Of a DNA stretch of 64,000 nt, positions 1 to 64,000 are shown in pieces. Source of the stretch: Candidatus Bathyarchaeia archaeon. GTDB taxonomy: Archaea > Thermoproteota > Bathyarchaeia > Bathyarchaeales > Bathycorpusculaceae. The number at the start of each line of letters is the position of its first letter. Positions within the stretch are counted from its first letter, which is position 1. The notes below the pieces were generated by a model. It was not told where the DNA came from and did no database searches. It saw only the letters and a list, made by a program, of their open reading frames with translations. The translations under genes and the position numbers were made by a program. The DNA lies in contig JBEKHN010000012.1 in the NCBI GenBank assembly GCA_050012255.1, positions 1 through 64,000 of the forward strand. Reading direction: 5' to 3'.

Positions 1-33
1 GTCGTAGAGAGCGAGTGTGCGTGCGTGCTTGAG

Positions 34-458
34 GGGTAAAGTTTTATCCCAACCCAACCCCAACAGCCCATTGAGGCATAAACATGCTCTAAAACCTTCC
101 CCTTTTACACCTTTCATGCTATACGCCCTAATAACGTCCGGTCTACTTATGGAAGATTCAACGTTCTTTCTGGAAGAAATAGCCATAATTGCCAATAGCA
201 GCACAAAGCAGTCCGTCCTTGGGTAACGAGCTTTAACTCAACGGTTTCTCATAAGACTTAGCTGGTGAAAGTCGAAATAATCATGGCGCCTATGATGATA
301 TCACGTCAGTATGAAGGGATTTAAGTTCGGTTCTTTTTTCCCAAGATGATCTGACATTAAATTGATTCTGAGGCGCCACAACACCACCTTCTAAAGTAGG
401 CTCACAATAAGCTTGCAGAGCAACTGAAAGAAGAGAAAAAGGGTAAAGTTTTATCCCA
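34..458. repeat. 18-bp direct repeat GGGTAAAGTTTTATCCCA at 34-51 and 441-458
   Basis: Two exact copies of an imperfect palindrome flank ~390 bp of AT-richer DNA with no convincing ORF. Confidence 0.8.
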
Positions 459-497
459 CACACATTTTTCTGGAGAGAAACCGTTCCCGAGTGCGCG

Positions 498-1085
498 CTA
501 CTGCGGTTTCTGCTCGGTTGTTTGTTTCTCTGGGTGCGCGATCAGGGCGCCGCCGAATCCGGCTCCCCACATGAGAATTGGATAAAGGATCATGCGTTCC
601 ATTCCGCCTGGCCCTAGTCCCAAATAGTTGTTGCTCGCGAAGAGAACCAACGCTCCAAGCGACATCAATCCCAGTATCACAGCTATAACAGAAAACGGCT
701 TTCTCACCAACTTGAACGAGAATATAGCTGAAAGTCCGCCGAACAGAAAAGCGATCAACGATACAATAGGGTGAATTGCACCACTGTTTTCTGTGAAAAC
801 GCCGACGCCCATGGCTCCGACGGCCGCCAGGACCAGCAGCACGGTTAAAGCCTTGAAGTTGAAGGCGCGTTGAAGAAAGTATGTTCCGACGATCAATAAT
901 AGCCCCATGAGGAAGACGGATGAGTTGAAGATCATCGAGGAAGGCCCGACTCCGAGGTCGCTTATGTAGCGATCAGATACGCTGTAGCCTGAAAACAAGG
1001 CTTCCGCAACGATTAGACCTAGGACGAACTGAGAAGCTGCGATGAAAAAGAGCGTCCCCGCCACTTTTTCACTGGAATATGCCAT
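498..1085 (-). CDS. DUF998-like multi-pass membrane protein
   Basis: YS...ISDLG motif, ~5 hydrophobic helices, GGMER motif near the C-terminus. Confidence 0.8.
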   Translation of the reverse strand: MAYSSEKVAGTLFFIAASQFVLGLIVAEALFSGYSVSDRYISDLGVGPSSMIFNSSVFLMGLLLIVGTYFLQRAFNFKALTVLLVLAAVGAMGVGVFTENSGAIHPIVSLIAFLFGGLSAIFSFKLVRKPFSVIAVILGLMSLGALVLFASNNYLGLGPGGMERMILYPILMWGAGFGGALIAHPEKQTTEQKPQ

Positions 1086-1200
1086 ACTGTTTTGTATTGC
1101 CTCTGAAACGGATAAGATTTGCGTCTCAAGTGAATATTAGCCCGCGGTAGCGTAGCGCGCGCATCTGTGAGAGAGTGGGCGAGTCAATTGCGTACGTCTT

Positions 1201-1587
1201 CTACTTGAGATGTCCGAGCGAATAGCAGAGCAGATCTGCGGCGATTCGCTCTCTTTTCTTGCACACCGCCTGTAGTTCATTAAGCTTGTCTAATCTCGAT
1301 AGCTGACCATCGCACTCACGTTCAAATTCCTCGTAACTTTTCCAAGCCTTTTTGCTGGCAAGAATCTGCGAATCCGTCAGTTGATTGAGGCTTTCAATTG
1401 CAGAGTCCAATTTATCCAAGTCTCCAGGTTGCTTTTTCTCTCCAACTCTTTCTTCAAGTTTGGTGATATGATCTTTCAACGTTCTCAGAGTCTCCAGCAG
1501 TTTTCTGTCATCTTCTTCAAAATCCCGAATTGCCTTCTCTACGCGTTGAATAAAAGTGCCACCTGTTGCTATCTTCATTTTCCTCAC
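1201..1587 (-). CDS. Hypothetical coiled-coil protein
   Basis: 128 aa, charged helical composition. Confidence 0.6.
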   Translation of the reverse strand: MRKMKIATGGTFIQRVEKAIRDFEEDDRKLLETLRTLKDHITKLEERVGEKKQPGDLDKLDSAIESLNQLTDSQILASKKAWKSYEEFERECDGQLSRLDKLNELQAVCKKRERIAADLLCYSLGHLK

Positions 1588-1688
1588 GTTTCGTCAACAT
1601 GATTAGAAGGTATTTCAAGCTAACCGTTTCGATTCAAGAAAGTCTTATTAGAAAAGGCCCAGCACGTTACGCTGGGTCGCCGCAAACA

Positions 1689-2390
1689 ATGATGAAGATT
1701 CTCTCTTCTACCGTAGAATTCTCAGGCGGAAACGTGACGCAAAAGACTAAGGGGTTTTTGGCCAGACCAGACGACGACGAGAAACATGCCGCTGTCATAG
1801 TCATCCATGAGATATGGGGGCTAGTAGAGCACATCAAAGAAGTTTCTAGAAGATTCACAAAAGAAGGTTTTGTATCTCTCTCAGTTGACCTCTTTGACGA
1901 AAAAACCGTTTCGAAGATAGAAGAAGGTCGCACTTTGCGAGAAGAATTTCGTGAAGAGAAGATTCTCAAAGATCTCAGAGGCGGATTCAACTATCTCCAA
2001 TCTCTGGATTGCGTGAATCAAAAGTGCATAGGCAGCATTGGGTTCTGCATGGGCGGGGGACTGTCGCTTCTCTTCGCATGTCATAACAAGAACCTCGCGG
2101 CAGCCGTCGTATTCTACGGTAGAAACCCTTCACCTATCGACCTGGTGAAGAGTGTTCAATGCCCGATCCTCTGCAATTATGCCGGCGCAGACATGGCGAT
2201 CACAGAATCAGACATCAACCTTCTGAAACAGACACTGACGAGATACGGAAAAACGTTCGACGTGAAAATCTATCCTGAAGCTCCTCACGGTTTCTTCAAC
2301 GATACCCGAGAGAGTTACAGACCTGAAGCTGCAAAGGATGCATGGGAGAGAACACTCAACTTCTACTCGAAGTATCTGAAGCCTGCTTAA
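1689..2390 (+). CDS. Dienelactone hydrolase family protein
   Basis: HEIWG, GFCMGG nucleophile elbow and HGF motifs. The start at ATG 1689 is inferred. Confidence 0.92.
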   Translation: MMKILSSTVEFSGGNVTQKTKGFLARPDDDEKHAAVIVIHEIWGLVEHIKEVSRRFTKEGFVSLSVDLFDEKTVSKIEEGRTLREEFREEKILKDLRGGFNYLQSLDCVNQKCIGSIGFCMGGGLSLLFACHNKNLAAAVVFYGRNPSPIDLVKSVQCPILCNYAGADMAITESDINLLKQTLTRYGKTFDVKIYPEAPHGFFNDTRESYRPEAAKDAWERTLNFYSKYLKPA

Positions 2391-2499
2391 CATTCAGAGA
2401 TGAATCCTCGGCTCCGCTTGAAGTATGCTCCGGATCTTTTCGGTTTTCTGAAAAAGACCTAAGAATGCCCCTTGATCTCTGCCTTCGAGGTACAATCTG

Positions 2500-2690
2500 T
2501 TGGGTTCGCAGGTTGCTGTTGTCAAGGGTGAGAGAAGCGATGAATCCGTTTTGAAAGCCTTGGAAATGAAAGATCACAAGCCTGCTCTGTCGGGCTGGGA
2601 AACGGTTCTTATCAAGGTCAACTTCATCACGGTGAAAACTTCACGCACGACAACAGACCCAATCGTGGTTGAAGCTATCATTAGGAAGCT
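2500..2690 (+). pseudogene. N-terminal fragment of a DUF362 (Fe-S/flavoprotein-like) protein
   Basis: SQVAVVK...VLIKVNF...TTDPIVVEAII motifs. Similarity appears to end at TAGCGCGCGC (2690). Confidence 0.65.
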
Positions 2691-2803
2691 AGCGCGCGCT
2701 TCGCCCATGCCTCAAAAACACTATGAGAATGATAATCACCACAAATAACTTAACAGTATCTAAAAGCCCCCGTAACCGTGCACCCGCTCTCAGAAGCCAA
2801 ATC

Positions 2804-2919
2804 CTTGAACCGGCCGCACAGCTCCGCATCCAACCTGAACATACTCAGCGTTTTCAACAATGCTCGCCAACTGTATATGCAAAATGTATATGCAAAACGT
2901 ATAAGCTCTTTTGGCGCGC
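2804..2919 (+). repeat. Dispersed repeat family A, copy 1 (~115 bp) with internal tandem TGTATATGCAAAA units
   Basis: Aligns with the reverse complement of 11219-11334. Confidence 0.9.
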
Positions 2920-3520
2920 TTGCCACAGGGGCCACGGCGTGTAGGATTAGGGGGTTCGACGCCCGCGAAGTTGCTCACATTCGAATGGCTAGGAAAAAGG
3001 ATTCGGCAAAATTGACAACATTGAAATTATGGGTTAGACACTGAACAACGTCACGCAGACGTTCAAGAGAGCTTCCCAGTTCCATTGAACTGAAGCATTC
3101 CCTATTCTCATAAGACTCTCTTTAAAGAATATTGCAGTTTTTCGGGTTTGCGCATTAGTCATGACGATCAAGCAGGTTTGATCGTTCATGCGCGCTTTTC
3201 ATCACAGTAGCATCGCCAGTCTGCTGCTTCGGTTCCTCGGTGCCTAATGGAAGAAGTCAAAGACGCGTGCGGACTGTGAGGGTGGCGACGTGAAACATGA
3301 TTGTTTCTCCCATCTCCCCCTTTCGAGGTGAGCATGGTGCCGCCAACGAGATGAAGAGTCCGCACGCGCCACTTAAACCATAGACAACACTGAAAATACG
3401 CTTTCTGGAACAAGCCTATAGAGGAATCTTCTAGAAGCCTCTCTCTTCTGTCATGCTTCAACCGCAGTTTGCCCTGCACTTGAGTTAGATCAAGAGATTA
3501 CCATGCAGGCTTCTGAGCGT

Positions 3521-3994
3521 TTAACCTTCTGGTTCCGGAGGGGCTATCGGCATTCTCGATGCCCCCTTGTGCGTACATGTTGGAATGTATGCGTATGGAG
3601 CGTCGGCGCCAAGATAGATGCGTCCGTCAGGAAGAGGTGTAGCATTCGCAGGGTCTTTGTCTTGGCTGCTTCCCCCCGGGTTTGGGGAAGATGCATCTGA
3701 GGCTGCAGCTGATTGGTTAATGGTCAGCCGGCTTTCAGGTTCCGCATCGCTGGGCTGGTTGTCTGCAACATTCGGCTTCGGTCCCTGAGATGAATCCGTT
3801 GCTTTCACGTCGCGCGTTTCAGGTTTCGAAGCATTAGGTTGTGTGGCTTCTGAGTTGGTGGATGGCCATTTGTTGCCACCTGAAGGTTCAGTTGTGTTGG
3901 AGGGCCATGCTCTATCTAGATTCGGCGATGTTGAAACCACAACAAAAAGTAAGAATAATGCTGGCATCAACACCGCAAAGATCTTTTTCAACAA
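3521..3994 (-). CDS. Secreted or membrane-anchored Ser/Pro/Asn-rich hypothetical protein
   Basis: Signal-peptide-like N-terminus (MLKKIFAVLMPALFLLFVVV) followed by a low-complexity region. Confidence 0.6.
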   Translation of the reverse strand: MLKKIFAVLMPALFLLFVVVSTSPNLDRAWPSNTTEPSGGNKWPSTNSEATQPNASKPETRDVKATDSSQGPKPNVADNQPSDAEPESRLTINQSAAASDASSPNPGGSSQDKDPANATPLPDGRIYLGADAPYAYIPTCTHKGASRMPIAPPEPEG

Positions 3995-4181
3995 TTCCTA
4001 GTTTCTCCGCAGCCTTGACGACTGTTTTTGCTCGACATAGCCTACGTTCACGCGAGTATTTCTCCTTTTCTGTAAACAGCGGCAACCGACCACACGTTCA
4101 AATCGTATAGAAGAGGGTTCCACAAAACTCAAATGCGCAGTATTACAATATAGCTATGCTCAAATTATAGGAGAGAGGAAA

Positions 4182-6266
4182 ATGGAAAAAACGAAAATAA
4201 TTGCGTTACTGATAGCAGTTCTATTGGTTTCAAGCACATTTGCTATGCTTGTTACAACAGTTCAATCATCGCAGCCTCCGTTTGTTGAACCAAATTATGT
4301 CGCGGTCAAAGACACTCCAAAGATGGCAATGAGTCCCGTTGTAATAGAGGACCCAATTGTGCCAGATCCCACACCATACTACAACATTGGCGATGTCGCG
4401 ACTTGGATCTACGCCAACACCTATTACGGTGGCTACTACACCAGGGTCTTCCGACTGGTTGACATCACCGCCGATGCGGAACTTTGGATATCCAACACCG
4501 GCTTTGGTTGGCCCGCCGGGGATCCCAGAGCAACCCCAACAATACTGCCCAATGAAACACAATTCCTGATAAATGAGTTTGAGAACCACATTTACCCAAT
4601 TGACCTCAACGATTTTGGTACCCCACTGGTTCGCGATGGCAGCGGTGCAGGCTTTGGTCCTGCAGGCTACTTCAACGGAAGCACGCGCGTGGTGATACTG
4701 GTCATGAACATTCGGGACGAAAACTACTACGTTCCGACCTACCCGTACTATGTTGCTGGCTACTTTGATCCCGGCATCACATATTACACGGGTAGAAACG
4801 TCGTTACCATCGATTCCTACGCATGGGAAAGACGACTAGGACCTCTGAACAGTCAATGGAATACGTATCCGAATGGAACTCAGATATACGTTAATCGTCC
4901 GTATGTCTATGACAGCACGCTTGCGCACGAGTTCCAACACTTGATACACGCTGACTGGAACCCCAGTGATCCCGCTTTCATGAATGAAGGCTGCAGCATG
5001 TACGCAGAATATGTCAACGGCTTTGGAATCGATCCATCCTACATAAACAGCTACTTCTACACTCCATCCAATTCCCTCACGGATTGGGGTGACCAAGGAG
5101 ACATAAACATACTTGCGGACTACGGAGAATCAGCACTGTGGACACTCTACTTATCAGACCACTTCGGCGGATCAAACTTCATAAAACACTTTGTCCAAGC
5201 TGGAATACCAGGCATAGACGGAGTCAATGCGGCGCTAGCCTTTTTCGGATACAAGAAAACGACCTTTGACACTGTGTTCCACGACTGGAGAATCGCAAAC
5301 ATCGTCCACGCAGACCACCCCGGCGAAGGCAGATACAACTACACGAGCATAGACCTCACTGACCCCAGCATTATCCCGATAAACGTGTTCCCAGAATCTG
5401 GAGTACCAGTTCCGCAGACTGACGCTACCACAGCCTTCAGACCCCCACCCAACGGCACAATTACAATCTTAGGCCTCCCCACTGGCTCAACTAGGTTGGG
5501 GCCGTACAGCTCAGACTACATCAAGTTCACAGACTGGAAGAAGCCAGGCTTCATTTACTTCAACGGAGATGACACAGCTATATACGGATGGACTTACGAC
5601 GCAACTTCTGGCTTATGGTGGTCAGGCTATGGCAACCTTTTGGACACAAAGCTTTTGGGTCAAGCGTATGTGGACCCAAGCAATCCGACGCTCACACTGG
5701 TCACAGCATATGGCATAGAGACGCAGTGGGACTTTGGATTCGTGCAGGTATCCACTAACAACGGACAGACTTGGACTTCGCTCTCAAACGCTTATACGAC
5801 TTCCACCTATCAAACAGACGTCCCTGCAATACAGAATAACATGCCAGGATTGACTGGCTACAGCCCAGGCTTTCCAAGTTGGACTACTATGACCTTCGAT
5901 CTTAGCTCATACTCTGGAATGAACGTGATGATAAGCTTCCGCTACATGACTGACGAATTCGTCAACTATGAAGGCTGGTTCATACAAAGTGCAAGCGTGA
6001 GCGGAACGGCATTGACGCTGGCCCCCGTTTATCCAAAGGCGACCTTCCAGGTAACTTTACTCTACGCTGTAGTCGTCTGCGGAAAGACACTATACGTGCC
6101 ACTAGACATGTGGCTCACGAAGGACACAAACAAAGGCATGACCGTCGCATTTCCGTTCAAAGCATCCTACGTGGTCATGATTGTGAGCCCAAACATGCCC
6201 CACGGCACAGTAGACTACACGTTCCAAGCAACTACAAAACCCATCTTCAAATTCTGCGACCCGTAG
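4182..6266 (+). CDS. Secreted zinc metallopeptidase (M30/immune inhibitor A-like)
   Basis: Signal peptide, AHEFQHLIH zincin motif followed by NEG, and a C-terminal InhA-like beta domain (WDFGFVQVS...FRYMTD...EGWFI). Confidence 0.85.
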   Translation: MEKTKIIALLIAVLLVSSTFAMLVTTVQSSQPPFVEPNYVAVKDTPKMAMSPVVIEDPIVPDPTPYYNIGDVATWIYANTYYGGYYTRVFRLVDITADAELWISNTGFGWPAGDPRATPTILPNETQFLINEFENHIYPIDLNDFGTPLVRDGSGAGFGPAGYFNGSTRVVILVMNIRDENYYVPTYPYYVAGYFDPGITYYTGRNVVTIDSYAWERRLGPLNSQWNTYPNGTQIYVNRPYVYDSTLAHEFQHLIHADWNPSDPAFMNEGCSMYAEYVNGFGIDPSYINSYFYTPSNSLTDWGDQGDINILADYGESALWTLYLSDHFGGSNFIKHFVQAGIPGIDGVNAALAFFGYKKTTFDTVFHDWRIANIVHADHPGEGRYNYTSIDLTDPSIIPINVFPESGVPVPQTDATTAFRPPPNGTITILGLPTGSTRLGPYSSDYIKFTDWKKPGFIYFNGDDTAIYGWTYDATSGLWWSGYGNLLDTKLLGQAYVDPSNPTLTLVTAYGIETQWDFGFVQVSTNNGQTWTSLSNAYTTSTYQTDVPAIQNNMPGLTGYSPGFPSWTTMTFDLSSYSGMNVMISFRYMTDEFVNYEGWFIQSASVSGTALTLAPVYPKATFQVTLLYAVVVCGKTLYVPLDMWLTKDTNKGMTVAFPFKASYVVMIVSPNMPHGTVDYTFQATTKPIFKFCDP

Positions 6267-6516
6267 ACCAACAGTGCAAAACAAACCGCAACAGTTCCCC
6301 CTTTTTTCTTGTTGTACCCCCAAGAACTCGCAACGGCGAAAAACAGTTTTCTGTGGCTAGTTCAGAGGTAGAAACCGAAAGCACTTTGCTCGCCTTGGCT
6401 ATAATGCTAAGCTTCACGTGGCGAAGCACGCTCTTCTTGCCTTTTTGCAATTCAAATAGAACCTTCTTCAGTAGCGCGAATCAGGAAAACCTAAAAATAA
6501 GACCCTTTCCAAAGGT

Positions 6517-7920
6517 ATGACTAAGAGGGAGGAAGGAGAAATCAAAGGAAAAGCCTCTCGAATCATGCTTATCTTGCTTTTTCTCAGCATGTCAACGTCA
6601 GCTTCCAGTCTTCACATGGTCAAGGCGATTTCAACAATACACATCAGAGCTGACGGAAGTGTTGACCCGGTGACTGCACCAATCCAAAGAAACGGTGATG
6701 TTTTCACATTGACGGGCAACGTAGCAAGCGATACTGATGGGATTGTAATCGAAAGAAACAACACTATACTGGACGGGATGGGTTACACGCTTCAAGGCAC
6801 ATCGGCTCCCCTCTCAAACGGCGTATACTTGTCGGGAATAGGCAGCGTAACAATCAGGGGCGTGAAAGTGAAAGCATTCGACTATGGAATCTATCTCTAC
6901 AACTCCCCGAACAACAACATTTCTGAAAACGAGATAACAGACAACGAGTATGGCATCTACATCGACACATACTCAAGTAACATCAAAATCTCTGGAAACA
7001 AGATTGCAAACAACAATTATGGCATCAGCTGCGTATTGTATTCAGACGACAACCTCATCCTTGGAAATAACATAACAGAAAACAGTCTCGTAGGCGTCTG
7101 GATCGTTGGGTGTTCAAGCAACAACATCTCTGAAAACAGAATAGTGGCAAACGAACAAAACGGAATCAGACTCGAGACCTCCTCAGACAGTTCTATCTAT
7201 CACAATGACTTCATGGGCAACGCAAATCAAGTCTACACCTACGACTCAACGAGTGTCTGGGATAACGGCTATCCTTCCGGAGGCAACTACTGGAGTGACT
7301 ACGCGGGCAGTGACAACTATTTTGGCCCATATCAGAATCAGCCTGGAAAAGACGGAATAGGAGACACACCGTACAACTGCAGTGGAAACGATCAAGATAG
7401 GTACCCTCTCATGAAAGCTTGGACCAACATAGCCATTCAAACCGTCTCACCCTGCAAAACCGTCGTGGGACAAGGACAAAACGTGACCATAACGGTATCA
7501 GTGCAAAATCAGGGCTGGGATGGACAAACGACCAACATTACGGTTTACGTCAACGCAACGATCGTCTCCACGTTTGAAAACGTAATAATCGTGGGAGGAA
7601 GCCAAACGACTCTCAATTTCACATGGCAGACCGGTACCTTCTCCAGAGGAAACTATGTCATAAGCGCGCAAGCAGACCCTGCTCCGGGCGAAACTGACAC
7701 CACGGACAACACTTTTCAAAACTGGATTATCGTAACGATCAAAGGTGACATCAACGGAGACGGGACAGTTGACATCTACGACGCCATCTTATTGGCCGGA
7801 GCATTCAATTCAGTTCGCGGTAGCTCAAACTGGAATCCCAACGCAGACATCAACAGCGACGGCACAGTTGACATCTACGACGCCATAATTCTTGCAGGTA
7901 ACTTTGGCAAGAAAAGCTGA
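6517..7920 (+). CDS. Secreted NosD/right-handed beta-helix protein with CARDB and dockerin domains
   Basis: Asn-rich parallel beta-helix repeats, GGNYWSDY and D-YPLM motifs, a CARDB-like Ig fold and two GDINGDGTVDIYDA dockerin repeats. Confidence 0.9.
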   Translation: MTKREEGEIKGKASRIMLILLFLSMSTSASSLHMVKAISTIHIRADGSVDPVTAPIQRNGDVFTLTGNVASDTDGIVIERNNTILDGMGYTLQGTSAPLSNGVYLSGIGSVTIRGVKVKAFDYGIYLYNSPNNNISENEITDNEYGIYIDTYSSNIKISGNKIANNNYGISCVLYSDDNLILGNNITENSLVGVWIVGCSSNNISENRIVANEQNGIRLETSSDSSIYHNDFMGNANQVYTYDSTSVWDNGYPSGGNYWSDYAGSDNYFGPYQNQPGKDGIGDTPYNCSGNDQDRYPLMKAWTNIAIQTVSPCKTVVGQGQNVTITVSVQNQGWDGQTTNITVYVNATIVSTFENVIIVGGSQTTLNFTWQTGTFSRGNYVISAQADPAPGETDTTDNTFQNWIIVTIKGDINGDGTVDIYDAILLAGAFNSVRGSSNWNPNADINSDGTVDIYDAIILAGNFGKKS

Positions 7921-8017
7921 TGTGAATTCTGAGCAGAAGCAATGAAGATACAATGTTCTTGTCACTAGAGCGCGCTCACGTCTCTGTGAACAATCCGCAA
8001 TCCAGAGAAATCAAACA

Positions 8018-8096
8018 TGGCGGGCCCGGAGGGATTTGAACCCCCGTTCTCCGGCTCCGAAGGCCGACGCCTTGATCCAGACTGGGCTACGGGCCC
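8018..8096 (-). tRNA. tRNA-Arg(TCG), CCA encoded
   Basis: Reverse complement GGGCCCGTAGCCCAG...CGGC-CT-TCG-GA-GCCG...GGTTCAAATCCC...GGGCCCGCCA folds as a cloverleaf. Confidence 0.95.
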
Positions 8097-8201
8097 AGAC
8101 ATGAATAAGCCTTGAAGCAATTAAAAGTGTTATGTGAATGCACAGTCTAGATCTCTATACTGGGTGACGATTAGAATAACAAGTTTGGAGGACGACAATC
8201 T

Positions 8202-8993
8202 TTGAGAAAGATAGAGCTATCAACGTGGGAAAGCCTTCCCCTGAAGGCGGACAGTCTGAGAAGAAGCCTCGAAATCATATACGGAGTGAAGCTCGAAACC
8301 GATTCTTCGGAGATTCAACTCGACCGACTCTATCCAACCGAAGATTTCCTTGAGAACGACAAAATAGCCCTCGTGTTTATGAAAATCGTTAACGAAAGTT
8401 ATGACGTGCCAATAATAGCGGTCGAGCGTGGGGAAGATTACTTCGTTCTGGACGGCCACCACCGTTCCTTCATTTCAAAGAAACTCGAGAAGAAAACTAT
8501 CATGGCTAAAGTTCTAAAGTTCCCTAAGGACACAGGCTATCGAGACGTCCCAAAGTCTTCCCTCGAAGACCTTCCAATCAAGGAAGTAGCCGCCATTGAC
8601 GATCTAATTGTGAAAGCGTGGGGACGCATACTTAACATCTTGAAACAGTATGAAGTCTTGTACCACATGCATTTCCACATGAAGGAAGAACAAGTCCATT
8701 TGAAAGACCTGTCCCCCACTCAACCTGAAGTGTTGAAGGAGCAGATCGACGGAATAAACAGGCTACTGGTCCCCGTAGCCTGCATAGAGTACGACAAAAG
8801 ATACTACGTGCTGGATGGCCACGCAAGATGCTTACGAGCCAAACAACTCGGCCTGAAATCAATACAAGCCATAGTCCTGTTGCCACAAGTACACGTAGAT
8901 TTCGGAATAGTCAAAACCGCCAAAGAAATGAAACTCGAAAGCCTTGAAGACATCACCATAACAAAGCGAACCGGTACTGATACTTTGCAGTGA
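8202..8993 (+). CDS. Protein with two tandem ParB/Sulfiredoxin-like domains
   Basis: Two repeats, LYPTE...YFVLDGHHR and LSPTQ...YYVLDGHAR. Confidence 0.8.
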   Translation: MRKIELSTWESLPLKADSLRRSLEIIYGVKLETDSSEIQLDRLYPTEDFLENDKIALVFMKIVNESYDVPIIAVERGEDYFVLDGHHRSFISKKLEKKTIMAKVLKFPKDTGYRDVPKSSLEDLPIKEVAAIDDLIVKAWGRILNILKQYEVLYHMHFHMKEEQVHLKDLSPTQPEVLKEQIDGINRLLVPVACIEYDKRYYVLDGHARCLRAKQLGLKSIQAIVLLPQVHVDFGIVKTAKEMKLESLEDITITKRTGTDTLQ

Positions 8994-9068
8994 TGTAGCC
9001 TTCGCATGCCTGGCAACTCGAAAACCCTTAAAAATAGTCAATAACCTATACTAGATGTCCCAACTCAT

Positions 9069-9192
9069 GGGCCGGTAGCTCAGCTTGGCTGGAGCGTTCG
9101 GCTGATAAAGAAGTTGAAGGAGATTCCACTGAAAATCTCCCCTAACTTCTGCAGATACCGAAAGGTCGCCGGTTCGAATCCGGCCCGGCCCA
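9069..9192 (+). tRNA. tRNA-Ile(GAT) with a 49-nt intron at canonical position 37/38 (9108-9156)
   Basis: GGGCCGG/CCGGCCC acceptor stem, TTCGG-CT-GAT-A|intron|A-CCGAA anticodon arm, GTTCGAATC T-loop and intron stem AGAAGTT/AACTTCT. Confidence 0.93.
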
Positions 9193-9246
9193 CTGAACCC
9201 AAAAATCTTATTAGCGTATTGAAAAGAAATCATGTAAGGTGATGTT

Positions 9247-9678
9247 TTGCCTAAAGATGACGAAATGCTAGACGAACTCAAGAAGATCAGAACACTGTTG
9301 GAACCGAAGCCTGCTCCTGCTGCACCAGCGCCAAAAGGCCTGTGGGCCGAGTTCATGGACTTCATATCGAAATACAAGGTTATGGGGCTTGCTGTCGCAT
9401 TCATTATCGGCGTCTACTTAGGTGCAGTAGTGTTGGCATTGGTCAAAGACTTGATAATGCCAATAATAGGTCTTGCAATACCTGGACTTGGAAATCTAGC
9501 GACTTTCAAGATTCCAATTCCCTCGGCAACATTGGATCCCCAAGGAAACCCGCCGCCTGGTTACGGAGGGCAAATATTCGGAATAGGAGACTTCCTTGTA
9601 GCGGTGATAACCTTCATCATCGTGGCGTTAGTGATCTTCCTACTCGTTAAGGTCACGAAGAGATGGGGTTTAGAGTAG
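9247..9678 (+). CDS. mscL: Large-conductance mechanosensitive channel
   Basis: EFMDFI...VMGLAVAFIIG...LVKDLIMPII...GDFL..ITFIIVA motifs. Confidence 0.9.
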   Translation: MPKDDEMLDELKKIRTLLEPKPAPAAPAPKGLWAEFMDFISKYKVMGLAVAFIIGVYLGAVVLALVKDLIMPIIGLAIPGLGNLATFKIPIPSATLDPQGNPPPGYGGQIFGIGDFLVAVITFIIVALVIFLLVKVTKRWGLE

Positions 9679-9814
9679 CAGAAGAAGAGAACCGACGAAC
9701 ACCTCAAGGTTCCACGGAAGCCTTCAATGAAAAACATCCCCAGTTTTTCTGTGTGAACGGAAGACGAAAAGCTGAAATCCTGACAGAACACATAACTTGT
9801 GTTCGGTGGACTAG

Positions 9815-10105
9815 ATGCCACAGTACATTCTGCTTTCAAACTTGACGGACGAAGGATGGAAAACCGTCAAAGAAAAACCTGCAAGAATCAAAGAAGTCAA
9901 CAAAGAACTTGAAGCGTTCGGCGTTCGAGTCATCAGTCAGTACGCTGTTCTCGGGCCCTACGATTTCGCAACCATCGTCGAAGCTCCAGACAACAAGACT
10001 ATCGGCAAAGTTTCTATCGAACTCGGGTCGAGAGGGACAGTCAAAATCATGAGCATGGCTGCCGTACCCATAGAAGAATTCATAGCTTCAATGAAAAAAC
10101 GATGA
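9815..10105 (+). CDS. GYD domain protein
   Basis: MPQYILL..LTDEG...QYAVLGPYD motif. Confidence 0.85.
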   Translation: MPQYILLSNLTDEGWKTVKEKPARIKEVNKELEAFGVRVISQYAVLGPYDFATIVEAPDNKTIGKVSIELGSRGTVKIMSMAAVPIEEFIASMKKR

Positions 10106-10319
10106 AAACCTCGGTCTCCCCCTTTTTCCATTTCAGTTTGATTCCCAATTCTCGTCACTTTCTAACAAGTTGTCAAATTCTCGAAGGGCTGATTCTTCAC
10201 TTCAAAAAGAGCCCTTTGATTAGCATCGCAAACCATTAGGCAACCACAGAAATGCCCCAGGACAGCCAGCGAACAATATAAACGAATCCTTGGCATCTGG
10301 AAAAGCAGAGGATTTCAAA

Positions 10320-11150
10320 ATGAAAGTCAGGCTCAAGGGCAATAATCAGATAAGACTTTTCAGGCAGGTGGCTGAAAGGCTTGTTTCCAAGATAACTGTT
10401 AGCAAGAACGTTGCAGGAGTCATTTTCCTCGGCGGCCTAGCCAGAGGTTTCGCAGACAAGTACTCGGATATAGACATAATTTTCCTCCTCAATAAGAAGG
10501 ATCAACTCTTGCGAAGAGAGATTCACAACATGGGCTTGGAAGAAAGAAAGAGCTCAGGCCTCGACATCGACCTCGAGATTCATTATCTGAATGCCTTTCA
10601 AAGATGGAAATGGGATGAAACTGACAGATGGGATTTCTCCCATGCTGAAATCGTCCATGACCAGAGGGGACAAATCAGGAAACTGTTCAACGTTAGACTC
10701 AAAGTTCCAGAGAAATTCTGGGTCAAACGCATCGTAACGTGCGCTGAGTATATGAAATGGTACTGCTGCCCCTCTGTAGCAGGTGTTTGCACCATCGCCG
10801 AGGCTTGGATTGACCGAGGAGACCTGCTTTCTGCACACTACTGCTTGAACTACGCCATCGACTTGCTCCTCAAGACAGTCTTCGCCATAAACAAGGAATT
10901 CCTGCCTCCGCCAAAGTGGAGAACATTCTACTTCCAGAATTTGAGTTGGCTACCTCGAAAATACAAACTCTTGAACGAAGCAATCAGCATCAAAGATCTT
11001 TCGGCAGAAGAGTTCAGACGAAGACAGAATGCCCTTGGAGAGATGTGGCAGGCAGTTCTCCCGATGATACAGGAAGAAACAGGGTTAGATCTGGACCAAA
11101 TAAACAAGTACTACGTTGAACGGATGCTTCGTCAAGTTTCCGTTCGCTAG
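10320..11150 (+). CDS. Pol-beta-type nucleotidyltransferase (DUF4037-like C-terminus)
   Basis: GGLARGFADKYSDID signature and a C-terminal N..F.PPPKW motif. Confidence 0.8.
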   Translation: MKVRLKGNNQIRLFRQVAERLVSKITVSKNVAGVIFLGGLARGFADKYSDIDIIFLLNKKDQLLRREIHNMGLEERKSSGLDIDLEIHYLNAFQRWKWDETDRWDFSHAEIVHDQRGQIRKLFNVRLKVPEKFWVKRIVTCAEYMKWYCCPSVAGVCTIAEAWIDRGDLLSAHYCLNYAIDLLLKTVFAINKEFLPPPKWRTFYFQNLSWLPRKYKLLNEAISIKDLSAEEFRRRQNALGEMWQAVLPMIQEETGLDLDQINKYYVERMLRQVSVR

Positions 11151-11218
11151 GGCAAGCTGATTTCAACTTCGCAATCCAGAAACCTTAGCGCGCTGGCTTG
11201 CCCCTAAATTCGCTAATA

Positions 11219-11334
11219 GCGCGCGCGTAAGAGCATATACATTTTGCATATACGTTTTGCATATACAGCGGACGAGCATCGTTGAAAACGGTGAGGCTGT
11301 TCAAGTTGGATGCGGAGCTACGTGGCTGTTCAAG
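11219..11334 (-). repeat. Dispersed repeat family A, copy 2
   Basis: Inverted homologue of 2804-2919, flanked by GCGCGC motifs. Confidence 0.9.
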
Positions 11335-11435
11335 TGCGCACGCATAATAAAGGGACAAGGCAGCGCGCGCAATATTGTGGATGTATACTGTGTAGTGAGT
11401 GGTGGTTGTGTGAGACGCGTTCATAGTCACTGTGA

Positions 11436-11876
11436 ATGGGTCCAGACTACGTGCAGTTCGCAGGCTTTATACTTCCAGATGTGAACGGCACATGGCATGC
11501 TCCGTTCCCGAGCGGAAACGGAACTATCGCAACCATAACGTTCAGAGTCATATACCAGCCCTATGGACTTCAAAACCCCACAAACTATTGCAATCTGACG
11601 CTCTTTGACACCAAACTTGGCGATTTCCAAGCAAACCCAATTCCACACGACGTCCAAAACGGTTCCTACGGAATAGTACCCACACCTTTAGGAGACCTGA
11701 ACTTTGACGGAACAACCGACATATACGATGCCATAATATTCGCTAATTCCTTCGGAACACGCCCCGGCGATCCACATTGGAACCCTTACGCTGATTTGAA
11801 CAAGGACGGAATCATAGACATCTACGACGCAATAATTTTGGGTAGACACTTCGGAGAGAAAAGACCAGATCCGTAA
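11436..11876 (+). pseudogene. C-terminal cohesin-like plus dockerin fragment (5'-truncated surface protein)
   Basis: GTIATITF...LTLFDTKL segment and two dockerin repeats (GDLNFDG.TDIYDA, ADLNKDG.IDIYDA). There is no signal peptide and the ORF starts mid-domain. Confidence 0.7.
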
Positions 11877-12152
11877 GAAGCTGAGGAAAAACTCTAACAC
11901 CTCCTTTTTTTGTTCTCTGCAATGATCAATTCTTCCGTCCAAGTAGCCCAGAACAAGAGCTAAGGGTTGAAATCAAAACATGGTGTCGTGCTGAGTGAAC
12001 TATCGAATAGACTTCTGCAAAAACCGTCATCGTTTGACGCAAATTAAACTGAGGGCCGAAGGCTCTAAGAGTTAAATTTAAGAACAGATGAAACTTTCAT
12101 ATACACAAGCCGAAGCAGGTTGCTACCAGCGTCCTCTCGAGGAATCTAACAG

Positions 12153-12494
12153 TTGACGAGCAAAGACTTCCACAAACTCTTTCTTCAAGCAGTAGACGGT
12201 GCCTTCTCATCGCTTGGTGATTCTGCGAGACAATCAATCTACTTCCACCTTGAAACGAGATTCAGGATGCCACGAGACGAAATTCCAGACCGTCTTAAGG
12301 ATTTCGAGAATGGACTTGAGAAAATCTTCGGAGCAGGAACCAAGTTCCTGGAAATCTTGATAATGAAAAGACTCTACGAAATGATGGAACCCAAGAGAAG
12401 AATCATGAAATGGAATGACGACAAGGAGTTCAAATTCATCGACTACGTTAAGGCAACGGAACAGAGCTTTTGCAAAAAGAAAAGGAAACTCTAG
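12153..12494 (+). CDS. Small helical archaeal protein (DUF3227-like), paralog 1
   Basis: AVD..FSSLG.S....IYFHLE...LEKIFG.G...LE motif. Confidence 0.75.
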   Translation: MTSKDFHKLFLQAVDGAFSSLGDSARQSIYFHLETRFRMPRDEIPDRLKDFENGLEKIFGAGTKFLEILIMKRLYEMMEPKRRIMKWNDDKEFKFIDYVKATEQSFCKKKRKL

Positions 12495-12626
12495 TATCTC
12501 CTCTTAGACTGAACTTGCTACTATTGCAGGACCACAGCGTAAATTCATATTCTCAGTTCACAAACGATTTATCAAGGCTTCATCGTGTCTTATTCTTAAC
12601 TTACGTTAAGTGAGCGAGGGTGACGT

Positions 12627-12962
12627 TTGCCTCAGGGAAAATTCAACAGAGTTCTCTTAGACGCAATTGAGGGAGGCCTGTCCTCGCTCGGAGATTCGCC
12701 GAGAGAAGCGATCTTCTACCATCTCGAGACCTCTTTCCGGCTGAAAAAAGAGAACATTCCCCTAAACTTGTCGGAATTCCAGCAGGTTTTGGAAAGAATA
12801 TTCGGACCGGGAGCTCCATACCTTGAAAAGCTCATCATAAGATGCCTCTACGAAAGGCTGGGGCTAGGTTTTGAAGAGCCTGAACACGTGGACTTAGTGG
12901 TCTACGTCGACGATGCGAAGAGGCGAGTCATGCGCGAAGAGGAGGTGAAACAGTATGGATAA
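12627..12962 (+). CDS. Small helical archaeal protein (DUF3227-like), paralog 2
   Basis: Same motif as 12153-12494. Confidence 0.75.
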   Translation: MPQGKFNRVLLDAIEGGLSSLGDSPREAIFYHLETSFRLKKENIPLNLSEFQQVLERIFGPGAPYLEKLIIRCLYERLGLGFEEPEHVDLVVYVDDAKRRVMREEEVKQYG

Positions 12963-13428
12963 AACCGTCAGAATCCTCATTGTTGACGACGACGAAAACA
13001 TCAGAAAAGTGCTCCTAGCTATACTCGAAGATAAAGGATACGCTGTCGAATCTGTCGGAACGGCTAGGGAGGCAGTAGAGAAAAGCAAGAGAAAATTCTA
13101 CAACCTAGCTTTAATCGACATTCGACTTCCAGACATGGAAGGGATAGAACTTCTCACAAAGATGAGAGACACGACGCCAAAGATGCGAAAGGTGATAATC
13201 ACAGGCTACCCGACGTTGCAAAACGCTGTAGATGCGGTAAATAAAGGTGCAGACGCTTACATTGTAAAGCCGTTCGACGTTGAAAAAGTCCTTAACACGA
13301 TTGATCACCAACTGAGGAAACAGCAAGAAGAGAAGAAATACAGCCAGGACAAAGTCGCAGAATTCATAGAGGCAAGAGTCAAAGAAATGGGCATGGAAAC
13401 CGAGGTAGCAGAAAAACAAAGACGATAA
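12955..13428 (+). CDS. Response regulator receiver domain protein
   Basis: ILIVDDD, phosphoacceptor D in LIDIRLPD, ITG, and KPF motifs. Confidence 0.92.
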   Translation: MDKTVRILIVDDDENIRKVLLAILEDKGYAVESVGTAREAVEKSKRKFYNLALIDIRLPDMEGIELLTKMRDTTPKMRKVIITGYPTLQNAVDAVNKGADAYIVKPFDVEKVLNTIDHQLRKQQEEKKYSQDKVAEFIEARVKEMGMETEVAEKQRR

Positions 13429-13504
13429 GAGTCGATCCTAAACACGTTCAATCCTTTCTTCACCTTCATACCCTGAAGTTTCCCACTGATCATGAAAAGG
13501 TCGG

Positions 13505-14401
13505 TCAGCTTTTTCTCATGAAATTCCTGCGTAGGAACTTGACATGGTGGCCAACTTCGAAGCCTATGTTCCGCAACAAAGTGACAGATGGAACGTTGAG
13601 CTCTGATGTGTGTAAGACCGCGGTGTCCATTCCCTTTTCAAAGAGGAAGTTCATTGCCCGCACTGTGAGAGCAGACGCAAGTTTTCTCGAACGAAACTCG
13701 GGAACCGTTGCCGCAGGACCGAGATAGCCTCGCCTTCCACTGAAGAGCTCATTGTATTTCACGGCAGGCCATGCAACGACAACAGACAGTATTCTGTCCT
13801 GGAGCGTTGCTAAGTGAACCCATTCTTCGTCGAAGGGAGGAGACTCAACCTTGCCTCTCTCAATAAAGTCCTGTTTCAGCCTTTCCCATCCAAACACCAA
13901 GTTCACAGTTTCGACAACCCTTTTTTCCTCCCCAGGTCTCGAGCCGCGGATAGTTACGCCCTCTGGAACGGCTGGAAGCGGCCGAACATGCTCGAGCTTT
14001 GCAATCATCTGGTACAGACCGCCCTCAGGCTTGTATCCCCTCTCTATCCAATCATTGGTCCTTGGACTTCCAGCGTCGACTGAGGTGAAAACCGTTTCCC
14101 CGTGGACACACTTCTCAACCTGCGATACCAGCGCGTTTTCTACGGGTTTTCGCTCAGGCCTCTCTTGAACAACAAGCCACCTGATCTCCTCGCCCCAAAA
14201 GCCGTCGTTGTACGTGACGGAACCCACAGCCTCACCGTTCTCCTCGGCCATCAGAGTTCGAAACTTCCCTTCCTGAATTCTAACGCGCACATCGTCTTCT
14301 GTGAGGGGAATGTATTCATATGATCCTTCGTTCATCTCATTCAGAAGTTTGACGAGCGCTGACAGATCTTTCTCTATAAAGTCTCGAACTTGAACAGTCA
14401 T
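13505..14401 (-). CDS. Tandem GNAT acetyltransferase
   Basis: Two GNAT folds, with a PEFRSRKLA acetyl-CoA-binding motif. Confidence 0.85.
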   Translation of the reverse strand: MTVQVRDFIEKDLSALVKLLNEMNEGSYEYIPLTEDDVRVRIQEGKFRTLMAEENGEAVGSVTYNDGFWGEEIRWLVVQERPERKPVENALVSQVEKCVHGETVFTSVDAGSPRTNDWIERGYKPEGGLYQMIAKLEHVRPLPAVPEGVTIRGSRPGEEKRVVETVNLVFGWERLKQDFIERGKVESPPFDEEWVHLATLQDRILSVVVAWPAVKYNELFSGRRGYLGPAATVPEFRSRKLASALTVRAMNFLFEKGMDTAVLHTSELNVPSVTLLRNIGFEVGHHVKFLRRNFMRKS

Positions 14402-14821
14402 GGTTTGTCTTGATCAGAGGCGTTTGAAAACGCAATAAACGTTTAGATACCTTTCAATTTCCCAGACAACCCAAAGATACTCAGTTCCAGAAAGTCTAAA
14501 GCCTAAGCCCAGAAATTACTACGTGGGGAGAAGATGAAGCAGAACGCGCGCGGATGGAGTCCTGATTGCACAGAACTACCGAAACACAGCATAGAAGAAC
14601 AAAAGTCCTATTTTCTTTTGCCCTTATCTAGGAATTATCACGCCTCTAAATATCAGAAGCAGATCCAAGACTAAGCCCTATTTTTGTCCCAAGCGCGAAA
14701 TTTGTCCCCTACTGCGCGGTAACGCATTGTGCACTGCAATGTAAGATGAGCCTGTCCATACCTCTTCGAAAAGAGCCACTTTGGCAAGATTTAAATTCTC
14801 GTGCCGGTCTCTGTGCGCTGA

Positions 14822-15151
14822 GTGATGTCTATGGTGTTTTGCTCGAAGTGTGGCGAAAAAGTACCTGAAGATGCGTATTTCTGCCCAAAATGTGGTTTCA
14901 GAACCAGAAAAGGCGTTGAAGCCGGCGTTGCCGCCCCTGTAGAAGATGCGAGAGAAGCCTTCGCTAAGGTCGAAAAGGAACTTGAAAAAGCATTTGCGAC
15001 GGCCGCAAAAGAGATGCAGAAGGCGTTCAAAACCGTAACAGACAACGTTAAAGAAAAAGGTTTTGCAAGACAAGTTGTTTGCACAAGTTGCGGAGAAAGG
15101 AATCCAAGTGGCGCCAGCTTCTGTTACAAATGCGGCAAAAAGATCGATTGA
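14822..15151 (+). CDS. Double zinc-ribbon protein
   Basis: CxxCG...FCxxCG at both termini. Confidence 0.85.
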   Translation: MMSMVFCSKCGEKVPEDAYFCPKCGFRTRKGVEAGVAAPVEDAREAFAKVEKELEKAFATAAKEMQKAFKTVTDNVKEKGFARQVVCTSCGERNPSGASFCYKCGKKID

Positions 15152-15198
15152 CGAGGCCCGAACAGATGAGGCCCGTCGACACGTATTTGACTCGATAG

Positions 15199-15708
15199 GT
15201 GAAGAGTTTGAAATGGGTGACTCGCGAGCACGTGCACGTGGACAGAACAGCTTGTCCTTGGCTCATAAAGAATTTCGTTGATCCAAAAGCAGAGTTCATT
15301 TTTGTTCCTATTGAGAAAATCGAAGAAGTCATCAAAAAGGAGAAGGCAACCCCTTATGATGTACCGGGAGTTGAGCTGGGACATCACGGAGACAGGTGCA
15401 GTTTCGACGCAGTTGTTGAGAAGTACGACATCAAAGACCCCGCGGTATTGGAACTCGCAAAGATTGTGCGAGCCGCAGACACAGGTAAACCTGGCGCACA
15501 TGAAGCAGCAGGACTCGACGCCGTAATGACAGGAATCTCCATGACTGCAAGAGATGATCACGAAGCGATAAACAAGGCCTCCGTCGTATACGACGCTCTG
15601 TACACCTTCTGCAAGCTGAAACTGATAAGTGAAAAGCACAAGGCTGAGATTGAAAAACTGGATAGAAGAAAGCGCAGAGAGTTTCTCAGGAAGAAGCTGC
15701 AGAAATAG
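15199..15708 (+). CDS. Chromate resistance protein ChrB C-terminal domain family
   Basis: KWVTRE..HVDR.ACPWLI..F.D, H.GDRCSFD and EAAGL motifs. Confidence 0.88.
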   Translation: MKSLKWVTREHVHVDRTACPWLIKNFVDPKAEFIFVPIEKIEEVIKKEKATPYDVPGVELGHHGDRCSFDAVVEKYDIKDPAVLELAKIVRAADTGKPGAHEAAGLDAVMTGISMTARDDHEAINKASVVYDALYTFCKLKLISEKHKAEIEKLDRRKRREFLRKKLQK

Positions 15709-15785
15709 GCTAGGAAGGGCGTCCAGACAATTCTCCTTATGCCTCTAGTTTTATTAAGCCAGCGTTTAGCAGTATTCAAGCTGAT

Positions 15786-17066
15786 TTGCCAATGAACTCT
15801 CGTTCCAAGGGTACGAAGGAAATCGTTTTCTTGACTGTTTGTGTCATGGGACTACTCGCGATTCTCAGCTCCACGATGTCGAAGACGCCAGTGCTGCCCT
15901 ACTTCGCTGGTTACCTTAACACCCCTGGATTCTGGGAGGGATTGGTTTATTCCGCATCGACCATTCCCGGAATATTGATCAGCCTGCCAGCTGGCTCTCT
16001 TTCAGATGTTCTGGGAAGAAGAAAGGTGTTATTGATTTCAAGCGTCATCTTTGCTTCAGCCCCCTTCCTGTATCTTTTAGTGAATCTATGGTGGCAACTT
16101 GCCCTCGTGCGTTTCTACCATGGATTCGCTACAGCAATGTTTGTTCCCGTCGCTGAAGCCCTCGTCACGGAGGCTTATCCTACTAGACGCGGAGAACGTA
16201 TCTCGCTTTTCTCTTCTGCCACAGTCATTGGGAGAAGTATTGCTCCCCTGCTCGGAGGCTCTATCCTGGTTGTCACGAACCCAGGACTTCTTCCCCAGCA
16301 ATATTCAAATTTCGGGGGTCTCTACCTTGCTGTGGGCGTCGTAGGGGTAACTGTCTTCATCACTGCACTTCCTTTTCTGAGCAAAACCCAGAATGCTGAT
16401 GCCAAGGAAGCAACAAAGGTGAACCTGAGAAAAGTGATCCGAGGATGGAAAGACATTGCCAAAACTCACGGCGTGCTCGCTGTGAGCTTGGTTGAGGCGG
16501 GCCAATACTACACGTATGCTTCTGTAGAATCCTTCCTCGTCAAGTACATGACGTATGTCGCGTTCATAGATGGATTCTCGCAGGGTGTGATAATGTTTAG
16601 TCTGGTGATTGTCGTCGTGCTTTCTAAGCCTCTCATAGGCAGGCTTTCAGACAAGACTGACAGGCGAACACCAATCGTTCTCGGCTGCATAGTCAGCTCC
16701 ATCCCTGTAGTTGCAGTGCCCTTTTTCACCCAGTTCTCCGCCTTGTTGATTCTCGCAATGGCGTACGGTTTAGGCTTCTCCATGGTCACTTCTGCAACTC
16801 CCGCTTTAGTCAGCGAGCTTGTGCCAATCGAAGCCTGCGGAGGCGCCATTGGATTCATAAGTACCCTCATGGACGTAGGACAGACGCTAGGACCGATAAT
16901 CTGCGGTGTCATACTCAGCACGTTCCTAGGATACTTGGGCATCTTTTCCTCCCTCGTGATTATACTACTGTCAACCGCCGCAGCGTTTGCACTGTTTGGA
17001 ATTGGCCGTGCAGACTCTGAATCTAAAGTGTGTCAAACAAGTAATGAGACGAAGGTACTGTCGTGA
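15786..17066 (+). CDS. MFS transporter
   Basis: GSLSDVLGRR motif A and 12 hydrophobic segments. Confidence 0.92.
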   Translation: MPMNSRSKGTKEIVFLTVCVMGLLAILSSTMSKTPVLPYFAGYLNTPGFWEGLVYSASTIPGILISLPAGSLSDVLGRRKVLLISSVIFASAPFLYLLVNLWWQLALVRFYHGFATAMFVPVAEALVTEAYPTRRGERISLFSSATVIGRSIAPLLGGSILVVTNPGLLPQQYSNFGGLYLAVGVVGVTVFITALPFLSKTQNADAKEATKVNLRKVIRGWKDIAKTHGVLAVSLVEAGQYYTYASVESFLVKYMTYVAFIDGFSQGVIMFSLVIVVVLSKPLIGRLSDKTDRRTPIVLGCIVSSIPVVAVPFFTQFSALLILAMAYGLGFSMVTSATPALVSELVPIEACGGAIGFISTLMDVGQTLGPIICGVILSTFLGYLGIFSSLVIILLSTAAAFALFGIGRADSESKVCQTSNETKVLS

Positions 17067-17569
17067 CCATCATCATTCAGCGTCTCAAAATCGTTCCTGC
17101 CAGAAGGCTTGAACACTTTACATTCAACCTGTGCAACTTCAATTTCTTCAGAAAAAGCGAACATGGGAAGGCCATGCTCTTCTTTGGGAACTCAGGACAG
17201 CTAGCTGTGCTAATCGCTGTGCCCTACATCCTGGGATGCGAGCTTGCCTTTTTCAGAGAGGAGAGATACTTCGTCAAGTTGAAGAAGCAAGTAGTTGGCG
17301 TTTTCATCCTCCGCGAGAAATCTAACGCTTTATACGTGGGGAGCTTGGGCGTAGCACCCGAATACAGAAAACATGGTATTGCCACTTTCATTCTAAGCCA
17401 CTGCACGCAAATCGCAAAGAGGCTCGGCAAGAAATGGCTAGAACTCACAGTTTTGAAGACGAACATTCCTGCGAGGCAGCTCTACGAGAGATTTGGCTTC
17501 TCGGATAAAGAGGAAAGGAAATGGTCTTTTGTGATGAGAAAAAGAACCAACAGCAATGAACTCAGTTAG
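17063..17569 (+). CDS. GNAT acetyltransferase
   Basis: VAPEYRKHGIA and N.PARQLYERFGF motifs. Confidence 0.85.
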   Translation: MTIIIQRLKIVPARRLEHFTFNLCNFNFFRKSEHGKAMLFFGNSGQLAVLIAVPYILGCELAFFREERYFVKLKKQVVGVFILREKSNALYVGSLGVAPEYRKHGIATFILSHCTQIAKRLGKKWLELTVLKTNIPARQLYERFGFSDKEERKWSFVMRKRTNSNELS

Positions 17570-17738
17570 GAAGCAGTTCGATGCGAAAATCTTAAACAGC
17601 TTCACTGTTGGCCAGAAATGAAGCCCTTTTGCCTAAATACACTTCCTTTGCCAACCCCATTTTTTGGTGATTATGTACACATCGAACATGACCTATCTGC
17701 ATGTTCTTCAGATAAATTCAACGTTATTGTAGAAAGGA

Positions 17739-17799
17739 TTTAAATAAGTAAACGCTAGATACAGCGTTCGCCTCAGTTGTGAAACACTAACAACTTGCA
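17739..17799 (+). promoter_or_regulatory. TATA box (TTTAAATA) followed by tandem NrdR boxes at 17752 and 17784
   Basis: ACGCTAGATACAGCGT is palindromic and fits acaCwAtATaTwGtgt. A weaker ACACTA box lies 32 bp downstream, directly before nrdR. Confidence 0.7.
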
Positions 17800-17820
17800 G
17801 AGTGCATACATGGTGATGCT

Positions 17821-18267
17821 TTGAAGTGTCCTTACTGCGGGTCTGAAAACCTGAAAACCCTCGAAACGAGGGATTCACCTGACAACGCCGTCAGAAGACG
17901 CAAAGAGTGCGAAGACTGCGAGAGGCGATTCACAACGTACGAGTACATAGAAACGGTTGAGTTAATAGTGAAGAAGAGGGACGGCAGGCCAGAGCGCTTT
18001 GACCTCAACAAGATCATCAGAGGTCTGCAGAAAGCCTGCGAGAAAAGACCCGCGACGATGGAGCAGATCCACGAACTGGCAGAGCACGTCAGACAAGACC
18101 TGATGGCGCCGGGAAAAGAGGAAGTCAGTTCTCAAGAGATCGGGGATTTGGTCATGAAATATCTGAAGAAACTTGACCGAATAGCCTACATAAGGTTCGC
18201 CTCGGTCTACAGGAAGTTCGAGGAACCTGAAGATTTCCAGAAATTGCTCAAAGAGGTAAAAGCATGA
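17821..18267 (+). CDS. nrdR: Transcriptional repressor NrdR
   Basis: MKCPYC...RRRKEC..C..RFTTYE zinc ribbon, ATP cone and AYIRFASVYR motif. Confidence 0.97.
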   Translation: MKCPYCGSENLKTLETRDSPDNAVRRRKECEDCERRFTTYEYIETVELIVKKRDGRPERFDLNKIIRGLQKACEKRPATMEQIHELAEHVRQDLMAPGKEEVSSQEIGDLVMKYLKKLDRIAYIRFASVYRKFEEPEDFQKLLKEVKA

Positions 18268-20396
18268 AGTCTGTAAGAAAACGTGATGGAAAGTTAGAAT
18301 CGTTTGACCAAGAACGTATAACAAGCGCGATTTGGAAGGCGGCCAAAGCTGTCGGCGGAAAAGACCGCGAGCCGGCGAAAAGACTCAGCGACCAGGTAAT
18401 GGCCCAGCTGAACCTTCATTTTGGCGAAGACGGCGTTCCCACCGTGGAAGAGATTCAGGACCTAGTTGAAAAAACACTCATAGAGAACGGCCATGCAAGA
18501 ACGGCGAAGGCCTATATCCTGTACCGAAAACAGCATCAGGATCAAAGAGAGCTCGCTGCTCTCTTGAGCGATGCGGACCTCGTGGACCAGTACTTGGAGA
18601 TAGAGGACTGGCGCGTCCGAGAAAACTCGAACATGAGCTATTCACTGCAGGGCTTGAACAATTATCTCTCATCAACTGTCATCGCGAAATACTGGATCAG
18701 CAGAATCTACCCCCTGAACATCGCAGACGCTCACTTTTCCGGCGACATGCACATCCACGACCTCGGAGTGCTAGGCGCGTACTGCGTCGGCTGGGACCTA
18801 AGGGAACTGCTAACATCGGGGTTCGGAGGAGTTTCAGGAAAGATCGAGAGCAAGCCAGCCAAGCATTTTAGGACAGCACTAGGGCAGATTGTCAACTTCT
18901 TCTACACTCTTCAGGGCGAAGCCGCGGGAGCCCAGGCTTTCAGCACGTTCGACACGTATCTCGCGCCGTTCATCCGCTACGACGACCTGAATCAGAAAGA
19001 AGTTGAACAGGGACTGCAAGAATTCTTCTTCAACATGAACGTGCCCACGCGTGTGGGTTTCCAGACGCCCTTCACAAACGTTACTTTGGACCTGACCGTT
19101 CCAGACTACATAAAGAACGAGTCTGTAATAATCGGCGGAAAACAGACTGACGCCACCTATGGAGACATGCAGACAGAAATGGACATGTTCAACGCTGCTT
19201 TTGCAGACGTGATGAACCAAGGCGACTCCAAGGCAAGAGTGTTCACTTTTCCGATACCAACGTACTGTGTCACAAAGGATTTCGACTGGGAATCCTCCAT
19301 AGCCCAGAAAATCTTCGAGGTCACAGCCAAGTATGGAGTGCCGTACTTCTCAAACTTTATCAACACCGACATGAAACCTGAGGACGTCCGAAGCATGTGC
19401 TGCCGACTCAGAATCGACAATCGCGAACTGCGCAATCGGGGTGGCGGTTTCTTCGGCGCAAACCCGTTGACGGGGTCAATAGGCGTTGTGACTCTGAACC
19501 TGCCGAGGATCGGGTACTTGGCGAAGGATGAGGACGAATTCTTCGAACGGCTAGAAGCTCTCATGGAAGTTGCCAAAGACAGCCTGGAAATAAAGAGGAA
19601 GGTTCTGGAGACGTTCACTGAAAACGGACTCTACCCGTATTCAAAGCGTTATCTTCAGAGCGTCAAAGCGAAACACAGCCGCTACTGGCGAAACCACTTC
19701 TCAACCATCGGCATACTAGGCATGAACGAGGCGATTCTGAACCTGTTCGGCGTGAACATCGTCTCAGGCGACGGAACAGACTTTGCGATAAGGACGCTTA
19801 AGTTCATGCGCAACAGGCTTCTGGAATATCAGGACAAAACAGACAACATGTACAATCTTGAGGCCACTCCGGCCGAGGGAACCAGCTACAGGCTGGCAAG
19901 GATTGACAGAAAGAGGTACCCTGACATCACCGCTGCTAATCAGAAAAACGTGGTGAACGGCGCAGAACCCTTCTACACCAATTCTTCGCAGTTGCCAGTC
20001 GATTTTGAGGGTGACCTGTTTGAAGCGTTGGAGCATCAAGACAGACTGCAGACGCTTTACACCGGCGGCACAGTCTTCCACATCTTTCTGGGCGAACGGC
20101 TTCCTTCATGGAAATCCTCGGCGGAACTCATCAAGAAAGCCGCTTGGAGTTCACATCTGCCTTATTTCACGCTCACACCGACGTTCAGCATATGTCCAAG
20201 CCACGGCTACATCAACGGTGAACACAAGCAATGCCCAACTTGTGGAGCAAAGTGCGAAGTCTACTCAAGGGTTGTAGGCTACTTGAGGCCGGTGGACCAG
20301 TGGAACGACGGCAAACAAGCAGAGTTTGCCATAAGAAAAACCTTTGACAAGTCGGCAGCCATGACCGCGGTTCCAACCCAAGTGATAAGCCAATGA
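18264..20396 (+). CDS. nrdD: Anaerobic (class III) ribonucleoside-triphosphate reductase
   Basis: N-terminal ATP cone, RSMCCRL, EATPAEG and the YSRVVGYL glycyl-radical motif. Confidence 0.97.
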   Translation: MKSVRKRDGKLESFDQERITSAIWKAAKAVGGKDREPAKRLSDQVMAQLNLHFGEDGVPTVEEIQDLVEKTLIENGHARTAKAYILYRKQHQDQRELAALLSDADLVDQYLEIEDWRVRENSNMSYSLQGLNNYLSSTVIAKYWISRIYPLNIADAHFSGDMHIHDLGVLGAYCVGWDLRELLTSGFGGVSGKIESKPAKHFRTALGQIVNFFYTLQGEAAGAQAFSTFDTYLAPFIRYDDLNQKEVEQGLQEFFFNMNVPTRVGFQTPFTNVTLDLTVPDYIKNESVIIGGKQTDATYGDMQTEMDMFNAAFADVMNQGDSKARVFTFPIPTYCVTKDFDWESSIAQKIFEVTAKYGVPYFSNFINTDMKPEDVRSMCCRLRIDNRELRNRGGGFFGANPLTGSIGVVTLNLPRIGYLAKDEDEFFERLEALMEVAKDSLEIKRKVLETFTENGLYPYSKRYLQSVKAKHSRYWRNHFSTIGILGMNEAILNLFGVNIVSGDGTDFAIRTLKFMRNRLLEYQDKTDNMYNLEATPAEGTSYRLARIDRKRYPDITAANQKNVVNGAEPFYTNSSQLPVDFEGDLFEALEHQDRLQTLYTGGTVFHIFLGERLPSWKSSAELIKKAAWSSHLPYFTLTPTFSICPSHGYINGEHKQCPTCGAKCEVYSRVVGYLRPVDQWNDGKQAEFAIRKTFDKSAAMTAVPTQVISQ

Positions 20397-21070
20397 AGTT
20401 CAGTGGGATTCAAAAAACAAGTCTGACGGATTTTCCAAGCAGAATATGCTCTGTGCTTTTCACACCTGGCTGCAACCTGCGCTGCCCCTTCTGCCACAAC
20501 TGGCGCATAGTGATCAACCCCCAACCGCCCTTTCTCAATGAGGAAACGGCCCTGAAAATTCTTGAAGAACGCAAAAAATACGTTGACGCAGTCGTGGTCA
20601 CCGGCGGAGAACCGACGATCCACAAAGAGCTGCCTAAGTTCTTGAAGAAGCTGAAAGAAAGAGGGTTTGCAGTGAAATTGGATACCAACGGACTGGACTC
20701 CCATATGCTGGAAGAGTGCTTGCAAAGCGTGGACTACGTAGCGTTGGATGTGAAAACGAGCTTGGAGAAATACGAGCTACTGGGAGCCCGAGACACGGCT
20801 GAACTTGTGCGCACAGTGGACATCTTGAAAATGGGCAAAGTCGAGTACGAGTTCAGAACAACGGTCGTGCCGGGCTTCTTTGAACCTGCAGACGTGTGCG
20901 CTATGAGTGGACTTGTCAACGGCGCAAGAGCATGGGCCTTGCAGCAGTTTGTGCCAGGAGACACGCTTGACAAGAGCCTCAATGCACTGAAACCGTACAC
21001 TCCAGAAACAATGTCCAAGTATGCTGAAGCCATCAGAAACTATGCTGAGGAAATAATTCTTCGAACCTAG
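20393..21070 (+). CDS. nrdG: Anaerobic RNR activating radical SAM protein
   Basis: CNLRCPFC motif, located directly after nrdD. Confidence 0.95.
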   Translation: MKFSGIQKTSLTDFPSRICSVLFTPGCNLRCPFCHNWRIVINPQPPFLNEETALKILEERKKYVDAVVVTGGEPTIHKELPKFLKKLKERGFAVKLDTNGLDSHMLEECLQSVDYVALDVKTSLEKYELLGARDTAELVRTVDILKMGKVEYEFRTTVVPGFFEPADVCAMSGLVNGARAWALQQFVPGDTLDKSLNALKPYTPETMSKYAEAIRNYAEEIILRT

Positions 21071-21313
21071 TTATCGAAGGCTTGCTAGGTTTCATCCTTC
21101 GACATAAACAACATTTCCACGAGTGATTTCTTCATGAACAACATTTCATTGGCATCAAGCGTAAGGTTAGCGCGCGCTGTTGGATGCACCAGTCGACTTA
21201 TCAACGTGGCAAGGTGTTTTTGTTCAGGGGTTAATCATCTCGCCTGTTTCCACGATGCCTCGTTAGGAAAAACTGATATACCCAGAGAGCCAAATCAGGA
21301 GGAGCGATAACTT

Positions 21314-22102
21314 ATGAGAAACTTGAAAGGGAACAATCTAAGAAGTATCTTGCTGGCAATTCTTGTGGTAGCAGTATTTGCTCCCGCACTGGTTCATGCC
21401 AAAGATTACACAGTCGGAGTTAAAGCTGGAGACTGGGTTAAGTATGGCCAAATCACAGTCACATGGACTGGAAACGGAACTGAGCCTTCATACGTCACAG
21501 ACGAAAAGAAACTGGACTGGGTGAGAATAGACGTCTTAAGCGTTGCGGGCACGACAGCCAGCCTGAACTTGACTTTACACTACAACAACGGTACGCAAAC
21601 GTTCCAAAGCCAGAACGTAGACGTCCAAAGCGGCGGCTCAGCGGGAATGGAATATCTCATCGCATCTAACCTGACATTGGGAGACCCGCTTAGCCTACAA
21701 ACACCCGAACCCACCATAAATCAAACGGTGACAGGACTGTACGCAGGAGCAAACAGAAACGTCAACATGATAGACTCCATAAATAGCTATCAAGGCGTCC
21801 AAAGCGAAAGCAAAATCTACTGGGACCAAAACACCGGCATCATGGTTGAAATTTACTTTAAACAACCAGACTATAACAATCCTGGCGCATACACAGAAGT
21901 CTCGATCAAAGCAACCGAAACGAACCTATGGTCAGCAAATACTCTCGACCTCATACAGAACAATCTAATCTACATCATCGCAGCCATAGCCGTCATAATA
22001 GTCATCGTGGCAGCAACCATCGTCCTCCGAAGAAGAAAACCCCCATCTTCCCAACAACCTCCACTTCCACCTCCTTCCGCGCCTCCACCAACGCCGTCAT
22101 AA
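21314..22102 (+). CDS. Secreted protein with a C-terminal membrane anchor and Pro-rich tail
   Basis: Signal peptide, GVKAGDWVKY, YWDQNTGI and a C-terminal TM followed by RRRK and poly-Pro. Confidence 0.8.
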   Translation: MRNLKGNNLRSILLAILVVAVFAPALVHAKDYTVGVKAGDWVKYGQITVTWTGNGTEPSYVTDEKKLDWVRIDVLSVAGTTASLNLTLHYNNGTQTFQSQNVDVQSGGSAGMEYLIASNLTLGDPLSLQTPEPTINQTVTGLYAGANRNVNMIDSINSYQGVQSESKIYWDQNTGIMVEIYFKQPDYNNPGAYTEVSIKATETNLWSANTLDLIQNNLIYIIAAIAVIIVIVAATIVLRRRKPPSSQQPPLPPPSAPPPTPS

Positions 22103-22159
22103 AACGGCAAACCGTCGCACGCCTGAATATCCCACCTTTTCTTTCCACTCTGTAGCGGC

Positions 22160-22359
22160 ATGCCTGTTCCTAAATTATGTTCAAGGGGGAGGCATGGCGT
22201 TTTCCGACGGTCGATGGTTACCGTCACGGTTCGAGTGAGTGTTTGCGTGCTCACACCCTCCCCCCGGGGTATCCTATATAACCTAAATATGGTTGAAGAG
22301 CAGAATAAGCAGCACAAGCTGCTTCCCAAAAGAATTCAGGAACACACTAGCGCGCTAGT
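22160..22359 (+). repeat. Dispersed repeat family B, copy 1 (~190 bp), ending in the perfect palindrome ACTAGCGCGCTAGT
   Basis: Aligns with the reverse complement of ~61125-61320. Confidence 0.9.
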
Positions 22360-22610
22360 TTCCACGTTCTCCTGCAATCTGTTCCCAGAGGCTTTCAGAG
22401 CTATCATTCCGTTTCGGCTTCAAGGTCTTGGGCGCTTGACCTGTCAACAGCCTTGTTATCTCGTTTTGATTATGTCTATCTCTGCAATTATTCTCAAACC
22501 CCAAAAGAAAAAAGGGAGGTTGTGCGCGAGATTTCTCCCTCCCTTAAAGGAAAGGTTTAAGGGTTAACGGGTTGTTTAGGTTTCGAATGTTCTGTAACGA
22601 GGCTTAAGCT

Positions 22611-23162
22611 TTGAGCAAGAAAGTTGTGACTCTTGAAGAGCGCAAGGCCGAGGTCTTGATTAGGCTCAGAGGATACAAACTCTTCAAAAAACAGAAACGC
22701 GAAGATGCTGTTGAATACTTGGTTGAGATTCCAAGGGACAAGCAGAAGGCCGTCGTTTGGTGCGTTCCGGGTGAGACCACCGTGGGCATAAACAGCATAA
22801 ACCGTCTCGCGAAAGCCATGAAAGACGCTGATGTGGAAAGAGGAATAATAGTCACTGACGGAAGATACACGCACGCCGTTAAGCAGGGTGCTAGGAAGAA
22901 GAAGATTGAGCTCCTGCCCAAGACCTTCCCCGCTTTCGACCTTTTTCAACACAGGCTTGTTCCGAAGCATGAAATTCTGACTGAGGAAGAGAAGGCGGAG
23001 CTCCTGTTGAAGTACAGGGTGCAACCGTACCAGCTACCGCAGATAAGCTCGCTGGACCCAACCGTCAAGGCGATAGGGGCCAAGCCGGGCGACATACTGC
23101 GGATAATAAGAAAAAGCCCGACAGCCGGCGAGCACCTAGCGTTCAGATACGTTGTAGAATAG
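22611..23162 (+). CDS. rpo5: RNA polymerase subunit Rpo5/H with an extra N-terminal domain (RPB5-like)
   Basis: HRLVPKHEIL...QLPQI...DP...IIRKSPTAG...RYVV C-terminal domain plus a ~105 aa alpha/beta N-terminal domain. Confidence 0.93.
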   Translation: MSKKVVTLEERKAEVLIRLRGYKLFKKQKREDAVEYLVEIPRDKQKAVVWCVPGETTVGINSINRLAKAMKDADVERGIIVTDGRYTHAVKQGARKKKIELLPKTFPAFDLFQHRLVPKHEILTEEEKAELLLKYRVQPYQLPQISSLDPTVKAIGAKPGDILRIIRKSPTAGEHLAFRYVVE

Positions 23163-23373
23163 CCCATTTAGCCATCATAACCTCTGTTGCCTTCACAACG
23201 GCCTCAACTTGATCCCCAGCGTTTACATGCAAGTCTTCTTGGCGCTCAAGGCCTCAAGCGCCCACGGAGTCTCGATATCCAGACAGATTGCCTCAACTAA
23301 CGAGAATATCTTTAGGTTGGCCACGTTCTAAGGTACAACGGCGCGCGCTACCTACAGAGGCATCGGCACCGAA

Positions 23374-23598
23374 CTAGGGCTGGACTTTCCTTTCGCTCGC
23401 CAGTTCGCACAGAATCACTAAGGCCTCGCCGAACGGCATGTTCAGTCTCGCAGCCAATTCTGCGGGGAATATCTCGGGTTTTTCAGGAAGAACGTTGTCC
23501 CTTGTGAAGGCCTTATGGTGCGGGTACATGACCATGGCGTGGACCGTTTCAACCAATACAGGCCATAGTTTCTCTCTCGTGTATTCTTCGAAGTTCAT
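23374..23598 (-). CDS. Small hypothetical protein (possible HTH)
   Basis: 74 aa, with PAELAARLNMPFGEALVIL. Confidence 0.65.
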   Translation of the reverse strand: MNFEEYTREKLWPVLVETVHAMVMYPHHKAFTRDNVLPEKPEIFPAELAARLNMPFGEALVILCELASERKVQP

Positions 23599-23640
23599 GC
23601 TGGATCAATGTCTTACAGTGTTGAAGGTTAAATATTGAAT

Positions 23641-24198
23641 TTACCTTTGGTCACGTCGAGCACGCACACGTTCTTGTTCTAGGATAGCGTACAGCAAAGA
23701 GTCTCTCCATTTTCCTTTTGCCCACATGTGCTCTCGGAGGCGACCTTCGCGTTTCATGCCAATCTTCTCCAGAACGTGTGCAGACGCGGTGTTTGTGAGG
23801 TCGCAGGTGGCGAATATTCTGTGCAAGCTCAGCTTACCAAACCCGAAATCGACGAGTGCGTTTGCTGTCTCGGTGGCGTATCCTTTTCCCCAGAAATGGC
23901 GATTGAGGCAATAACCGATCCATCCTTCCCGGTTGTTGAGGTTTGAAACACAGATCGAGCAGCCGCCGATGAGCTCGTTTTCGTTTCTTACGACGATTGC
24001 GAGCGTGTAGTTTCTGCGGGGTTTCTCGTTTTGGCCTGCGAGCGCTCGCTGGATAAAGCCTTTCGTTTCTTCCTCTGTGTTGGGCCCCCAACTCATGTAT
24101 CGAACGACCTCTGGGTCGGAAGCGTAGCAATGAACAGATTGCCAATCGGCTTCCATCAGATCTCGCAACAAGAGCCGCTTAGTTCTAGGGACTTCCAC
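23641..24198 (-). CDS. RimJ/RimL-type GNAT acetyltransferase
   Basis: RLLLR, IGYCL...WGKGYATE and N.AS..VLEK.GM..EG.LR motifs. Confidence 0.9.
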   Translation of the reverse strand: MEVPRTKRLLLRDLMEADWQSVHCYASDPEVVRYMSWGPNTEEETKGFIQRALAGQNEKPRRNYTLAIVVRNENELIGGCSICVSNLNNREGWIGYCLNRHFWGKGYATETANALVDFGFGKLSLHRIFATCDLTNTASAHVLEKIGMKREGRLREHMWAKGKWRDSLLYAILEQERVRARRDQR

Positions 24199-24513
24199 AG
24201 TTTTGCCTCGCGAGGACTCATCTTTATGCGATTTGGGTCTAACTTAAAAGGTTTGTATCAAGGACCTGACTGCGATGCGTGCGAAGTTGCTCGACGGCTT
24301 TATGAACGGCACGCAAAGAAGAACCTTCCCGCGTCATCTGCCCAACATGAAGCCCATGTTTCCCTAAAAGAAGCTCGCTATCTTTGGCTCATGTTGAACC
24401 TAGAGACCCAAGCTTTCGCTTTTAGAGCTCGTTCTTCTCGTCTTACCGCAAAGTATATCTCTACTCAAGCGTGATTACAGCCTTCAAAATCCATCAGGAA
24501 AGGTTGAGAGCTG

Positions 24514-25242
24514 ATGGCTGTCAAAGCGGTGGTCTTCGATTTGGACGGCACGATTGCAAGCTTCAACTTAGACTACATGATTGTGAGGGCAGATGTCAGG
24601 AGTTATCTCATCAGAGTCGGGCTACCGGGCTCGATACTGTCGACTAACGAAAGCATATTTGAAATGCTGAAGATGACCGAGATTTTCTTGAAAAACAACG
24701 GCAAATCCGATAGGGCTGTGGGCAAAGTCAGGAACGAAGCCTTGGCCATAGCTGAAAAATACGAGCTGGAAGCCGCGAAGACCACTGGCCTGCTTTCAGG
24801 CGCTGTTGAGACGCTGGGAGCCTTGAAGAAGATGGGCTTGAAAATCGGCCTGTGCACTATTAACAGCGAGAAATCGACAAACCACATCTTGAAACGGTTT
24901 GGCATATCTAAGTTCTTTGACGCCGTCACGCCTAGAAACAAGGTCAAATATGTTAAACCCAGCCCCGAGCATTTGAAAGCCACTTTGAAAGCTTTGCACG
25001 TAAGCCCGAAAGAAGCGATCCTTATTGGAGACGGAACCCGTGACATGCAGTGTGCAAGGGAATTGAACGTCATCGCCGTAGGCTTGCCAACCGGCGTGTC
25101 GTCTGAAAAAGAGCTGATCGCTTCCGGAGCGAGCCACTTCATCGCTTCAATCAGGGATCTGCCGAGGCTAGTGGAGACGATAAACAAATCATCAAGATCC
25201 AGAAGAAAGGCTACGTACAAGAATTCTGGGAGTGCGACTTAG
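24514..25242 (+). CDS. HAD-family phosphatase
   Basis: VVFDLDGT, KP.P and IGD...D motifs. Confidence 0.9.
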   Translation: MAVKAVVFDLDGTIASFNLDYMIVRADVRSYLIRVGLPGSILSTNESIFEMLKMTEIFLKNNGKSDRAVGKVRNEALAIAEKYELEAAKTTGLLSGAVETLGALKKMGLKIGLCTINSEKSTNHILKRFGISKFFDAVTPRNKVKYVKPSPEHLKATLKALHVSPKEAILIGDGTRDMQCARELNVIAVGLPTGVSSEKELIASGASHFIASIRDLPRLVETINKSSRSRRKATYKNSGSAT

Positions 25243-25243
25243 A

Positions 25244-25363
25244 TTAGAAGCTCGCGACTCCTTTTCTCTCGCTGAAATCGTACCATTTCCAAATTTCATC
25301 CACTGTCCTTTCGGAGTATCCGTTCCGCTTCAGCAAGGATCTCAAAGATGAGGGCGGCTTCAT
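25244..25363 (-). CDS. 39-aa small protein MKPPSSLRSLLKRNGYSERTVDEIWKWYDFSERKGVASF
   Basis: Translated by hand (below the ORF-track cutoff). ATG to TAA with protein-like composition. Confidence 0.55.
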   Translation of the reverse strand: MKPPSSLRSLLKRNGYSERTVDEIWKWYDFSERKGVASF

Positions 25364-25843
25364 TCACTGGGGCCACCAAAACAAGTTTGATATTCGTGTT
25401 AAAAGGAAATTAAACGTTCTGTATTCTGGATTCTGTTCCTGTAGACATGTACAGCAGATCTACAGGAGCACTTGGCACGGTTTGACCATGGCCAATCCCG
25501 TCTGGTTTCTTAGTTATTCACGTTTTTATGCTGCACACGTGCCAAGCGGGATGTTTGACCTTTGTTTCGCGATTTGCCTACATGGGGTAAACATTCCCTG
25601 TTTCATGTTTTTCCTCGTCTATTCCACCCTCCCCCTCGGTTTTCAGCACACACGACCATCCTAGAGTACTTTCGCAGAGGCTCATGCGGACCCTGGTATT
25701 TCCTCACCAGTAATGCAAGACTTTCCTCGAGACGGATTGCCTTCCGGGCCGATAGGTGTGCGCGCTTCTGCCTTTCTGATTCTGTTTTCTTTCTGAGGTT
25801 CGAACGACATATCTAGCCTTTTCAGCGCACGCAATTTCTAGCT

Positions 25844-26404
25844 CTAGATGGAGTGGAATTCTTCCTTATACAGTTGATATGCCGAAAGTATTAGTTTTTC
25901 CGCAGCCTTAGCGTCGCCCCATTCTTTGATCTTAACCCACTTCTTTGGTTCAAGCCTCTTGTAGTTCACGAAGAAGTCTGCGATTTCTGCCTTCAAGTGT
26001 TTTGCAACGCCGTCTATGTCCTGGATCTCCTCGAACCTCGGGTCGTTCACCGGCACTCCGAGGATCTTGTCATCCTGTCCGTTTTCATCTTCCGTGGTGA
26101 GGACACCTATGGGGCGCGCGGTGATCACGCAGCCCGTGAACGTGGGCTTTGTGGTCAGCACAAGAATGTCCAAGGGTTCTCCGTCTAATGACCATGACCG
26201 TGGGATTATGCCGTAATCGCCTAGGTAGTAAAGGGCGGAATACAATACTCGGTCAAGCTTAAAGAACCCAACCTCGCAGTCAAACTTGTACTTGTTCGTG
26301 CTTCCACTGGGAACTTCAACAATCGCGTAGACCTTATGCGGAGGATCTGGGCCGCATGGAATGTCTCGCCATAAATTGACCATTTCAACACCCTCCAGTT
26401 TCAC
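25844..26404 (-). CDS. ppa: Family I inorganic pyrophosphatase
   Basis: NKY, LDRVL, DYG.IP, DGEPLD, DDKIL and FF..YK.LE motifs. The start may be ATG 26383. Confidence 0.93.
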   Translation of the reverse strand: MKLEGVEMVNLWRDIPCGPDPPHKVYAIVEVPSGSTNKYKFDCEVGFFKLDRVLYSALYYLGDYGIIPRSWSLDGEPLDILVLTTKPTFTGCVITARPIGVLTTEDENGQDDKILGVPVNDPRFEEIQDIDGVAKHLKAEIADFFVNYKRLEPKKWVKIKEWGDAKAAEKLILSAYQLYKEEFHSI

Positions 26405-26676
26405 CTAGCTATTTTCGGTTCACACATTTAAACGTAACATCAGCCGGAACCCAACGGGTTCTGACGAACACGACCCTTTCGATCGGCACGTATCGGTTTT
26501 CGACATTCTACCATTTTCGCAATTGCCTGCATGCATCGGTATAGCTCTGAATGGTTGCTACGATGCGTTACAATGAGCGACAAGCTTCCGAGAAAGAAGT
26601 TGTTACAACTGCTTGACGCATCGCGCTAAGCGCGCGCTAAGAGGGGGCCAAGAATCAGGCACGAGAACCCCGACAG

Positions 26677-27009
26677 TTGGGCTTGTCAGAAGTTACTTTA
26701 GAGCTGTCTGGCCTTTCTTTTTCTGTTCAAAAAACCCTTCCGGCGAGGATATTTTTATCTAGGACTATGCATTTTAGGAAGGCACGCAATGGCTTTGAAG
26801 AGTGGGTGGACGAAATATCCGTAAGAATGTCTAATAGCTTGAGTGCAGTTACTCTCGTACTCATGGTCATAGGCACGTATGTGCTTGTGTTCTCAAGCAT
26901 TTCGTTGCTGTATAAGGTAGTCATTGTTGTCTACATTTTTGTTTTGCTTTTCCTGCTCACATTGGCGCTGCAGACCTTAGAGACGATAGCAAAACCCAGA
27001 GCTGAATAG
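26677..27009 (+). CDS. Small two-TM membrane protein (start uncertain)
   Basis: Two hydrophobic helices in the C-terminal half. Confidence 0.5.
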   Translation: MGLSEVTLELSGLSFSVQKTLPARIFLSRTMHFRKARNGFEEWVDEISVRMSNSLSAVTLVLMVIGTYVLVFSSISLLYKVVIVVYIFVLLFLLTLALQTLETIAKPRAE

Positions 27010-27143
27010 AGAACTCTCACAAAAAGCCTTCACTGGGCGTGGAACTTTGTCTAGCGCATTGTGTAGTCTTTTGAAACGTATTCCCTAGCTCAAGCGATCT
27101 CAAGTCTATGTGCAATCATAAAGGCAGCTCGCTGCTCAGCAAG

Positions 27144-27545
27144 TCACGCAGGTTTGAAGTAGTATCTAGGCCACTGAGGCCAAGGCTGCACAGCTGCACA
27201 GGTTCCGAAGTCTACCGCCAGGTCCATTCCTACTTTTACTTGTTCCAGCGGTACGCCTCGGATCATCCCGGGAAGTTTCAGACCGTTTTCGAGTTGGACA
27301 ATGCCTATGGCGTACGGGGCCATTGATTGGAACTGCGCTGGGGCGATGTGGATGACCGTGTAGGTTAGCAGTCTTCCTTTCGTCGGAATTTCGGTCCAGT
27401 CAAACTCTTTTGAGTAGCAACTGTCGCAGATCGGCCTGGGCGGGAGGTGCACCTTTGCACATTTTCTGCATTTTCCGCCTAGCAGCTTTCCCTGGTTGAT
27501 GTTCCTGTAGAACTGTTCTATCGTGAAAGGTGCTTGTTCAACCAT
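27144..27545 (-). CDS. DUF35 Zn-ribbon/OB-fold protein
   Basis: KC.KC....PPR..C..C and G.L.TYTVIH motifs, adjacent to a thiolase. Confidence 0.92.
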   Translation of the reverse strand: MVEQAPFTIEQFYRNINQGKLLGGKCRKCAKVHLPPRPICDSCYSKEFDWTEIPTKGRLLTYTVIHIAPAQFQSMAPYAIGIVQLENGLKLPGMIRGVPLEQVKVGMDLAVDFGTCAAVQPWPQWPRYYFKPA

Positions 27546-27547
27546 TT

Positions 27548-28720
27548 CTATGTCCCCCTGTAAATGTGAACCGTGGCAGTCGCGCCTGAGCCTCCCACGT
27601 TGTGCGTGAGTCCTATCGCTGCATCCTCGACTTGGCGTTTTTCGGCGCGGCCTGTCAGTTGTAGGTAGATTTCGTAGGCTTGGCCTGTTCCGGTTGCGCC
27701 AACCGGATGCCCTTTAGCCTTTAGACCTCCGCTGGTGTTGATGGGAATTCTTCCTCCGAGCCTTGTCTCGCCGCCCTCAACCAGTTTTCCGCCTTCACCT
27801 GCCTTGCAAAACCCCAAGTCCTCGTAGGCTATGATTTCTGCTATGGTGAAACAGTCGTGGACTTCTGCAACGTCAACGTCTTCCGGTTTCACCGCGGCCA
27901 TTTCACATGCTTTCTTGGCGGCGACCTTTGCGGCTTCAAGTGAAGTCAGACTAGTCCTCTCGTATAGGCCAATTGTGTCACTGGCTTGGCCGCTTCCAAC
28001 GATCTGCACAGGGGTGTCCGTGTATTTCTTGGCAAGTTCAGGTTTGGTAAGAATCAGACAGCTCGCACCGTCAGTGATGAGCGAACAATCATACAGTTTG
28101 AGGGGCCATGCGACCATGCGTGAAGCGAGAGCGGTTTCAAGTGTTATTTCCTTCTGCATGTGTGCCTTCGGGTTTAGACTTCCGTGATAGTGATTTTTGA
28201 CTCCGACCATGGCTAACTGTCGCTCTGTCGTTCCATATGCATGCATGTGGGCGGTGGCCATCAACGCGTACAGCCCTGGAAAAGTTATGCCGTGCCACTG
28301 CTCGAAAGGATAATCAGAAGCCATGGCAAGATACTCAGTCACTTCTGCCGTCGTCCTATGTGTCATTTTCTCGACCCCGCCGACCATGACAACATCGCTC
28401 AAGCCTGAACGCACCGCGCAGATCGCAACCCTGAGAGCAGCACCGGAAGAGGCACAAGCAGCCTCAGTTCTTGTGGCAGCAACGTGTCCAAGACCAATCC
28501 AGTCAGCGATTGTTGCAGCCGTGTGACCCTGATGCTCGTAAGACTCTCCCATGTGACCAACAAACAAGGCCTGAATGTCCTTCTTAGGGTCCAGCCTTGG
28601 ACAGCTGTCAAAGGCTTCCTTCGCCGCCTCCGCAAAGATCTCCCTGGCGTACAAACCTTCGAGTTTTCCAAACTTCGACAAACCAGCAGAGACTATTGAG
28701 ACAAGAGGTTCCCCATTCAA
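27548..28720 (-). CDS. Archaeal thiolase (acetyl-CoA C-acetyltransferase)
   Basis: EAACASS catalytic Cys, EVHDCF and GHPVGATG. The start at TTG 28720 is inferred. Confidence 0.93.
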   Translation of the reverse strand: MNGEPLVSIVSAGLSKFGKLEGLYAREIFAEAAKEAFDSCPRLDPKKDIQALFVGHMGESYEHQGHTAATIADWIGLGHVAATRTEAACASSGAALRVAICAVRSGLSDVVMVGGVEKMTHRTTAEVTEYLAMASDYPFEQWHGITFPGLYALMATAHMHAYGTTERQLAMVGVKNHYHGSLNPKAHMQKEITLETALASRMVAWPLKLYDCSLITDGASCLILTKPELAKKYTDTPVQIVGSGQASDTIGLYERTSLTSLEAAKVAAKKACEMAAVKPEDVDVAEVHDCFTIAEIIAYEDLGFCKAGEGGKLVEGGETRLGGRIPINTSGGLKAKGHPVGATGTGQAYEIYLQLTGRAEKRQVEDAAIGLTHNVGGSGATATVHIYRGT

Positions 28721-28874
28721 ATGAGTCGCTCCCTCCGAAATACCACTGGGCGGAGAAAATGACTTACTGATTGAACGACTATTTAAGTTTCGTTGGCAGG
28801 TTCCGCAGTTCACACGAAAGAAAAATAGCGGAGATTCTTGAAAAGGGCTTAAGTTAAGCTTGGATCGACTCTCA

Positions 28875-29561
28875 TTACCTTGGTCCGAACGTCTTCTTGA
28901 CCCAAGCTCTTGTCTTTTCCATGTCTTCTCTGAATCGCTTCAGCTCCTCCGGACTTCTTTTCGGAGCGACTGGCTCTTCAGCTGGCGTTGCGTAAACGTC
29001 CAGCAGGTCGCCTTTGGGCTGCTTTGCGATGTTTATGTTGACCTTCAAGCCTATGTTGACTTTTTCCGGGTCGATGTCTCGCATGGTCATCGGGAGGCAG
29101 GTGTTTGTTCCGCCAATTCTCACCATTGCTCCAACTAGGGGTTGCAGATGTGCCATAGAAGGCCATGCAATAGCCATTATTGTGTGAGCGTGGATTTCCC
29201 CTTTCTTCGGAAGCTCAACCCACCTTGTTTCTTCCAGTCTGCATTTGGGGTTGAAGCAGTGCGCGCGTGGAGGACAATAGACAAGGCCGCACTTAGGACA
29301 CTTTGTTCCGTAGAGTTTTCCTTCGAGCAAGCCCATGAAGAACTTTGACACTTTGCCGTAGCTATGGTGGAACATGCTCCCATGTGGCCTGTGCACGATC
29401 AAGAACTTCTCAGGTTTCAAATCGTTGAGTGTGGGACCGTCGTTCATTTCCACAATTTTCCAGCCTTCAGGCCTCCAGCCGCCCTTGCGTTCCCACTCTT
29501 GCCACCATTTTTCGTCGTACGCTGATTGCTTCATTATCTTTTCTGGTCCAGGTTGCTTCAT
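28875..29561 (-). CDS. Extended DUF35 Zn-ribbon/OB-fold protein
   Basis: GTKCPKCG.VYCPPRAHC...C motif with N- and C-terminal extensions. Confidence 0.88.
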   Translation of the reverse strand: MKQPGPEKIMKQSAYDEKWWQEWERKGGWRPEGWKIVEMNDGPTLNDLKPEKFLIVHRPHGSMFHHSYGKVSKFFMGLLEGKLYGTKCPKCGLVYCPPRAHCFNPKCRLEETRWVELPKKGEIHAHTIMAIAWPSMAHLQPLVGAMVRIGGTNTCLPMTMRDIDPEKVNIGLKVNINIAKQPKGDLLDVYATPAEEPVAPKRSPEELKRFREDMEKTRAWVKKTFGPR

Positions 29562-29565
29562 TCTT

Positions 29566-30858
29566 CTACACCTCCAAGACTACAGCTCCTGCTTGACATC
29601 CTGTGCCTCCGTGTCCATGAATGAACGCTTTCTTCGGCTTGCTGAGCTGCCTATTAGGCGCGCCCCACTTCTTACCGATCTGGTTGCTCAGCTGCCAGTA
29701 ACTGTCTACGACTTGGGCAATTGATGTTGAACCAACAGCGTGGCCCTGAGCGGTTAGGGCGCCACTAAGTTGACATGGAAGCTCCCCTTGGGCCTGAATT
29801 ACACCGTCTCTCACTAGCTTCTTTCCTTCGCCCCGCTTGCAGAAGTCGAAGTCTTCAAGCCCCGCGAGAACGACGCCTGCATACGGGTCGAAGATTTCAA
29901 CGAAGCTGATTTCTTTTCGCGGGTTTTTGATTCCAGCGTCCTTGTAGGCCATTCTGGCGGACACTCTTAATGAGCCGAAGTTCAACAAATCAGGGTATGG
30001 TGACATCGGCTTAGGAATCCCCTCAGGCCATACCTTTTCATCCTGCGGGTACAAGCCTTTCCAAGCCGGGTTGTCTGGACGGTCTCCAGCCCTCATCGTG
30101 TCGGAGCCGAAGCCTACACCGCTTATCCAGACAGGGTTGTCGGTTAGCTTCTTTGTCATCGCTTCATTTGCTAGGAGCAAGGCTGAGGCTCCTTCACTTG
30201 TCATCGCACATTCATAGAGCCTGTAAGGCCATGAGATCAGTCGAGACTTGTACACGTCTTCGACTGTTATCCTGCTGAAGCCATGCTGAGCTGGCCACTG
30301 AGCGTACGGATTTTCAAGCGAGTTGTTGTGGCACATTGCTGAAACTTCAGCCAAGTCTTCCTCGGTGTCTCCGTACACGTGCATTCGACGGGCCTCCATC
30401 GTTGCATAGAAAGCGTTGTAGGTGAAACCTGAAACAAAGTCCCAGTCGGTGTCTCCAGCAATGGCTATGGCTTCGTTGACCTTCTGGATGGGCAACTCGT
30501 TCATTTTTTCCCATCCAACCACGAGGACAGCTGGGAACATGCCTGAACGTATCCACAAAGCTGCGTTCACTACTGCGTCGATCGGCGTTGCACCGCCTGA
30601 TTCAACACGGTAACTGGGCACGCCTGACAAGCCCAAGTAGTCGTTTATTATCCAGTGCATACACTGCTGCTGCTCCAAGATGTCGCTGAAGTAGGAGTAG
30701 CAACAAGCGTAGCCCTTCCTGAGAAAGTCTCCAAGCTCAAGTTCTGGAATGTCATCAAGTATCATCTTGACAGCTTCAGCGCACATTTCTTCCTGCAAGG
30801 TGTGTCTGGGGTTGTCAAACCTTGAAATGCTTCCAGCGACTATTCCGACTTTCTTCAA
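29566..30858 (-). CDS. Thiolase-fold protein lacking the catalytic Cys
   Basis: ESGGATP in place of E.ACAS, EIFDPY in place of EVHDCF, and GHAVGST retained. Confidence 0.85.
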   Translation of the reverse strand: MKKVGIVAGSISRFDNPRHTLQEEMCAEAVKMILDDIPELELGDFLRKGYACCYSYFSDILEQQQCMHWIINDYLGLSGVPSYRVESGGATPIDAVVNAALWIRSGMFPAVLVVGWEKMNELPIQKVNEAIAIAGDTDWDFVSGFTYNAFYATMEARRMHVYGDTEEDLAEVSAMCHNNSLENPYAQWPAQHGFSRITVEDVYKSRLISWPYRLYECAMTSEGASALLLANEAMTKKLTDNPVWISGVGFGSDTMRAGDRPDNPAWKGLYPQDEKVWPEGIPKPMSPYPDLLNFGSLRVSARMAYKDAGIKNPRKEISFVEIFDPYAGVVLAGLEDFDFCKRGEGKKLVRDGVIQAQGELPCQLSGALTAQGHAVGSTSIAQVVDSYWQLSNQIGKKWGAPNRQLSKPKKAFIHGHGGTGCQAGAVVLEV

Positions 30859-31004
30859 CCTTCCACCTCAAGTTTAAAAGAGATAGTTAGTGGATTTCAT
30901 CAACTATAAGATTTTTGCGGAGACCGCAAACAACAACTGATGTCAGTCGCGGATTGAAAGCCTTTGCAGAATCTTTTTATAATTTTCACGTCACCCTTAC
31001 TGAC

Positions 31005-32117
31005 ATGCACATATTACTGCAATGCTCAGCATTGCCAGAAGACAACTACGGAACCGAAGAACTAATAGGTACTTTTCCATGCAAGCTCCCTGAAGGCGTC
31101 AGGCAGAATATTCTCAACTTGGGAGTTTCAAGACGATCGTTCATTGAACGAGTGTCTATAGGTTCAAAATCGGAAAAAGTCCTCAGCGAAGCTGGTCTCG
31201 TTGACCTATGCGTTGATGCGTGTAGGAGCGTAATCAAGAAGACTGGCATTCCAATCAAAAAAGTAGGCTACTTTGTTGCAGCTTATGATGTGAACCCGAT
31301 CCTAAGCCCGGGTCTCAGCCAACTCTTGGTCAGGAAAATCGGTTTCGACCCATACGTCAAGCATGTTAACGCTCAGGGAATCGCCAGCACAGCCTTTCCT
31401 AAGGCCCTGCAATTGGCAGAAGACCACTTGGCAACACATCCCAAGGATAACGTTTTGATCTGTGTCTCCGGAGTCAGCTCATACTGGTTCCAGAATCAGG
31501 TACGTGGCATGAAGGACGTCATGGAAATAAGCCGAATCAACGGGTTCAATGATGAGGGGAAACGGCAGATGGAGCTGAGGAAGTGGATTGCAACGATGGA
31601 GTATTTTCTTTTCGGAGATGGAGCAGCTGCTGCTATCGTAGCAAATGAAGGGGAAGGGTTGGCCGTTAAGAAGACAGTTGAAGTGACAAACGTAGGAGAG
31701 GAGGACTATCTGGCAGGTTACGCTAGACTCGCAAGCTTGCCAGAACCTTTCAAGTTCGGCTTCCACTCACACTTGGACAAGGAGATTCCAAAACTGGGAG
31801 TCAAGTACACAGGTGTGGCTCTGAAGAAACTGCTTGGGAAGAACGCTGAGAACACGATTAGGATCTCTAAGAAGTGGGCAGTTCACACAGGTAGCCAAAA
31901 GATACTGGACGCTTTGGCTAAGCACCACGGACTTGAACGTGAGAAGCTGGAGGAATCGCGTGAAGTACTCAGAATGCACGGCAACCTGTCTGGGGCAAGC
32001 TTGCCATTCATCCTTGAAAGAATAGTCTCCACGCGTAGGCTTTCGAAAGGTGACATCGTTCTGATGCTAGGCTACGGATGGGGATTTTCAGCCGCTGCCT
32101 CTCTGTTAGAAGCTTAA
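31005..32117 (+). CDS. Type III polyketide synthase/FabH-like ketosynthase-fold protein
   Basis: LFGDGAAA, WAVHTGS.KIL, GNLSGAS.PF.L and GYGWGF motifs. Ser occupies the nucleophile position (QGIAST). Confidence 0.85.
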   Translation: MHILLQCSALPEDNYGTEELIGTFPCKLPEGVRQNILNLGVSRRSFIERVSIGSKSEKVLSEAGLVDLCVDACRSVIKKTGIPIKKVGYFVAAYDVNPILSPGLSQLLVRKIGFDPYVKHVNAQGIASTAFPKALQLAEDHLATHPKDNVLICVSGVSSYWFQNQVRGMKDVMEISRINGFNDEGKRQMELRKWIATMEYFLFGDGAAAAIVANEGEGLAVKKTVEVTNVGEEDYLAGYARLASLPEPFKFGFHSHLDKEIPKLGVKYTGVALKKLLGKNAENTIRISKKWAVHTGSQKILDALAKHHGLEREKLEESREVLRMHGNLSGASLPFILERIVSTRRLSKGDIVLMLGYGWGFSAAASLLEA

Positions 32118-32735
32118 GAACTGCCGAGTCGGTGTGCGCCGAAAGGGAGCTTCAGCGAACACTGCCCCCTTTGATCATTTCTTGTCGCCATGACCCTTCT
32201 CTTTCAAGCGATTCCTACCACTGGCCGGTGTGGAAAGTAAACTAGGCATAATGAAGTAATACGCCAGCAATGCGGAATAATCGAGAAAATAAAGTCATTC
32301 CTAAAATATAACTCCATCAAAAAGTGGCCTTATGTAGATTGAGTATAGTCTAACGATAGTTTCATCATTAGTATATGGTAATTATACTGCATGGTTAGTC
32401 TATGGACTCCCCCCCTATCTGCACCCTAGTCAATGGTCTATACCCTAGCGTCCCCAATTGAGTATGTAAGTTGAGTGGTTGTCATTCTATGGCCTTAGAT
32501 CACGTAAAGAAAATAATAGACTTACCGCTTTGAGCAATTCTGCATTTCTCTCGAAACTAACTTTGTGCTTTGTCACGGGGAGCTTCATTCTTAATACTAC
32601 CTACGTCTTTCTTATTCTTCATCGTTTAGAGTGAATGTTTTTCGGTTTTTTAATCAGTTGATTAACTACCCTTCCGCTCATATTCCTCTTTCAGCTTGAC
32701 TAGAGCTTTTTGACATATCTTAAAACTCAAGAGGT

Positions 32736-33209
32736 TCAGATAAGAAAACGTTCGCAATAATCTCTTATCTGGTTCATTTGAGAAACAAGATTAATCAAAT
32801 CACCAATCATGCTACGTGTGGTTTTTTTTCTGAGTTGTGCCATAGGGAACATTTTCTTCATAGCTTCATCTGTTAGGTCTAAGCTTTTTTGAAAGTCATA
32901 GATTATAGACGTATATGTCTGTTCAAAAGATTCTATAGTTTTCAACATTTCCTCTGTAACAAGGTCTTCGGCTACTTCAGGTCGCCTAATTATAGGGTCT
33001 GCTGTAGATAGAATTTCTCCTATGAACGTATTAATACGCTTGCAAATTGACATAACTGCTGAACGCTTTCGTAGTTTCTCAGTATCTTCTATCTGTTTAT
33101 GAGCTTCCTTTACCTTGGCTACCATAAGGCTCCGTTCAAGCTCTGCTTGCTGTTTCTCTTTTTCTTCAAGACGTTTATCTTTGCTCTTAGAGCCTTCTTT
33201 TTCACTCAT
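32736..33209 (-). CDS. Hypothetical helical protein
   Basis: 157 aa, AT-rich codons, no recognised motif. Confidence 0.7.
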   Translation of the reverse strand: MSEKEGSKSKDKRLEEKEKQQAELERSLMVAKVKEAHKQIEDTEKLRKRSAVMSICKRINTFIGEILSTADPIIRRPEVAEDLVTEEMLKTIESFEQTYTSIIYDFQKSLDLTDEAMKKMFPMAQLRKKTTRSMIGDLINLVSQMNQIRDYCERFLI

Positions 33210-33328
33210 TTTTGAACCTCTAGTTTGTCTTCTGTTCCCGTGCTGATTTAAGATTTCTGTCTTGGTTTTACACTCTCCATAAAGTTTTCATGGAATTATT
33301 TATAAGTTGGCTAGGATAACATCAAAGG

Positions 33329-34105
33329 TTGAAGAAAATGAAAATTAGATACTTGGCATTGGTTGTTCTATGCCTTTCCTTCTATATCTCTTCTATAACA
33401 ATCATGATTCCTAAATGTTCGGCTCAACAAGCTTTTCCCACTGTGACGTATGATGAGTATGGATGGACATCCGACATGAAAAGATTCTCAATGACCACGC
33501 AAGATGTTGGATTGACTTTTGAAATCACCGTTTACAACAATAGCACTAAACCATTTGATAGTGCATCAGTGTCTCTCTATATCTACATTAACGTGGTAAA
33601 TAATGTCATGGTGAATAATGCCCCTCAGAGTATCAGCATCTATAATAAAATATTTACCTTTGACTCTACTAACGAGTTATATTTGCCACCTAGCGAGTCG
33701 TCTGTCTTTTTTGTCAAGGTGAAAAGAAGTTTCTCCGATACCCCCCTTGATATTGGAAGCTATACAGCGGACCTTTCCTATTCAAATTACCAAATTTCCT
33801 ATGGGGGTCAAGGAACACCAATGGGACAATATCCTTTCAATTTTCAAGTAGAAACCCCGCAGGTGCTTCAACAGAAAATAGATCAAAATCCTCAACCAAC
33901 AAGTCTTGGCTTTCTAGTTTTGGTATTCAGCATCATTGTAGTCCTAGCCATAGTCTTATCAGTTGTTATAACCCTTTTAATTGCTACTAAAACCAAGTTC
34001 CTTAATAAAACAAAACGGAAGGTGGAATTTTTCGGTTCTTTAGCTACCATCTTAACTGTGGTCTTTGCTGGTATAAGTTTGTACCTTCAGATAATAAGAT
34101 GGTAA
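33329..34105 (+). CDS. Hypothetical surface protein (signal peptide, Ig-like region, C-terminal TMs)
   Basis: Signal peptide and two C-terminal hydrophobic helices, AT-rich codons. Confidence 0.75.
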   Translation: MKKMKIRYLALVVLCLSFYISSITIMIPKCSAQQAFPTVTYDEYGWTSDMKRFSMTTQDVGLTFEITVYNNSTKPFDSASVSLYIYINVVNNVMVNNAPQSISIYNKIFTFDSTNELYLPPSESSVFFVKVKRSFSDTPLDIGSYTADLSYSNYQISYGGQGTPMGQYPFNFQVETPQVLQQKIDQNPQPTSLGFLVLVFSIIVVLAIVLSVVITLLIATKTKFLNKTKRKVEFFGSLATILTVVFAGISLYLQIIRW

Positions 34106-34152
34106 ACACAAGCCAAGCAACCTAGTTGATTTTCGGTTTTTTAATCAGTTGA

Positions 34153-34515
34153 TTAATTCCCGTGCCTTTGTTGTGTCTGAAACGAAACTAATCGTTTTTT
34201 TATATGTAAATGGTAATGCTTGTTGGGCACGTTTGAAGGGCCCTTTTGGAAATAGCGTCTTTCTGGAATTGAAACCTCATACTTTGGAACATATTCGTAG
34301 CCTATGGTCTCAAGCGGCCCAATGCAGTCCTGAGCATCGGAAAGACGGCGTATACCAACCATAATGTCGATGATCGGCTTAGCTCCCAAGCCTGAAACAG
34401 CCGTGCTTCCAACATGCTCTATGGCAACAACCTTCTTTCCAATAACGCCCAGAATCCTTGCCTTCTCCCTTTCAAATATGAGCGGCCATCTTGGGTCGAA
34501 GTCCACGACTTCCAC
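34153..34515 (-). pseudogene. 3'-truncated GrpB-family nucleotidyltransferase
   Basis: WP..FE.E, IEHVGSTAV.GL.AKPIIDI and HLH motifs are present. The C-terminal FRD.LR/Y..LK region is absent, with the break near 34200. Confidence 0.8.
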
Positions 34516-34523
34516 AGGGCCTT

Positions 34524-35180
34524 CTATCCCAATTCTCTCCCTCGCTTTTTTTGTTGGGGTCGACGATGACCGCTTTTGTTAAGGGTTCCTTCCATCGCTC
34601 CTGCCAGAAGTTCTCCGAGAATCTTTGCGTTGTCGAACGGGTTTAGGTCATCATCCTCTTCGATCTTGCCCTTTCCGGCCACTCCATAGTAGGGGTAACT
34701 TTTCATGATTACGGGTTTCATTTTGACAGACAGCGCAAAACCTAGAAGATATTTTAGCACGGGACGGGGATCGTCACCGCCAGAGACGGCAACCAAACCG
34801 CAAGGTTTGTCGTTCAGAGGATGCGGTTTCTTGAAGCCCTTTCTTTCATAGAAATAGGCTAAGCAAGCAAGTCTCTCCATCATCGCTGTCAATCGTGAAG
34901 GAATCTCGAAATATAGAGGTGAGCCTATCACGATTGCTTGAGAGCTTTTCATTTCTTGAAAAGTCCGCTGCAAATCATCATCTTCTATGACGCATTTGTA
35001 CGGTTCTTTTGAACACTCTTCGTAGCACCCGCGGCACGGTTCAATGTTTAGGTCTGACATCTGCAACACTTTTGTTTTGATCTGAGGGTTTGCCTTTGTT
35101 GCTGATTGGAGAACTGAATGTACCAAGTGACTGGTGCTGCCTTTCTTCCTCATGGACCCAACTATTCCTAGGATCTTCAT
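34524..35180 (-). CDS. Iron-sulfur flavoprotein / flavodoxin family protein
   Basis: MKILGIVGS.R, C.GC..C.....C and GSPLY motifs. Confidence 0.88.
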   Translation of the reverse strand: MKILGIVGSMRKKGSTSHLVHSVLQSATKANPQIKTKVLQMSDLNIEPCRGCYEECSKEPYKCVIEDDDLQRTFQEMKSSQAIVIGSPLYFEIPSRLTAMMERLACLAYFYERKGFKKPHPLNDKPCGLVAVSGGDDPRPVLKYLLGFALSVKMKPVIMKSYPYYGVAGKGKIEEDDDLNPFDNAKILGELLAGAMEGTLNKSGHRRPQQKKRGRELG

Positions 35181-35389
35181 AAGATCAACTCGTGTGTCAG
35201 TACTGATCTCTGTCGTTATCAGATAAAAACTTGTAGAGCCACTTTCGCTGGATCCATTCTTCAAAGCCTCGGAGCGAGTTTTGCGGACGTAACAAATTCC
35301 GCTTTTTTAAACCGATAAGAAAATATCTTTTTAGGCTTAATGCTGATATGTTACTTTCAAGCAATGCATAGCTTCAGCGAGGGCATGAT

Positions 35390-37078
35390 ATGACAACGTT
35401 TGATGAGAAAACCATTAACGAAATAAGAAAAGAACGGCAACGCTGGGAAAAGACAACACTGCCAAACTGGACAAAGCAATGCAAAGAGAGGAAAAACGAG
35501 TTTCGGAACACCTCTAATATGCTGATAAAAGGCTTGTACACGCCAGAAGACATCAAGTCAATGGATTACATGCGCGATCTAGGCTTTCCTAGCGAGTACC
35601 CGTTCCTTCGGGGGGTTCACGCAACCATGTACCGCGGTCAATTGTGGACGATGCGACAGTTTTCAGGATTTGGCTCAGCAGCACAGACGAACCGGCGCTT
35701 TAAGTATCTTCTCAAAGAAGGCGAAACTGGTTTGAGCATCGCTTTTGATTATCCAACGATAATGGGCTACGATTCAGACCATCCGATGGCGCAGGGCGAG
35801 GTCGGGATATGCGGAGTGTCCATCACATCGTTGAAAGACATGGAAGTGCTGCTCGACGGAATTCCTCTTGACAAAGTCACAACGTCGATGACGATAAACG
35901 GGCCTGCAGGCATGCTGCTAGCCATGTACGTCGCAGTAGGCGACCAGCAGGGTGTGCCCAGAGAAAGGCTCGGTGGAACCACGCAGAACGATAACTTGAA
36001 GGAGTATTTTGCTCAGAAACTCTGCATCTATCCGCCGAAGCCTGCACTGAAACTGACAACGGACATAATAGAGTACTGCGCGAGACACTTGCCGAAGTGG
36101 AACCCTGTAAGCATAAGCGGCTACCACATCAGAGAAGCCGGCGCAAACGCTGTGCAAGAGTTAGCCTTTACGATTTATGATGGAATAAGCTATGTTGAAT
36201 CCACGATGGAAAGAGGTCTCAAGGTCGACGATTTTGCCCATAGACTTTCATTCTTTTTTGCGTCCCACAACGATTTCTTCGAGGAAGTAGCCAAATTCAG
36301 GGCTGCCAGAAGAATATGGGCAAAGCTGATGAAAGAACGGTTCCACGCCAAGAACCCAAGGTCCATGTGGATGCGAATGCATGTCCAAACCTCGGGTTGC
36401 ACACTCACAGCACAGCAGCCTTTGAACAACATCACACGCACTACGATTCAAGCATTGGCAGCCGTTTTGGGTGGAACGCAGTCGTTGCACACGAACTCTT
36501 TTGATGAAGCCTTGGCGCTGCCGAGCGAAAAAGCCGTGAGAGTTGCACTGAGAACACAGCAGATAATTGCCTACGAGAGCTGCGCCCCCAATACCATAGA
36601 CCCTTTGGCAGGCTCATACTACGTAGAAGCCTTAACCAACGAAATGGAAGAAAAGGCGATGGACTACATACGGAAGGTGGACGAAATGGGAGGAGCCATC
36701 GTAGCCATAGAGAAAGGATTCTTCCAGAAAGAAATTGCCGACAGCGCTTACAAGTACCAGAGAGAGATAGACGAAATGAAACGCATAATAGTCGGCACAA
36801 ACGACTTCACCATCGAAAAGGAAGAAATTCCCATAGAGCTCTTGAGGGTAGATCCTAAGGTCGAGAAGGAACAAGTTCTCAGTCTCCAAAAGCTAAGGCG
36901 GGAGAGAGATAAGAGAAAAGTTGAAGAAACCCTCGGAAAACTCCGTCGATGCGCAGAAAAAAATGAGAACCTCATGCCCGTTATAATAGAGGCAGTAAAA
37001 TCCTATGCGACGATGGGCGAGATCTGCGAAGTGTTACGTCAGGTTTACGGAGAATACAAAGAGTTGATCATAATCTAA
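35390..37078 (+). CDS. B12-dependent acyl-CoA mutase large subunit (isobutyryl-CoA mutase-type residues)
   Basis: [26 protein letters not shown] and [14 protein letters not shown] motifs. Confidence 0.93.
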
Positions 37079-37091
37079 AGAGGGAAACAGC

Positions 37092-37499
37092 ATGCGAAAA
37101 GATAGAAAAATCAGAGTGTTAATTGCAAAGCCTGGTCTAGACAGCCACGACAGAGGAGCAAAGGTCGTTGCCAGGGCCCTAAGAGACGCTGGGATGGAAG
37201 TCATCTACACTGGTCTAAGACAGACCCCCCAACAGATAGTCGAAACCGCCCTTCAGGAGGACGTTGACGTCATAGGCTTAAGCATCCTTTCAGGAGCCCA
37301 CAAGACCCTTTTCCCGAGAATAATGCGGCTTCTCAGAGAACAAGACCTCACAGACGTGATGGTTTTCGCCGGAGGCATAATCCCTGAGGAAGACGTAGTT
37401 AAAATGAAAAAGCTGGGAATAAAAGAAATCTTCGGACCTGGAACCACAACAGAAACGATAATACGCTACGTTTTGGACAACCTTCCAAGAAGAAGCTAA
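37092..37499 (+). CDS. Acyl-CoA mutase cobalamin-binding small subunit
   Basis: [10 protein letters not shown] (DxHxxG) and SILSGAH motifs. Confidence 0.95.
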
Positions 37500-37520
37500 G
37501 AGTCAAGATGTGCGAGTGCA

Positions 37521-38486
37521 TTGACGAAAACGGAAGAATTGGCCAAAGGCGTTCTTGCTGGAAACCGCAGGAGCGTAGCGAGGGCTATAACCACTATCGA
37601 AAACAACGACCCTGAAGCTCAGGAACTGATTGCCAGAATCTACGCCCACACGGGAAAAGCTCACATTATAGGCTTAACGGGCGCTGGCGGCGCTGGAAAG
37701 AGCACTCTTATTGAAAAGATCGTCAAGGAATACAGGCGACGGGGGAGGACAGTGGGTGTAGTCGCCGTGGACCCTACAAGCCCGTTCACGGGCGGGGCAT
37801 TCTTGGGTGACAGGATTCGCATGCAAGAACTCTGCACCGACGAGGGCGTCTTCATACGTAGCATGGCAACCCGGAACTATGCAGGAGGAATAGCAAGGGC
37901 AACGAAAGACGCTGTGAAAGTCCTTGACGCCGCTGGAAAAGACGTGGTAATAGTCGAGACTGTCGGTGCAGGTCAATCTGAAGTCGAGATTATCAAGGTT
38001 GCACAGACAATAGTCGTCGTCCACGCCCCAGGGCTAGGAGACGAGATACAGGCGATAAAAGCCGGTGTGATGGAGATAGCCGACATTTTCGTCGTAAACA
38101 AAGCTGACCGTGAGAACGCGAATAAGGCTGTAATTGACATCCAGTCAAACTTGCAGATGAACAACAAGGAAATTCCGTGGAAACCGCCTGTTCTGAAAAC
38201 CATAGCCTTGACCGGCGAGGGTATTCTGGAGCTGGTCGACAAAATTGAAGAACACAGATGTTTCCTTGAGGGCGACCTTGAGTGCAGAAGGGTCTCATTA
38301 AGAACTAAAGCCGAGGCGGAACTCATTGACGCCATCAGAGAAAGAGTGACAGGTTCTCTGATTGAAAAGTTGAAGAAGGAAGGAAAGTTTGACGCGCTCG
38401 TCCACGAAATCATGGAAAAGAAGACAGACCCAACGTCTGCCGCTGAAAAACTTCTCAAGAAGGCTGTGCACGATGCCGAAGCTTGA
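37521..38486 (+). CDS. meaB: Mutase-associated GTPase chaperone MeaB
   Basis: GAGKST, AVDPTSP..GG.LGDRIRM, ETVG.GQSE and NKAD motifs. Confidence 0.93.
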   Translation: MTKTEELAKGVLAGNRRSVARAITTIENNDPEAQELIARIYAHTGKAHIIGLTGAGGAGKSTLIEKIVKEYRRRGRTVGVVAVDPTSPFTGGAFLGDRIRMQELCTDEGVFIRSMATRNYAGGIARATKDAVKVLDAAGKDVVIVETVGAGQSEVEIIKVAQTIVVVHAPGLGDEIQAIKAGVMEIADIFVVNKADRENANKAVIDIQSNLQMNNKEIPWKPPVLKTIALTGEGILELVDKIEEHRCFLEGDLECRRVSLRTKAEAELIDAIRERVTGSLIEKLKKEGKFDALVHEIMEKKTDPTSAAEKLLKKAVHDAEA

Positions 38487-39003
38487 AAAAGGATTGGTTC
38501 AAGTTTACACGGGGAACGGAAAAGGAAAGACTACGGCAGCTTTTGGACTTGCGCTCAGAGCGATAGGGAGAGGACTGAGAGTCTGCATAATCCAGTTTAT
38601 CAAAGGCGGGTTCGACTACGGAGAACTGTACGTAATAGACAGGCTTCCGGGCCTCAAGCTGAAAGCCTATGGCAGAGGCAAATTCGTTGACGGAAAGAAG
38701 CCTGACAAGACGGACGTGGATCTAGCGGAGGAAGCCCTAGCGACGGCTGAAAAAGCAATCAAGGACGGCGAATGCGACATAGTCATACTAGACGAAATCA
38801 ACGTGGCTCTAAGCCTCAAGCTGATAAAGACCGAGAATGTCCTAAACCTGATCAAGAAGAAACCTGCACAAGTCGAGCTGGTGTTAACTGGACGGAACGC
38901 ACCAAGCGAAATCGTTGAAGCAGCCGATTTAGTCACAGAAATGGTAGAGGTCAAACACCCGTACAGCAAGGGTTTTCATGCTCGAAAGGGAATCGAGTAC
39001 TAG
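38473..39003 (+). CDS. cobO: Cob(I)alamin adenosyltransferase (CobA/BtuR type)
   Basis: YTGNGKGKTTAAFG, QFIKG, LDEI, LTGR and KHPY...A..GIEY motifs. Confidence 0.93.
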   Translation: MPKLEKGLVQVYTGNGKGKTTAAFGLALRAIGRGLRVCIIQFIKGGFDYGELYVIDRLPGLKLKAYGRGKFVDGKKPDKTDVDLAEEALATAEKAIKDGECDIVILDEINVALSLKLIKTENVLNLIKKKPAQVELVLTGRNAPSEIVEAADLVTEMVEVKHPYSKGFHARKGIEY

Positions 39004-39037
39004 GCCCCCAAGAGAGCACTGGAGGAGTTGACCTGCC

Positions 39038-39733
39038 CTACTTCTCTTCTTTCAATGCGAGAGGGTATATTTCCTTAGCCACGTACTCCAAGTATGGCTC
39101 CTTCTCTGTCAAATTGAATATGGTCACGGATGCGTCTCGAGTTATGCCCACGACATAGCCATGCTCCCTTGACCTTGCAACTACGTACCACAGGTCACCA
39201 TGCTTGCCATAGTCCTCGAAAAGAGAAGTGTTTGTGAGGTCCGGCCCGTACAGAGACAGTTTGTCGATGTTTGGAATATCCACGTTGTCAAAGAATGTTA
39301 TCTTTGTGTCCTCAGGGTTCTTTAAGTGAAACTCTTTCAATGTTTCAGGAGAGATTCTAGCCTCCAGTACCCCACCTGCTTTTTCAAACAGTACTTCACT
39401 AAGCTTGTTTGCTATGAAATTGGCAACACGCTTCTTTTCAACTATGGTCAAGAACGTAGTACCTTCGCGTTCAGCGAAGCTAAACATTGCCTCAACTGTT
39501 CGAGGGGTAGGCAAGATCTTGCCCCTGTGGAAAACCTGAGTGACATAGTCGTGAGAATAGATGCCTCTCAACATGTTTTCCTTAGGAAGGAGACCAGTGA
39601 CCTCGGTTATGAGCGCAAGTTTGTAGTCTCCCTCTTCATAAGCCTCTTCAGTGCGATACCCTTCAAGTCTTGAAGCGATGTCCGCCACGGCAAGAGGCTC
39701 AGTCAGTTTGAAAACCTTACCAGCAACAACCAT
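39038..39733 (-). CDS. Archaeal hypothetical protein
   Basis: 231-aa ORF with host-like codon usage. It would be divergent from the SMC operon at the empty insertion site. Confidence 0.75.
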   Translation of the reverse strand: MVVAGKVFKLTEPLAVADIASRLEGYRTEEAYEEGDYKLALITEVTGLLPKENMLRGIYSHDYVTQVFHRGKILPTPRTVEAMFSFAEREGTTFLTIVEKKRVANFIANKLSEVLFEKAGGVLEARISPETLKEFHLKNPEDTKITFFDNVDIPNIDKLSLYGPDLTNTSLFEDYGKHGDLWYVVARSREHGYVVGITRDASVTIFNLTEKEPYLEYVAKEIYPLALKEEK

Positions 39734-40144
39734 TCTCGAACCCCAAGCCCTTAGTCTAGAAGGTTCTGCTTATGAAACTTTACGCTTCCAAACCTAAGAA
39801 TGCAGATTGCGATCCTTGACTCCACCTATATCTCACTGAGCATTTGTCACAGTGGCAATGGAGCTCTGTTTGTTCTTAACATAGGTTATTAGTCAACGCC
39901 ATGAACATCCATGCCGCCCATGTCCATTGCAAACGTGCCACGCACGGACCTAATCAAGTTCGAAAAGCAATCTCGAAGGATTGTGAAAATATCTTGGACA
40001 TCGAAGGTATCGAAATCCTCAGGAAAGCAGAATGCATGACCTAATCTATTTGTTGCAAAACTGTACTAATTGTTTTAATAAGAGTTATTGCGCTTTGAAA
40101 ATACACATGAACAACGTAAAAAGGTTAAAACATTTATGGGCCCT

Positions 40145-40294
40145 TATTCCGCGCGGAATATGAGGTCCTGGTCAGATGTCTCGAGAGTCCCCCTCGGATC
40201 CGAGGGGCCGCCTCGGAATAGGATCCGCGCACCTCTGAATCAGAGGGGGATAAGCTGTCAATCGGAGGGGGAGCCCCTCGAAATCAGAGGGGGA
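40145..40294. repeat. Palindrome and iteron cluster: three AATC(A/G)GAGGGGGA copies at 22-bp period plus two perfect palindromes
   Basis: Copies at 40238, 40260 and 40282. Palindromes TATTCCGCGCGGAATA (40145-40160) and CCCCTCGGATCCGAGGGG (40190-40207). Confidence 0.9.
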
Positions 40295-40308
40295 GAACTC
40301 TGCGCGCG

Positions 40309-40554
40309 CTATAGGTATCTTCTGCCTTTCAGTCTCCGACGCCACTGACTGTAAACCTCAATACTGTCCCGCATAGCATCATAGTTATTTCTCATCCGGT
40401 ACAGAGTGTTCCTAGCAGTCGTATAGTGAACTTTTATCGTGTCGGCAGCGTGCTTCAACGGGTTCTTGTACCCCTCATTCTGGGCCTTGATGATCTCCTC
40501 GATGAGTTCCCGCTGCCTCTTAGTCCACAGCAACCTGTTCGACAAAACGACCAT
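40309..40554 (-). CDS. Small HTH DNA-binding protein
   Basis: WTKRQRELI...LKHAADTIKVHYTTARNTLYR HTH-like pattern. Confidence 0.65.
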   Translation of the reverse strand: MVVLSNRLLWTKRQRELIEEIIKAQNEGYKNPLKHAADTIKVHYTTARNTLYRMRNNYDAMRDSIEVYSQWRRRLKGRRYL

Positions 40555-40752
40555 CCCGACCTCTAATGGCTATCTATAGTACATGTACCACGTTTTAAGA
40601 GTTTCTGTACCTGTCAAAACCAAACGTTAGATACTTTGAACTTCTACTCCCTGAGCAAACGGTCTTGAAGGTCATGTCCTTGGCGCCTCTGTCGAGAGCT
40701 GCTCGAGTTTCGCCTGGACTTGCTTAATCTTTTCAGAGGAATTATGCACTTG

Positions 40753-41028
40753 CTACCCCCCTGAAATTGGACTTTTCTGTCCGCTTAGCTTCTCAGCCTG
40801 CAACGCGTTGAGCCTCGTCACATTCATCAGGATCACTTCCCCACCTGCACGCATGCCGGACGTCGACGCGCAGACGTCTTCGTCTTTGTCTCTCCACTCC
40901 TCGAGTTTGTCCCATTCCCCTGGGGGCAGGGTGAAGAGGATGAAGACGCTGCGAGGTATGTCGAAGTGTCTTTTTTCTACGAAGGGGTCTTTGATCTTCG
41001 GTCCCTTCTTCTGGACCGCTGCGCGCAT
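40753..41028 (-). CDS. Hypothetical protein; the frame extends upstream into an RHH-like segment
   Basis: In-frame upstream sequence reads QVCCTVSKELLQDF...LSEAVSDLMRAAV but has no canonical start codon. Confidence 0.55.
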   Translation of the reverse strand: MRAAVQKKGPKIKDPFVEKRHFDIPRSVFILFTLPPGEWDKLEEWRDKDEDVCASTSGMRAGGEVILMNVTRLNALQAEKLSGQKSPISGG

Positions 41029-41336
41029 GAGATCACTGACTGCCTCTGATAGCCCTCCCGGATAGTGCGCATAGACGACGCGGTCCTGGAAGTCTTGAAG
41101 CAGCTCCTTTGAAACCGTGCAGCAGACCTGGGCCTCTCCTTTTAAACTGTTCTTCTTTGCTTCTTCAATGGGTTTACGGATTCCAGCTGCAAGGTCATGT
41201 AGGAGCTCACCCTGATTAGGGCGCGCGTTTTCTCCCTCCTATAGAATACTTCAAAGATATTCCCAACAGTAGTAAAAGGATAATGCTAATATATAAGAAT
41301 ATCCCTAGAGTATATCGGTGAGTCGGTGTGCAGGCC

Positions 41337-41495
41337 TTGCCGGTAAAGTTTCAAATGAGCGTCGTCCTCGTTGGAAAAAGCTTGAAAGTCACGATTCCCA
41401 AGGAGATCTGTGAGTACCTCGGTCTGAAGAAAGGCGACGTCGTGAGCCTGTGGGCCGACAACAGTCACATCATCATGGAAAAGAGGGAGTCCTGA
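41337..41495 (+). CDS. AbrB/MazE/SpoVT-family DNA-binding protein (52 aa)
   Basis: Hand translation MPVKFQMSVVLVGKSLKVTIPKEICEYLGLKKGDVV has the classic G.SL.VTIPK....LGL..GD motif. Confidence 0.85.
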   Translation: MPVKFQMSVVLVGKSLKVTIPKEICEYLGLKKGDVVSLWADNSHIIMEKRES

Positions 41496-41749
41496 CGTCC
41501 GGGGAAGTCACGGAGAACTTCGACGTAAAAGGGCATAGAACGGCCTTGTTTTCACAATTAGCCCACGTTCTAGTCGTCTCCAAGAACAAATTTGATAAGG
41601 AGTGTGCTGCCAACCGCGATCGACAGGCCTGGGGAAGACTCATCGTCACAGGGATTGAGGCGTACGCGAAGCTGCTTGAAACCGTTCAACTTGACGTCTT
41701 GGAGAAGCGTGTAAGCCAGCTTGAAGGTCGCGAGGGTGAAGCTAAATGA
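41450..41749 (+). CDS. Small helical protein with a C-terminal coiled coil (terminase-small-subunit-like by inference)
   Basis: LLETVQLDVLEKRVSQLE tail. The start is uncertain. Confidence 0.55.
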   Translation: MGRQQSHHHGKEGVLTSGEVTENFDVKGHRTALFSQLAHVLVVSKNKFDKECAANRDRQAWGRLIVTGIEAYAKLLETVQLDVLEKRVSQLEGREGEAK

Positions 41750-41952
41750 GGAGTAAGGAACTGGAGAAGCGCCTCGAGAAGCTTGAGAAAACGGTGAAGG
41801 TCAACGACAAGCCAAACATGATCCTGATCCGAGGGGAATGGTTCCCCCTCGATAATCGGCCTGAGACCATCGAAGCGGCAAAGACGACGCCTATCCCCTG
41901 GTACGGCCGCTGGTGGAGGGAGAACAACCCCCCGATAAAGGAGGAACCGTGA
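41746..41952 (+). CDS. Small hypothetical protein
   Basis: LEKRLEKLE N-terminus, with ATGA overlap with the previous gene. Confidence 0.6.
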   Translation: MRSKELEKRLEKLEKTVKVNDKPNMILIRGEWFPLDNRPETIEAAKTTPIPWYGRWWRENNPPIKEEP

Positions 41953-41953
41953 A

Positions 41954-44056
41954 ATGAGTACAGATGTAGCGATCCATTTGGTTGCGTATGACGAAGCTTC
42001 TGAAATAATTGAGCAGATGGGGTCTAACCTTTCCGCAACTTTCACTGACATTGGAGGGCGAACGCAAGACTTAGTGACAACTACTGATGGCGCGACTTCC
42101 AAGATTACAGATGACTGGAACCAGGTCAATGGTGCTGGACAGAATCTTAAGAAGACCCAAGAAGACATGCAGAGCAGTACAAGCGACACAGCAATGAGCA
42201 TGAACAGGCTGGCGCAATCCGGTGCCAACCTCTTCATAAGTTTTGAACGTGTTGAAAACGCTCAGGTAATGGTTGACAGGGCAAACCTGATGGTACAGCG
42301 AAGCACGCAAACCTGTGAAAAAGCTCAAACCGCGTACAACGACGCCGTTGCAAAGTACGGGCCGAACAGTGCCGAGGCGAAAGCCGCTCTTGACAGGCTT
42401 GCTATCGCCCAGGAAGCCGTTGTGGTCTCGCAGGAAAGGGCCGATATGTCAGCGAGAAACTTCAACAACACGATAATGTCGAGCGCACTGATGGTCATTC
42501 CCAGTTTCATCTCAATCATTGGAACCGTCAACAGTCTCCTGCCTGAAACAACCGCGGAAACTTTCAGTTTAGGCGCCGCCATAGACTTTGCGACTGGGCC
42601 CATCGGATTAGCGATAATCGCTGTCAGCGCCATGACCGCTGCTCTCGTGCTTATCCCAGGCGCCATGGACGCGGTTGTCAACGCGTTTGAAACTGCTGGA
42701 AACTTTTTCGTAGGCATCGCAAATGACATAGGCAATGCTTGGGGCGGCTTCGTCGGACTCTTCACAGGCGGAAACCAGCAAGCCGAAAAGTCAATAAATC
42801 CTCTGACGGCCTCTGTTGAGGACTACACGAAAGCCGTAAAAGACTCGACAACTGCGACTGATGATTACGTAGGGTCTATTAACACTTTGAACTCTACCGT
42901 CCAAAACCTATCAACAACTGTCCAAGGCGCGGGACAGGTTTGGGGTCCTTTTTCGCAAGCGGAAGAGACTGCGAGGCGGACAACGGAAGACTTCACGGTA
43001 AACGGACAAAAATATATGGCGGACATGGAGGAGACGTGGAGGGAAGCGCAAGCATCAGCTAACGTTAACCTTGGACAGATCAAGGCAGAATATGAGGAAG
43101 AGATAGATACTGGCCAATTTACAAAGGCAACCGATACCCTTCTCAAGTTCGCGGAACAGTATGGCTTACTCGTGCCTGAAGCTAAAAAAATCGTCTTGGA
43201 CTTCAAAGCTGTTCAAGCATCGATTCCAGAGTCAATTGAGGAGCAGCTGATTGGAAAGGCTCAGGCGGATCTTCAGGCGTTTCAAGACTGTGTAACAGGC
43301 AAGTTCGCAGGCATGCAAGGCGATTCTTCAGGCTACGTGAAACAGCTTGTTACCGATACGAATGATTTGATCAGCAGGGGACTCGTGGGCCAAGCTCAAG
43401 ATAACATTGCAGCCTACGTGAAATGCGCGACTGACAAGCATGATACACTCGTCTCCGATATCGAGGCTGACTTGGCAAAGCTGAAGGTGGACTACGCGGC
43501 CGGTGCCACTGATCTTGCGCCGATGATAAAGCAGCTTGAAGAGTTTAAACTTGCAGCAACATTCGGCGAGCCTGGGGTAGACATTTTCGCTGCTATAAAA
43601 CTGGCAGGCACCACGGCCAGTGAAGTTGCTGCTGAAACAGAAACGGCAACGACGCAGATCACAGCTTCGTTCCAAGGCATGGCGAACAATGCGATCTTGC
43701 ATGCTCAGAGACTTCAGGATAGTCTTGTCGGACAGAGCATCTGGACTGACATGCTGACTAAGATGGAAAGTACGACGGAGAAATCAGTCGCTAAGATCCA
43801 GGGGCAGTTCCAGATGCTTCAGCCAGAAGGCCTCATCGGAGGCGGCTTCGGCGTTCCAGAAGCTCTCCCCAGGGCCGGAGGAGGAAAGGTGATCAACGCG
43901 CCAATCAGGATCACTATTGAAGGAAACGCTGATAGGGCGACTGTTGATTTGATGAAGAAAGAGATTTTTGCGGCTTTGAAGTCAGTTGTTGTTGAGCCTA
44001 CAAGCAGCAATGCGCCCACTACGTCGAAGAGGATAAGGCAGGGAAGTACGTTCTAG
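41954..44056 (+). CDS. Tail tape-measure-like protein (700 aa)
   Basis: N-terminal I.L.A.D.AS motif, Ala/Gln/Thr-rich helices, central hydrophobic GPIGLAIIAV segment, LVGQSIWTDM motif and C-terminal I.I.I.G.AD. Confidence 0.78.
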   Translation: MSTDVAIHLVAYDEASEIIEQMGSNLSATFTDIGGRTQDLVTTTDGATSKITDDWNQVNGAGQNLKKTQEDMQSSTSDTAMSMNRLAQSGANLFISFERVENAQVMVDRANLMVQRSTQTCEKAQTAYNDAVAKYGPNSAEAKAALDRLAIAQEAVVVSQERADMSARNFNNTIMSSALMVIPSFISIIGTVNSLLPETTAETFSLGAAIDFATGPIGLAIIAVSAMTAALVLIPGAMDAVVNAFETAGNFFVGIANDIGNAWGGFVGLFTGGNQQAEKSINPLTASVEDYTKAVKDSTTATDDYVGSINTLNSTVQNLSTTVQGAGQVWGPFSQAEETARRTTEDFTVNGQKYMADMEETWREAQASANVNLGQIKAEYEEEIDTGQFTKATDTLLKFAEQYGLLVPEAKKIVLDFKAVQASIPESIEEQLIGKAQADLQAFQDCVTGKFAGMQGDSSGYVKQLVTDTNDLISRGLVGQAQDNIAAYVKCATDKHDTLVSDIEADLAKLKVDYAAGATDLAPMIKQLEEFKLAATFGEPGVDIFAAIKLAGTTASEVAAETETATTQITASFQGMANNAILHAQRLQDSLVGQSIWTDMLTKMESTTEKSVAKIQGQFQMLQPEGLIGGGFGVPEALPRAGGGKVINAPIRITIEGNADRATVDLMKKEIFAALKSVVVEPTSSNAPTTSKRIRQGSTF

Positions 44057-44352
44057 AGACAAGTAGTCGTGTCAACACTCAGTATCTCGTCTTCTTCAAA
44101 GTCCGCCGCGGACCGGTTCCTGAGCAACTGTTCATAGGCCCTCGGATAGCTGATTTGCAAGTCTCTGAGACGCCCGTTGTTGGCGTCTTTCCTGTTTTCG
44201 AAGGTCCCAACTACTTTGCCATAACTTTTGGGCGGCCGCTCGCCTTGGCGTATGATCCAGTAGTCGCAGAAACCAAAGGCCTCGCATTTCAACACGTAGA
44301 CTCGGTCGAAGAATTGCGAGATTTCCTCAAGAGTTGATATTCGGCGCTGCAA
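44053..44352 (-). CDS. Hypothetical protein
   Basis: Last gene of the helicase operon. Confidence 0.55.
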   Translation of the reverse strand: MQRRISTLEEISQFFDRVYVLKCEAFGFCDYWIIRQGERPPKSYGKVVGTFENRKDANNGRLRDLQISYPRAYEQLLRNRSAADFEEDEILSVDTTTCL

Positions 44353-44365
44353 GTTTTTCGACGTA

Positions 44366-44866
44366 TCACTCGCCTCCTCTAAGTCTAGCCCGTCGCGCGC
44401 GCTCTTTCGCCTTCGCCTCTTCTCGGATTTCGGCCTGATGGTCCTTGGACTCCTTCACGAGTTTGAGCGCGCACACGTATCCTGCGCGCGCGGCCTCGGC
44501 ATCCTGACAAACTTTGACTGTTTCATTGTGGCTTTCATGAGCCCTATGGAGTCTTCGAGCGTTCTCAATCACTTCAGTTGTTGAGGGCCCTTGTTCCTGT
44601 TCTCCCTCCGGCTGTGGCTTTTCGAAAGCGAAAGTTGAACCTAGAGTCTCAGAGACTTCGGGCGGCGGCGCCGGAAAACGCTTCTCATATAGGGCCCGTA
44701 TACGCTCTCGCTCTTCCGGAGTTGCGATTTGAGGCCTAGCTTGCTTTGGCACTTTTGAGTCTAGCGCGCGCCTGCATTTGTTGCAGCCGCTGGGACATTG
44801 ACCTATCAGAGGCGTAAATTCAAGGGCTAAGGTGACCCGGTCAGTTCCAAGTCTCGTTTCATTCAT
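44366..44866 (-). CDS. Hypothetical protein with a CxxxCxxC motif
   Basis: Overlaps the upstream gene and is co-oriented with it. Confidence 0.6.
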   Translation of the reverse strand: MNETRLGTDRVTLALEFTPLIGQCPSGCNKCRRALDSKVPKQARPQIATPEERERIRALYEKRFPAPPPEVSETLGSTFAFEKPQPEGEQEQGPSTTEVIENARRLHRAHESHNETVKVCQDAEAARAGYVCALKLVKESKDHQAEIREEAKAKERARRARLRGGE

Positions 44867-45143
44867 GTTTCAATATCACCTCCCAGTTGCGTAATAGACT
44901 CAATTGTTTATCGTCTCCCAGGAGGAGCAGCGTGCAGGGCTTGTGGATCCTGCCGAGGCTGCCCGCCTCGAATCTGACAAGGCGCCCCTTAGCTTCCCAG
45001 CCTGCGCTTCGCACCGTCACCCATCGGCCGACGAAATAGACTAGAAGATTGCGCTCCTCAAAGACTATGACGTCCTTTTCGTACTCTTCTCTTTTGCTTA
45101 TCGCACTGTCCTTGGACAAGGGGATACAGAACCGGCTTGTCAT
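44859..45143 (-). CDS. Small beta-rich (Sm/SH3-like) hypothetical protein
   Basis: VGRWVTVR...AKGRLVRFE pattern, with ATGA overlap with the helicase gene. Confidence 0.6.
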   Translation of the reverse strand: MTSRFCIPLSKDSAISKREEYEKDVIVFEERNLLVYFVGRWVTVRSAGWEAKGRLVRFEAGSLGRIHKPCTLLLLGDDKQLSLLRNWEVILKHE

Positions 45144-46687
45144 GCGTCGTTCAACCTCTTCTCAAGTTCAATTCCACACTCTTCACAGAGGAGGCCCCAA
45201 CTCCCATTACGACAGGTCGCTTGCCATTCCATGCGCCCTCGAAAACCACACGCTACGCACTTGTCCTGATAGTTCATGGTCAGTCGTTCGAGCTTCAGCG
45301 TTTGACTGGCTAGGGCTTCTAAATTGCCTTCACTACCTTCACTTTGTTCACTTCCTTCACTCTTTAGCCCTTCTTCAGAGGCTAATTTTTCCTTAGTCCG
45401 TGAAGGAAGTGAAGGTTGTGAGGGAAGTGAAGGTGTTTCAGAAGGGGGTTCATACCGGGCCTTTAGTCTTTCAATCAGCTTAATGTCCCAGAAGAAGCCG
45501 GACTTACCTCCTCCGAACCGGCACTTCTCAAAGCCCAAAGCGGCGACCTTACGTCCCACTTGAGTGGTCTTCAGCTGCTCCTTCTCTGACAGGCCCACGT
45601 TGAAAGTGTCCGTTATCGCCTGGGTCGACAGCTTTCCTTCTTTGATATCCTTTTCGCATTTGAGCACAGCGTCGAACATCCGTGCCTCGATGCTGGCCTG
45701 CTCCTCGTCCAAGCGGCTCTTTGTGATCTGCTTCATGCAGGTTATGAGGCGGGCCCTTATGTCTTCTGTAGGAGCAACTTGTAGAAGACTCACGAAAAGT
45801 TCAATTACCCGAGCATTTTTGAACTGACCGTTTAGCCAGGACATCTCAAAGAGCCCAGGTTCTTTCGCCAAGTTTTTGAAGCGGTACATCAGCAACCTGT
45901 TTCTCAGGTCCTGGGCCTTCTCCTCGTCTATGAAGAGGTTGATCTGCTTCACGTTCCGTGTCATCGTCGTTATCACGCAGCGGCTTTGAAGCGTAGAGGC
46001 GAGTTCCTGAGTTCCGGCGAGAACCTTGAAACCGAAGGTGTCGAACATGGCGATCTGAGGGCAACCCTCTTCGACCTTTTCTATTCTGATCGCGTACTGA
46101 CCTTTCCGGTAGCCGCTGTTAAGCAAGGCAAGTACTTCGACCATTGCTTCTCGGTTGTAGATCTCACATTCGTCCAGCAGAAGAACGGGATGCCAGGCCT
46201 CAAGGGCCCGGAACAGGCTTGCAGCACTCATTGAAGAAGCTATGACTCCTCGGTAACAGATTCTACCGAAGCATTCGAGCGCGCGGGTTTTGCCGCTTGC
46301 CATGGGCCCGAGGAAAAAGGCGTAGGGCACAACGGTGAACTCTTCAGTTCTCCAAGTGGCCAGGGTGAAGGCGGCGTAAACATCGTAGAAGAGGTCGTTC
46401 GCAATGTCCAAGTGTTCAACGTAGAAGGCCCGGACGTCAGAGAACAATTGGATCTCGCTTTTATAGTCTTTCGGCCGGGTTGCAGCCGGCCAGGGAAGGC
46501 GCTTCAGAGGAACATACTCTTCTCCCTCATGATAGAAATGATGTGGGTCGCTGGGAGCTTCAAACTTGCTCTCGTTTCTGTCGAAGATGACATAGCACCC
46601 GTTCGTTACCTGTTCAAAAATGACGGTTGGAAAAGCGAAGCCAGGCGTCGACGTCGGCTTGACTTTCTCCTCCTTCTCTTTCGCCAC
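45140..46687 (-). CDS. Replication helicase/ATPase (DUF3631-like AAA+) with C-terminal wHTH and zinc finger
   Basis: Walker A GPMASGKT, Walker B LLLDE, LLNSGY, SRC arginine finger and CxxC...CxxC. Confidence 0.8.
   Translation of the reverse strand: MAKEKEEKVKPTSTPGFAFPTVIFEQVTNGCYVIFDRNESKFEAPSDPHHFYHEGEEYVPLKRLPWPAATRPKDYKSEIQLFSDVRAFYVEHLDIANDLFYDVYAAFTLATWRTEEFTVVPYAFFLGPMASGKTRALECFGRICYRGVIASSMSAASLFRALEAWHPVLLLDECEIYNREAMVEVLALLNSGYRKGQYAIRIEKVEEGCPQIAMFDTFGFKVLAGTQELASTLQSRCVITTMTRNVKQINLFIDEEKAQDLRNRLLMYRFKNLAKEPGLFEMSWLNGQFKNARVIELFVSLLQVAPTEDIRARLITCMKQITKSRLDEEQASIEARMFDAVLKCEKDIKEGKLSTQAITDTFNVGLSEKEQLKTTQVGRKVAALGFEKCRFGGGKSGFFWDIKLIERLKARYEPPSETPSLPSQPSLPSRTKEKLASEEGLKSEGSEQSEGSEGNLEALASQTLKLERLTMNYQDKCVACGFRGRMEWQATCRNGSWGLLCEECGIELEKRLNDA
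45327..45433. repeat. Two inverted arrays of four 9-bp iterons (CCTTCACTN) inside the helicase gene; putative origin
   Basis: 45327-45362 forward and 45398-45433 inverted, separated by a 35-bp spacer. Confidence 0.88.
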
Positions 46688-46721
46688 GGCCGTGCACTCC
46701 CTTGACCCGCGCGTTAGTTTG

Positions 46722-46814
46722 CTATTTTACGGTCCCCTTCAAAATCGCAAGTGCTTCCTGCAGGATCTCTTTCGTCTCCCAGATGAGTTCGCGGAGAGTC
46801 TCACGGTCCGTCAT
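46722..46814 (-). CDS. 30-aa peptide MTDRETLRELIWETKEILQEALAILKGTVK
   Basis: Hand translation, with GGAG upstream. Lies between the RHH gene and the helicase. Confidence 0.45.
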   Translation of the reverse strand: MTDRETLRELIWETKEILQEALAILKGTVK

Positions 46815-46827
46815 TTCGTCAACTCCT

Positions 46828-46974
46828 TCACTCGTTCAAGTCTTTGGCGATTTTTTCTCTGACTGTTTGTCTCAGGAAGTTGCTTCTGTCGAGTCCTTGT
46901 TTCTCCGCGTACTTGTCGATTTGCTCGATAATTGCGTTCTTCTCTTTGAACCCGATAACCTTGTCCGCTTTCAT
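46828..46974 (-). CDS. CopG-like ribbon-helix-helix protein (48 aa)
   Basis: Hand translation MKADKVIGFKEKNAIIEQIDKYAEKQGLDRSNFLRQTVREKI. Confidence 0.8.
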   Translation of the reverse strand: MKADKVIGFKEKNAIIEQIDKYAEKQGLDRSNFLRQTVREKIAKDLNE

Positions 46975-47056
46975 CGCGTTTCAACTCAATTTAAAAGCTT
47001 ATAACGGAAGAATCGTATACGGTTTAGTGGAACTCGGTTCCAGTAGAGGACGCTAT

Positions 47057-47476
47057 TTGAAAATCAGATGGCAAACTCACCGAAAGTGGCTCTCTCAAAC
47101 TAAGGTCTTTGAGGCTTTCAAGAATGAGAAAGGGGCAGTTGAGGCAAAGACCTGGTCTGAGTTGGAGGCTAAGGTTCCAAGGGCTACTCTCTCCCGAACT
47201 CTGAGGGATTTGATGAAGGAAGGTAACGTGCAAGCCAGTTTACGCCTTGGCAAGAATGGCAAACTAGAAACCGTCTACAAACTAGTGCACGAGTGGCAGA
47301 CAGTCAAACATCACGTGGTTCAAGCCTCCTACAAGGGGAAACCATTCGGAACGTATGAAGGGATGATTTACATGAGACGGGGAAAACTCCATTGCAGACT
47401 GCCTGAAGACGAAAAGAAAAGATTATTGGATGACCAGAAGAGGGCCCAAGGGGCCAGGTCCACTTCTGAGATCTAA
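47057..47476 (+). CDS. Winged-helix transcriptional regulator
   Basis: KTWSELE..VPRATLSRTLRDL...G.V......VYKL. Divergent from the RHH gene. The start is inferred. Confidence 0.8.
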   Translation: MKIRWQTHRKWLSQTKVFEAFKNEKGAVEAKTWSELEAKVPRATLSRTLRDLMKEGNVQASLRLGKNGKLETVYKLVHEWQTVKHHVVQASYKGKPFGTYEGMIYMRRGKLHCRLPEDEKKRLLDDQKRAQGARSTSEI

Positions 47477-48562
47477 CTACTCGCTTTCTTCTTTCAGTCT
47501 CCTCTCGAGTTCTTCAACCCTTTTGAGCAGCCCCTCGATCGCGGCTGCCTTGCGCAGGTCCTCCTGGCCTAGGGCCTGGCCGCCCTGGAGGTTCAAGAGC
47601 TCGATAATGCCGGCGTCGGTCAAGAGTTGTCTGAGCTTTTCGTCCTCGGGCATGTAGGCGCCGTTGAACCTCAACTGGTGCCCGGTCATTTTGTCGATCA
47701 GGTCGTCGCTGACCTTGTTTCTCAGCTGCGCGCTGAACCAGAGGCGGCAACAGTGAAAACTCAGCCTTTTTCCGTTATCTGTCAACCCGGCTTTTGCGCA
47801 TAGGGCCTTGAAAATCTTGTTCGGCTGCCCATTCTCAACGTGTTTCTCCTTGTACCCTGGGAACAGCCAGGGACCCTTAACGGTTGCCACGTACGTCTTG
47901 AGCATTGCTTGAACTTCAGGCGTCAAGACTAGGAGGATCTCACTGTTTGTTTTAGGCCTCACCAACTCGACAAATTCAAGCCTTACGCCGTCAAGTTTTC
48001 CCTCGAAATCTGTGACCTTCAACCCTGCAACCGTGCTTTCATCTTGACCCATTAATCCGAGGGCCAAAACACACTTGTCACGCAGGTCCGCGAGGTCGAA
48101 TAACCGCCCTATCTCAGGGCCCATCAGCTGGTGTTTCTTCCTTTCAATCCGAGGCCGCTGCATCCGCACGTCTTTCTTTCGGAATTTTCTAAGGCTAATC
48201 GGCAGATTGTAAAAAGCGAAGAAACTCTGCACCACCGTCACCGCGTGTTTGGCCGTCAACTGACTCAGCGTCTTCTCCTTGAACCGTCCAGTCGTGCCTC
48301 CGGCTCTGCCCTTGACGCTGCCCGTCAGTTTCGCCTTGCTTTCCATGAGTTGTTGATAGTACGCGAAGACCCTGCGGTTGTACGTGTCTGATTTGTCAGG
48401 ATCTTGTAGTAACTGGCGTTGCTCAGCGATCATCTCGGTTCCAGTTTTGCCAGTGAACTGCTCGAAACGTTTAAAGGAGGACTCATACGTTTGTTTCGTT
48501 GCGATAGAGGTGAAAGTCTCTAGCCATTCTCGCACTTTCGGGTCGTTTGTCACGCACTTCAC
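47477..48562 (-). CDS. Tyrosine recombinase/integrase
   Basis: RDK.VL, RPKT, FHCCR (HxxR), MTGH and AY catalytic Tyr. The box I Arg position is Asp. Confidence 0.92.
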   Translation of the reverse strand: MKCVTNDPKVREWLETFTSIATKQTYESSFKRFEQFTGKTGTEMIAEQRQLLQDPDKSDTYNRRVFAYYQQLMESKAKLTGSVKGRAGGTTGRFKEKTLSQLTAKHAVTVVQSFFAFYNLPISLRKFRKKDVRMQRPRIERKKHQLMGPEIGRLFDLADLRDKCVLALGLMGQDESTVAGLKVTDFEGKLDGVRLEFVELVRPKTNSEILLVLTPEVQAMLKTYVATVKGPWLFPGYKEKHVENGQPNKIFKALCAKAGLTDNGKRLSFHCCRLWFSAQLRNKVSDDLIDKMTGHQLRFNGAYMPEDEKLRQLLTDAGIIELLNLQGGQALGQEDLRKAAAIEGLLKRVEELERRLKEESE

Positions 48563-48670
48563 CGATAGAAGTGTTATAACAAACGGACATATATGCTTTA
48601 CCTATTTGAAAGTGTAAGAATAAGAGAATTTTCACCTTTATTATCTACCACACACTGGGAAAAATCATCA

Positions 48671-50635
48671 ATGCTGATTCAAGAGGTAATCCTCGAGAAC
48701 TTCATGAGTTACGAGTACGGCAGAGTGCCCTTTAAACCAGGCGTGAATGTTGTCTGTGGACCAAACGGTTCGGGAAAGTCGTCCCTTCTTCTGGCCATAT
48801 CCGTGGCTCTAGGGCAGTCTTACACTGAACGCTCTAAGAAACTGAGCGACCTCATACGTTGGGGCAAAGACCAAGCCCGGGTGACCTTGGTCCTGGATAA
48901 CACCAGGAGGGGAAAGAACAGGCCAGTGCCAAGATTCAACAAAGACCAGATTTTTCTCACACGCGTCCTGAGGCGTGACGGAACGTACTGGTTCTCTCTT
49001 GAAAACCATGCCGTCAACAAGAACGATGTTGAAAGACTCTTGGGAAGGTTGGGCGTTGACCCGGACAACATACTCATCATAATGCATCAGAACATGGTTG
49101 AACAGTTCACTGTGCTTTCTACCCAGGAGAAACTGCGAATAGTAGAAGCAGCAGTTGGACTCGAGCCCTATCGTGAAAATGTTTTGCAAGCACAGAAAAA
49201 GCTGACCCGAATACTAAGCCAGGAAGAGTCGATGAGTAAACTCTTGGAGTCAGCCGAGCAGACATTGAATTACTGGAGAGGACAATACGATAGGTACCAA
49301 GAGAAAAAGCAGTTACAGTCGAAAAGAAGGTTCCTAGAAAGAGAGCTAGCGTGGGCCGAAGTTGCAAGAAGGGAAGAAACGGTAAGGCAGCTGGAGGCTG
49401 AGAGAAAAAAGCAACAAGGCATTCTTGACCAGATCGAAGAAAAGACAAGGTCGGCAAAGGGTCACCTGCAGACTCAGGAACATGAGCGTGTAAAGCTGAA
49501 GGACGACTGGAGACAACTTTTTGACGAACGCCTGAGCTTCGAACGTCAGAAGGCAGGAAACTCATCGACCGTTCCGCTGTATGAACAACTTTTGAGAGAA
49601 ACAGCGACGCTAGAGATGCTCAGTCAAAACCCTGGCAAGGATACAACTCTTGAAACTGGGCAGGTTTCGAGGAAAACAGTGCAGATCAAACTCCTTAGGA
49701 GTGAAGAACTCAAAGAGTTGATACAAAATTCGAAAGAACACGCCTCAAAATTGGACGCTGAAATAGAAAGAAATCAGATGAAGACGAGGAACTGGGAAGA
49801 AGCAACCGAAAAGGTGAGTACTCAAATCTTGAACCTTCGCATCGAATTGGCGCTAATGCAATACCGAACGGAGAGCTCCGCGGCCAACGTCAAAGAACTT
49901 GAAAGATCCCTGAGTGAGGCGAAAACTCGTCTGGGTGAAACAGTAAAGAAGGCTGAGCAAGTCGGAGCCAGAATTGCAGTAATAGAGGAATTTGGCAAAA
50001 TCCTCGACGAGATACGCGTCACAGAAGGACACTTGGCTGCACTTTCAGATGTCTCAGAAGACATTGAACGCATGTACGAGTCCTATTCAAAACTCTATCT
50101 TGAACTGAAAGAGAAAGCCCAGCTTGTTGCCGAAAACCGTGAAAAAACACTGGAAGAGGTGAAGACGAGAATGCAGTCTTGGCGAACAGTCATTGGCAAC
50201 CTTCTCGACCACGTCAACTTGGAGTACCAGAAAACCTTAACCCAAGCTCAAGCCGTAGGAGAGGTTAGACTCGCCAACGGCCATGACATGGAGACAGCCG
50301 GACTCGAAATTCTCGTGGGGTTCAAAGGCGGAAGACCAGTCCCTCTTGACGCTTACACGCAGAGCGGTGGAGAAAGAACAACCGCAACGATGAGCTTTCT
50401 GCTGGCCTTACAGCAACACGTCCGTTCCCCGTTTCGCGCCGTCGACGAATACGATATCCACATGGACCCGAAAAACCGTGAACTCGTCGCTCAGATGCTC
50501 GTCTCAAGAGTTAACGATTCAAACGCACAGTACATCGTGATAACTCCAAGCCAAGTAACGTTCACAAAAGAAGGAACAAACATAATCACTGTTCAAAACA
50601 TTGAAGGTAAATCGATAATCAGAGAGGTGGCGTAA
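48671..50635 (+). CDS. Short Smc5/6-related SMC ATPase (ClsN/Arcadin-4-like)
   Basis: LENFMSY, GPNGSGKSS, coiled coil and QSGGER...LQ....PFRAVDEYDIHMD. The start at ATG 48671 is inferred. Confidence 0.88.
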   Translation: MLIQEVILENFMSYEYGRVPFKPGVNVVCGPNGSGKSSLLLAISVALGQSYTERSKKLSDLIRWGKDQARVTLVLDNTRRGKNRPVPRFNKDQIFLTRVLRRDGTYWFSLENHAVNKNDVERLLGRLGVDPDNILIIMHQNMVEQFTVLSTQEKLRIVEAAVGLEPYRENVLQAQKKLTRILSQEESMSKLLESAEQTLNYWRGQYDRYQEKKQLQSKRRFLERELAWAEVARREETVRQLEAERKKQQGILDQIEEKTRSAKGHLQTQEHERVKLKDDWRQLFDERLSFERQKAGNSSTVPLYEQLLRETATLEMLSQNPGKDTTLETGQVSRKTVQIKLLRSEELKELIQNSKEHASKLDAEIERNQMKTRNWEEATEKVSTQILNLRIELALMQYRTESSAANVKELERSLSEAKTRLGETVKKAEQVGARIAVIEEFGKILDEIRVTEGHLAALSDVSEDIERMYESYSKLYLELKEKAQLVAENREKTLEEVKTRMQSWRTVIGNLLDHVNLEYQKTLTQAQAVGEVRLANGHDMETAGLEILVGFKGGRPVPLDAYTQSGGERTTATMSFLLALQQHVRSPFRAVDEYDIHMDPKNRELVAQMLVSRVNDSNAQYIVITPSQVTFTKEGTNIITVQNIEGKSIIREVA

Positions 50636-51462
50636 TGCAGTCCAGAAAAGCACATGAGAAGCTCGGCAGAGAGAAGCTTCAACGCATCATCGAAACGTGC
50701 AGGTCCGTTGAAGAACGATCGCTTGACCCGTTCTTGATAGACCTTAAGGAGAACATCAGTACGGTCAGAGAATACTTTCCAGAATGGAAGATTCCAGAAG
50801 ACCTTTGCTTGGACGCTGAAACCATACACCGCCTAGCCTCCGTAGTCAAGCTTCAAAGCGAGTGGGTCAAACATCGGTCAACCTCACTCTACACAGACCC
50901 CTTTGTTCTGGAAGAAAAACTCAGGCGACTAGACAAGGAGGAGATCGTTAGAACCTTTATCAAAGCTTGGCATCCATTGGTTGAGTGGGAGCAGATATCA
51001 CTTCACAGCCTGGCCGAAGCCGTCAGGTACTGGAACAGTCTGGTGCCACTGAGAGAAAGGTGGAAGGAAGCCCCTCCGGCCGAAGTTGGCTCAGGCTCAG
51101 CAACGCGCGAAGAGCTTGTTCGCGAAAGGATTCTGCGAGATAAAGCCTTCTCCGAGGAACTCGAGAACTTCTGGCTTGAATTGAAGAACGTCGTCGCCCA
51201 GAAGGGTCAGAACGGAAAGATACGATACTGGGATTTCATCGGCGCAGAATCTTACGAGGAAACCGTGAACAGAGCTTTCATGACAAGCTTCCTCGTCACA
51301 TATGGCTATGCCACCTTGGAAATTCACCCGTTGGAAGAAGAAATGTATATTGTACCCTACCAAAAACTGCTGGTTAAGACGGGAAAAGAGCAGCTGGTGT
51401 CAATACCCATCTCAGTTTCAGCGACTGACTGGCAGAGGTGGAGGCGAGGAGAGCTGAAGTGA
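50635..51462 (+). CDS. Kleisin (ScpA/Nse4-like) subunit, putative
   Basis: LDPF.IDL N-terminal motif, C-terminal wHTH-like SFLV..GY..L, translationally coupled to the SMC gene. Confidence 0.6.
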   Translation: MQSRKAHEKLGREKLQRIIETCRSVEERSLDPFLIDLKENISTVREYFPEWKIPEDLCLDAETIHRLASVVKLQSEWVKHRSTSLYTDPFVLEEKLRRLDKEEIVRTFIKAWHPLVEWEQISLHSLAEAVRYWNSLVPLRERWKEAPPAEVGSGSATREELVRERILRDKAFSEELENFWLELKNVVAQKGQNGKIRYWDFIGAESYEETVNRAFMTSFLVTYGYATLEIHPLEEEMYIVPYQKLLVKTGKEQLVSIPISVSATDWQRWRRGELK

Positions 51463-52025
51463 GCAAGAGAAAAGCAACGTATGCCAGCAAACTGAAAAGA
51501 GCAACTCACATGCTCTTCTTCAAACGACACGCAAAACCTGGTGTTAAGGGTTGGGAACTGCGTAAGGCGTTGGGCGCTGATTATCCAAAAGTGTTGAAGA
51601 TTATGGATGACTACCTGAAGGGCCTTGACCTCGAAGTCAAAACCGTGTTCGAAGAAGGAAAGCAAGTTGAAAAGCCGAGTGTCGAACAGCTTGACAAGGC
51701 CAGATTCTACGTAGCGCTACGAGGGGAATTGGTGCCTAAAGAAGCAAAGATGATAGGGTGGCGGATAGACGACTTTGCAGGACTGGCAGTCGCCATTGCC
51801 TACGTCTTGTCCAAGAAGGGAAAGGCGCCGAGAGAAGAGGTTGAGCAACTGTTGCGAGAAAAGATCCCAGGATGGAAAGTGGGCCTTAACGTTGACAGGT
51901 ACGTCAGGTATGGTTACTTGGCTGAAGACGAAAACGGACAGCTTTACTTGGATTGGAGAACTCGCGCAGAAGTCGACCAAAAAGCTTTGATTGAACTTCT
52001 TTTGGCCGTAGAGACAAAAACCTAG
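51459..52025 (+). CDS. Kite (ScpB/Nse1-3-like) tandem winged-helix subunit, putative
   Basis: Two wHTH-like halves and ..YGYL....GQLYL.WRT.AE motif. Third gene of the SMC operon. Confidence 0.6.
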   Translation: MSKRKATYASKLKRATHMLFFKRHAKPGVKGWELRKALGADYPKVLKIMDDYLKGLDLEVKTVFEEGKQVEKPSVEQLDKARFYVALRGELVPKEAKMIGWRIDDFAGLAVAIAYVLSKKGKAPREEVEQLLREKIPGWKVGLNVDRYVRYGYLAEDENGQLYLDWRTRAEVDQKALIELLLAVETKT

Positions 52026-52043
52026 GAGCTTTACGCAGTTGGT

Positions 52044-52223
52044 CTATTTTCTTATCTTGTGGTAGACGAAGGCTATTACATCGATCACGACCAGAGCTAC
52101 CAGCGCCAACAGCGGACTGCCCAAGAACTGAGATGTGAACGAATCATCTGCGGCTCTGACTGTGCCGATGAGAGCTGAAAGAAGTACTAATGCGCACAGA
52201 CATGTTTTTACTAGTCGCGCCAT
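52044..52223 (-). CDS. 59-aa signal-peptide plus single-TM protein
   Basis: Hand translation MARLVKTCLCALVLLSALIGTVRA-ADDSF...LLALVALVVIDVIAFVYHKIRK, with a GGAG RBS. Confidence 0.7.
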   Translation of the reverse strand: MARLVKTCLCALVLLSALIGTVRAADDSFTSQFLGSPLLALVALVVIDVIAFVYHKIRK

Positions 52224-52242
52224 AGTCTCCGCATCTCTTAGG

Positions 52243-52680
52243 CTAAGTTATGCTGACGTTTTGTATATCGAAGTACCGTTTTGCCAAGAACCGTAACCTT
52301 TCAGCGTTTCTGCCGTTCTTTCCTATGGCGACGCCTTTGTCCTTCGGGTTGACAGCGACAACGGCTATTGTCTTGCCGTCTGGTCTTTCGGTTATGCGGA
52401 TCTCTTTGACGGCTGCTGGTTTCAAAGCGTTCTTGATGAATTGAGCGGGTTCTTCTGCGTACTCGATTATCTCGTGTTTCTTCCCAGTCATTCTTTCTAA
52501 AGTGTGGATGTTTCGTCCGCCTCTGCCTATCGCGACGCCCACCTGGCCCTCGTTGACGACGTAGAGCACGCGAGCTTGCTCTTCGTCGATTATGCAGTCT
52601 TTGACGCTGGCGTTGGTTATGCTTTCAAACAGTGCGATGTACCGCATCTCGTTGCTCGTGAACTTTATCCCTGTTGTCAT
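52243..52680 (-). CDS. nusA: Archaeal NusA
   Basis: Two KH domains (AIGRGG, AIGKNG). Confidence 0.96.
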   Translation of the reverse strand: MTTGIKFTSNEMRYIALFESITNASVKDCIIDEEQARVLYVVNEGQVGVAIGRGGRNIHTLERMTGKKHEIIEYAEEPAQFIKNALKPAAVKEIRITERPDGKTIAVVAVNPKDKGVAIGKNGRNAERLRFLAKRYFDIQNVSIT

Positions 52681-53012
52681 TCGTTTCCTCCGCCGGACTC
52701 CTCAGGCTCAGCGGTCTCTGTCAACTTGAGGATTTCTGAATCGCCTGGCTCTCTTATACTTAACGCTGAAACCGTGAAGGGCTTGCCGCATGCAGCGGCC
52801 AGATCCAACGATGACCCCCTGTAGAGGATTAATGGAACTTTTGAGAGGTTGCAGTAGTATTCAACGTCCTCGCGGACGTTCTTGGGAGCGTTTGACGCGA
52901 GAATTATGAGCTTGGCTCTTCCTGTTTGAGCGCTTTGCACTGCGGAGCTTGCTCCAATCGACACTTTGCCGGTTTTCACCGCCGCTGAAATTGCTTTGTT
53001 TACGTCTATCAC
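52677..53012 (-). CDS. rpl30e: 50S ribosomal protein L30e
   Basis: AVKTGKV.IG, CGKPF.VS.L.I..PG.S.I motifs. Confidence 0.96.
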   Translation of the reverse strand: MIDVNKAISAAVKTGKVSIGASSAVQSAQTGRAKLIILASNAPKNVREDVEYYCNLSKVPLILYRGSSLDLAAACGKPFTVSALSIREPGDSEILKLTETAEPEESGGGNE

Positions 53013-56000
53013 TTCTTCTCACTCTTCTTCTCGAGCGTTGACATGAACAATTCTACGAGTCCCGTGCCAATCGGTATGGACTGTCCGACTATTACGTTTT
53101 CGGTCACTCCGGCCAAGGGGTCGCTTTCACCCTTGACTGCCGCTTCAACGATGTTAGGGACGGTTATCTCAAAGGCTGCTCTGGCCAGGACGCTTGACTT
53201 CTTGCCGCTGATCCCATGTCTACCTATCTGCTGCACTTCACCCGTAGAGGTCATCATGTCGGCGACGAGCATGACGTGGCGCGTGTCTACATCCAACCCT
53301 TGTTCTTCTAGGACGCCCTTGGCCTCGTTCACCAAGGCGTTTCTAGCAGCCTCAATGCCTATCGTTTTGGCTATTTCATGAACGTTGTTCGTTGTTGTCC
53401 TTGAACTGTCAACGCCCAGGATCTCCAAGACCTTGGCCAGGTTTGAACCGTCTGTGTTTATGACCCATTCTCCATGTTCTTCAGTGACGAGCACACGCTT
53501 TATGCCGGGGACACCTTTGATGTGGAACACAGAGACTTTTCCAAGCATTTTCTTTATCGCTTCGACTTTTTTCGGCTGTATGTGTATGGTGTTGCCCTTT
53601 GTCTTTATGGTGCAGTTCGGAATCTGCAGTTTGTCCTTCAACTCCTGCATCGTCACTTCCCGGTCTTCCATCATCGTCTTGTCGGGTTCTATGATTATCT
53701 CTTCGTGCAATGGGTCTATGTAGACTGATTCGGCCAGGTTCTCCATGGTTGTGTACACGATTTCGCGTGCAATTTTCACAGCGGCTTCCCTGTTTTTTCT
53801 GTTCTCTTCTGTCAGGTAAATCTTCATGATCGGAGTGGACGGGATTCTCCTTGCATCCACGATCTCAATCAGTCGAGGCAGGCCGAGGGTCACGTTTTGT
53901 TCCCTAACGCCTGCGTAGTGGAAGGTCCTGAGCGTCATCTGCGTGCCAGGTTCTCCGATGGATTGAGCCGCAACGATGCCTACCGCCTCGCCGGGTTCCA
54001 TCAGGGCACGTTTGTAGTGCTCAACTGTCATGTTGACCGCTTTCTCGACGCCCGTCTTGCTCAGCCCTGCCTTGGCCGACGTTTGCCTGAGCTGGTCTAC
54101 GAGGATCGGCGTGAGTCGCGTTTGAACCTCATCCAGTTTCTCTTTGATGAATTCGGCGGAAGCTGGTCTGCCCTTCTCCTTAGCAATTCTTATCTGGTCA
54201 ACCAACCGGCTAACGTTCACTGCCTTTCCATGATCGCTCTTAGCCGGGTCGACACCGTCTTCGCCGTATTGGAACTGGATTATGTCTCCCGCTGAGTTTC
54301 TCACCGTGCTGTCGTACTCCAACCGTATGTGCTCGAGCGCGTTGATGAGTCTTCTCTGCATGTAGCCGCTCTGCTGTGTTCTGACGGCTGTGTCGACGAG
54401 GCCTTCTCGGCCACCCATGGCGTGGAAGAAGAACTCTATCACGTCAAGCCCTTTCTGATACGAGCTGTATACGAATCCTCTGGCTCTCGGCCGTTGGTCT
54501 CCTGATTGGAAGTGGGGTAGAGCTCGGTCTACGTACCCACGGAGTATCCTCTTCCCACGGACTGATTGTTGTCCCACGCAGGCGCTTATCTGGCCGATGT
54601 TCAGGCTTGAGCCTCTGGCGCCGGTTCGCGTCATGATTATTCCAGAGTTTTCCAGAGTGAAGTCTTCGTCAGCTATCTTGCCTGATTCATCTCTTGCCTT
54701 TGCCAGCTCGTTCATGACGTATATCTCAAATGAATCTTCCAGCGTTTGGCCTGGAAGCCTGGGCAACGTGCCCTTACGATAGCTTTCAATGAGATCCTCT
54801 ATCTTCTTCTCGATTCTTTCCATGGTTTTTTCTATTCTGTCCTCAGCCTTGGGAGACAAGACCAGCTCGTTGTACGAGTAGGTGAAGCCTCGCATAGTTA
54901 TGTAGAGCTTCAGCATCCTTGTGATCTTGTTGAGGAACTCCCGTCCCGCCTGACTGCCATAGTCCTTGATAATCCTGTGAAGAAGGCTCTCAGACTGTTC
55001 GGCACCTATGGAACGTCTGTCAATCACGCCGCTTACAAGCTCGCCGTTCTTCACGACAACGTAGGCGTCATATTTGCATTCTTCTTCTAGACATTTAACG
55101 CATCCTTGACAGATGTTGGCCTTCAAAACGTAGTTCATGTCCTTCGGTAGGAACAGGCTGAAGATCTGCTTTCCCGTCCACAATGGTTGCGGCTGTTTGA
55201 CCTCTGGCGGAGGCAGTTGGCCCTCGTATTTGGCTGCCAAGAGCAGCTTGTTGACTTCGTTTCTTGTCAAGTAGTTTGCTTTTCTCGTGAACAGGTATGC
55301 TGAGGTTATGAAGTCTCTGATGGCCCCTATTATTGGACCTCCAAACCTCGGCGAAAGGATCTGGTCCTGGACCTGCATAAGTAGGAGGGCTTCCGTTCGA
55401 GCCTCTTCGCTCTGAGGAATGTGCAGGTTCATCTCGTCGCCGTCGAAGTCTGCGTTGTACGGTGGACAAACGCACAGGTGCAGGCGGAACGTCTTGTACG
55501 GCAGAACGCGGACGTAGTGTGCCATAATCGACATGCGGTGAAGTGAGGGTTGACGGTTGAAGATGGCTATGTCCCCGTTCTTCAAGTGCCTCTCCACGAT
55601 GAAACGCAGTTCGATGGCTTCAGCGATCTTTTCTCTGTCGACGACGAATTCGAGTCTTATGCGTTTGCCATCGGGCCTGATGATGTAAAGGGCTCCAGGG
55701 TACTTTTCAGGTCCGTTTTTCACGAGGGTTCGCATCTCTTCGATGTTCCATTCTGTGACTTTTTCGGGCACTGAGAGGCGCATCGCAATTTCAAGCGGAA
55801 CGCCTACCTCGTTTATGTCGAGGTTCGGGTCCGGCGAAACAACGGTGCGTGCTGAGAAGTCTACCCTTTTTCCAGAAAGGTTGCTTCGGAATCTTCCCTC
55901 CTTTCCCTTCAATCTTTGTGAGAGTGTCTTGAGTGCTCTGCCGGAGCGGTGTCGAGCCGGGGGAATTCCTGAGGCCTCGTTGTTGAAGTAGGTCGTCACA

Positions 56001-56827
56001 TGGTACTGAAGGAGTTCTGACAGGTCTTGAATTATGAGCGTTGGCGCTCCTGCGTCCATGTTTTCTTTGAGCCTCTGGTTAATTCGAATTATGTCCACGA
56101 GCTTGTGAGTCAAATCGTCCTCTGAACGAATGCCCGATTCCAAAGTTATTGATGGGCGAACATAGACGGGTGGTACAGGAAGAACCTGCAGAACCATCCA
56201 TTCTGGGCGAGCCGCTTTCGGGTTGAACCCCAACAGTTCAAGGTCCTCGTTAGTGATGCGTTCCAGTCTTTCTCGGACCATGCTGGGCGTCAACGGTTCT
56301 GAGCCGCTTTCAGGGATCTGTTCGCTGAACTTTGTTGGCTTCTCAAAAGTGATCTTGTACTGCACGGCTGCGCATTGAGGACACTGCCTTCTCTTCGTTT
56401 CCTGCATGATCGCCTTATAAACCTCGTCCGGAACTAGACCCAAGAGTTGGCGCGTCTTCTCCACCTTTGCCTTGGCCCTCTCAATGACGTCGTCTGGAAG
56501 CATTATGCGTCCACAGTTTCGACACATCGCCCTCAAGAGGTCGTATATGATTTTCGTGAACTCAATGTGTATTATGGGAACTGCTAGTTCGATGTGACCA
56601 AAATGCCCTGGGCAGCGAATTGCCGTGTTGCCGCAGGTTTTGCACCTCTGTCTTGGTTCAAGGGTTCCAAGCCTCCCGTCCATCAGGCCCGAAGAGATTG
56701 GAGCCCCATCTTCATCGTAAGTGTCTGGTGTCTGAATTTCCACCACTGAAAGCTTGCGCACGTCGTGTGGCGAGAACATGCCGAAGTTTATTTCATTTAC
56801 AACTTTGCGGACAATTTCCTCGCTCAT
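53009..56827 (-). CDS. rpo1: RNA polymerase largest subunit, fused A'+A''
   Basis: NADFDGDEMN plus AQSIGEPGTQMTL in one 1272-aa ORF. Confidence 0.98.
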   Translation of the reverse strand: MSEEIVRKVVNEINFGMFSPHDVRKLSVVEIQTPDTYDEDGAPISSGLMDGRLGTLEPRQRCKTCGNTAIRCPGHFGHIELAVPIIHIEFTKIIYDLLRAMCRNCGRIMLPDDVIERAKAKVEKTRQLLGLVPDEVYKAIMQETKRRQCPQCAAVQYKITFEKPTKFSEQIPESGSEPLTPSMVRERLERITNEDLELLGFNPKAARPEWMVLQVLPVPPVYVRPSITLESGIRSEDDLTHKLVDIIRINQRLKENMDAGAPTLIIQDLSELLQYHVTTYFNNEASGIPPARHRSGRALKTLSQRLKGKEGRFRSNLSGKRVDFSARTVVSPDPNLDINEVGVPLEIAMRLSVPEKVTEWNIEEMRTLVKNGPEKYPGALYIIRPDGKRIRLEFVVDREKIAEAIELRFIVERHLKNGDIAIFNRQPSLHRMSIMAHYVRVLPYKTFRLHLCVCPPYNADFDGDEMNLHIPQSEEARTEALLLMQVQDQILSPRFGGPIIGAIRDFITSAYLFTRKANYLTRNEVNKLLLAAKYEGQLPPPEVKQPQPLWTGKQIFSLFLPKDMNYVLKANICQGCVKCLEEECKYDAYVVVKNGELVSGVIDRRSIGAEQSESLLHRIIKDYGSQAGREFLNKITRMLKLYITMRGFTYSYNELVLSPKAEDRIEKTMERIEKKIEDLIESYRKGTLPRLPGQTLEDSFEIYVMNELAKARDESGKIADEDFTLENSGIIMTRTGARGSSLNIGQISACVGQQSVRGKRILRGYVDRALPHFQSGDQRPRARGFVYSSYQKGLDVIEFFFHAMGGREGLVDTAVRTQQSGYMQRRLINALEHIRLEYDSTVRNSAGDIIQFQYGEDGVDPAKSDHGKAVNVSRLVDQIRIAKEKGRPASAEFIKEKLDEVQTRLTPILVDQLRQTSAKAGLSKTGVEKAVNMTVEHYKRALMEPGEAVGIVAAQSIGEPGTQMTLRTFHYAGVREQNVTLGLPRLIEIVDARRIPSTPIMKIYLTEENRKNREAAVKIAREIVYTTMENLAESVYIDPLHEEIIIEPDKTMMEDREVTMQELKDKLQIPNCTIKTKGNTIHIQPKKVEAIKKMLGKVSVFHIKGVPGIKRVLVTEEHGEWVINTDGSNLAKVLEILGVDSSRTTTNNVHEIAKTIGIEAARNALVNEAKGVLEEQGLDVDTRHVMLVADMMTSTGEVQQIGRHGISGKKSSVLARAAFEITVPNIVEAAVKGESDPLAGVTENVIVGQSIPIGTGLVELFMSTLEKKSEKK

Positions 56828-56828
56828 C

Positions 56829-59800
56829 TTATGCCTTCTCCCTCAGCGTTAATCTTGGCGCGATGCACAGGCTCATCAGTTCTTGCAGCAGAAGCTTGAA
56901 CGCATAGGAAACTATAACTGGAGAGATTCTGGCCTTGTCCTCGCAGAGCTTGCAAACGTATTTTCTTTGCTTCATGTCATAGTAGGCTATGTGTCCACAC
57001 GTTTCGCAGATGTAGAGCGTGTACTTGTCAGATTCTTCAAGCAGTCTGTCTCTTAGGAGCATAGCGGCTCCATGGCCAATCAGGCAGTCGCGCTCCATTT
57101 CACCGAACCTGAGGCCTCCTCCTCTGGCTCTCCCCTCAGTCGGCTGCCTCGTCAGCATCTGAACCTGTCCACGGGCTCTGGCGTGAATCTTGTCCGCAAC
57201 CATGTGATGTAGCTTCTGGTAGTGCACAACGCCGACGTAGATGTCCGCGACGAATTTCTGACCTGTCACACCGCTGTAGAAGACTTCACTGCCGGTGCTG
57301 CTGAAGCCCAGCTTGATCAGGGCAGACCTCAGCTCGTCGGGCCCTTCATTTGAGAAGGGCGTTCCATCAGCAGGCCGTCCGCGTGCAGAGGCAACCTTTC
57401 CAGCCAGTGATTCGATGAACTGGCCGACGGTCATCCTTGAGGGGATAGCATGCGGGTTGATTATCAAGTCTGGAACGATGCCGTCTTCCGTGAAAGGCAT
57501 ATCTTCCTGAGGGACTATCAGGCCGATGACACCTTTTTGGCCGTGGCGCGAAGCAAATTTGTCGCCTAGTTCTGGAACGCGTTGGTCGCGGACTCTGACT
57601 TTCACAAGTTTGCTTCCTTCTCCCGACGCTGTGATGAAGATGGCGTCGACGACGCCTGTTTCTGATGGGCGCATGTCCACTGAGGTGTCACGCATTGAAG
57701 GCCCCTTGACTTCAAATTCCTTGTATTCTTCAAGGAACCTTGGCGGACTGATTCTGCCGATGAGGACGTCTCCGCCTGCAACGGCCGACTCCAGGCCTAT
57801 TATTCCGTCTGGTTCAAGCAGCCTATAGTACTGTTCGCCTCTGTATCCGCGTGTTCCTGCTTCGGGTAAGGTGAACTTGTCTCTCAGCCCGCCCAAGTAC
57901 TGGCGACACTCAGCCTCGTAGATTCGGAAGAAGGTCGAGCGTCCCAGACCTCTTTCTATCGAGGCCTTGTTGAAAACAAGGGCGTCTTCCATGTTGTAAC
58001 CCTCAAAAGACAGCACCGCGACTACGTAGTTTTGACCTGATGGGCGCAGCTTGTAGCCCATCGTGTCCATCAGTGCTGTTTCAGCAAGCGGAGCCTGTGG
58101 GTAGTGTAAGATGTGTGATCTTGAGTCTACGCGTTGCTGGAAGTTTGTCGAGTAGATTCCTAGGGCTTGTTTGGCCATTGCGGCCTGATACGAGTTGCGG
58201 GGTGACTGGTTGTGCTCTGCGTAAGGTATAGTTGACGCGCAGATTCCTAGAATGGTGTACGTGGCAATTTCTAAGTGTGTGTGGTCGCGGCTCAATTCTT
58301 CGGGGCTCAAGGCGACGTAAGCGTTCTCCTCTTCTTCAGCGTCCAAGTATTCAACGATTCCGTTCTTTACGAGTTCTTCCCAGGACCATCCTCCCGCGGC
58401 GATCTTCTCAATGTGTTCAGGCTGAAGCTTCGGCACAGCGTTTTCAACGATTATAAGAGGGCGTCTGACTCTGCCCTCGTCGCAGTTGACGTAAACTTCT
58501 TCCCTCTCCCCCTGGGCCTTCGAGAAGTAGGTTATGTTGACTTCGGTGGAAACCTCTCCTCTTCTCCTTCTCTCCCTGAAGTCTCGGGCCAGTCGATCTG
58601 GAGAGTTGCAGTATCCTATTATGTTGCCGTCTACGAAAACCTTTGTTCCAGAAAGCTTCAACGTTTCGTTGGCCTCAAGAATCGGTGTCACGCCGCTAGC
58701 GAACAGAAGCTGCTTCATCTTTTCTGGGTTCACGCCCACAGAGATGCAGGCAGACAGGGCCAAGTTCTTCACCAGTCCGCAGTTTGAGCCTTCTGGTGTT
58801 TCGTTTGGGCAAAGGCGGCCCCAGTGGGTTGCGTGTAAGTCCCTTGCCTCGAAGTTGGGTTGGCTTCTGCTGAGAGGCGATTGGAGTCGTCGCAGGTGAC
58901 TCAGTGTTGAGATGTGGTTTGTTCTGTCAAGAAGCTGGGTTATGCCGACTCTGCCTCTTCCCCAGTTTCCGGTTGCAAGCGCATGTTGAAACCTTTCAGC
59001 TATTATCCCCGGCCTCACCGCCGCTGAAACGGTTATTATCGGCCCCTTCACACCAATTCTTTCAAGTTGATATTTCATGTCGCGGGTGAGATTTCTAAAC
59101 GCCACTCTGAAAAGGTCTGCAAGTAGTTGACCTGCCAGTCTCAACCGCTTGTTCTTGAAGTGGTCTTTGTCATCTTGCTTCCTCCTCCCAAACTGCAGTT
59201 CTATTGCCCTGCAGGCCATCTCGCCCAAGAACAGGGCCTTGTCCTTCCTCTTCTGTTCCGTTCTGCCTATGTGTGGGAGGAAGTTCTTGTCCACTGCAGT
59301 TTCGGCTTTCTGCACGCGGTACTCTTCTACCTGTCCATGAGCAACACGGTTGCCAATGAACAAGATGGCGTCTTTTGCTGTGTCGACTCCGAGGGCTTTT
59401 TCGAAGGATGACTCGAGTGTGGTCTGGATTTCGTTGTCGAGGGAAATTGCCTCGGCAATTTCCTTGTCGGATTCAAGTCCCAAGGCACGCATCAGGACGA
59501 CGAAAGGAACTTCGGAAGGAACGCCTGGCATTGAAACGTACAATGCTCCGTCAGTCTTGATCTTCAACTCGATTCTTGCCCTGAACCCCACAGTTGTTGA
59601 AAATATCTTTGACTGGTACACCGGAGTTGCTCCTTTCTCGTCAACGTCGACTATTATGCGGTTAGGAGCCAAGTCTTCCATTGCCACTACCACGCGTTCT
59701 GAGCCGTTGACAACGAAGTAGCCGCCCGGGTCATCAGGGTCTTCTCCACATGCAATCAGTTCCTCTCTTGAGAGTTGTGAGAGGAAACACAGCTTTGACT

Positions 59801-60200
59801 TTAGCATTACAGGGATGTTTCCGATGTAGACAAGCTCCGTGTCCTGTTCTCTGCCGTCTATGACAGGCGTCATTTCGAGGGCTACCGGCGCCGCGTAGGT
59901 TAGGTTTCGAAGTCTAGCCTCCAAGGGGTAGATTTCGTGTTTTGTACCATCGACTTCAGTCGCATACGGCCCGGTTATTCTGGTCTGCGGGTCTATTATC
60001 CAGATCTGACCTAGCTTGACCTTGTAGGGGCTTTCAGGCACCTCTATGGGGATTTCGCCTACTTCGTCTATGACTTCCTGCAATCCGCGGTCGATGAACT
60101 CGTTGAAGGAGTCCAGATGCTGTCGAACCAATCCCTTGTCTTTAAAAAAGGCGTTCAACAGCAGATGCGTGTCTTCTTTTGATATCTCAGTCAATTTCAA
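56829..60200 (-). CDS. rpo2: RNA polymerase subunit B (unsplit)
   Basis: GDKFASRHGQKG and GGLRFGEMERD motifs. Confidence 0.98.
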   Translation of the reverse strand: MKLTEISKEDTHLLLNAFFKDKGLVRQHLDSFNEFIDRGLQEVIDEVGEIPIEVPESPYKVKLGQIWIIDPQTRITGPYATEVDGTKHEIYPLEARLRNLTYAAPVALEMTPVIDGREQDTELVYIGNIPVMLKSKLCFLSQLSREELIACGEDPDDPGGYFVVNGSERVVVAMEDLAPNRIIVDVDEKGATPVYQSKIFSTTVGFRARIELKIKTDGALYVSMPGVPSEVPFVVLMRALGLESDKEIAEAISLDNEIQTTLESSFEKALGVDTAKDAILFIGNRVAHGQVEEYRVQKAETAVDKNFLPHIGRTEQKRKDKALFLGEMACRAIELQFGRRKQDDKDHFKNKRLRLAGQLLADLFRVAFRNLTRDMKYQLERIGVKGPIITVSAAVRPGIIAERFQHALATGNWGRGRVGITQLLDRTNHISTLSHLRRLQSPLSRSQPNFEARDLHATHWGRLCPNETPEGSNCGLVKNLALSACISVGVNPEKMKQLLFASGVTPILEANETLKLSGTKVFVDGNIIGYCNSPDRLARDFRERRRRGEVSTEVNITYFSKAQGEREEVYVNCDEGRVRRPLIIVENAVPKLQPEHIEKIAAGGWSWEELVKNGIVEYLDAEEEENAYVALSPEELSRDHTHLEIATYTILGICASTIPYAEHNQSPRNSYQAAMAKQALGIYSTNFQQRVDSRSHILHYPQAPLAETALMDTMGYKLRPSGQNYVVAVLSFEGYNMEDALVFNKASIERGLGRSTFFRIYEAECRQYLGGLRDKFTLPEAGTRGYRGEQYYRLLEPDGIIGLESAVAGGDVLIGRISPPRFLEEYKEFEVKGPSMRDTSVDMRPSETGVVDAIFITASGEGSKLVKVRVRDQRVPELGDKFASRHGQKGVIGLIVPQEDMPFTEDGIVPDLIINPHAIPSRMTVGQFIESLAGKVASARGRPADGTPFSNEGPDELRSALIKLGFSSTGSEVFYSGVTGQKFVADIYVGVVHYQKLHHMVADKIHARARGQVQMLTRQPTEGRARGGGLRFGEMERDCLIGHGAAMLLRDRLLEESDKYTLYICETCGHIAYYDMKQRKYVCKLCEDKARISPVIVSYAFKLLLQELMSLCIAPRLTLREKA

Positions 60201-60606
60201 CCATCCCCCGCAACCTTAGGTTTAAACTTGTGCTAACGAAACTTCTTCGTGTGGGTTTTGTCAAATTTTGAATTTCCTCCGTTTGTTGGGTCATTCCAAC
60301 TCGAAAAATGATCACCAATGTTAAAGAGCTAGAAAACGTAAACTGCACAGCTTTCTAATAAACTTTTTCATGTTCAAAATTCTTTTTGCTCGCCTTGCAT
60401 TGTTCAAGGCGATCTCTGAGCACTCGAAGTCCATCGAGCCGCCGACTGGAAAGAAGGGTTTAAGCGGAAACTCATGGAAACTGTCCTTGGCTCATCCTTG
60501 AAAAAGACGTTGGACTACTGAGCTGCCAGTCTGAACACGTGGACCGCACGTTGGCAGAGGCTCGGGAAATAATTAATAAGAAAGTAACGGTAGTTCTGGA
60601 AGAGGT

Positions 60607-60715
60607 GCAGGGGTAGCAGAGCATGGCCAATCCCGCGTAAGTAGGGGCCTTATGCGCGGGACTCAAGATCCCGTCCCGAAGGGGTACGTGAGTTCAAATC
60701 TCACCCCCTGCACCA
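60607..60715 (+). tRNA. tRNA-Leu(CAA) with a ~21-nt non-canonical D-loop intron (60631-60651), CCA encoded
   Basis: GCAGGGG/CCCCTGC acceptor stem, CGGGA-CT-CAA-GA-TCCCG anticodon arm, long variable arm and a GGCC/GGCC helix flanked by 3-nt bulges. Confidence 0.9.
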
Positions 60716-61124
60716 TGTCTTTTCTATTGGCAGAAGATTTCTTGAGGGATTGTATTTCTGTTGGGCACGTTTGTAGATATGTTTATTAAGACTTGCGATA
60801 CACTGGGCAAATCTTGGGGTTAACAGATAATGGTGAAGAAATTTAGAAAGGACTCAGATGGAAAGGATGAAAGCTCTGCTGTATTGGTTATCGATGACTT
60901 TTTCTCTTATGAAAACCTAGTTCACAAGAGACTGACTTAGGTGTCTAGCCTTTTAGCATCCTCTCGAAAGTCACCTAAAGAAGAAAGAACAAAGACGAAA
61001 CCGAGGCATGGCCGCGGGAAATTGAAGAGAAATTCAAGCGTCCAAGATGTTGAAACCATCGTCCCTAGATTCTTATGATAGCCGAGCGTTGCGACCGCCA
61101 AGCAGGGCTTTCAAGTGGCCAGTG

Positions 61125-61320
61125 CACGCTAACGTGTTCCTGAATTCTTTTAGGAAGAAGCTCGTGCTTATCATTCTGCTCTTCAACCAAATTTGGATCA
61201 TATAGCATACCCGGGGGGGAGGGCGTGAGCACGCAAACATCCAGCCGAACCGCGACGGCAACCATCGACCATCGGATGACGTTAGCCTTCCTCTTGAACG
61301 GAATCTAGAAACAAGCATGC
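61125..61320 (-). repeat. Dispersed repeat family B, copy 2
   Basis: Inverted homologue of 22160-22355. Confidence 0.9.
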
Positions 61321-61451
61321 GCACTGAGACCATTCTTGAGCTTCCTTTTCTGGTGCCTGCGAATCAAAACGGAAAATTCTGTTTACCAGCTAAATGCATA
61401 TATCTTTCCATACGCCTAGAAACCTTCACATTTCGTGTCCAAGGCGGAACC

Positions 61452-62360
61452 ATGACTCTTGCCGACAACATACTCAAATTAAAAGCGGAGAAGAACGCGT
61501 TAATTTTGGCTCATAATTATCAGAGACCTGAAATTCAAGACATCGCAGATTATGTCGGTGACAGCATAGAGCTGAGCAGAAGGGCCATGGAAGAGAAAGA
61601 TGCAAGGATCATAGTTTTTTCTGCTGTCGACTTCATGGCAGAGTCTGCGGCTATTTTAAACCCCAAAAAGAAGGTGTTGCTGCCTGTGCTTGGTGCACGT
61701 TGTCCAATGGCGCAGATGCTCACGGTCGAAGAAATCAAACGTTCCAAATCGCAGCATCCAAGGACCCCGGTAGTCCTTTACGTCAACACGCTCGCTGCAG
61801 CCAAAGCAGAGTGCGACATATGCTGCACTTCGGCCAACGCTGTGGAAGTCGTGTCCTCTATAGACGCTGACACGGTGCTCTTGGGACCCGACCGCAACCT
61901 CGCAGAGTACGTTCAGAGAAAGACTGGGAAAACAGTAATCCCAATCCCAGAATGGGGTTTCTGCCCAACACACCTGTTATTCCAGCCCGAAGACGTTCAG
62001 ATACTCAAAACGCAACATCCAGAAGCTGCAGTAATGGTTCATCCAGAATGCACTTTTGAAATGCAGAAAGCAGGCGACTTCGTTGGAAGCACATCGCAAA
62101 TGTGCAGATATGCAAAAGAAAGCAAGGCCAAAACGTTCATCGTAGGAACTGAAGAAGGAGTTCTGCATCGACTTAGGAAAGATAATCCAACGAAGAAGTT
62201 TTTCCTAGCCTATGACGGTGCTATGTGTCCAAACATGAAGCTGAACACCCTTGAGAGAATTTACGCCTCGCTCAAAGAAGAGAAATATGTGGTAACCGTT
62301 CCAGAATCGATTGCAAAGCACGCAAGAAAAGCCTTGCAAAGGATGTTTGAGGTGAAGTAG
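61452..62360 (+). CDS. nadA: Quinolinate synthase
   Basis: LAHNYQ, FMAE, CPMA, YVNT, CTSANA, HPEC and CPNMK motifs. Confidence 0.96.
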   Translation: MTLADNILKLKAEKNALILAHNYQRPEIQDIADYVGDSIELSRRAMEEKDARIIVFSAVDFMAESAAILNPKKKVLLPVLGARCPMAQMLTVEEIKRSKSQHPRTPVVLYVNTLAAAKAECDICCTSANAVEVVSSIDADTVLLGPDRNLAEYVQRKTGKTVIPIPEWGFCPTHLLFQPEDVQILKTQHPEAAVMVHPECTFEMQKAGDFVGSTSQMCRYAKESKAKTFIVGTEEGVLHRLRKDNPTKKFFLAYDGAMCPNMKLNTLERIYASLKEEKYVVTVPESIAKHARKALQRMFEVK

Positions 62361-62482
62361 ACCCACGTCCCACGGGTCACGTCACCGATTGCTGATCACG
62401 TGAGCGCTCAAGAAAGCAAAGGTGAGGAAATCTGAAAATAGCAGGTGAAGAGAAGGAACTTCAAGCAGCAATAGTCGATGCT

Positions 62483-62881
62483 GTGAAGCTGCATGGGCAT
62501 TTGGGCCCCTTTCTGGTTGTCGGGGTCAGGATGGGAGGCGTTGCAAAAAGAGTCTTTAACCAAGATGCTGGGGACAGCGTTAGGTTTCAGGTAACGGTGA
62601 AGGTTCCGTTAGTCATTCCCTTTTCATGCACTATCGACGGAATACAGGCTGCAACCCGCTGCACACTCGGCAACCAGAGACTCAGGATAGAAAACACGCA
62701 GAAGCAGATATTTGCGAGCTTCAGGGCTGAAAACTCAGATCATGCAGTGCGAATATCTGTCAACCCTAGAGTAATCAGAGACCTGATGAGAAAAATGTCA
62801 GCGGGCATTGGTAACGATGAACTTGCCGGAGAAATCGCTGCTATGCCAGAGAGACAGCTCTTCACGATCGAGAAAGAATAA
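62483..62881 (+). CDS. FmdE-family protein
   Basis: HGHLGP...G.RMG, SC..DGIQ....CT.GN. The true start may be ~50 nt upstream. Confidence 0.85.
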   Translation: MKLHGHLGPFLVVGVRMGGVAKRVFNQDAGDSVRFQVTVKVPLVIPFSCTIDGIQAATRCTLGNQRLRIENTQKQIFASFRAENSDHAVRISVNPRVIRDLMRKMSAGIGNDELAGEIAAMPERQLFTIEKE

Positions 62882-62918
62882 GCACTTCCAGCTGTTTGAG
62901 GTTGAAGTTGCGATAGGC

Positions 62919-63356
62919 ATGAAGGACTTGGAAACAGCCAAGAGGAGACTCAGTGAAAGGCACTTAACGCTTTCTGTCGTAAAGGAAGGACACGTTATTT
63001 TTGAAGCAAAGACCCGCGGAGTCTCGGGTTTTGTGGAAGCTGTGGAAGAGTTCAAGGACAGGCTTGATGGTGCTTCAATTGCAGATCGAGTTGTTGGAAA
63101 AGCAATCGCACTGCTGTGTGTCTATGTTAACGTCAGAGCTGTCTACGCGGCAACTATCAGCAAGGCAGCGAAGGCACTACTTGAAGGAAACTCGGTTTAC
63201 CTTGAATGGGATAGCCTCGTCGAAAACATACTTGGCGCAGACAAGTCGAAGACTTGTCCGTTCGAGCAGCTCGTAGCCAGAATTACGGATCCAGCTGATG
63301 CGTACAGGAAGCTTAAGAGCGCGTGCGGTTCAACGCGCTTCATATCGCGTGGATGA
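62919..63356 (+). CDS. DUF1893 (TM1506-like) protein
   Basis: ADRVVGKA.A, ISK.A and CPFE motifs. Confidence 0.85.
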   Translation: MKDLETAKRRLSERHLTLSVVKEGHVIFEAKTRGVSGFVEAVEEFKDRLDGASIADRVVGKAIALLCVYVNVRAVYAATISKAAKALLEGNSVYLEWDSLVENILGADKSKTCPFEQLVARITDPADAYRKLKSACGSTRFISRG

Positions 63357-63362
63357 AAATGC

Positions 63363-63785
63363 ATGAGCGGTGAACACGAACGATTTATATCAGAGGAGAA
63401 CGAAGAACTGAAGCGTATAAGGGAAAAGAAACTGACCGAGTTCAAGGCGAGAAACGAAATGGGCAATGAACCTGTTCACGTCACTGACGCGGATTTCGAG
63501 GAAACGGTTAGGAAGCATTCGCTGGCGTTGATTGACTTCTGGGCTCCTTGGTGTGGTCCATGCTTGGCCTTGACACCGACGATTGAGGATCTGAGCAAGG
63601 ACTATGCTGGAAGGGTGCTCGTCGGGAAGCTTAACGTCGATGAGAACCCGCAGACTGCTGAATGTTTCCAAGTCTTCAGCATACCGACCTTGCTAATAAT
63701 GAAGAATGGACAAGAAGTCGATAGAATCGTAGGATGTGTTCCGAAGAAGCACATCGAAGTTGCATTAGGAAAACACCTTGGATAG
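63363..63785 (+). CDS. trxA: Thioredoxin
   Basis: DFWAPWCGPC and SIPT motifs. Confidence 0.95.
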   Translation: MSGEHERFISEENEELKRIREKKLTEFKARNEMGNEPVHVTDADFEETVRKHSLALIDFWAPWCGPCLALTPTIEDLSKDYAGRVLVGKLNVDENPQTAECFQVFSIPTLLIMKNGQEVDRIVGCVPKKHIEVALGKHLG

Positions 63786-63792
63786 GTAAAAC

Positions 63793-63921
63793 ATGGACAT
63801 ACCTGAAAGGAGATTAGTAGGAGCGCTCTTGCTCCTTTTGGGCGTTTCTTTCCTGGCTATCGCCGTCCACACGGGGCAACTCGAACTCGTAAGGAGACTC
63901 TTGATAAGAGGATTCCCTTAG
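63793..63921 (+). CDS. 42-aa single-TM protein
   Basis: Hand translation MDIPERRLVGALLLLLGVSFLAIAVHTGQLELVRRLLIRGFP, immediately after trxA. Confidence 0.6.
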   Translation: MDIPERRLVGALLLLLGVSFLAIAVHTGQLELVRRLLIRGFP

Positions 63922-64000
63922 GCTGCTTGAAGGTCAACATTCTTAAGGCAAACAGGCATACTCTAACATCGTCAACTGCTTCGCTATACGAGTGGTGAGA

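Follow-up and report, generated by a model that had tools for sequence, protein, structure and literature searches.

A discrete 8,542-bp integrative element lies in the 64,000-nucleotide stretch of Bathyarchaeia DNA analysed here (the window), and the only virion gene that it carries encodes a full-length tape measure protein (TMP). We are highly confident of its anatomy as described below. The most likely reading, which we put forward tentatively, is that of a satellite-like element acting at the tail of a helper virus. This had been the central claim of the original prediction, and the discreteness of the element, the presence of a real lone TMP and a loose form of recurrence elsewhere speak for it, while the lack of a helper provirus in the genome speaks against it. 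On this reading, a plasmid-like element with a tyrosine integrase, a P-loop replication protein and small regulators would have captured an operon of AbrB, p99a, p68 and TMP genes, with the TMP gene coming from head-tail viruses that share this host group. With an integrase and a replication gene of its own and a TMP as sole virion gene, the element is a candidate archaeal counterpart of the bacterial satellites that rebuild their helper's tail, and would be that counterpart if the reading is true.

Borders, backbone and regulators of the element

The 8.5-kb block that had been predicted is bounded by two copies of the 8-bp direct repeat AATAAGAG, the attL core at 40077-40084 and the attR core at 48619-48626, and three genomes of the same genus have the site empty (G001, locus L080; G007, locus L082; G010, locus L081). 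Alignments to these empty sites stop at 40082 and restart at 48619 with a 6-base overlap, and the empty sites together with both repeat copies therefore give an insertion of 8,542 bp. In 100 other genomes of the same family the element was not found as an entire unit. Its setting is also as foreseen, with a conserved 231-aa host gene (39038-39733, minus strand) to the left and an SMC-like one to the right, and the expected tight coupling of genes is seen in overlaps of 4-8 nt within the packed operons.

The backbone is that of a small plasmid-like integrative element and not of a provirus, as seen from the family of its replication protein, the integrases that adjoin this family and the occurrence of one integrase family, IntE1, in compact elements only. 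The predicted integrase was borne out as an intact tyrosine integrase of 361 aa (47477-48562, minus strand; Pfam PF00589, Phage_integrase, 2.9e-9) that lies 57 bp from the right border and matches the HMM of recombinase cluster C29 (3.9e-8). The replication gene (45140-46687, minus strand) encodes a P-loop protein of 515 aa that resembles replication initiators and helicases, has a winged helix and ends in a zinc ribbon; Walker A (GPMASGKT) and Walker B (LLLDE) motifs can be read in its sequence. Structure comparison gave weak matches to the NrS-1 helicase region (E 4.6e-3), the Orc1/Cdc6 winged helix (Z 7.4), MCM (Z 7.0) and SaPIbov1 Rep (Z 6.2). At least 202 relatives exist, none with a Pfam domain, and all the named ones, like all named relatives of the TMP, are from Bathyarchaeia, which agrees with the predicted affiliation. 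An integrase usually follows the replication gene (14 of 21 loci). The family usual beside it is IntE1 (cluster D1), to which the integrase of the window does not belong; all 18 IntE1 matches come from compact elements, none from a locus with a virion module. The 515-aa protein marks the backbone of a family of small integrative elements in Bathyarchaeia.

The internal iterons of the original prediction proved to be a real repeat of GAAGG-type units (I1, 45316-45444), in the form of an imperfect inverted repeat (45-nt arms, 78% complementary) inside the replication gene. It encodes the Ser/Glu/Gly-rich linker of the protein, a region that is a variable low-complexity linker in the family alignment. 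Three orphans are encoded downstream on the minus strand, namely p94 (94 aa, 44859-45143), translationally coupled to the replication gene, p166 (166 aa, 44366-44866), with a CxxC...CxxC motif, and p99b (99 aa, 44053-44352), the last gene of the operon, whose 3′ end overlaps that of the TMP gene by 4 nt. None of the three matched a Pfam or PHROG family, an Atlas search with p166 gave no usable match, and no homologue of p94 or p99b was present in the fetched loci.

The smaller genes were less easily assigned. A divergently transcribed regulator candidate (46844-47476, plus strand), whose true start is probably downstream of 46844, has no homologue in the fetched loci; the winged-helix repressor predicted here corresponds to a weak signal, a single Pfam TrmB match at E 0.036 over residues 108-133. 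The predicted RHH peptide (46811-46984) is likewise a weaker call, matching no family and overlapping an ORF on the other strand. An RHH-like sequence pattern suggests such a protein in another open frame of 161 codons (40753-41238, minus strand), of which the 91-aa part gave no Pfam match. This frame lacks any ATG, GTG or TTG in its first 70 codons, with the called ORF starting at 41028, so one gene may be damaged; the expectation that most ORFs are intact holds for the TMP frame and the integrase and possibly fails for this one. An 81-aa protein (40309-40554, minus strand), earlier called an HTH gene, has no significant Pfam match. Its homologues (cluster D7) lie near P-loop replication genes in loci L054 and L056 (jackhmmer 9e-32 and 3e-33), and it is a recurrent partner of that replication family. 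Just inside the left border is an array of three G/C-rich hairpin repeats (CCCCTC...GAGGGG, 40160-40300), including the direct repeat D3 (40229-40253 and 40273-40297). The array could serve as arm sites for the integrase, as an origin or as a signal for packaging. It matched no Rfam family, and the DNA fold of 40150-40320 has a z of -2.89, with none of 200 shuffles as stable.

The tape measure gene and the search for other virion genes

The gene that had been called TMP-like (41954-44056, plus strand) is, as judged from sequence and synteny, that of a real tape measure protein. Its 700-aa product matches PHROG 34082, "tail length tape measure protein" (1.7e-5), and can be aligned along 100% of its length with relatives in a family of 34 proteins. 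In 42 of 44 related loci the homologue lies behind the chaperone-position cluster C1, in the place that a TMP takes in head-tail virion modules. Most of these 44 loci also have C2 (PHROG "tail completion or Neck1", 4.1e-14), C6 and C3, with C5 downstream, and upstream of TMP homologues are genes for a portal (Pfam, 1.1e-14) and for a major capsid protein (PHROG, 2.6e-15). The TMP is of viral origin, its sister clade in the tree being viral TMPs that include those of L006 and L008. On the viral contig L008, a 2.3-kb stretch is 96.5% identical to contig C6 of genome G000, and related viruses circulate in close relatives.

Three genes precede the TMP gene in its operon, all on the plus strand. 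The first is the predicted AbrB gene (41328-41495), which encodes a small DNA-binding protein of AbrB/MazE type (Pfam PF04014, MazE_antitoxin, 9.5e-7); two further elements that bear a TMP, L004 and L110, each have a homologue, with 62% identity in L110. The second, p99a (41450-41749), encodes a 99-aa helical-hairpin protein (two helices in the AF2 model, pLDDT 79.5) from a broad family of small mobile-element proteins (25 matches, most with precomputed PF26457; 246 clusters). It adjoins the TMP in L004 and L110 and occurs in 27 of 401 genomes, mostly away from any TMP. The third encodes the 68-aa orphan p68 (41746-41952), whose start overlaps the p99a stop and whose stop lies 2 nt before the TMP start; it matched no Pfam or PHROG family and has no homologue in any fetched locus.

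The element has no recognisable gene for a capsid, portal, terminase, tube or neck protein, as the original prediction had it for capsid, portal, large terminase and tail tube, and 55 virion-cluster HMMs run against all six frames of the element returned only the TMP and one integrase-like match. A check for a decayed prophage had been proposed, and neither deletion scars nor remnants of flanking virion genes were seen in any frame of the element; nor could a small terminase, a factor for capsid size or a site for packaging be recognised in it. Across the genome, which is 98.5% complete, the capsid, portal, neck, tube-position and chaperone-position clusters gave no match, with no Neck1. The only other virion-type gene found is a lone large terminase on another contig, which shows that the TMP is not the only gene of virion type to occur in isolation. 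The co-occurring helper provirus that had been suggested was looked for and is absent from this genome, and any helper would have to come from outside it.

Recurrence and comparison with known satellites

Among 20 TMP loci from a census of 401 Bathyarchaeia genomes, 15 are in virion modules, four are solo or with only a chaperone-position gene and one is uninformative. Four further bounded elements of 9.3-10.7 kb combine a TMP with an integrase and/or a replication gene and have no capsid, portal or terminase match. Two of these are in tRNA-His (L004, 10,728 bp; L110, 9,341 bp), one has a D5-type primase-helicase and an integrase (L106, 10,329 bp, measured against a related genome) and one has a D5-type primase-helicase and is in tRNA-Met (L109, 10,026 bp). 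Recurrence of the gene set at other loci, as had been anticipated, is therefore seen in a loose form. The backbones of the five elements are mutually non-homologous, and the TMP is the only gene common to all of them, a commonality that is partly built in since they were found with the TMP as query. The strict gene set of TMP plus this replication protein is unique to the window; the replication protein is within 10 kb of the TMP at none of 44 TMP loci, and a TMP is present in none of 24 replication-protein loci. Solo TMPs are scattered in the TMP tree, each adjoining viral TMPs, and well-supported branches force at least five origins. As a control, none of the 24 best Neck1 (C2) places was solo, as compared with 4 of the 19 TMP places (Fisher p 0.031).

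The original prediction held that a satellite of this type had not been described. Vibrio PLE satellites, however, are reported to encode their own TMP, chaperone and baseplate hub and to make chimeric, shorter tails (PMC12987554), and EPIP satellites likewise encode a TMP (PMC12822802). TMP-encoding satellites are thus published for bacteria (PLE11, EPIPs), so the novelty here would be the archaeal version. PLEs use their own TMP in tails, and the same is proposed here. Whereas PLEs combine the TMP with a chaperone and a baseplate hub, the element in the window has its TMP without the chaperone-position C1 and C3, and a PLE-type partial tail pathway is therefore incomplete here; in L004 and L110 such genes are still present next to the TMP.

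As a satellite, the element would stay integrated between the two host genes, and upon infection by a related head-tail virus would excise and replicate with its own proteins. Its TMP would then join tails built of helper parts, or compete with the TMP of the helper for them, and the outcome could be chimeric tails that take the element along, a smaller number of working helper tails, or the two together. The role of the TMP is inferred, as are excision, dependence on a helper and packaging; the element was not observed in a circular or excised state.

Alternative explanations

An unlikely but still serious alternative is that the TMP operon reached a plasmid-like element by recombination with a head-tail virus or provirus, illegitimate or site-specific, for example after tandem integration, and that it has no role and has not yet decayed. 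The uniqueness of the strict gene combination and the lost start of the neighbouring RHH-like frame favour this, as does the branch of the TMP, which is about 2.5 times longer than those of sisters from the same node (0.56 versus 0.20-0.25) and would fit relaxed constraint and adaptation equally well. The nearest sampled viral TMP is only 48-62% identical; with the true donor unsampled, the capture could be recent. Other loci point the same way: L104, with its TMP beside a truncated integrase, is clearly a decaying example, L110 has two elements in tandem at one tRNA-His, an arrangement favouring such recombination, and L004 retains scattered morphogenesis genes (C3, C1 and a MuF-like piece). 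The lone large terminase elsewhere in the same genome can be counted here as well. On the other hand, the TMP looks functional; its frame is uninterrupted over 700 codons and coupled to the upstream genes, and of the 70 positions with at least 90% conservation in the family it retains 64 (other members retain 60-100%). The absence of flanking virion-gene remnants, the solo count of zero for Neck1 and the independent origins, all in elements of 8.5-10.7 kb, also argue against a passenger without a role.

Less probable again is a defensive decoy, in which the divergent TMP, perhaps with AbrB and p99a, poisons the tail assembly of incoming related viruses, so that the host population and the element are protected and the element itself is unpackaged. 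We know of no example of a TMP that itself acts as an inhibitor, and none came up in a literature search on satellites and tape measures. A full-length 700-aa TMP would be costly for this purpose, and the chaperone-position genes of L004 and L110 fit productive assembly better than poisoning. In favour of a decoy, interference with tail assembly is well known as a means of defence that mobile elements carry (PMC11364771), and the Rta of PLE11 blocks helper tail assembly, with escape mutations mapping to the TMP of the helper (PMC12987554). The TMP is homologous to, yet diverged from, those of viruses that infect close relatives, the element shows no recognisable function in packaging or capsid formation, and the p99a family mostly heads cassettes with a weak GmrSD_N match (8e-4) and an ABC-type ATPase, which look defence-like.

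Very improbable, finally, is an autonomous virus or transfer element in which some of the orphans p166, p94, p99b and p68 are capsid or membrane proteins that escape recognition and delivery of its own DNA is served by the TMP-like protein; archaeal virion proteins are often unrecognisable by sequence and seven ORFs of the element have no detectable family, but we know of no role for a TMP without a tail tube, the orphans are in the replication operon and not beside the TMP, none of them recurs in other TMP-bearing elements, and the TMP family is otherwise found in complete head-tail modules with tube-position and neck genes.

Borders, genes and putative replication backbone of the element

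The host flanks of the element hold a corrinoid adenosyltransferase gene (Pfam, 5.2e-67), a conserved 231-aa gene on the left and, on the right, genes for an SMC-like ATPase (SMC_N, 2.2e-40) and a kleisin-like protein, as read from family scans. The flanking genes are widespread in relatives (the SMC-like gene in 41/41 genomes searched, the 231-aa gene in 36/41), and in three genomes of the same genus the 231-aa and SMC-like genes lie just ~320-340 bp apart. In alignments with DNA of three same-genus genomes the window matches as far as 40082 and resumes at 48619, and AATAAGAG is present twice, at 40077-40084 and 48619-48626. Because the alignments break at 40082 and 48619 and AATAAGAG is repeated, the block at 40077-48626 is an insertion of 8,542 bp whose 8-bp core is duplicated; the borders drawn in the original prediction agree exactly with the empty-site alignments and the repeats. 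The block is thus set off by att repeats as a separate integrated element and encodes an integrase of its own, as a satellite should, and it sits outside tRNA genes, the sole tRNA of the window being at 8018-8096. The single public run holding the element, which is stored as contigs and is possibly the window's own source, contains one contig across the integrated form and no junctions of a circular or excised one.

Gene order was taken from the ORF listing and family scans over 39-49 kb of the window. At the left end, on the minus strand, lie an ORF for an 81-aa protein (40309-40554) and an RHH-like frame (40753-41238) in which ATG, GTG and TTG are absent before codon 71. A plus-strand operon follows, with an AbrB-type gene (41328-41495; Pfam, 9.5e-7), ORFs for the small proteins p99a (99 aa, 41450-41749) and p68 (68 aa, 41746-41952), and the gene for the 700-aa tail tape measure protein (TMP; 41954-44056, PHROG 34082). 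Convergent with it in the ORF listing is a minus-strand set consisting of three orphans of 99, 166 and 94 aa (p99b, p166 and p94; 44053-45143) and a 515-aa P-loop protein (45140-46687) recognized by its motifs, and gene ends inside both operons overlap by 4-8 nt. The right end is made up of a weak winged-helix candidate from the family scan (46844-47476, plus strand) and a tyrosine integrase (47477-48562, minus strand; Pfam, 2.9e-9). Nothing in 39700-48700 came near the threshold of any RNA family, the Atlas search with p166 gave no usable match, and a k-mer scan of the genome found no CRISPR array. The AbrB gene and its upstream region (41233-41484) have 72-75% DNA identity to sequences in three genomes of the same family, G361 (twice), G283 and G401. 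The rest of the island has no such DNA match in other genomes of the family, except for the replication gene (three genomes) and a piece of the integrase (one).

The 515-aa protein carries Walker A and Walker B motifs, read from the sequence, together with a winged helix and a zinc ribbon. Its family has at least 202 relatives, of which all named ones are from Bathyarchaeia and none has a Pfam domain, and the window's protein matches the HMM of this family (cluster D0) at 1.1e-260. Three distant members (29-42% identity) are found on IMG/VR contigs, two of which also have a portal gene. The AF2 model is mediocre (pLDDT 67, with core residues 121-246 below 50). No Foldseek match was obtained with it at E <= 0.001, and a profile search against PDB sequences also gave nothing. 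The best Foldseek match (E 4.6e-3), to the NrS-1 primase-polymerase in its helicase region, and the middling VIA-align matches, to Orc1/Cdc6 winged helices (Z 7.4), an MCM (Z 7.0) and SaPIbov1 Rep, a helicase (Z 6.2, 256 residues), all fall in the noise band of the tool. Since all fold matches are within noise, it is from the motifs, domain order and context that we infer a replication initiator/helicase.

In 21 other loci a gene of ~130 aa typically precedes the P-loop protein, and an integrase of ~400 aa then follows in 14. This integrase family, IntE1, gave 18 matches among the loci fetched through L116, all in compact elements and none with a virion module, a count to be read with the proviso that proviral integrases may lie beyond the 10-kb flanks. 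The window element resembles these replication-plus-integrase mini-elements of Bathyarchaeia in its P-loop protein (51-71% identity, alignment A2) and, at two loci, in the same 81-aa partner protein. It differs from them in lacking the usual neighbors, the upstream ~130-aa gene (D2/C45) and the ~400-aa IntE1 integrase directly downstream, and in having a TMP operon added. Its own integrase has no IntE1 match, lies on the other side of the replication gene and resembles a recombinase cluster, C29 (3.9e-8).

The insertion site itself looks variable. The same host intergenic site holds 24.5 kb in G008 (contig C16) and 2-3 kb in G003 (contig C5) and G009 (contig C14), and these insertions (loci L091, L092, L094 and L095) were free of island and virion genes; in G004 and G005 the 231-aa and SMC-like genes are rearranged. 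The SMC-like ATPase gene of the window (48671-50635) is followed by one at 50635-51462 with a weak Nse4 C-terminal, kleisin-like match (3.1e-4). In some genomes from other families the ATPase match is divided into two stretches, and an in-frame TAG, TAA or TGA lies within the match in several genomes.

A viral-type tape measure gene as the only virion gene

The 700-aa protein matches PHROG 34082, "tail length tape measure protein", weakly (1.7e-5, residues 30-165); Pfam gave no match, and a profile search against PDB sequences returned coiled-coil noise only. The family is small, with 34 members among 5.8 billion proteins, the named ones from Bathyarchaeia. Relatives were fetched at four genome loci and 40 IMG/VR loci, and the ORFs were clustered. 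One cluster, C1, precedes the TMP homologue in 42/44 loci, and in most loci C2, C6 and C3 lie upstream and C5 downstream, always in the same order. C5 or C47/C48 comes after the homologues, and the portal and capsid genes lie upstream of them. At a representative locus the portal is C19 (Pfam, 1.1e-14) and the major capsid protein is C10 (PHROG, 2.6e-15); C13 encodes a scaffold or decoration protein, and C2 one of the tail-completion/Neck1 type (PHROG, 4.1e-14). By position, C6 is a putative tube protein and C3 and C1 are putative chaperones. Given this conserved order of neighbors, the family occupies the canonical TMP position of a siphovirus-type module, although the window copy itself is without such neighbors. 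TMPs sit inside the tail tube, and their length sets the length of the tail.

The window TMP aligns with its relatives over the whole length and keeps 64/70 of the positions at which the other 20 aligned members show at least 90% conservation, the range among those members being 60-100%. It is 83 aa shorter than its counterparts in the sister viruses L002, L003 and L007 (700 versus 783 aa). In a tree of the family its sisters are from the viral contigs L006 and L008 and from two proviruses of one peat MAG (L002 and L003), and its branch from the shared node is longer than theirs (0.56 versus 0.20-0.25). The window TMP has therefore evolved faster, which could reflect relaxed or changed constraint.

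Over 2.3 kb, the viral contig L008 and contig C6 of the window's genome have 96.5% nucleotide identity. The segment is a recombinase-bearing cassette present in several copies in that genome. Judged by nucleotide identity, it shows that L008-like viruses exchange DNA with very close relatives of the host, which does not mean that the virus integrated here. The cassette consists of an ABC-ATPase/GNAT protein (C18) and two tyrosine recombinases (C29) and stands at the end of many viral contigs; copies are at L008:16743-20968 and, in the window's genome, at contig C6:107109-109453, C7:1-1014, C1:303295-306038 and on C32. The TMP of L008 appears as a pair of overlapping ORFs (140 and 589 aa, L008:9989-12155), which could be due to a frameshift or an assembly error.

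The original prediction that the TMP is the only virion gene of the block was borne out. Six-frame searches of the island with 18 and then 55 HMMs found nothing besides the TMP and an integrase-like match, so that genes for a complete virion are absent, as expected of a satellite. Of the other 12 island proteins, only AbrB and p99a have a homologue in the 10-kb surroundings of any of the 44 TMP homologues, in both cases at L004. The partial tail pathway of the PLE satellites, in which the TMP is accompanied by a chaperone and a baseplate hub, is represented in the window by the TMP only, with no match to the C1 and C3 HMMs.

The same holds for the genome as a whole. When all locus proteins were compared by tblastn with the 2.35-Mb genome (98.5% complete), clusters C1-C17, C19-C21 and C23 gave no match, and the profiles found no capsid, portal, neck, tube-position or chaperone-position gene genome-wide, the Neck1 profile included; neither approach found a helper provirus in this genome. 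The exception is a lone large terminase on contig C3:165998-167473 (L153:9996-11471, minus strand; PHROG 2, 1.2e-32; HMM C24, 2e-72). A PHROGs scan of its neighbors, one of which is a glycosyltransferase, gave no virion family (head, packaging or tail). This terminase family is found in 172/401 Bathyarchaeia genomes, often in several copies.

Compact elements bearing the gene elsewhere

The original prediction had named recurrence of the same compact gene set at other loci as support. Four more bounded TMP elements of 9.3-10.7 kb were found, each with an integrase and/or a replication gene, and the expectation held in this loose sense only; their backbones are non-homologous, with the TMP alone in common, and the exact gene set of the window is unique. 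A TMP-family profile (E <= 1e-10) matched 28/401 Bathyarchaeia genomes, and 20 places were fetched: 15 lie in multi-gene virion modules, four have the TMP alone or with C1 only, and one, on a 4.7-kb contig, is uninformative. The bounded elements are L004, from the first scan, and three of these solo cases, L110, L106 and L109.

L004 (10,728 bp) is bordered by 20-nt repeats at a tRNA-His and contains C3, C1, the TMP, a p99a homologue, a MuF-like piece, an IntE1 integrase and a 550-aa protein that shares a C-terminal zinc-ribbon motif with the window's replication protein (hhalign E 5.7e-4, probability 29.5%). L110 (9,341 bp), bordered by repeats that are also at a tRNA-His, has an integrase, a p99a homologue, the TMP, C1 and an AbrB protein 62% identical to that of the window. 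A second mini-element stands in tandem with it (L110:14639-17900; G417 contig C130), consisting of an integrase and a 628-aa protein and lying at the same tRNA-His beside a degenerate third att copy. L106 (10,329 bp), delimited as an insertion relative to a related genome, combines the TMP with a D5_N/DUF5906 primase-helicase and an integrase, and L109 (10,026 bp), with repeats of at least 42 nt at a tRNA-Met, combines it with a primase-helicase of the D5_N/DUF5906 kind. At L104 a truncated integrase stands beside the TMP and the locus looks decayed. The TMP is the sole gene common to all five bounded elements (8.5-10.7 kb).

A quick IQ-TREE phylogeny of the TMPs (65 rows) requires six label changes for the six solo TMPs, at least five of them forced by well-supported branches, and each solo TMP adjoins viral TMPs. 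As a control for ascertainment we took the best 24 Neck1 places in the same genome sample, and none was solo: eight were beside TMP matches and, of the 16 fetched, 14 were multi-gene modules, one was a four-gene partial module and one stood at a contig end. The solo rate of 4/19 for the TMP against none in 24 for Neck1 gives a Fisher p of 0.031, with a single gene class as control. The locus L141 (G182 contig C22:10000-29000) holds a four-gene virion fragment (C22, C38, C31 and Neck1) with nothing recognizable over the 9.6 kb that follow downstream and is a probable provirus remnant.

The protein p99a was considered as a TMP-specific partner and rejected, being a broad family (246 clusters; precomputed Pfam number PF26457) present in 27/401 genomes, mostly in TMP-less cassettes. 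One such cassette, at L120:9390-12136 and in similar form in L122-L125, L128 and L129, occurs in many genomes of one genus and consists of a p99a-like gene, genes for proteins of ~250 aa and ~190 aa (the latter with a weak GmrSD_N match, 8e-4), an ABC-type ATPase of ~210-230 aa and a gene of ~145 aa. It may be a defense cassette.

Possible roles and comparison with known satellites

The anatomy is securely that of an integrative, plasmid-like element with an acquired viral TMP operon. The original prediction went further and proposed a satellite of a head-tail virus acting at the tail or DNA-injection step; the observation behind it is confirmed and the interpretation is supported in part, with genomic evidence as its basis. 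We consider it a serious possibility, if a little short of probable, that the TMP is used in a satellite-like manner in the tails of a helper. Rather unlikely is that the TMP is dead cargo with no role in the element, and less likely still that it serves as a defensive decoy. Decay of a provirus is weakened as an explanation because the backbone belongs to small-element families, scars of neighboring virion genes were not found in six frames with the 55 HMMs, and TMP-bearing elements of similar size arose repeatedly; it is kept as a reading since the donor virus is unsampled, one neighboring frame looks damaged (the RHH-like ORF, which is the sole such frame and not a virion gene) and a lone terminase lies in the same genome. 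An autonomous virus of unknown type is highly improbable.

More tentatively, we propose that such elements may form a Bathyarchaeia class of integrative satellites, ~9-10 kb in size and convergent on at least three unrelated plasmid-type backbones (with the P-loop replication protein, the 550-aa replication-like protein or the D5-type primase-helicase), each with a TMP captured from a helper head-tail virus and sometimes with chaperone-position genes. These would be the first tail-acting satellites of archaeal head-tail viruses. Their size, about 1/4-1/3 of the 30-48-kb viral contigs, would then hint at multimer packaging or small heads. If this is true, tail manipulation by satellites spans both prokaryotic domains and originated repeatedly on different plasmid backbones, and helper-satellite pairs of uncultured archaea could be sought by a concrete signature, a solo TMP in an att-bounded element of ~10 kb that also has an integrase and/or a replication gene. 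Should the TMP be dead cargo instead, the locus still records the passage of viral genes into small integrative elements of an abundant lineage of sediment and peat, and it defines a large unannotated family of replication proteins.

PICI and P4 satellites have an integrase at one end, divergent regulators and a replication initiator/helicase within less than 15 kb. The window element matches this layout in its integrase end, candidate divergent regulators, putative replication protein and size. Genes for capsid-size redirection, a small terminase or packaging interference were not found in it, and the weak fold match to SaPIbov1 Rep falls short of family-level homology.

Within the available texts of two sources, satellites that rebuild a helper tail with their own TMP were demonstrated as late as 2025-2026 and for bacteria only (PMC12987554; PMC12822802), and the window element would be an archaeal variant of this kind. 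PLEs encode a TMP, a tail assembly chaperone and a baseplate hub, and their own TMP is incorporated in virions with tails ~10 nm shorter; putative tmp genes are also noted in PLE-like elements and cf-PICIs (PMC12987554). Like the PLEs as described there, especially PLE11 with the Vibrio cholerae phage ICP1, the window element is compact, has an integrase and a putative replication gene of its own, lacks capsid genes and carries a diverged viral-type TMP, that of the PLE being homologous to but diverged from the helper's (PMC12987554). It has neither the chaperone nor the baseplate hub, and while PLEs have a bacterial host and a known lytic myovirus helper (PMC12987554), the host here is archaeal and the candidate is known from the genome alone. 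There is no sequence relationship between the two. EPIP satellites of Mycolicibacterium likewise encode a TMP and have longer tails, the altered length being proposed as tail hijacking (PMC12822802, preprint). According to the same text they add a small terminase, adaptor, stopper, scaffold and serine integrase, whereas the window element has the TMP only and a tyrosine integrase (PMC12822802).

For archaea, "tape measure" and "satellite" are both absent from the main text of a 2024 survey of Bathyarchaeia viruses (PMC10848311), and the literature searched (main texts, mostly outside subscription journals) yielded no description of a solo TMP in an archaeal element. According to a 2025 preprint, pSSVx and pSSVi were the sole archaeal satellites known until then; to these it adds plasmid-derived satellites of spindle-shaped viruses (10.1101/2025.02.15.638363). 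As portrayed there, pSSVx, pSSVi and SRCE share with the window element a plasmid-type replication module and an incomplete virion module from a helper, and convergent origin on different backbones is common to the archaeal satellites and the TMP elements, with at least three kinds of replication protein among the latter (10.1101/2025.02.15.638363). Their helpers are spindle-shaped and the genes they carry are those for a capsid protein and/or ATPase, whereas the window element has a tail gene of a head-tail virus (10.1101/2025.02.15.638363). NMV2S, a proposed satellite of an Asgard head-tail virus for which the available text reports no virion gene, resembles the window element in its archaeal head-tail context, plasmid-like helicase-primase and small regulator (bioRxiv 10.64898/2026.08.12.739948). 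It is described as a small circle of high copy number in which a TMP is absent, whereas the window element is integrated and carries one (10.64898/2026.08.12.739948).

Follow-up and report, generated by a model that had tools for sequence, protein, structure and literature searches.

Gene content of the locus

The window, a 64,000-nt stretch of DNA from a Candidatus Bathyarchaeia archaeon (GCA_050012255.1 JBEKHN010000012.1:1-64000), contains two host loci that are a conserved pair in relatives of this organism. The gene for a 231-aa protein (39038..39733, minus strand) is transcribed away from an operon that begins with an SMC-like gene. No family was found for the 231-aa protein in Pfam and NCBIfam searches. 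Its AF2 model (pLDDT 83.4) has the RdgC structure 2owl as best Foldseek match (E = 1.3e-5, TMq 0.48), and it looks similar to RdgC and to TBP-like folds, a likeness that is taken as a lead only. A BRE/TATA-like site (39770..39784, minus strand) located 51 nt upstream of this gene is its probable promoter. The site scores 7.9 bits with a BRE/TATA matrix built from the tRNA promoters of this genome, for which the 99.9th percentile of the background is 7.1 bits.

The SMC-like ATPase (48671..50635, plus strand; 654 aa) matches PF02463 with an E value of 1.9e-40. When PDB sequences are searched with phmmer, it matches Smc5 (2.6e-33), Smc6 (8.7e-28), and prokaryotic Smc (1e-24), and by this measure eukaryotic Smc5 and Smc6 appear to be its closest solved relatives. 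The next gene (50635..51462, plus strand) encodes a candidate kleisin of 275 aa, whose match to Nse4_C (PF08743, E = 3.1e-4) reaches 21.4 bits, under the cut-off of 26; a PDB sequence search gave no match for it. The third gene of the operon (51438..52025, plus strand; 195 aa) has no function assigned. Because the Smc5/6-like gene was found in 41/41 genomes searched in the order, the complex looks like a housekeeping one. The genome also encodes a canonical SMC, in a frame of 1217 aa at C6.

SMC homologs related to SMC5/6 have been described in TACK archaea, with Bathyarchaeota among the lineages named (Yoshinaga and Inagaki 2021; PMC8665677). Like the homologs as described there, the protein encoded here is an SMC-family member that occurs beside a canonical SMC and is nearest, by its PDB matches, to Smc5 and Smc6. 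It differs in being only 654 aa long and in having a neighbor with a sub-threshold match to Nse4.

Between the two host loci lie 8,534 bp (40085-48618) flanked by copies of AATAAGAG at 40077-40084 (attL) and 48619-48626 (attR), both on the plus strand. The genes within this interval include one for an intact tyrosine recombinase of 361 aa (47477..48562, minus strand), hereafter the integrase, which matches PF00589 (37.4 bits, cut-off 27.1, E = 2.9e-9) and phrog_1 (E = 7.9e-13). An ORF of 81 aa (40309..40554, minus strand) lacks a significant family, and one of 210 aa (46844..47476, plus strand) has no family assigned. An ORF of 700 aa (41954..44056, plus strand) matches no family in a Pfam search and is weakly matched, over residues 30-165, by the tape-measure-like phrog_34082 (E = 1.7e-5). 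Another ORF (45140..46687, minus strand) codes for a 515-aa P-loop protein that gave no sequence match in Pfam, PHROG, or PDB. Its matches are to structure clusters, which include Toprim and DUF3631 clusters (atlas rows, TM 0.59-0.74) and of which the nearest are from Bathyarchaeota and viruses. This protein is probably a replication ATPase of the DUF3631-like kind, an assignment that serves as a lead.

Empty sites define the ends of the element

The earlier note had reconstructed an unoccupied form of this locus, in which a single core lies between the host flanks, and had proposed alignment with element-free relatives as a check. We found this arrangement in several sequences. In three genomes of the same genus (G001, G007, and G010), the 231-aa gene adjoins the SMC-like gene at a spacing of 395, 393, and 393 bp, respectively. 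The 395 bp in G001 correspond to 39734-40084 joined to 48627-48670. All three alignments are uninterrupted across the junction, through TTGTTTTAATAAGGGAATTTTCACC, and the core in these genomes is AATAAGGG rather than AATAAGAG.

Run X2, which comes from a different study and contains a nearly identical strain, has the same joint. A 353-nt contig of this strain aligns to 39798-40076 and then to 48619-48692 with only 1 other letter; 8542 bases are skipped, and 8 letters fit either side of the joint. Sequence depth in X2 is zero over 40101-48541, and its pieces each carry 0-2 other letters among the matches listed. Sample X4 has the same empty-site joint. The breakpoints that had been predicted are therefore matched exactly by the three genomes and by the X2 contig, and the att core at 40077 and 48619 is supported as well. 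Because a near-identical strain lacks the element, this insertion is a recent one.

Only the occupied form was seen in the contigs of run X1, which is probably the source sample; the empty allele was seen in the other samples, X2 and X4. A circular form or an attP junction was not seen in these contig-level data.

Integrase and attachment site

Residues R202, H270, R273, H295, and Y303 of the integrase, which we take to be the catalytic R...HxxR...H/W...Y residues of tyrosine recombinases, are invariant in an alignment of 16 homologs. Among 201 genomes of the order, the closest integrase match is 32% identical. The int gene is probably transcribed from a BRE/TATA-like site (48588..48602, minus strand; 8.7 bits) 40 nt before its start. 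For SSV-type archaeal integrases, the att site lies inside int and integration splits the gene, whereas int stays whole with integrases of the pNOB8 type. The arrangement here is unlike the SSV type, as the att core lies outside int, 57 nt upstream of its start, and the 361-aa reading frame is whole after integration. By gene layout it resembles the pNOB8 type.

The ends of the element carry inverted arms. The left-end arm (P'), TTATTGCGCTTTGAAA (40085..40100, plus strand), is an inverted copy at 12/16 positions of the right-end arm (P), TTTGAAAGTGTAAGAA (48605..48620, plus strand). The two arms surround a 6-bp TAAGAG, which is the last 6 bp of the attR core. Thus, the symmetry of 9/12 noted previously holds and extends outward to 12/16. 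A match of 12/16 with the same arm geometry occurs at just 2/63,962 window positions, and 64/2000 shuffles of the joined ends give 12/16 anywhere with spacers of 4-10. Core sites of tyrosine recombinases commonly consist of inverted arms that enclose an overlap of 6-8 bp. The element ends have both features, with 8 bp common to element and host, and represent a predicted core-type tyrosine recombinase att site.

Other elements at the same site

Three other elements, all on metagenome contigs, occupy the same site and encode integrases that are 81-90% identical to that of the window. One is a partial element (L081) whose integrase is 90% identical; its host flank matches the window at 127/127 positions and its element side at 867/1000. 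The second (L082) is a complete mini-element of 2,137 bp between two AATAATAG cores. The third (L083) is a 10.6-kb element that carries a PriCT_1/D5_N/DUF5906 primase-helicase and whose attL core falls 3 nt short of the expected length. Both flanks of L083 match genome G003 (98.4% and 97.8%), which therefore represents its empty site.

Arm P is identical or nearly so in all three, and arm P' is kept in L082 and L083. The three complete elements have inverted arms with 12/16, 13/16, and 12/16 matches around a 6-bp spacer. A BRE/TATA-like site that reads inward from the left end of the element (40118..40132, plus strand; 7.6 bits) is also kept in the otherwise unrelated L082 and L083, whose left ends were aligned by eye. 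In a BLASTP comparison, L083 shares with the element of the window the integrase and a frame overlapping the integrase, and nothing else. One integration module, composed of the integrase and both arms, is common to at least four different elements.

The direct repeat taken alone is within chance expectation, as the window contains three copies of AATAAGAG versus 2.13 expected, and three or more copies occur in 34/100 shuffles. If this were the only evidence, then the repeat could be fortuitous, the locus could be an assembly chimera, or a transposase could have duplicated its target site. We consider these explanations to be extremely improbable. The breakpoints are proven by the empty sites rather than by the 8-mer, as they are exact in four independent sequences, and the same arms recur at the same site in three other elements. 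Moreover, Pfam and PHROG searches of the element gave no transposase family, and a separate Logan assembly of run X1 (probably made from the same reads) covers 39000-50000 with 0 differences. The earlier note had likened the site to those of the Xer/dif type, and on a Xer/dif reading the host system for chromosome dimer resolution would act at a dif-like site, as for IMEX elements. The generic arm layout on which the comparison was based is present, a tyrosine recombinase with a site of two inverted arms separated by 6 bp, and among solved structures the profile of the integrase family matches Pyrococcus XerA (P. abyssi, 4a8e) alone, although weakly (E = 1e-4, 24.7 bits). However, the Xer/dif identity itself did not hold. 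With the XerA model NF040815, the integrase reaches 37.9 bits, far below the cut-off of 220 bits, and ranks 12th of 14 matches (33 bits) when the genome is searched with that model. The arms of the host attB pair as an inverted repeat at 3/16 positions only, so the chromosomal site is not a palindromic, dif-like one. In addition, the recombinase is supplied by the element, and the site belongs to a promoter-proximal block that travels with the SMC-like gene. We therefore rejected the XerA/dif system; this reading is very improbable and already contradicted.

The interval 40085-48618 is very probably an integrative mobile element of a bathyarchaeon that uses its own recombinase and a unique chromosomal site upstream of the Smc5/6-like operon. 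The integrase would recombine the element site, two 16-nt arms around a 6-bp overlap, with this chromosomal site. The 8 bp of AATAAGAG are common to both sites, and one copy of the core would be left at each junction. Excision would bring back the original arrangement upstream of the operon.

The target block and transcription of the SMC-like operon

As the earlier note had stated, the target is not a tRNA gene; it is a conserved block upstream of the SMC-like gene. Its left half, CTAATTGTTTTAATAAGAG (40066..40084, plus strand), ends in the attL core and includes the TATA-like sequence TTTTAATA at 40073-40080. The 18-mer TAATTGTTTTAATAAGAG (40067-40084) is unique in the 2.35-Mb genome (G000) when up to 2 mismatches are allowed. 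The host DNA left beside the SMC-like gene (48627..48670, plus strand) holds AATTTTCACC, the A/T-rich TTTATTAT at 48637-48644, and the Shine-Dalgarno-like GGGAAAAA at 48657-48664. The chromosomal site forms the center of the block CTAATTGTTTTAATAAGAG/AATTTTCACC, with the core ∼50 nt before the ATG.

This block is the most conserved stretch upstream of the Smc5/6-like gene. It is kept in 17/17 relatives, and 12/14 invariant columns of their alignment fall within a 23-nt stretch around the core. In two genomes (G004 and G005), the block is still upstream of the SMC-like gene even though the 231-aa gene has moved elsewhere. At further Bathyarchaeia loci, the motif is followed by an SMC start within the 1-kb flank in 21/43 cases, of which none is occupied. 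Since the sequence is conserved and unique, an integrase can rely on finding it in many host species, in the same way as a tRNA gene.

Without the element, the first base of TTTTAATA would be 56 nt before the ATG at 48671, close to the ∼55 bp given in the earlier note, and integration carries the upstream part of the conserved TATA-like block 8.5 kb from the operon, as the note had also proposed. The block is not needed for the 231-aa gene, given the BRE/TATA-like site at −51 of that gene. We infer that it is probably the BRE/TATA region of the Smc5/6-like operon, because a Shine-Dalgarno-like motif lies downstream from it. Such motifs peak genome-wide at −16 to −10, and AGGAAAAA or GAGGC occurs ∼10-20 nt before the SMC ATG in relatives. 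Transcripts would thus have to start upstream of this motif; a TATA box at about −56 to −49 fits such a start and one at −34 to −27 does not. For the same reason, a promoter inside 48627-48670 is less likely. The tRNA-promoter matrix gives 4.0 bits for the empty allele (top 0.5% of the background) and 2.6 bits for the occupied allele; both scores are weak, and so the matrix cannot name the promoter.

If the block is the promoter, then all that the operon would retain of its upstream region is the leader, the proximal A/T-rich element, and the 3′ part of the TATA-like box, and the element arm TTTGAAAGTGTAAG would replace the upstream half. The earlier note had proposed that expression of the complex could be toggled by integration and excision. 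There is a fair chance, although less than an even one, that transcription of the operon in the occupied allele is materially changed, most likely lowered.

Integration that is real and yet neutral for the operon is likewise a serious prospect that falls short of an even chance. The core promoter could be in 48627-48670, with TTTATTAT as its TATA and almost no leader on the transcript. This sequence remains with the operon and is partly conserved, and it or a related A/T-rich stretch is found at constant spacing from the core in most of the relatives. However, a start ∼4 nt before the ATG would leave out the conserved Shine-Dalgarno-like motif, TTTCACCTTTATTAT scores −1.5 bits with the matrix, and the TTTTAATAA block is conserved far better than TTTATTAT. 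Alternatively, the hybrid junction may retain promoter activity, because the right arm of the element places GAAAG, a sequence like the BRE half of the consensus for tRNA promoters, directly upstream of TAAGAATAAG. The arm would then rebuild a BRE/TATA much as elements in tRNA genes restore the gene end. The conserved block would have another role, as an operator or as the promoter of a leftward transcript; the host right arm does score 6.6 bits on the minus strand as a left-facing BRE/TATA-like site. The occupied genome has an intact SMC operon, but the insertion is recent, and therefore this intactness says little about selection. An unlikely further explanation is anti-restriction, in which elements target the Smc5/6-like promoter to bring down the level of a complex that acts against episomal DNA through silencing or restriction. 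Eukaryotic SMC5/6 is described as silencing episomal DNA and as being antagonized by viruses (PMC9980727, PMC12656486), the nearest solved relatives of the SMC-like protein are Smc5 and Smc6, and one site is used by four elements. Nevertheless, the complex is housekeeping-like in its distribution (41/41 genomes), and a conserved, unique sequence makes a good att site whatever its function.

Relation to known integrative elements

The integrated elements described for Thaumarchaeota (Krupovic et al. 2019; PMC6563490) use tyrosine recombinases and have short direct repeats, with att sites down to 8 bp. Of 68 insertions reported there, 39 are in tRNA genes, 15 are intergenic, and 14 are in protein-coding genes; small cryptic elements with replication proteins are also described, and the word "promoter" is absent from the main text. 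The element studied here shares site-specific integration with short direct repeats. Compared with that description, it differs in its Bathyarchaeia host, in its use of one block that lies directly upstream of an Smc5/6-like operon and is conserved family-wide, and in that several unrelated cargos are joined to one integration module.

A parallel in position is SpyCIM1 of Streptococcus pyogenes, an integrase island 5′ of the mutL DNA-maintenance operon that is reported to block transcription on integration and to restore it on excision (PMC4689407, PMC3430984); one of these two papers also reports that a promoter within the island can provide rescue. Examples of regulatory switches and active lysogeny named in PMC8987985 are bacterial, with Listeria given by name and others through cited work. 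Like these elements, ours is an integrase-bearing insertion 5′ of a DNA-maintenance operon. Unlike them, it is not bacterial and is known from sequence alone, whereas the bacterial systems were demonstrated by experiment. The kind of element found in this archaeon is already known, and it is the target, upstream of an Smc5/6-like operon, that is unusual.

A Precise Insertion Verified by Natural Empty Sites

The 8-bp sequence AATAAGAG is present at 40077–40084 and again at 48619–48626, as the earlier note had reported, and the two copies enclose about ten open reading frames. By itself, this repeat proves nothing: the window carries three copies of the 8-mer where 2.13 are expected, and 34 of 100 shuffled sequences reach that count. 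In related genomes, the genes that flank the element form a divergent pair. These are the gene for a 231-aa protein to its left (39038–39733, minus strand) and that for a 654-aa SMC-like ATPase to its right (48671–50635, plus strand). Among the 41 genomes searched, including the window's own (G000), the SMC-like protein is found in all and the 231-aa protein in 36.

The earlier note had predicted that these two genes would be adjacent in genomes lacking the element. This is the case for three relatives, in which the genes are separated by 395 bp (G001) or 393 bp (G007 and G010); 395 bp is exactly the sum of 39734–40084 and 48627–48670. The alignment of the three genomes is continuous through ...CTAATTGTTTTAATAAGGGAATTTTCACC..., and their core reads AATAAGGG. 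Public sequencing runs provide a second line of evidence. Run X2, which comes from a different study, includes a 353-nt contig that matches 39798–40076 and then 48619–48692, skipping 8542 bases, with one differing letter and with eight letters that fit either side of the joint. The pieces listed from this run carry 0–2 differing letters each, and depth is zero across 40101–48541. The same empty-site joint occurs in run X4, where it includes six ambiguous letters. The occupied form is contained in one 13,398-nt record of run X1, probably the source sample, with no differences.

The empty sites in relatives and the joints in X2 and X4 demonstrate that the insertion is real and precise, with the breakpoints that had been reconstructed from the sequence. 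Since the insertion is polymorphic between near-identical strains, it is also recent. Of the two junctions for which a search had been proposed, only the empty-site joint was found; the run contigs contain neither an attP junction nor a circular form, and terminal overlaps are absent from all 11 related contigs that were checked.

The same empty site is present in L103 (DASPPK010000099.1), a locus whose 231-aa protein is 95% identical to that of the window. This record is titled 'Candidatus Acidiferrales bacterium', whereas the titles of the other 42 among the 43 titled loci give Bathyarchaeota or Bathyarchaeia; the L103 contig probably belongs to Bathyarchaeia and was mis-binned.

Genes and Repeats of the Element

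The right end of the element is occupied by int, a tyrosine recombinase gene (47477–48562, minus strand) whose 361-aa product matches PF00589 (37.4 bits; cut-off 27.1) and phrog_1 (E 7.9e-13). A BRE/TATA-like site precedes this gene at −40, scoring 8.7 bits with a matrix derived from tRNA promoters. A 700-aa ORF yields a weak tape-measure-like PHROG match (E 1.7e-5). For a 515-aa P-loop protein, the nearest Atlas structure clusters (TM 0.59–0.74) contain viral and Bathyarchaeota replication proteins of the Toprim/DUF3631 type, and this structural likeness is a lead only that the protein may belong to that type. Profile searches, including PHROG, gave no firm family assignment for the remaining ORFs.

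Several repeats and signals accompany these genes. The 3′ part of the 515-aa gene contains 45-nt inverted repeats of GTGAAGG-like heptads (45316–45444) that are 78% complementary, and one X4 contig carries a 38-nt length variant in this stretch. At the left end, an Rfam scan of 39700–40700 produced no match at E ≤ 1, and the hairpin-rich segment 40140–40310 folds no better than its shuffles (z −1.32). A AAAAAGGTTAAAACA-like promoter-type sequence at 40118–40132 (plus strand, 7.6 bits) is kept at the left ends of this element and of L082 and L083, two otherwise unrelated elements at the same site. In L083, it stands before a NosD/dockerin gene.

Architecture of the Attachment Site

Tyrosine recombinase sites typically have a core in which inverted arms flank an overlap. 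When the ends of the element are joined, such an inverted repeat forms with the 6-bp sequence TAAGAG as its spacer. Its halves, each of 16 nt, are the right-end arm TTTGAAAGTGTAAGAA (48605–48620), which directly precedes the spacer, and the left-end arm TTATTGCGCTTTGAAA (40085–40100), which directly follows the core; they pair at 12 of 16 positions. The 9/12 match around a 6-bp spacer described in the earlier note is correct and forms the inner part of this longer repeat. Pairing at 12/16 with the same geometry occurs at only two of 63,962 window positions; with a looser scan of shuffled joined ends, 64 of 2000 shuffles reach this value. Arm symmetry recurs with different left-arm sequences in L082 (13/16) and L083 (12/16), and the 8 bp common to host and element cover the overlap.

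The proposal that this is an Xer/dif-type site is borne out for the generic arrangement of arms and spacer, but not for a specific Xer/dif identity. The integrase scores 37.9 bits with the XerA model, whose cut-off is 220, and the arms of the host site pair at only 3 of 16 positions. Therefore, 'dif-like' is a generic likeness only. Among structures, the profile of the integrase family touches only XerA (4a8e, E 1e-4). The integrase ranks 12th of the 14 XerA-model matches in its genome, all of which fall below the cut-off. Three of these matches lie within 9 kb on contig C1 (297281–305693), which suggests further integrated elements.

Archaeal integrases are known in a pNOB8 kind and an SSV kind of arrangement. 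Because int is left whole after integration, the window's element has the pNOB8 kind of arrangement and is unlike the SSV kind. The attachment site is well founded, and so is the conclusion that integration here splits a block that is conserved and promoter-like.

A Conserved Block Upstream of the SMC-Like Operon

All 17 relatives compared, nine from the same genus and eight from other genera, carry the block (C)TAATTG(T/C)TTTAATAA(G/T)(A/G)G...TTT(C/T)ACC ∼45–65 nt upstream of the ATG of the SMC-like gene. A 23-nt stretch around the core holds 12 of the 14 invariant alignment columns. The block remains with the SMC-like gene in G004 and G005, where the 231-aa gene is located elsewhere. A further 43 Bathyarchaeia loci were inspected together with 1 kb on either side. 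In 21 of them the motif precedes the start of the SMC-like gene, and none of these is occupied; the other 22 have no motif within the 1-kb flank. Within G000, the 18-mer TAATTGTTTTAATAAGAG (40067–40084) is unique at up to two mismatches.

The distance from the 231-aa gene to the SMC-like gene differs among members of the genus, reaching 2.7 kb in G003 (C5), 2.1 kb in G009 (C14), and 24.5 kb in G008 (C16; L042–L045). These larger gaps were considered as insertion hot spots and rejected, because they hold ordinary genes and no integrase. Their content includes a cysteine-rich 198-aa ORF, aldolase-like ORFs, a nitroreductase, an ABC transporter, and similar genes. In each of the three genomes, the conserved block adjoins the SMC-like gene.

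Two A/T-rich sequences near the SMC-like gene are candidates for its TATA box. Shine-Dalgarno core motifs cluster at −16 to −10 across 618 upstream regions, indicating that the genome uses such sequences, and SMC orthologues retain AGGAAAAA or GAGGC ∼10–20 nt ahead of the ATG. If this motif is part of the transcript, then the transcript start must lie upstream of it. Archaeal transcription usually starts ∼25 nt downstream of the TATA box. With this spacing, TTTTAATA at −56 to −49 fits as the TATA box, as it would be compatible with a start upstream of the Shine-Dalgarno-like motif. The sequence TTTATTAT at −34 to −27 does not fit this role and would instead be an A/T-rich proximal element. The target block is probably the TATA region of the SMC-like operon.

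The earlier note had claimed that integration displaces a TATA-like box from the SMC-like gene. The splitting of a conserved promoter-like block holds, whereas support for a promoter role of the box is indirect. With a matrix from 28 tRNA upstream regions (consensus AGAAAACTTTAAATT), the block scores only 4.0 bits in the empty allele and 2.6 bits in the occupied allele, and this matrix did not discriminate between the candidate boxes. An EM motif search over 460 gene upstream regions drifted to a weak generic motif. The 231-aa gene has a BRE/TATA-like site of its own (7.9 bits at −51). On integration, the arm of the element puts a BRE-like GAAAG beside the remaining AATAAGAG. The host right arm (48627–48641), read on the minus strand as ATAAAGGTGAAAATT, is itself BRE/TATA-like (6.6 bits) and faces left; in the occupied allele, this site is aimed at int, 79 nt upstream of its start.

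The Host Operon and Its Neighbor

The SMC-like gene is followed by a gene for a protein with a sub-threshold Nse4_C match, a candidate kleisin, and then by a 195-aa ORF. The best solved relatives of the 654-aa protein are eukaryotic Smc5 (E 2.6e-33) and Smc6 (8.7e-28), which rank ahead of prokaryotic Smc (1e-24). The label 'Smc5/6-like' used previously is reasonable as a resemblance. The genome also holds an SMC of canonical length (a 1217-aa frame at C6). Archaeal homologs termed 'SMC5/6-related' are described for TACK lineages including Bathyarchaeota (PMC8665677).

The 231-aa protein has no family match. Its AF2 model (pLDDT 83.4) is closest to RdgC (2owl, E 1.3e-5, TMq 0.48), then to TBP-fold proteins and Iml3/CENP-L, and judging from this model the protein may be a DNA-binding partner of the operon. 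Elsewhere in the window, Rfam identifies a 124-nt tRNA at 9069–9192 (plus strand, 54.8 bits) that is absent from ARAGORN output and is probably an intron-bearing archaeal tRNA.

Other Elements at the Same Site

A protein search with the integrase returned 27 relatives, the window's own counted, with identities of ≤83% over the aligned part; one homolog (P0002, 82% identical) resides on a 19.6-kb contig. Among representative genomes of the order, 22 of 201 have a match at E ≤ 1e-10, the closest being 32% identical, and a scan of IMG/VR with the integrase found no relative. Fourteen metagenome integrase loci were found, one of which is the window's own contig; L092 and L093 were left out of the flank comparison.

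Three of these loci, L081, L082, and L083 (tblastn best-segment identity 90, 83, and 81%), directly adjoin the start of the SMC-like gene. They have a common junction consisting of the element end TATTTGAAAGTG(T/C)AAG, the core, and host sequence A(A/G)TTTTCACC. The host flank of L081 is identical to that of the window at 127 of 127 positions, and its element side matches at 867 of 1000 positions with no similarity past int. By these comparisons, L081 represents another element that has entered the host species of the window. The 2,375-nt contig L082 contains a complete element, 2,137 bp long and bounded by two AATAATAG cores. Apart from int, it carries only an ORF of 153 aa, whose match to Fic/DOC is very weak (E 0.069).

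L083 measures 10.6 kb, and BLASTP finds only the integrase and a frame overlapping it in common with the window's element. Its genes include those for a PriCT_1/D5_N/DUF5906 primase-helicase and for a dockerin-bearing NosD/beta-helix protein. The two flanks are 98.4% and 97.8% identical to G003, where they overlap by 13 bp, and therefore G003 represents the empty site of L083. The attL core of this element (about 245–252, window orientation) is 3 nt short, reading AATAG versus AATAATAG at the right junction and in G003. Slippage in the AAT repeat after integration seems the likely cause, since the core of L082 is full at both ends. Such a loss would reduce the spacer to 3 bp, which could trap the element. 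As judged by sequence, the integration module is common to at least four different elements.

In eight more distant loci (L079, L084–L086, and L088–L091; 45–56% identity), the 260 nt upstream of int are, by eye, unlike the SMC flank, and a TTT(C/G)AAA motif is retained ahead of a TATA-like box. One idea is that the whole integrase family might target sites ∼50 nt upstream of host gene starts. At the far end of L086, the sole candidate repeat was dropped, because no arm accompanies it and the surrounding DNA looks coding. Directly upstream of int in L088 (a metagenome contig, int 48% identical), positions 1000–1270 hold three copies of a 36-nt CRISPR-like repeat with ∼37-nt spacers, the last copy merging with the arm at the element end. 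In the related L085, the flank differs and AATTAAT(G/T)ACTTTTGAAA is the same. The arrangement in L088 reflects either insertion at a CRISPR repeat or a mini-array carried by the element.

Biological Implications

Thaumarchaeal att sites can be as short as 8 bp, and of 68 insertions, 39 are in tRNA genes, 15 are intergenic, and 14 are in protein-coding genes (PMC6563490). Thus, a short core and a non-tRNA target are not new in themselves. The functional parallel comes from bacteria, in which insertion of SpyCIM1 at the 5′ end of mutL blocks the operon and excision restores it (PMC4689407, PMC3430984). The window's element is comparable in position, whereas any effect of it on expression is hypothetical. 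The excisable switches named in PMC8987985 are bacterial as well, Listeria by name and others through cited work. Among the papers examined, those that pair Bathyarchaeota or Bathyarchaeia with integrases or tyrosine recombinases concern viruses, proviruses, and Asgard elements, none of them at this locus. The elements described here are archaeal integrative elements with tyrosine recombinases, and their target is unusual.

Integration and excision could, hypothetically, toggle expression of the operon, as the earlier note proposed, and its transcription may be lowered, kept, or rewired. A broader reading, which we regard as improbable, is that small Bathyarchaeia elements use a dedicated integrase to insert in the TATA region of the Smc5/6-like operon and so uncouple it from upstream control. 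They would thereby either switch a complex that restrains extrachromosomal DNA in a reversible manner or antagonize it. If true, archaea would have an equivalent of two known phenomena, bacterial 'active lysogeny' and the antagonism of eukaryotic SMC5/6 by viruses.

Small integrative elements of Bathyarchaeia have barely been described so far. This case provides an integrase family whose attachment sites are complete, along with three elements in full and empty sites from nature, and these defined sites and elements are a ready substrate for archaeal recombinase biochemistry. The unusual target is a unique motif upstream of an Smc5/6-related operon that is kept across genera and is probably a TATA region. 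Should integration change how the operon is transcribed, this would be, to our knowledge, the first archaeal mobile element to switch a chromosome-maintenance complex, and it would give a handle on the function of archaeal Smc5/6 relatives. If transcription is unaltered, conserved promoter motifs would still serve as anchor sites in the fashion of tRNA genes.

Follow-up and report, generated by a model that had tools for sequence, protein, structure and literature searches.

The window analysed here is a 64,000-nucleotide stretch of a 71.6-kb contig from a Bathyarchaeia genome. At positions 40077-48626 it contains a discrete integrated element of 8,542 bp that sits between conserved host genes and carries an 8-bp direct repeat, AATAAGAG, on both sides. 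The left copy (40077-40084) could be an attL core or a target duplication, and the right copy (48619-48626), the putative attR core, lies at the 5′ end of a host SMC-like gene. [quoted passage not shown]

Boundaries and gene content of the element

The boundaries were defined by empty-site comparison; a direct-repeat search with an 11-nt seed over positions 38800-48800 misses the 8-bp repeat. An exact empty site, AATAAGGG, is present in two genomes of the same genus (G001 and G007), where the alignment with the window covers 38000-40082 and then resumes at 48619, at 92-96% identity. In addition, one contig from a sequencing run of another study joins position 40076 to position 48619, with 8542 bases skipped and 8 letters shared. 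The element is discrete and mobile. In the source run, one 13.4-kb contig spans 39600-49100. The only run that contains this whole interval is a DNA assembly, and no RNA run is listed among those with the element. Two other runs (X3 and X4) contain no more than fragments of related elements (85-95% identity), with contigs that are ~87-90% identical over 40309-40660 and, in run X4, short contigs over 44594-45063 in which 6-13% of positions differ; missing coverage of the TMP gene in these runs is therefore uninformative. The sequence-only reading of this DNA had included neither the boundaries of the element nor a third ORF upstream of the TMP gene (41328-41495).

Near the left end, two copies of a 25-nt unit are located 44 nt apart (40229-40297; direct-repeat family D2). 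Each unit contains a short palindrome, CCTCTGA..TCAGAGG, as read from the sequence, and the candidate roles for these repeats are an origin, an integrase arm site or a terminator. Two minus-strand ORFs follow. One, of 81 aa (40309-40554), is a weak candidate for a DNA-binding regulator whose Pfam matches are all sub-threshold, and the other, of 91 aa (40753-41028), has no family match. On the far side of the TMP gene, a convergent minus-strand block has as its last gene an ORF of 99 aa (44053-44352), beyond which lie ORFs of 166 aa (44366-44866) and 94 aa (44859-45143). None of these three has a family match.

The minus-strand gene at 45140-46687 encodes a 515-aa P-loop NTPase that is likely a replication helicase with a DUF3631-like fold, as judged from an alignment and an Atlas model. 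The Walker A (GPLASGKT) and Walker B (LLLDETE) motifs are kept in the consensus of 25 aligned homologues, and more than 200 homologues were found. The model matches DUF3631 and primase-helicase clusters with TM scores of 0.53-0.74 among the ten matches listed. A search of IMG/VR yielded no close relative of this protein, the best match having 29% identity. A 361-aa tyrosine integrase is encoded at 47477-48562 on the minus strand, 57 nt from the right repeat (PF00589, E=2.9e-9, 37.4 bits against a cut-off of 27.1; phrog_1 integrase, E=7.9e-13).

Relatives of the helicase reside in small helicase-integrase modules. None of the 13 loci of this kind carries a TMP gene, and a gene of the integrase family was recognised by BLAST clustering in eight of them. 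The gene order among the relatives is H3, helicase, integrase. The window integrase belongs to a different subfamily from those of the helicase relatives, and its gene is located upstream of the helicase gene. The element otherwise fits the class of small integrative helicase-integrase elements of Bathyarchaeia, as defined from the fetched loci, in that the helicase lies near a tyrosine integrase within a short insert bounded by direct repeats. Because this backbone is that of a small integrative element, the TMP gene appears to have been gained rather than left behind, and we infer that the helicase-integrase backbone acquired the operon to which the TMP gene belongs. The alternative of a large provirus decaying in situ was considered and rejected, since the helicase relatives are all found in small modules without a TMP and the helicase is absent from two proviruses rated 100% complete.

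The tape-measure gene and its operon

The ORF at 41954-44056 on the plus strand is real. It encodes 700 aa in an intact reading frame that is far beyond chance expectation, and a GGAGG motif is positioned 10-14 nt 5′ of its ATG. The sequence-only reading had likened the product to a TMP on the basis of its N-terminus, long helices rich in Ala, Gln and Thr, a central hydrophobic hairpin, the segment LVGQSIWTDM and a C-terminal beta segment, and several of these features are borne out. The N-terminal segment, VAIHLVAYDEAS (residues 5-16), is a conserved feature of the family, with the consensus VEIHLxAYDEAS, and LVGQSIWTDM corresponds to residues 591-600, of which S595, W597, T598 and M600 are invariant in a 10-sequence alignment. 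Ala, Thr and Gln account for 13.3%, 9.4% and 6.3% of the residues, respectively, and an AlphaFold model of low confidence (mean pLDDT 40.9) is nearly all helix over residues 4-620. Two hydrophobic stretches were detected (~173-197 and 206-240; Kyte-Doolittle ≥1.6 over 19 aa), but both are in the first third of the protein and not at its centre. The C-terminal beta segment is not recovered, as the model gives coil for residues 621-660 and helix for 661-676, again at low confidence. Overall, the protein is predicted to have the long, mostly α-helical build with hydrophobic segments that is expected of TMPs.

Homology to TMPs is upheld by profile searches, in which the top matches are viral TMP families and not S-layer, chemoreceptor or conjugation proteins. 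Specifically, the window protein matches phrog_34082 (TMP, E=1.7e-5), 14 of 23 aligned family members match phrog_1272 (TMP, best E=7.7e-18), and other aligned members match many further TMP PHROGs. A Pfam search with the window protein gave no family above its cut-off. Profile matches in the PDB are weak (best E ~6e-4 to 8e-4), with the phage TMP gp57 (6v8i) ranking second. A word-indexed search found 41 homologues, and 418 cluster representatives were found at E≤0.001.

Sequence comparison shows the 700-aa protein to be homologous over its full length to the TMPs of head-tailed proviruses of Bathyarchaeia (e.g. L002/L006, L001/L008 and L031), with which it is collinear from end to end. It shares with them the N-terminus, the pair of hydrophobic stretches, an S[IV]WTDML block and a C-terminal VVEPTS..KRIR motif. 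An earlier report (PMC11705971) describes, in its available text, proviruses of this class. Related loci have the gene order F4-F1-F2-TMP-F5, in which F1 and F2 are the families at the chaperone position and F5 is at the distal-tail position in provirus loci. The provirus gene is located between F1-F2 and F5 in a provirus of 36.7-38.3 kb, whereas the window gene stands alone on an 8.5-kb helicase-integrase element. Upstream of the provirus TMP lies a major head gene of the HK97 type (L006:5147-6040, phrog_1650, E=2.6e-15). At least two structural families from our own HMM set are present in 31 of the 37 other TMP loci, compared to none in the window. A DNA comparison with four proviruses revealed nothing in common with the element outside the TMP gene.

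The closest TMPs, at 55-62% identity, belong to two proviruses of G007. Conservation of the termini with divergence of the middle had been proposed as a sign of compatibility with helper tails, and the pattern is present. Residues 1-170 have 55-80% identity to eight of the nine other alignment rows (the ninth is N-terminally truncated) and residues 421-700 have 43-78% identity, whereas the middle (271-420) has only 22-37% identity and contains indels. However, sequence comparison suggests that a variable middle is a feature of the TMP family, and the pattern is thus probably non-discriminating. A dN/dS comparison with the nearest homologue is not meaningful, since at 55-62% protein identity the synonymous sites are saturated. 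By other measures, the window TMP gives no sign of decay at the sequence level: its root-to-tip distance is 1.137 versus 1.03-1.16 for provirus copies, and two of 53 conserved positions are altered versus 0-7 in other members. A gene that was captured recently and serves no function would likewise be expected to have an intact ORF and a normal branch length.

The TMP gene is the last in a tightly packed operon that also encodes an AbrB/MazE-like regulator, a 99-aa protein and a 68-aa ORFan. A TATA-box-like motif, TATATAAG, at 41290-41297 on the plus strand, 31-38 nt 5′ of the first ORF, is a putative archaeal promoter. The first gene (41328-41495, plus strand) codes for a 55-aa DNA-binding protein of the AbrB/MazE (SpoVT) type (PF04014, E=9.5e-7, 29.1 bits against a cut-off of 24.7). 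The second (41450-41749, plus strand) encodes a 99-aa helical-hairpin protein of a family that we call F28, whose true start might be further downstream. It overlaps by 4 nt (ATGA) the 68-aa ORF at 41746-41952 on the same strand, which is separated by a single base from the TMP ATG, and the two small coupled ORFs noted before are thus confirmed.

Homologues of F28 occur in 18 of 400 other Bathyarchaeia genomes (E≤0.01), and the family is also found elsewhere beside ABC-ATPase-like genes. The F28 model has two helices (pLDDT 77.5). It matches DUF8136 clusters in the ESM Atlas with scores of 0.94-0.95, which we treat only as a lead, and this generic helical hairpin has no counterpart at E≤0.001 when compared with viral structures by Foldseek. 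For the 68-aa ORF, there was no family match, and a search of 5.8 billion proteins yielded no homologue in the size range of 37-119 aa. The suggestion that the small upstream ORFs are classical assembly chaperones is not sustained, as the F1 and F2 HMMs match nothing in the genome and the 68-aa ORF lacks a homologue. Likewise, a frameshift fusion of the G/GT type found in tail chaperones was rejected. It is impossible because the -1 frame stops, with an in-frame TAA codon, directly before the ATG of the 68-aa ORF, and a slippery heptamer is absent. When the TMP (alignment A2) and F28 (alignment A4) were co-folded, both runs scored 0.00, a verdict of no answer that counts neither for nor against an interaction.

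Virion genes of the host genome and similar compact elements

The proposal that the TMP is an orphan holds for the window and extends to the whole assembly, a metagenome-assembled genome (G000) of 38 contigs with 98.5% completeness and 5% contamination. In homologous loci the TMP gene is part of a tail module, with chaperones before it and distal-tail or baseplate genes after it, whereas the window copy is not. No capsid, portal, terminase, tail-tube or baseplate genes were found in the element or the genome. When all ORFs of 13 loci were compared with the window by tblastn, only the TMP matched; the same search against the 2.35-Mb genome added one 66-aa match to a small provirus ORF (C9:36820-37014) and matches to non-structural families. 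HMMs of 23 structural families found no match in the genome, nor did PF05065, PF17289 and PF04860, all of which do match control genomes.

Neither a helper provirus nor any other virion gene was found in this genome, and a helper would have to come from outside. Possible helpers are present within the lineage, judging by the related proviruses in G007, and the host flank of one provirus (L007) has 95-96% DNA identity to two contigs of the window's genome (C6/C7). A crude k-mer scan of this genome for CRISPR arrays detected none.

Two more bounded elements share the AbrB-like gene, F28 and a TMP gene, and have no recognisable capsid gene. L117 is 9.34 kb in length with an 18-bp repeat, and L003 is 10.75 kb with a 20-bp repeat; both are located at tRNA-His. 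All ORFs of L117 other than the TMP and integrase genes encode at most 182 aa; its unannotated ORFs include those of 182 and 165 aa, and those of L003 include 550, 210 and 202 aa. The 55-aa AbrB-like protein has 57% identity over 61 aa to its L117 counterpart and also has a homologue in L003, and F28 homologues adjoin the TMP gene in both (41% identity in L003 and 46% in L117). No second TMP of the same family was found in the genomes that carry these elements (G422 for L117 and G003 for L003). A toxin-antitoxin interpretation of the AbrB/MazE-like gene and F28 was rejected, because the two are ~7 kb apart in L117 and F28 is a helical hairpin.

F28 thus occurs with a TMP in all three compact elements, a small set found by following its own defining features. 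In contrast, neither F28 nor the AbrB-like gene has a BLAST match in 20 further TMP loci, most of them provirus-like. The TMPs of the three elements represent three different clades among provirus TMPs, which suggests independent origins. In a separate locus (L034), an integrase of the window's family (25% identity) is accompanied by a TMP of the sister clade. Judged from a 15-bp repeat at positions 3054 and 19716, this locus may be a 16.7-kb element; it has unannotated ORFs of 291 and 265 aa.

A possible satellite of head-tailed viruses

The element is small (8,542 bp) and integrative, has its own integrase and replication gene, and is without capsid, packaging and most tail genes. An intact tail ruler gene in the absence of other particle genes raises the possibility that it is a parasite that borrows the tails of archaeal head-tailed viruses. 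We estimate a probability of roughly 40% that the element is satellite-like and, as Vibrio PLE satellites do, puts its own TMP into the tails of a helper virus, which is one of the roles envisaged in the sequence-only reading. Presumably, a plasmid-like backbone with a tyrosine integrase and a P-loop helicase would have acquired the 2.7-kb operon encoding the AbrB-like regulator, F28, the 68-aa ORF and the TMP, with the TMP derived from a Bathyarchaeia head-tailed virus. When a head-tailed helper replicates in the cell, the element would excise and replicate with its own helicase, and the tail tube and tip proteins of the helper would assemble around the TMP made by the element. According to the rule of ~0.15 nm per residue, such chimeric tails would be ~105 nm long, whereas the TMPs of the nearest proviruses, with 729-783 aa, predict ~109-117 nm. 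Injection from particles that carry the element would then proceed through its own channel.

Several observations count against this satellite interpretation. The element is about one quarter of the 36.7-38.3-kb provirus length, which leaves the packaging route unexplained, and nothing in it is recognisable as a packaging signal, small terminase or capsid-size factor. Compatibility with any known tail would be hypothetical, given that the closest provirus TMP sampled shares no more than 55-62% identity. The failure to find a helper in the genome, the lack of a recognisable chaperone or baseplate hub beside the TMP gene and the lack of DNA shared with the four proviruses outside that gene also weigh against it. 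Similarly, the 68-aa ORF has no homologue and F28 is also present in other contexts.

At roughly 18 kb, the PLE satellites of Vibrio cholerae phage ICP1 are about twice the size of the window element. They provide an experimental precedent in bacteria, and an analogue here, for the swapping of a TMP into helper tails. According to the available text, PLEs encode a TMP, a tail assembly chaperone and a baseplate hub, and their TMP is selectively built into chimeric tails that are 10 nm shorter than those of the helper (10.1101/2025.01.29.635557). As described there, PLEs are also small integrative elements with their own integrase and replication function but without tail tube, sheath and fibre genes. 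Their TMP is distant from that of the helper, with 20% identity, compared to 55-62% between the window TMP and the nearest one known from a provirus. In both cases the TMP is shorter than its viral counterparts (582 versus 677 aa in PLEs; 700 versus 729-783 aa here). However, the window element resides in an archaeal host and has no recognisable chaperone, baseplate hub or capsid-remodelling gene.

The EPIP satellites of Mycolicibacterium, according to the accessible part of their description, likewise carry a TMP, and their tails differ in length from those of the helper (PMC12822802). The same source attributes to them a small terminase, adaptor, stopper, scaffold, capsid protein and serine integrase, none of which is present in the window element. 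Among archaeal elements, pSSVi, pSSVx, SRCEs and NMV2S are comparable in that the available texts describe a plasmid-derived replication module with an incomplete or absent set of virion genes. Unlike the window element, pSSVi/x and SRCEs accompany viruses of spindle shape, and genes for a capsid protein or an ATPase are among their contents (for SRCEs, 10.1101/2025.02.15.638363). NMV2S of an Asgard head-tailed virus occurs as a 15.2-kb concatemer of four units, or an estimated ~3.8 kb each, and the portion of the report available mentions no structural gene (10.64898/2026.08.12.739948). Within the accessible text of the literature searched, archaeal satellites go with spindle-shaped viruses, the single exception being a putative element of 3.8 kb that belongs to a tailed virus of Asgard archaea. 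No archaeal satellite with a TMP is reported there.

The most serious competitor, although an unlikely one in our view, is that the operon is passenger DNA. A small integrative plasmid would have taken a piece of virus (regulator, F28 and TMP) by illegitimate recombination, and a useless TMP would still be intact because the capture is recent. The lack of any other virion gene in the element and of a helper in the genome would fit this scenario, as would the ORFan, and the branch-length and conserved-position tests cannot separate recent capture from maintained function. However, the captured block accounts for about one third of the very small element and has the form of a clean operon that brings its own regulator and TATA-like motif. 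Its TMP gene is preceded by a GGAGG site and encodes both conserved ends in full, and no fragment of the usual neighbours F2 or F5 is attached. Moreover, L117 and L003, which are likewise small and bounded and use different integrases and sites, carry the same three gene kinds with TMPs of different clades, which makes selection likelier than repeated independent accidents. Distinctly improbable is antiviral interference, the defensive role also raised in the sequence-only reading, in which the foreign TMP enters or blocks the tail assembly of an infecting virus. The resulting defective tails would protect both the host population and the element, which itself would go unpackaged. TMPs are a known point for blocking tail assembly, as they are targeted by Tab according to the available text (PMC10884400). 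Furthermore, Rta of PLE11 acts on the ICP1 TMP, the window TMP combines provirus-like termini with a different and shorter middle, and the element has no recognised packaging function. Yet none of the 10 element proteins scanned matches a PADLOC defence family, the literature searched describes no TMP used as a decoy, and a 700-aa structural protein is costly compared to the small proteins known to inhibit. Interference also overlaps with the satellite interpretation, since satellites usually interfere too.

Two further explanations carry much less weight. The TMP-derived protein might have been exapted for a role other than that in virus tails, such as a conduit that inserts into the membrane or a coiled-coil scaffold, to serve the transfer of the element itself. 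The two hydrophobic segments and the predicted long helical build would suit such a role, and every other tail gene is missing from the element. We regard this as very unlikely, given the full-length collinearity with provirus TMPs, the retention of both conserved termini including VVEPTS..KRIR, a rate of change equal to that of provirus TMPs, and the absence of a transfer ATPase or other conjugation gene from the 8.5 kb. The fragmented, partly contaminated assembly and the frequent loss of viral contigs in binning could also point to an artefact, or to a complete provirus of which only this part is on the contig and the remaining genes are in other places. This is barely credible for an element embedded within a long contig among conserved host genes, spanned by one contig of the source run, and with both junctions base-exact from empty sites in two related genomes and an independent run.

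On the satellite interpretation, the three compact elements can be placed in a broader proposal that we offer tentatively. They might represent a hitherto undescribed class of 8.5-11 kb mini-satellites, carried by Bathyarchaeia and exploiting head-tailed archaeal viruses, in which the TMP is the sole virion gene and is kept with an AbrB-type regulator and F28. On at least three occasions, TMPs of different virus clades would have been taken up by different backbones, to build chimeric tails and to control the delivery of their own DNA. Satellites that bring their own TMP were experimentally shown only in 2025, and only in bacteria. If the proposed class is real, no earlier satellite system of archaeal tailed viruses would have carried a structural gene, and no smaller kit for hijacking tails would be known. 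Even if the operon is only a passenger, the element still documents the clean capture of a virus gene by a plasmid-like element. Should it be a satellite, it would offer a sequence-defined candidate for satellite-helper biology in an uncultured and globally abundant archaeal class, and a minimal test case for establishing which part of a TMP decides the tail it enters. The AbrB-like gene, F28, a lone TMP and an integrase would then constitute a marker set for finding more elements of this kind.

Boundaries and gene content of the element

The region surrounding the tape-measure protein (TMP) gene is flanked by host genes for methylmalonyl-CoA mutase, MeaB and corrinoid adenosyltransferase upstream and for an SMC-like ATPase downstream. 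In the congeneric genomes G001 and G007, about 1.07 kb separates the adenosyltransferase gene from the SMC-like gene, compared to 9.6 kb in the window. DNA from both genomes aligns to positions 38000–40082 and resumes at 48619, with 92–96% identity. An 8-bp direct repeat (AATAAGAG) is present at both junctions (40077–40084 and 48619–48626), and the sequence of the empty site is AATAAGGG. Furthermore, a contig in a sequencing run from another study bridges 40076 to 48619, skipping 8,542 bases with eight letters shared. Given the empty sites, the junction repeat and the bridging contig from an independent run, the insert is a separate mobile element of 8,542 bp; the 231-aa gene at 39038–39733 lies outside it and belongs to the host.

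The element carries the TMP operon on the plus strand, a 515-aa P-loop NTPase (45140–46687) whose Walker A and B motifs are conserved in a 25-homologue consensus, a tyrosine integrase (47477–48562), three small ORFs on the minus strand and, at its left end, two small ORFs with a pair of palindromic repeats. The Atlas model of the NTPase resembles DUF3631 and primase-helicase proteins. None of the 10 element proteins scanned matches a PADLOC defence family.

The element entered a conserved block of three genes (48593–52025) at its 5′ end; the block comprises a 680-aa SMC_N/AAA ATPase, a protein of 275 aa with a sub-threshold match to Nse4_C (kleisin-like), and a 195-aa ORF. As annotated, the SMC-like ORF starts inside the element, which holds its first seven codons. 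A sediment sequencing run from another study (X4) yielded high-depth contigs over 47548–49100, 40309–40660 and 44594–45063, differing at ~6–13% of positions and covering the junction of the integrase and SMC-like genes and three small-ORF regions. At ≥85% identity, no X4 contig covers the helicase-like NTPase or most of the TMP, and a related element with other cargo may occupy the same site elsewhere. Further along the window, a single 1272-aa ORF (53009–56827, minus strand) carries RNA polymerase Rpb1 domains 1–5; in many archaea this largest subunit is encoded by two genes. The G+C content drops locally to 0.39 at 32001–34000, versus 0.46–0.52 in the rest of the window.

The TMP ORF is preceded by the two small coupled ORFs noted in the sequence-only reading (41450–41749 and 41746–41952), which overlap by 4 nt and are followed by a 1-nt spacer. 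That reading did not include a third ORF (41328–41495), whose product is a DNA-binding protein of the AbrB/MazE type (PF04014, 29.1 bits; cut-off, 24.7). Direct inspection revealed a TATATAAG motif at 41290–41297 and GGAGG located 10–14 nt 5′ of the TMP ATG. Judged from this arrangement, the three small ORFs and the TMP ORF look like a single operon.

The earlier designation of the TMP as an orphan holds, as a tblastn search with all ORFs from 13 related loci recovered the TMP alone in the window. Across the whole genome assembly (G000; 38 contigs, 2.35 Mb, 98.5% complete, 5% contamination), this search yielded nothing further except host-like or non-structural families and a single match of 66 aa (C9:36820–37014) to a small provirus ORF. 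When HMMs of provirus gene families were run against all stop-to-stop frames of G000, the TMP was the sole match among structural families. Likewise, Phage_capsid, Terminase_6C and Phage_portal from Pfam have no match in G000, each being detected in 4–5 of 14 control genomes.

Identity and constraint of the tape-measure protein

The ORF at 41954–44056 (plus strand) is real and encodes 700 aa. The N-terminal VAIHLVAYDEAS (residues 5–16), the LVGQSIWTDM segment (residues 591–600) and the Ala/Thr/Gln-rich composition are present as originally described. The proposed central hydrophobic hairpin corresponds to two hydrophobic stretches (~173–197 and ~206–240) that reside in the first third of the protein. 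An AlphaFold model built with 10 homologues, of low confidence (mean pLDDT 40.9), is almost entirely helical to residue 620 and then consists of coil and one short helix, and did not confirm the suggested C-terminal beta segment.

No Pfam family scores above its cut-off against the protein, which matches the PHROG tape-measure family phrog_34082 (E=1.7e-5). Its family comprises 41 proteins in a word-indexed search and 418 cluster representatives at E≤0.001. Fourteen of 23 aligned members match phrog_1272 (TMP; best E=7.7e-18), and many further TMP PHROGs are matched. A PDB profile search gave weak matches only, the second being a phage TMP (6v8i gp57, E=7.7e-4). In Bathyarchaeia genomes, IMG/VR and metagenomes, homologues sit in a long co-directional array whose recurring order is F4-F1-F2-TMP-F5-F6-F10 (F numbers denote our protein families). 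An HK97-type major head gene (L006:5147–6040; phrog_1650, E=2.6e-15) is located a few kb upstream of this array, and at least two of 23 structural-family HMMs were found in 31 of the 37 other loci with a TMP ORF. This gene context settles the family identity as tape-measure; the best matches are viral TMP families, not the non-viral proteins that the sequence-only reading had considered as a counter-indication.

In a FastTree phylogeny of 39 non-identical TMPs (489 trimmed columns), the TMPs of three compact elements, namely the present one and those at loci L117 and L003, fall into three separate clades, each amid provirus TMPs. The window TMP groups with L030, L002, L001, L031 and L007 (support 0.98 for the six), that of L003 with L035 and L004 (0.85), and that of L117 with L169 (0.995). 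Because its distance to the outgroup (1.137) is within the range of its provirus clade-mates (1.03–1.16) and it deviates at only 2 of 53 positions invariant in nine relatives (others, 0–7), the window TMP bears no sign of decay. These sequence comparisons would fit maintained function or recent capture alike.

Conserved termini with a divergent middle had been predicted, and this pattern is seen among the nine closest homologues. Identity to the window TMP is 55–80% over residues 1–170 in eight of the nine (the ninth is N-terminally truncated) and 43–78% over residues 421–700, and falls to 22–37%, with indels, over residues 271–420. The alignment suggests that a variable middle is a family-wide feature, and the pattern is therefore probably weak evidence of tail compatibility.

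Origin and recurrence of compact TMP elements

The 515-aa helicase-like protein has more than 200 homologues. In 13 loci fetched from Bathyarchaeia genomes around relatives with 36–72% identity, a tyrosine integrase usually adjoins the helicase (an integrase-family gene was recognized in eight by BLAST clustering), and the typical order is small gene, helicase, integrase (for the integrase, L084:8371–9609, PF00589, E=7.9e-22). None of the 13 contains a TMP homologue (tblastn, E≤0.01). Conversely, the helicase is missing from two provirus records of 36.7 and 38.3 kb, both rated 100% complete, and a comparison with four proviruses revealed no DNA in common with the element beyond the TMP gene. 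On these grounds, acquisition of the TMP operon by a small plasmid-like integrative element is the simplest history.

The 99-aa protein encoded at 41450–41749 (F28) was traced in 400 Bathyarchaeia genomes, of which 18 further genomes have matches, the best being L117 (G422:C130). There, copies of an 18-bp direct repeat beside tRNA-His, at 7777 and 17118, enclose a 9.34-kb element encoding a 432-aa integrase, a 752-aa TMP, an F28 homologue and an AbrB-like protein, with all remaining ORFs ≤182 aa. Ten L117 ORFs tested against PHROG gave no head, packaging or tail family matches, and nine, including the TMP, had no PHROG match of any kind. At L003, from a genome of the window's genus, the 10.75-kb element is delimited by a 20-bp repeat of the tRNA-His 5′ end and contains F1, F2, a 605-aa TMP, F28, a Mu-F-like domain protein and an integrase; ten ORFs tested lack capsid, portal or terminase matches. 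The three compact elements have nothing in common beyond the AbrB-like gene, F28 and the TMP, and are a small set located via the same features later counted in them. F28 and the AbrB-like gene have no BLAST match in 20 further TMP loci, mostly provirus-like. F28 is known also from other settings, adjoining ABC-ATPase-like genes, and its ESM Atlas assignment to DUF8136 is a lead only.

Several other arrangements were observed. At L120, L122 and L124 (with similar order at L121 and L126), F28-like small genes head a cassette of a ~220–260-aa gene, a ~180–190-aa gene and a ~206–231-aa ATPase resembling the ABC-ATPase-like family F8; the L120 copy adjoins an integrase-like gene. At L118, by contrast, the gene headed by an F28 homologue is a tail-like array whose last ORF (620 aa) is not matched by the TMP HMM. 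L117 (G422:C130:17500–37000) holds, within 7716–18448, a pair of same-family integrases (432 and 424 aa, 52% identical) with a copy of the 18-bp repeat by tRNA-His just downstream of each, which suggests two integrative elements in tandem, the first being the TMP carrier. On metagenome contig L034, an integrase of the window's family (25% identity), tRNA-Thr and a 683-aa TMP of the sister clade occur together at 3049–19730, where all remaining ORFs are <300 aa; this may be a 16.7-kb element delimited by a 15-bp repeat at 3054 and 19716.

A possible tail-modifying satellite

The closest experimental precedent comes from PLE satellites in Vibrio cholerae. Every PLE has an alternative TMP of its own, together with a chaperone and a baseplate hub. 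Selective incorporation of this TMP yields chimeric tails 10 nm shorter than those of the helper, and transduction falls by 96–99.9% when the TMP is deleted (10.1101/2025.01.29.635557). EPIP satellites of Mycolicibacterium are likewise described as having a TMP and altered tail length (PMC12822802). By analogy, the element might act as satellite to a Bathyarchaeia head-tailed virus while providing a tape measure of its own, a reading to which we give a probability of roughly 0.4. At ~0.15 nm per residue, its 700 aa would specify a tail of ~105 nm, versus ~109–117 nm for the 729–783-aa TMPs of its clade-mates. Candidate helpers exist in the lineage: the nearest TMPs belong to two proviruses of the congeneric genome G007, and the host flank of provirus L007 is 95–96% identical to G000 contigs C6 and C7. 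Against the satellite model, no helper virus was found in G000, G422 or G003, and no packaging or capsid-size function, tail chaperone or baseplate hub was recognized in the window's element.

The TMP operon could instead be a functionless passenger, carried without use to the element. An intact TMP with no sign of decay is also compatible with this history if capture was recent, and we consider it less likely than the satellite reading. Pure interference, in which the foreign TMP would spoil the tails of an infecting virus, seems less likely again. Exaptation of the TMP for a role outside virus tails is improbable, and an assembly or binning artefact is very improbable.

A separate observation concerns the genomic setting of these proviruses. 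Homology of G000 to four of them (L006, L007, L008 and L031) begins at one identical base, C6:107179, which falls within the last ~164 codons of an F8 gene; G000 has only the C-terminal fragment of F8 here. For L007, homology (C6:107179–109453 and C7:1–1014) continues at 95–96% through two tandem integrase-like genes (F13). The region looks like an attachment site or scar of that virus family in this lineage.

Of the archaeal satellites retrieved by literature searches, pSSVi, pSSVx and SRCEs are all described as tied to spindle-shaped viruses (SRCEs, 10.1101/2025.02.15.638363), and for an Asgard tailed virus a putative satellite of 3.8 kb is presented with no structural gene mentioned in the accessible text (10.64898/2026.08.12.739948). 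In the main texts found for these elements, as far as accessible, none is reported with a TMP. The presence of an orphan TMP on a bounded mini-element is solid, and the function proposed by analogy for the element and its TMP is a well-motivated hypothesis.
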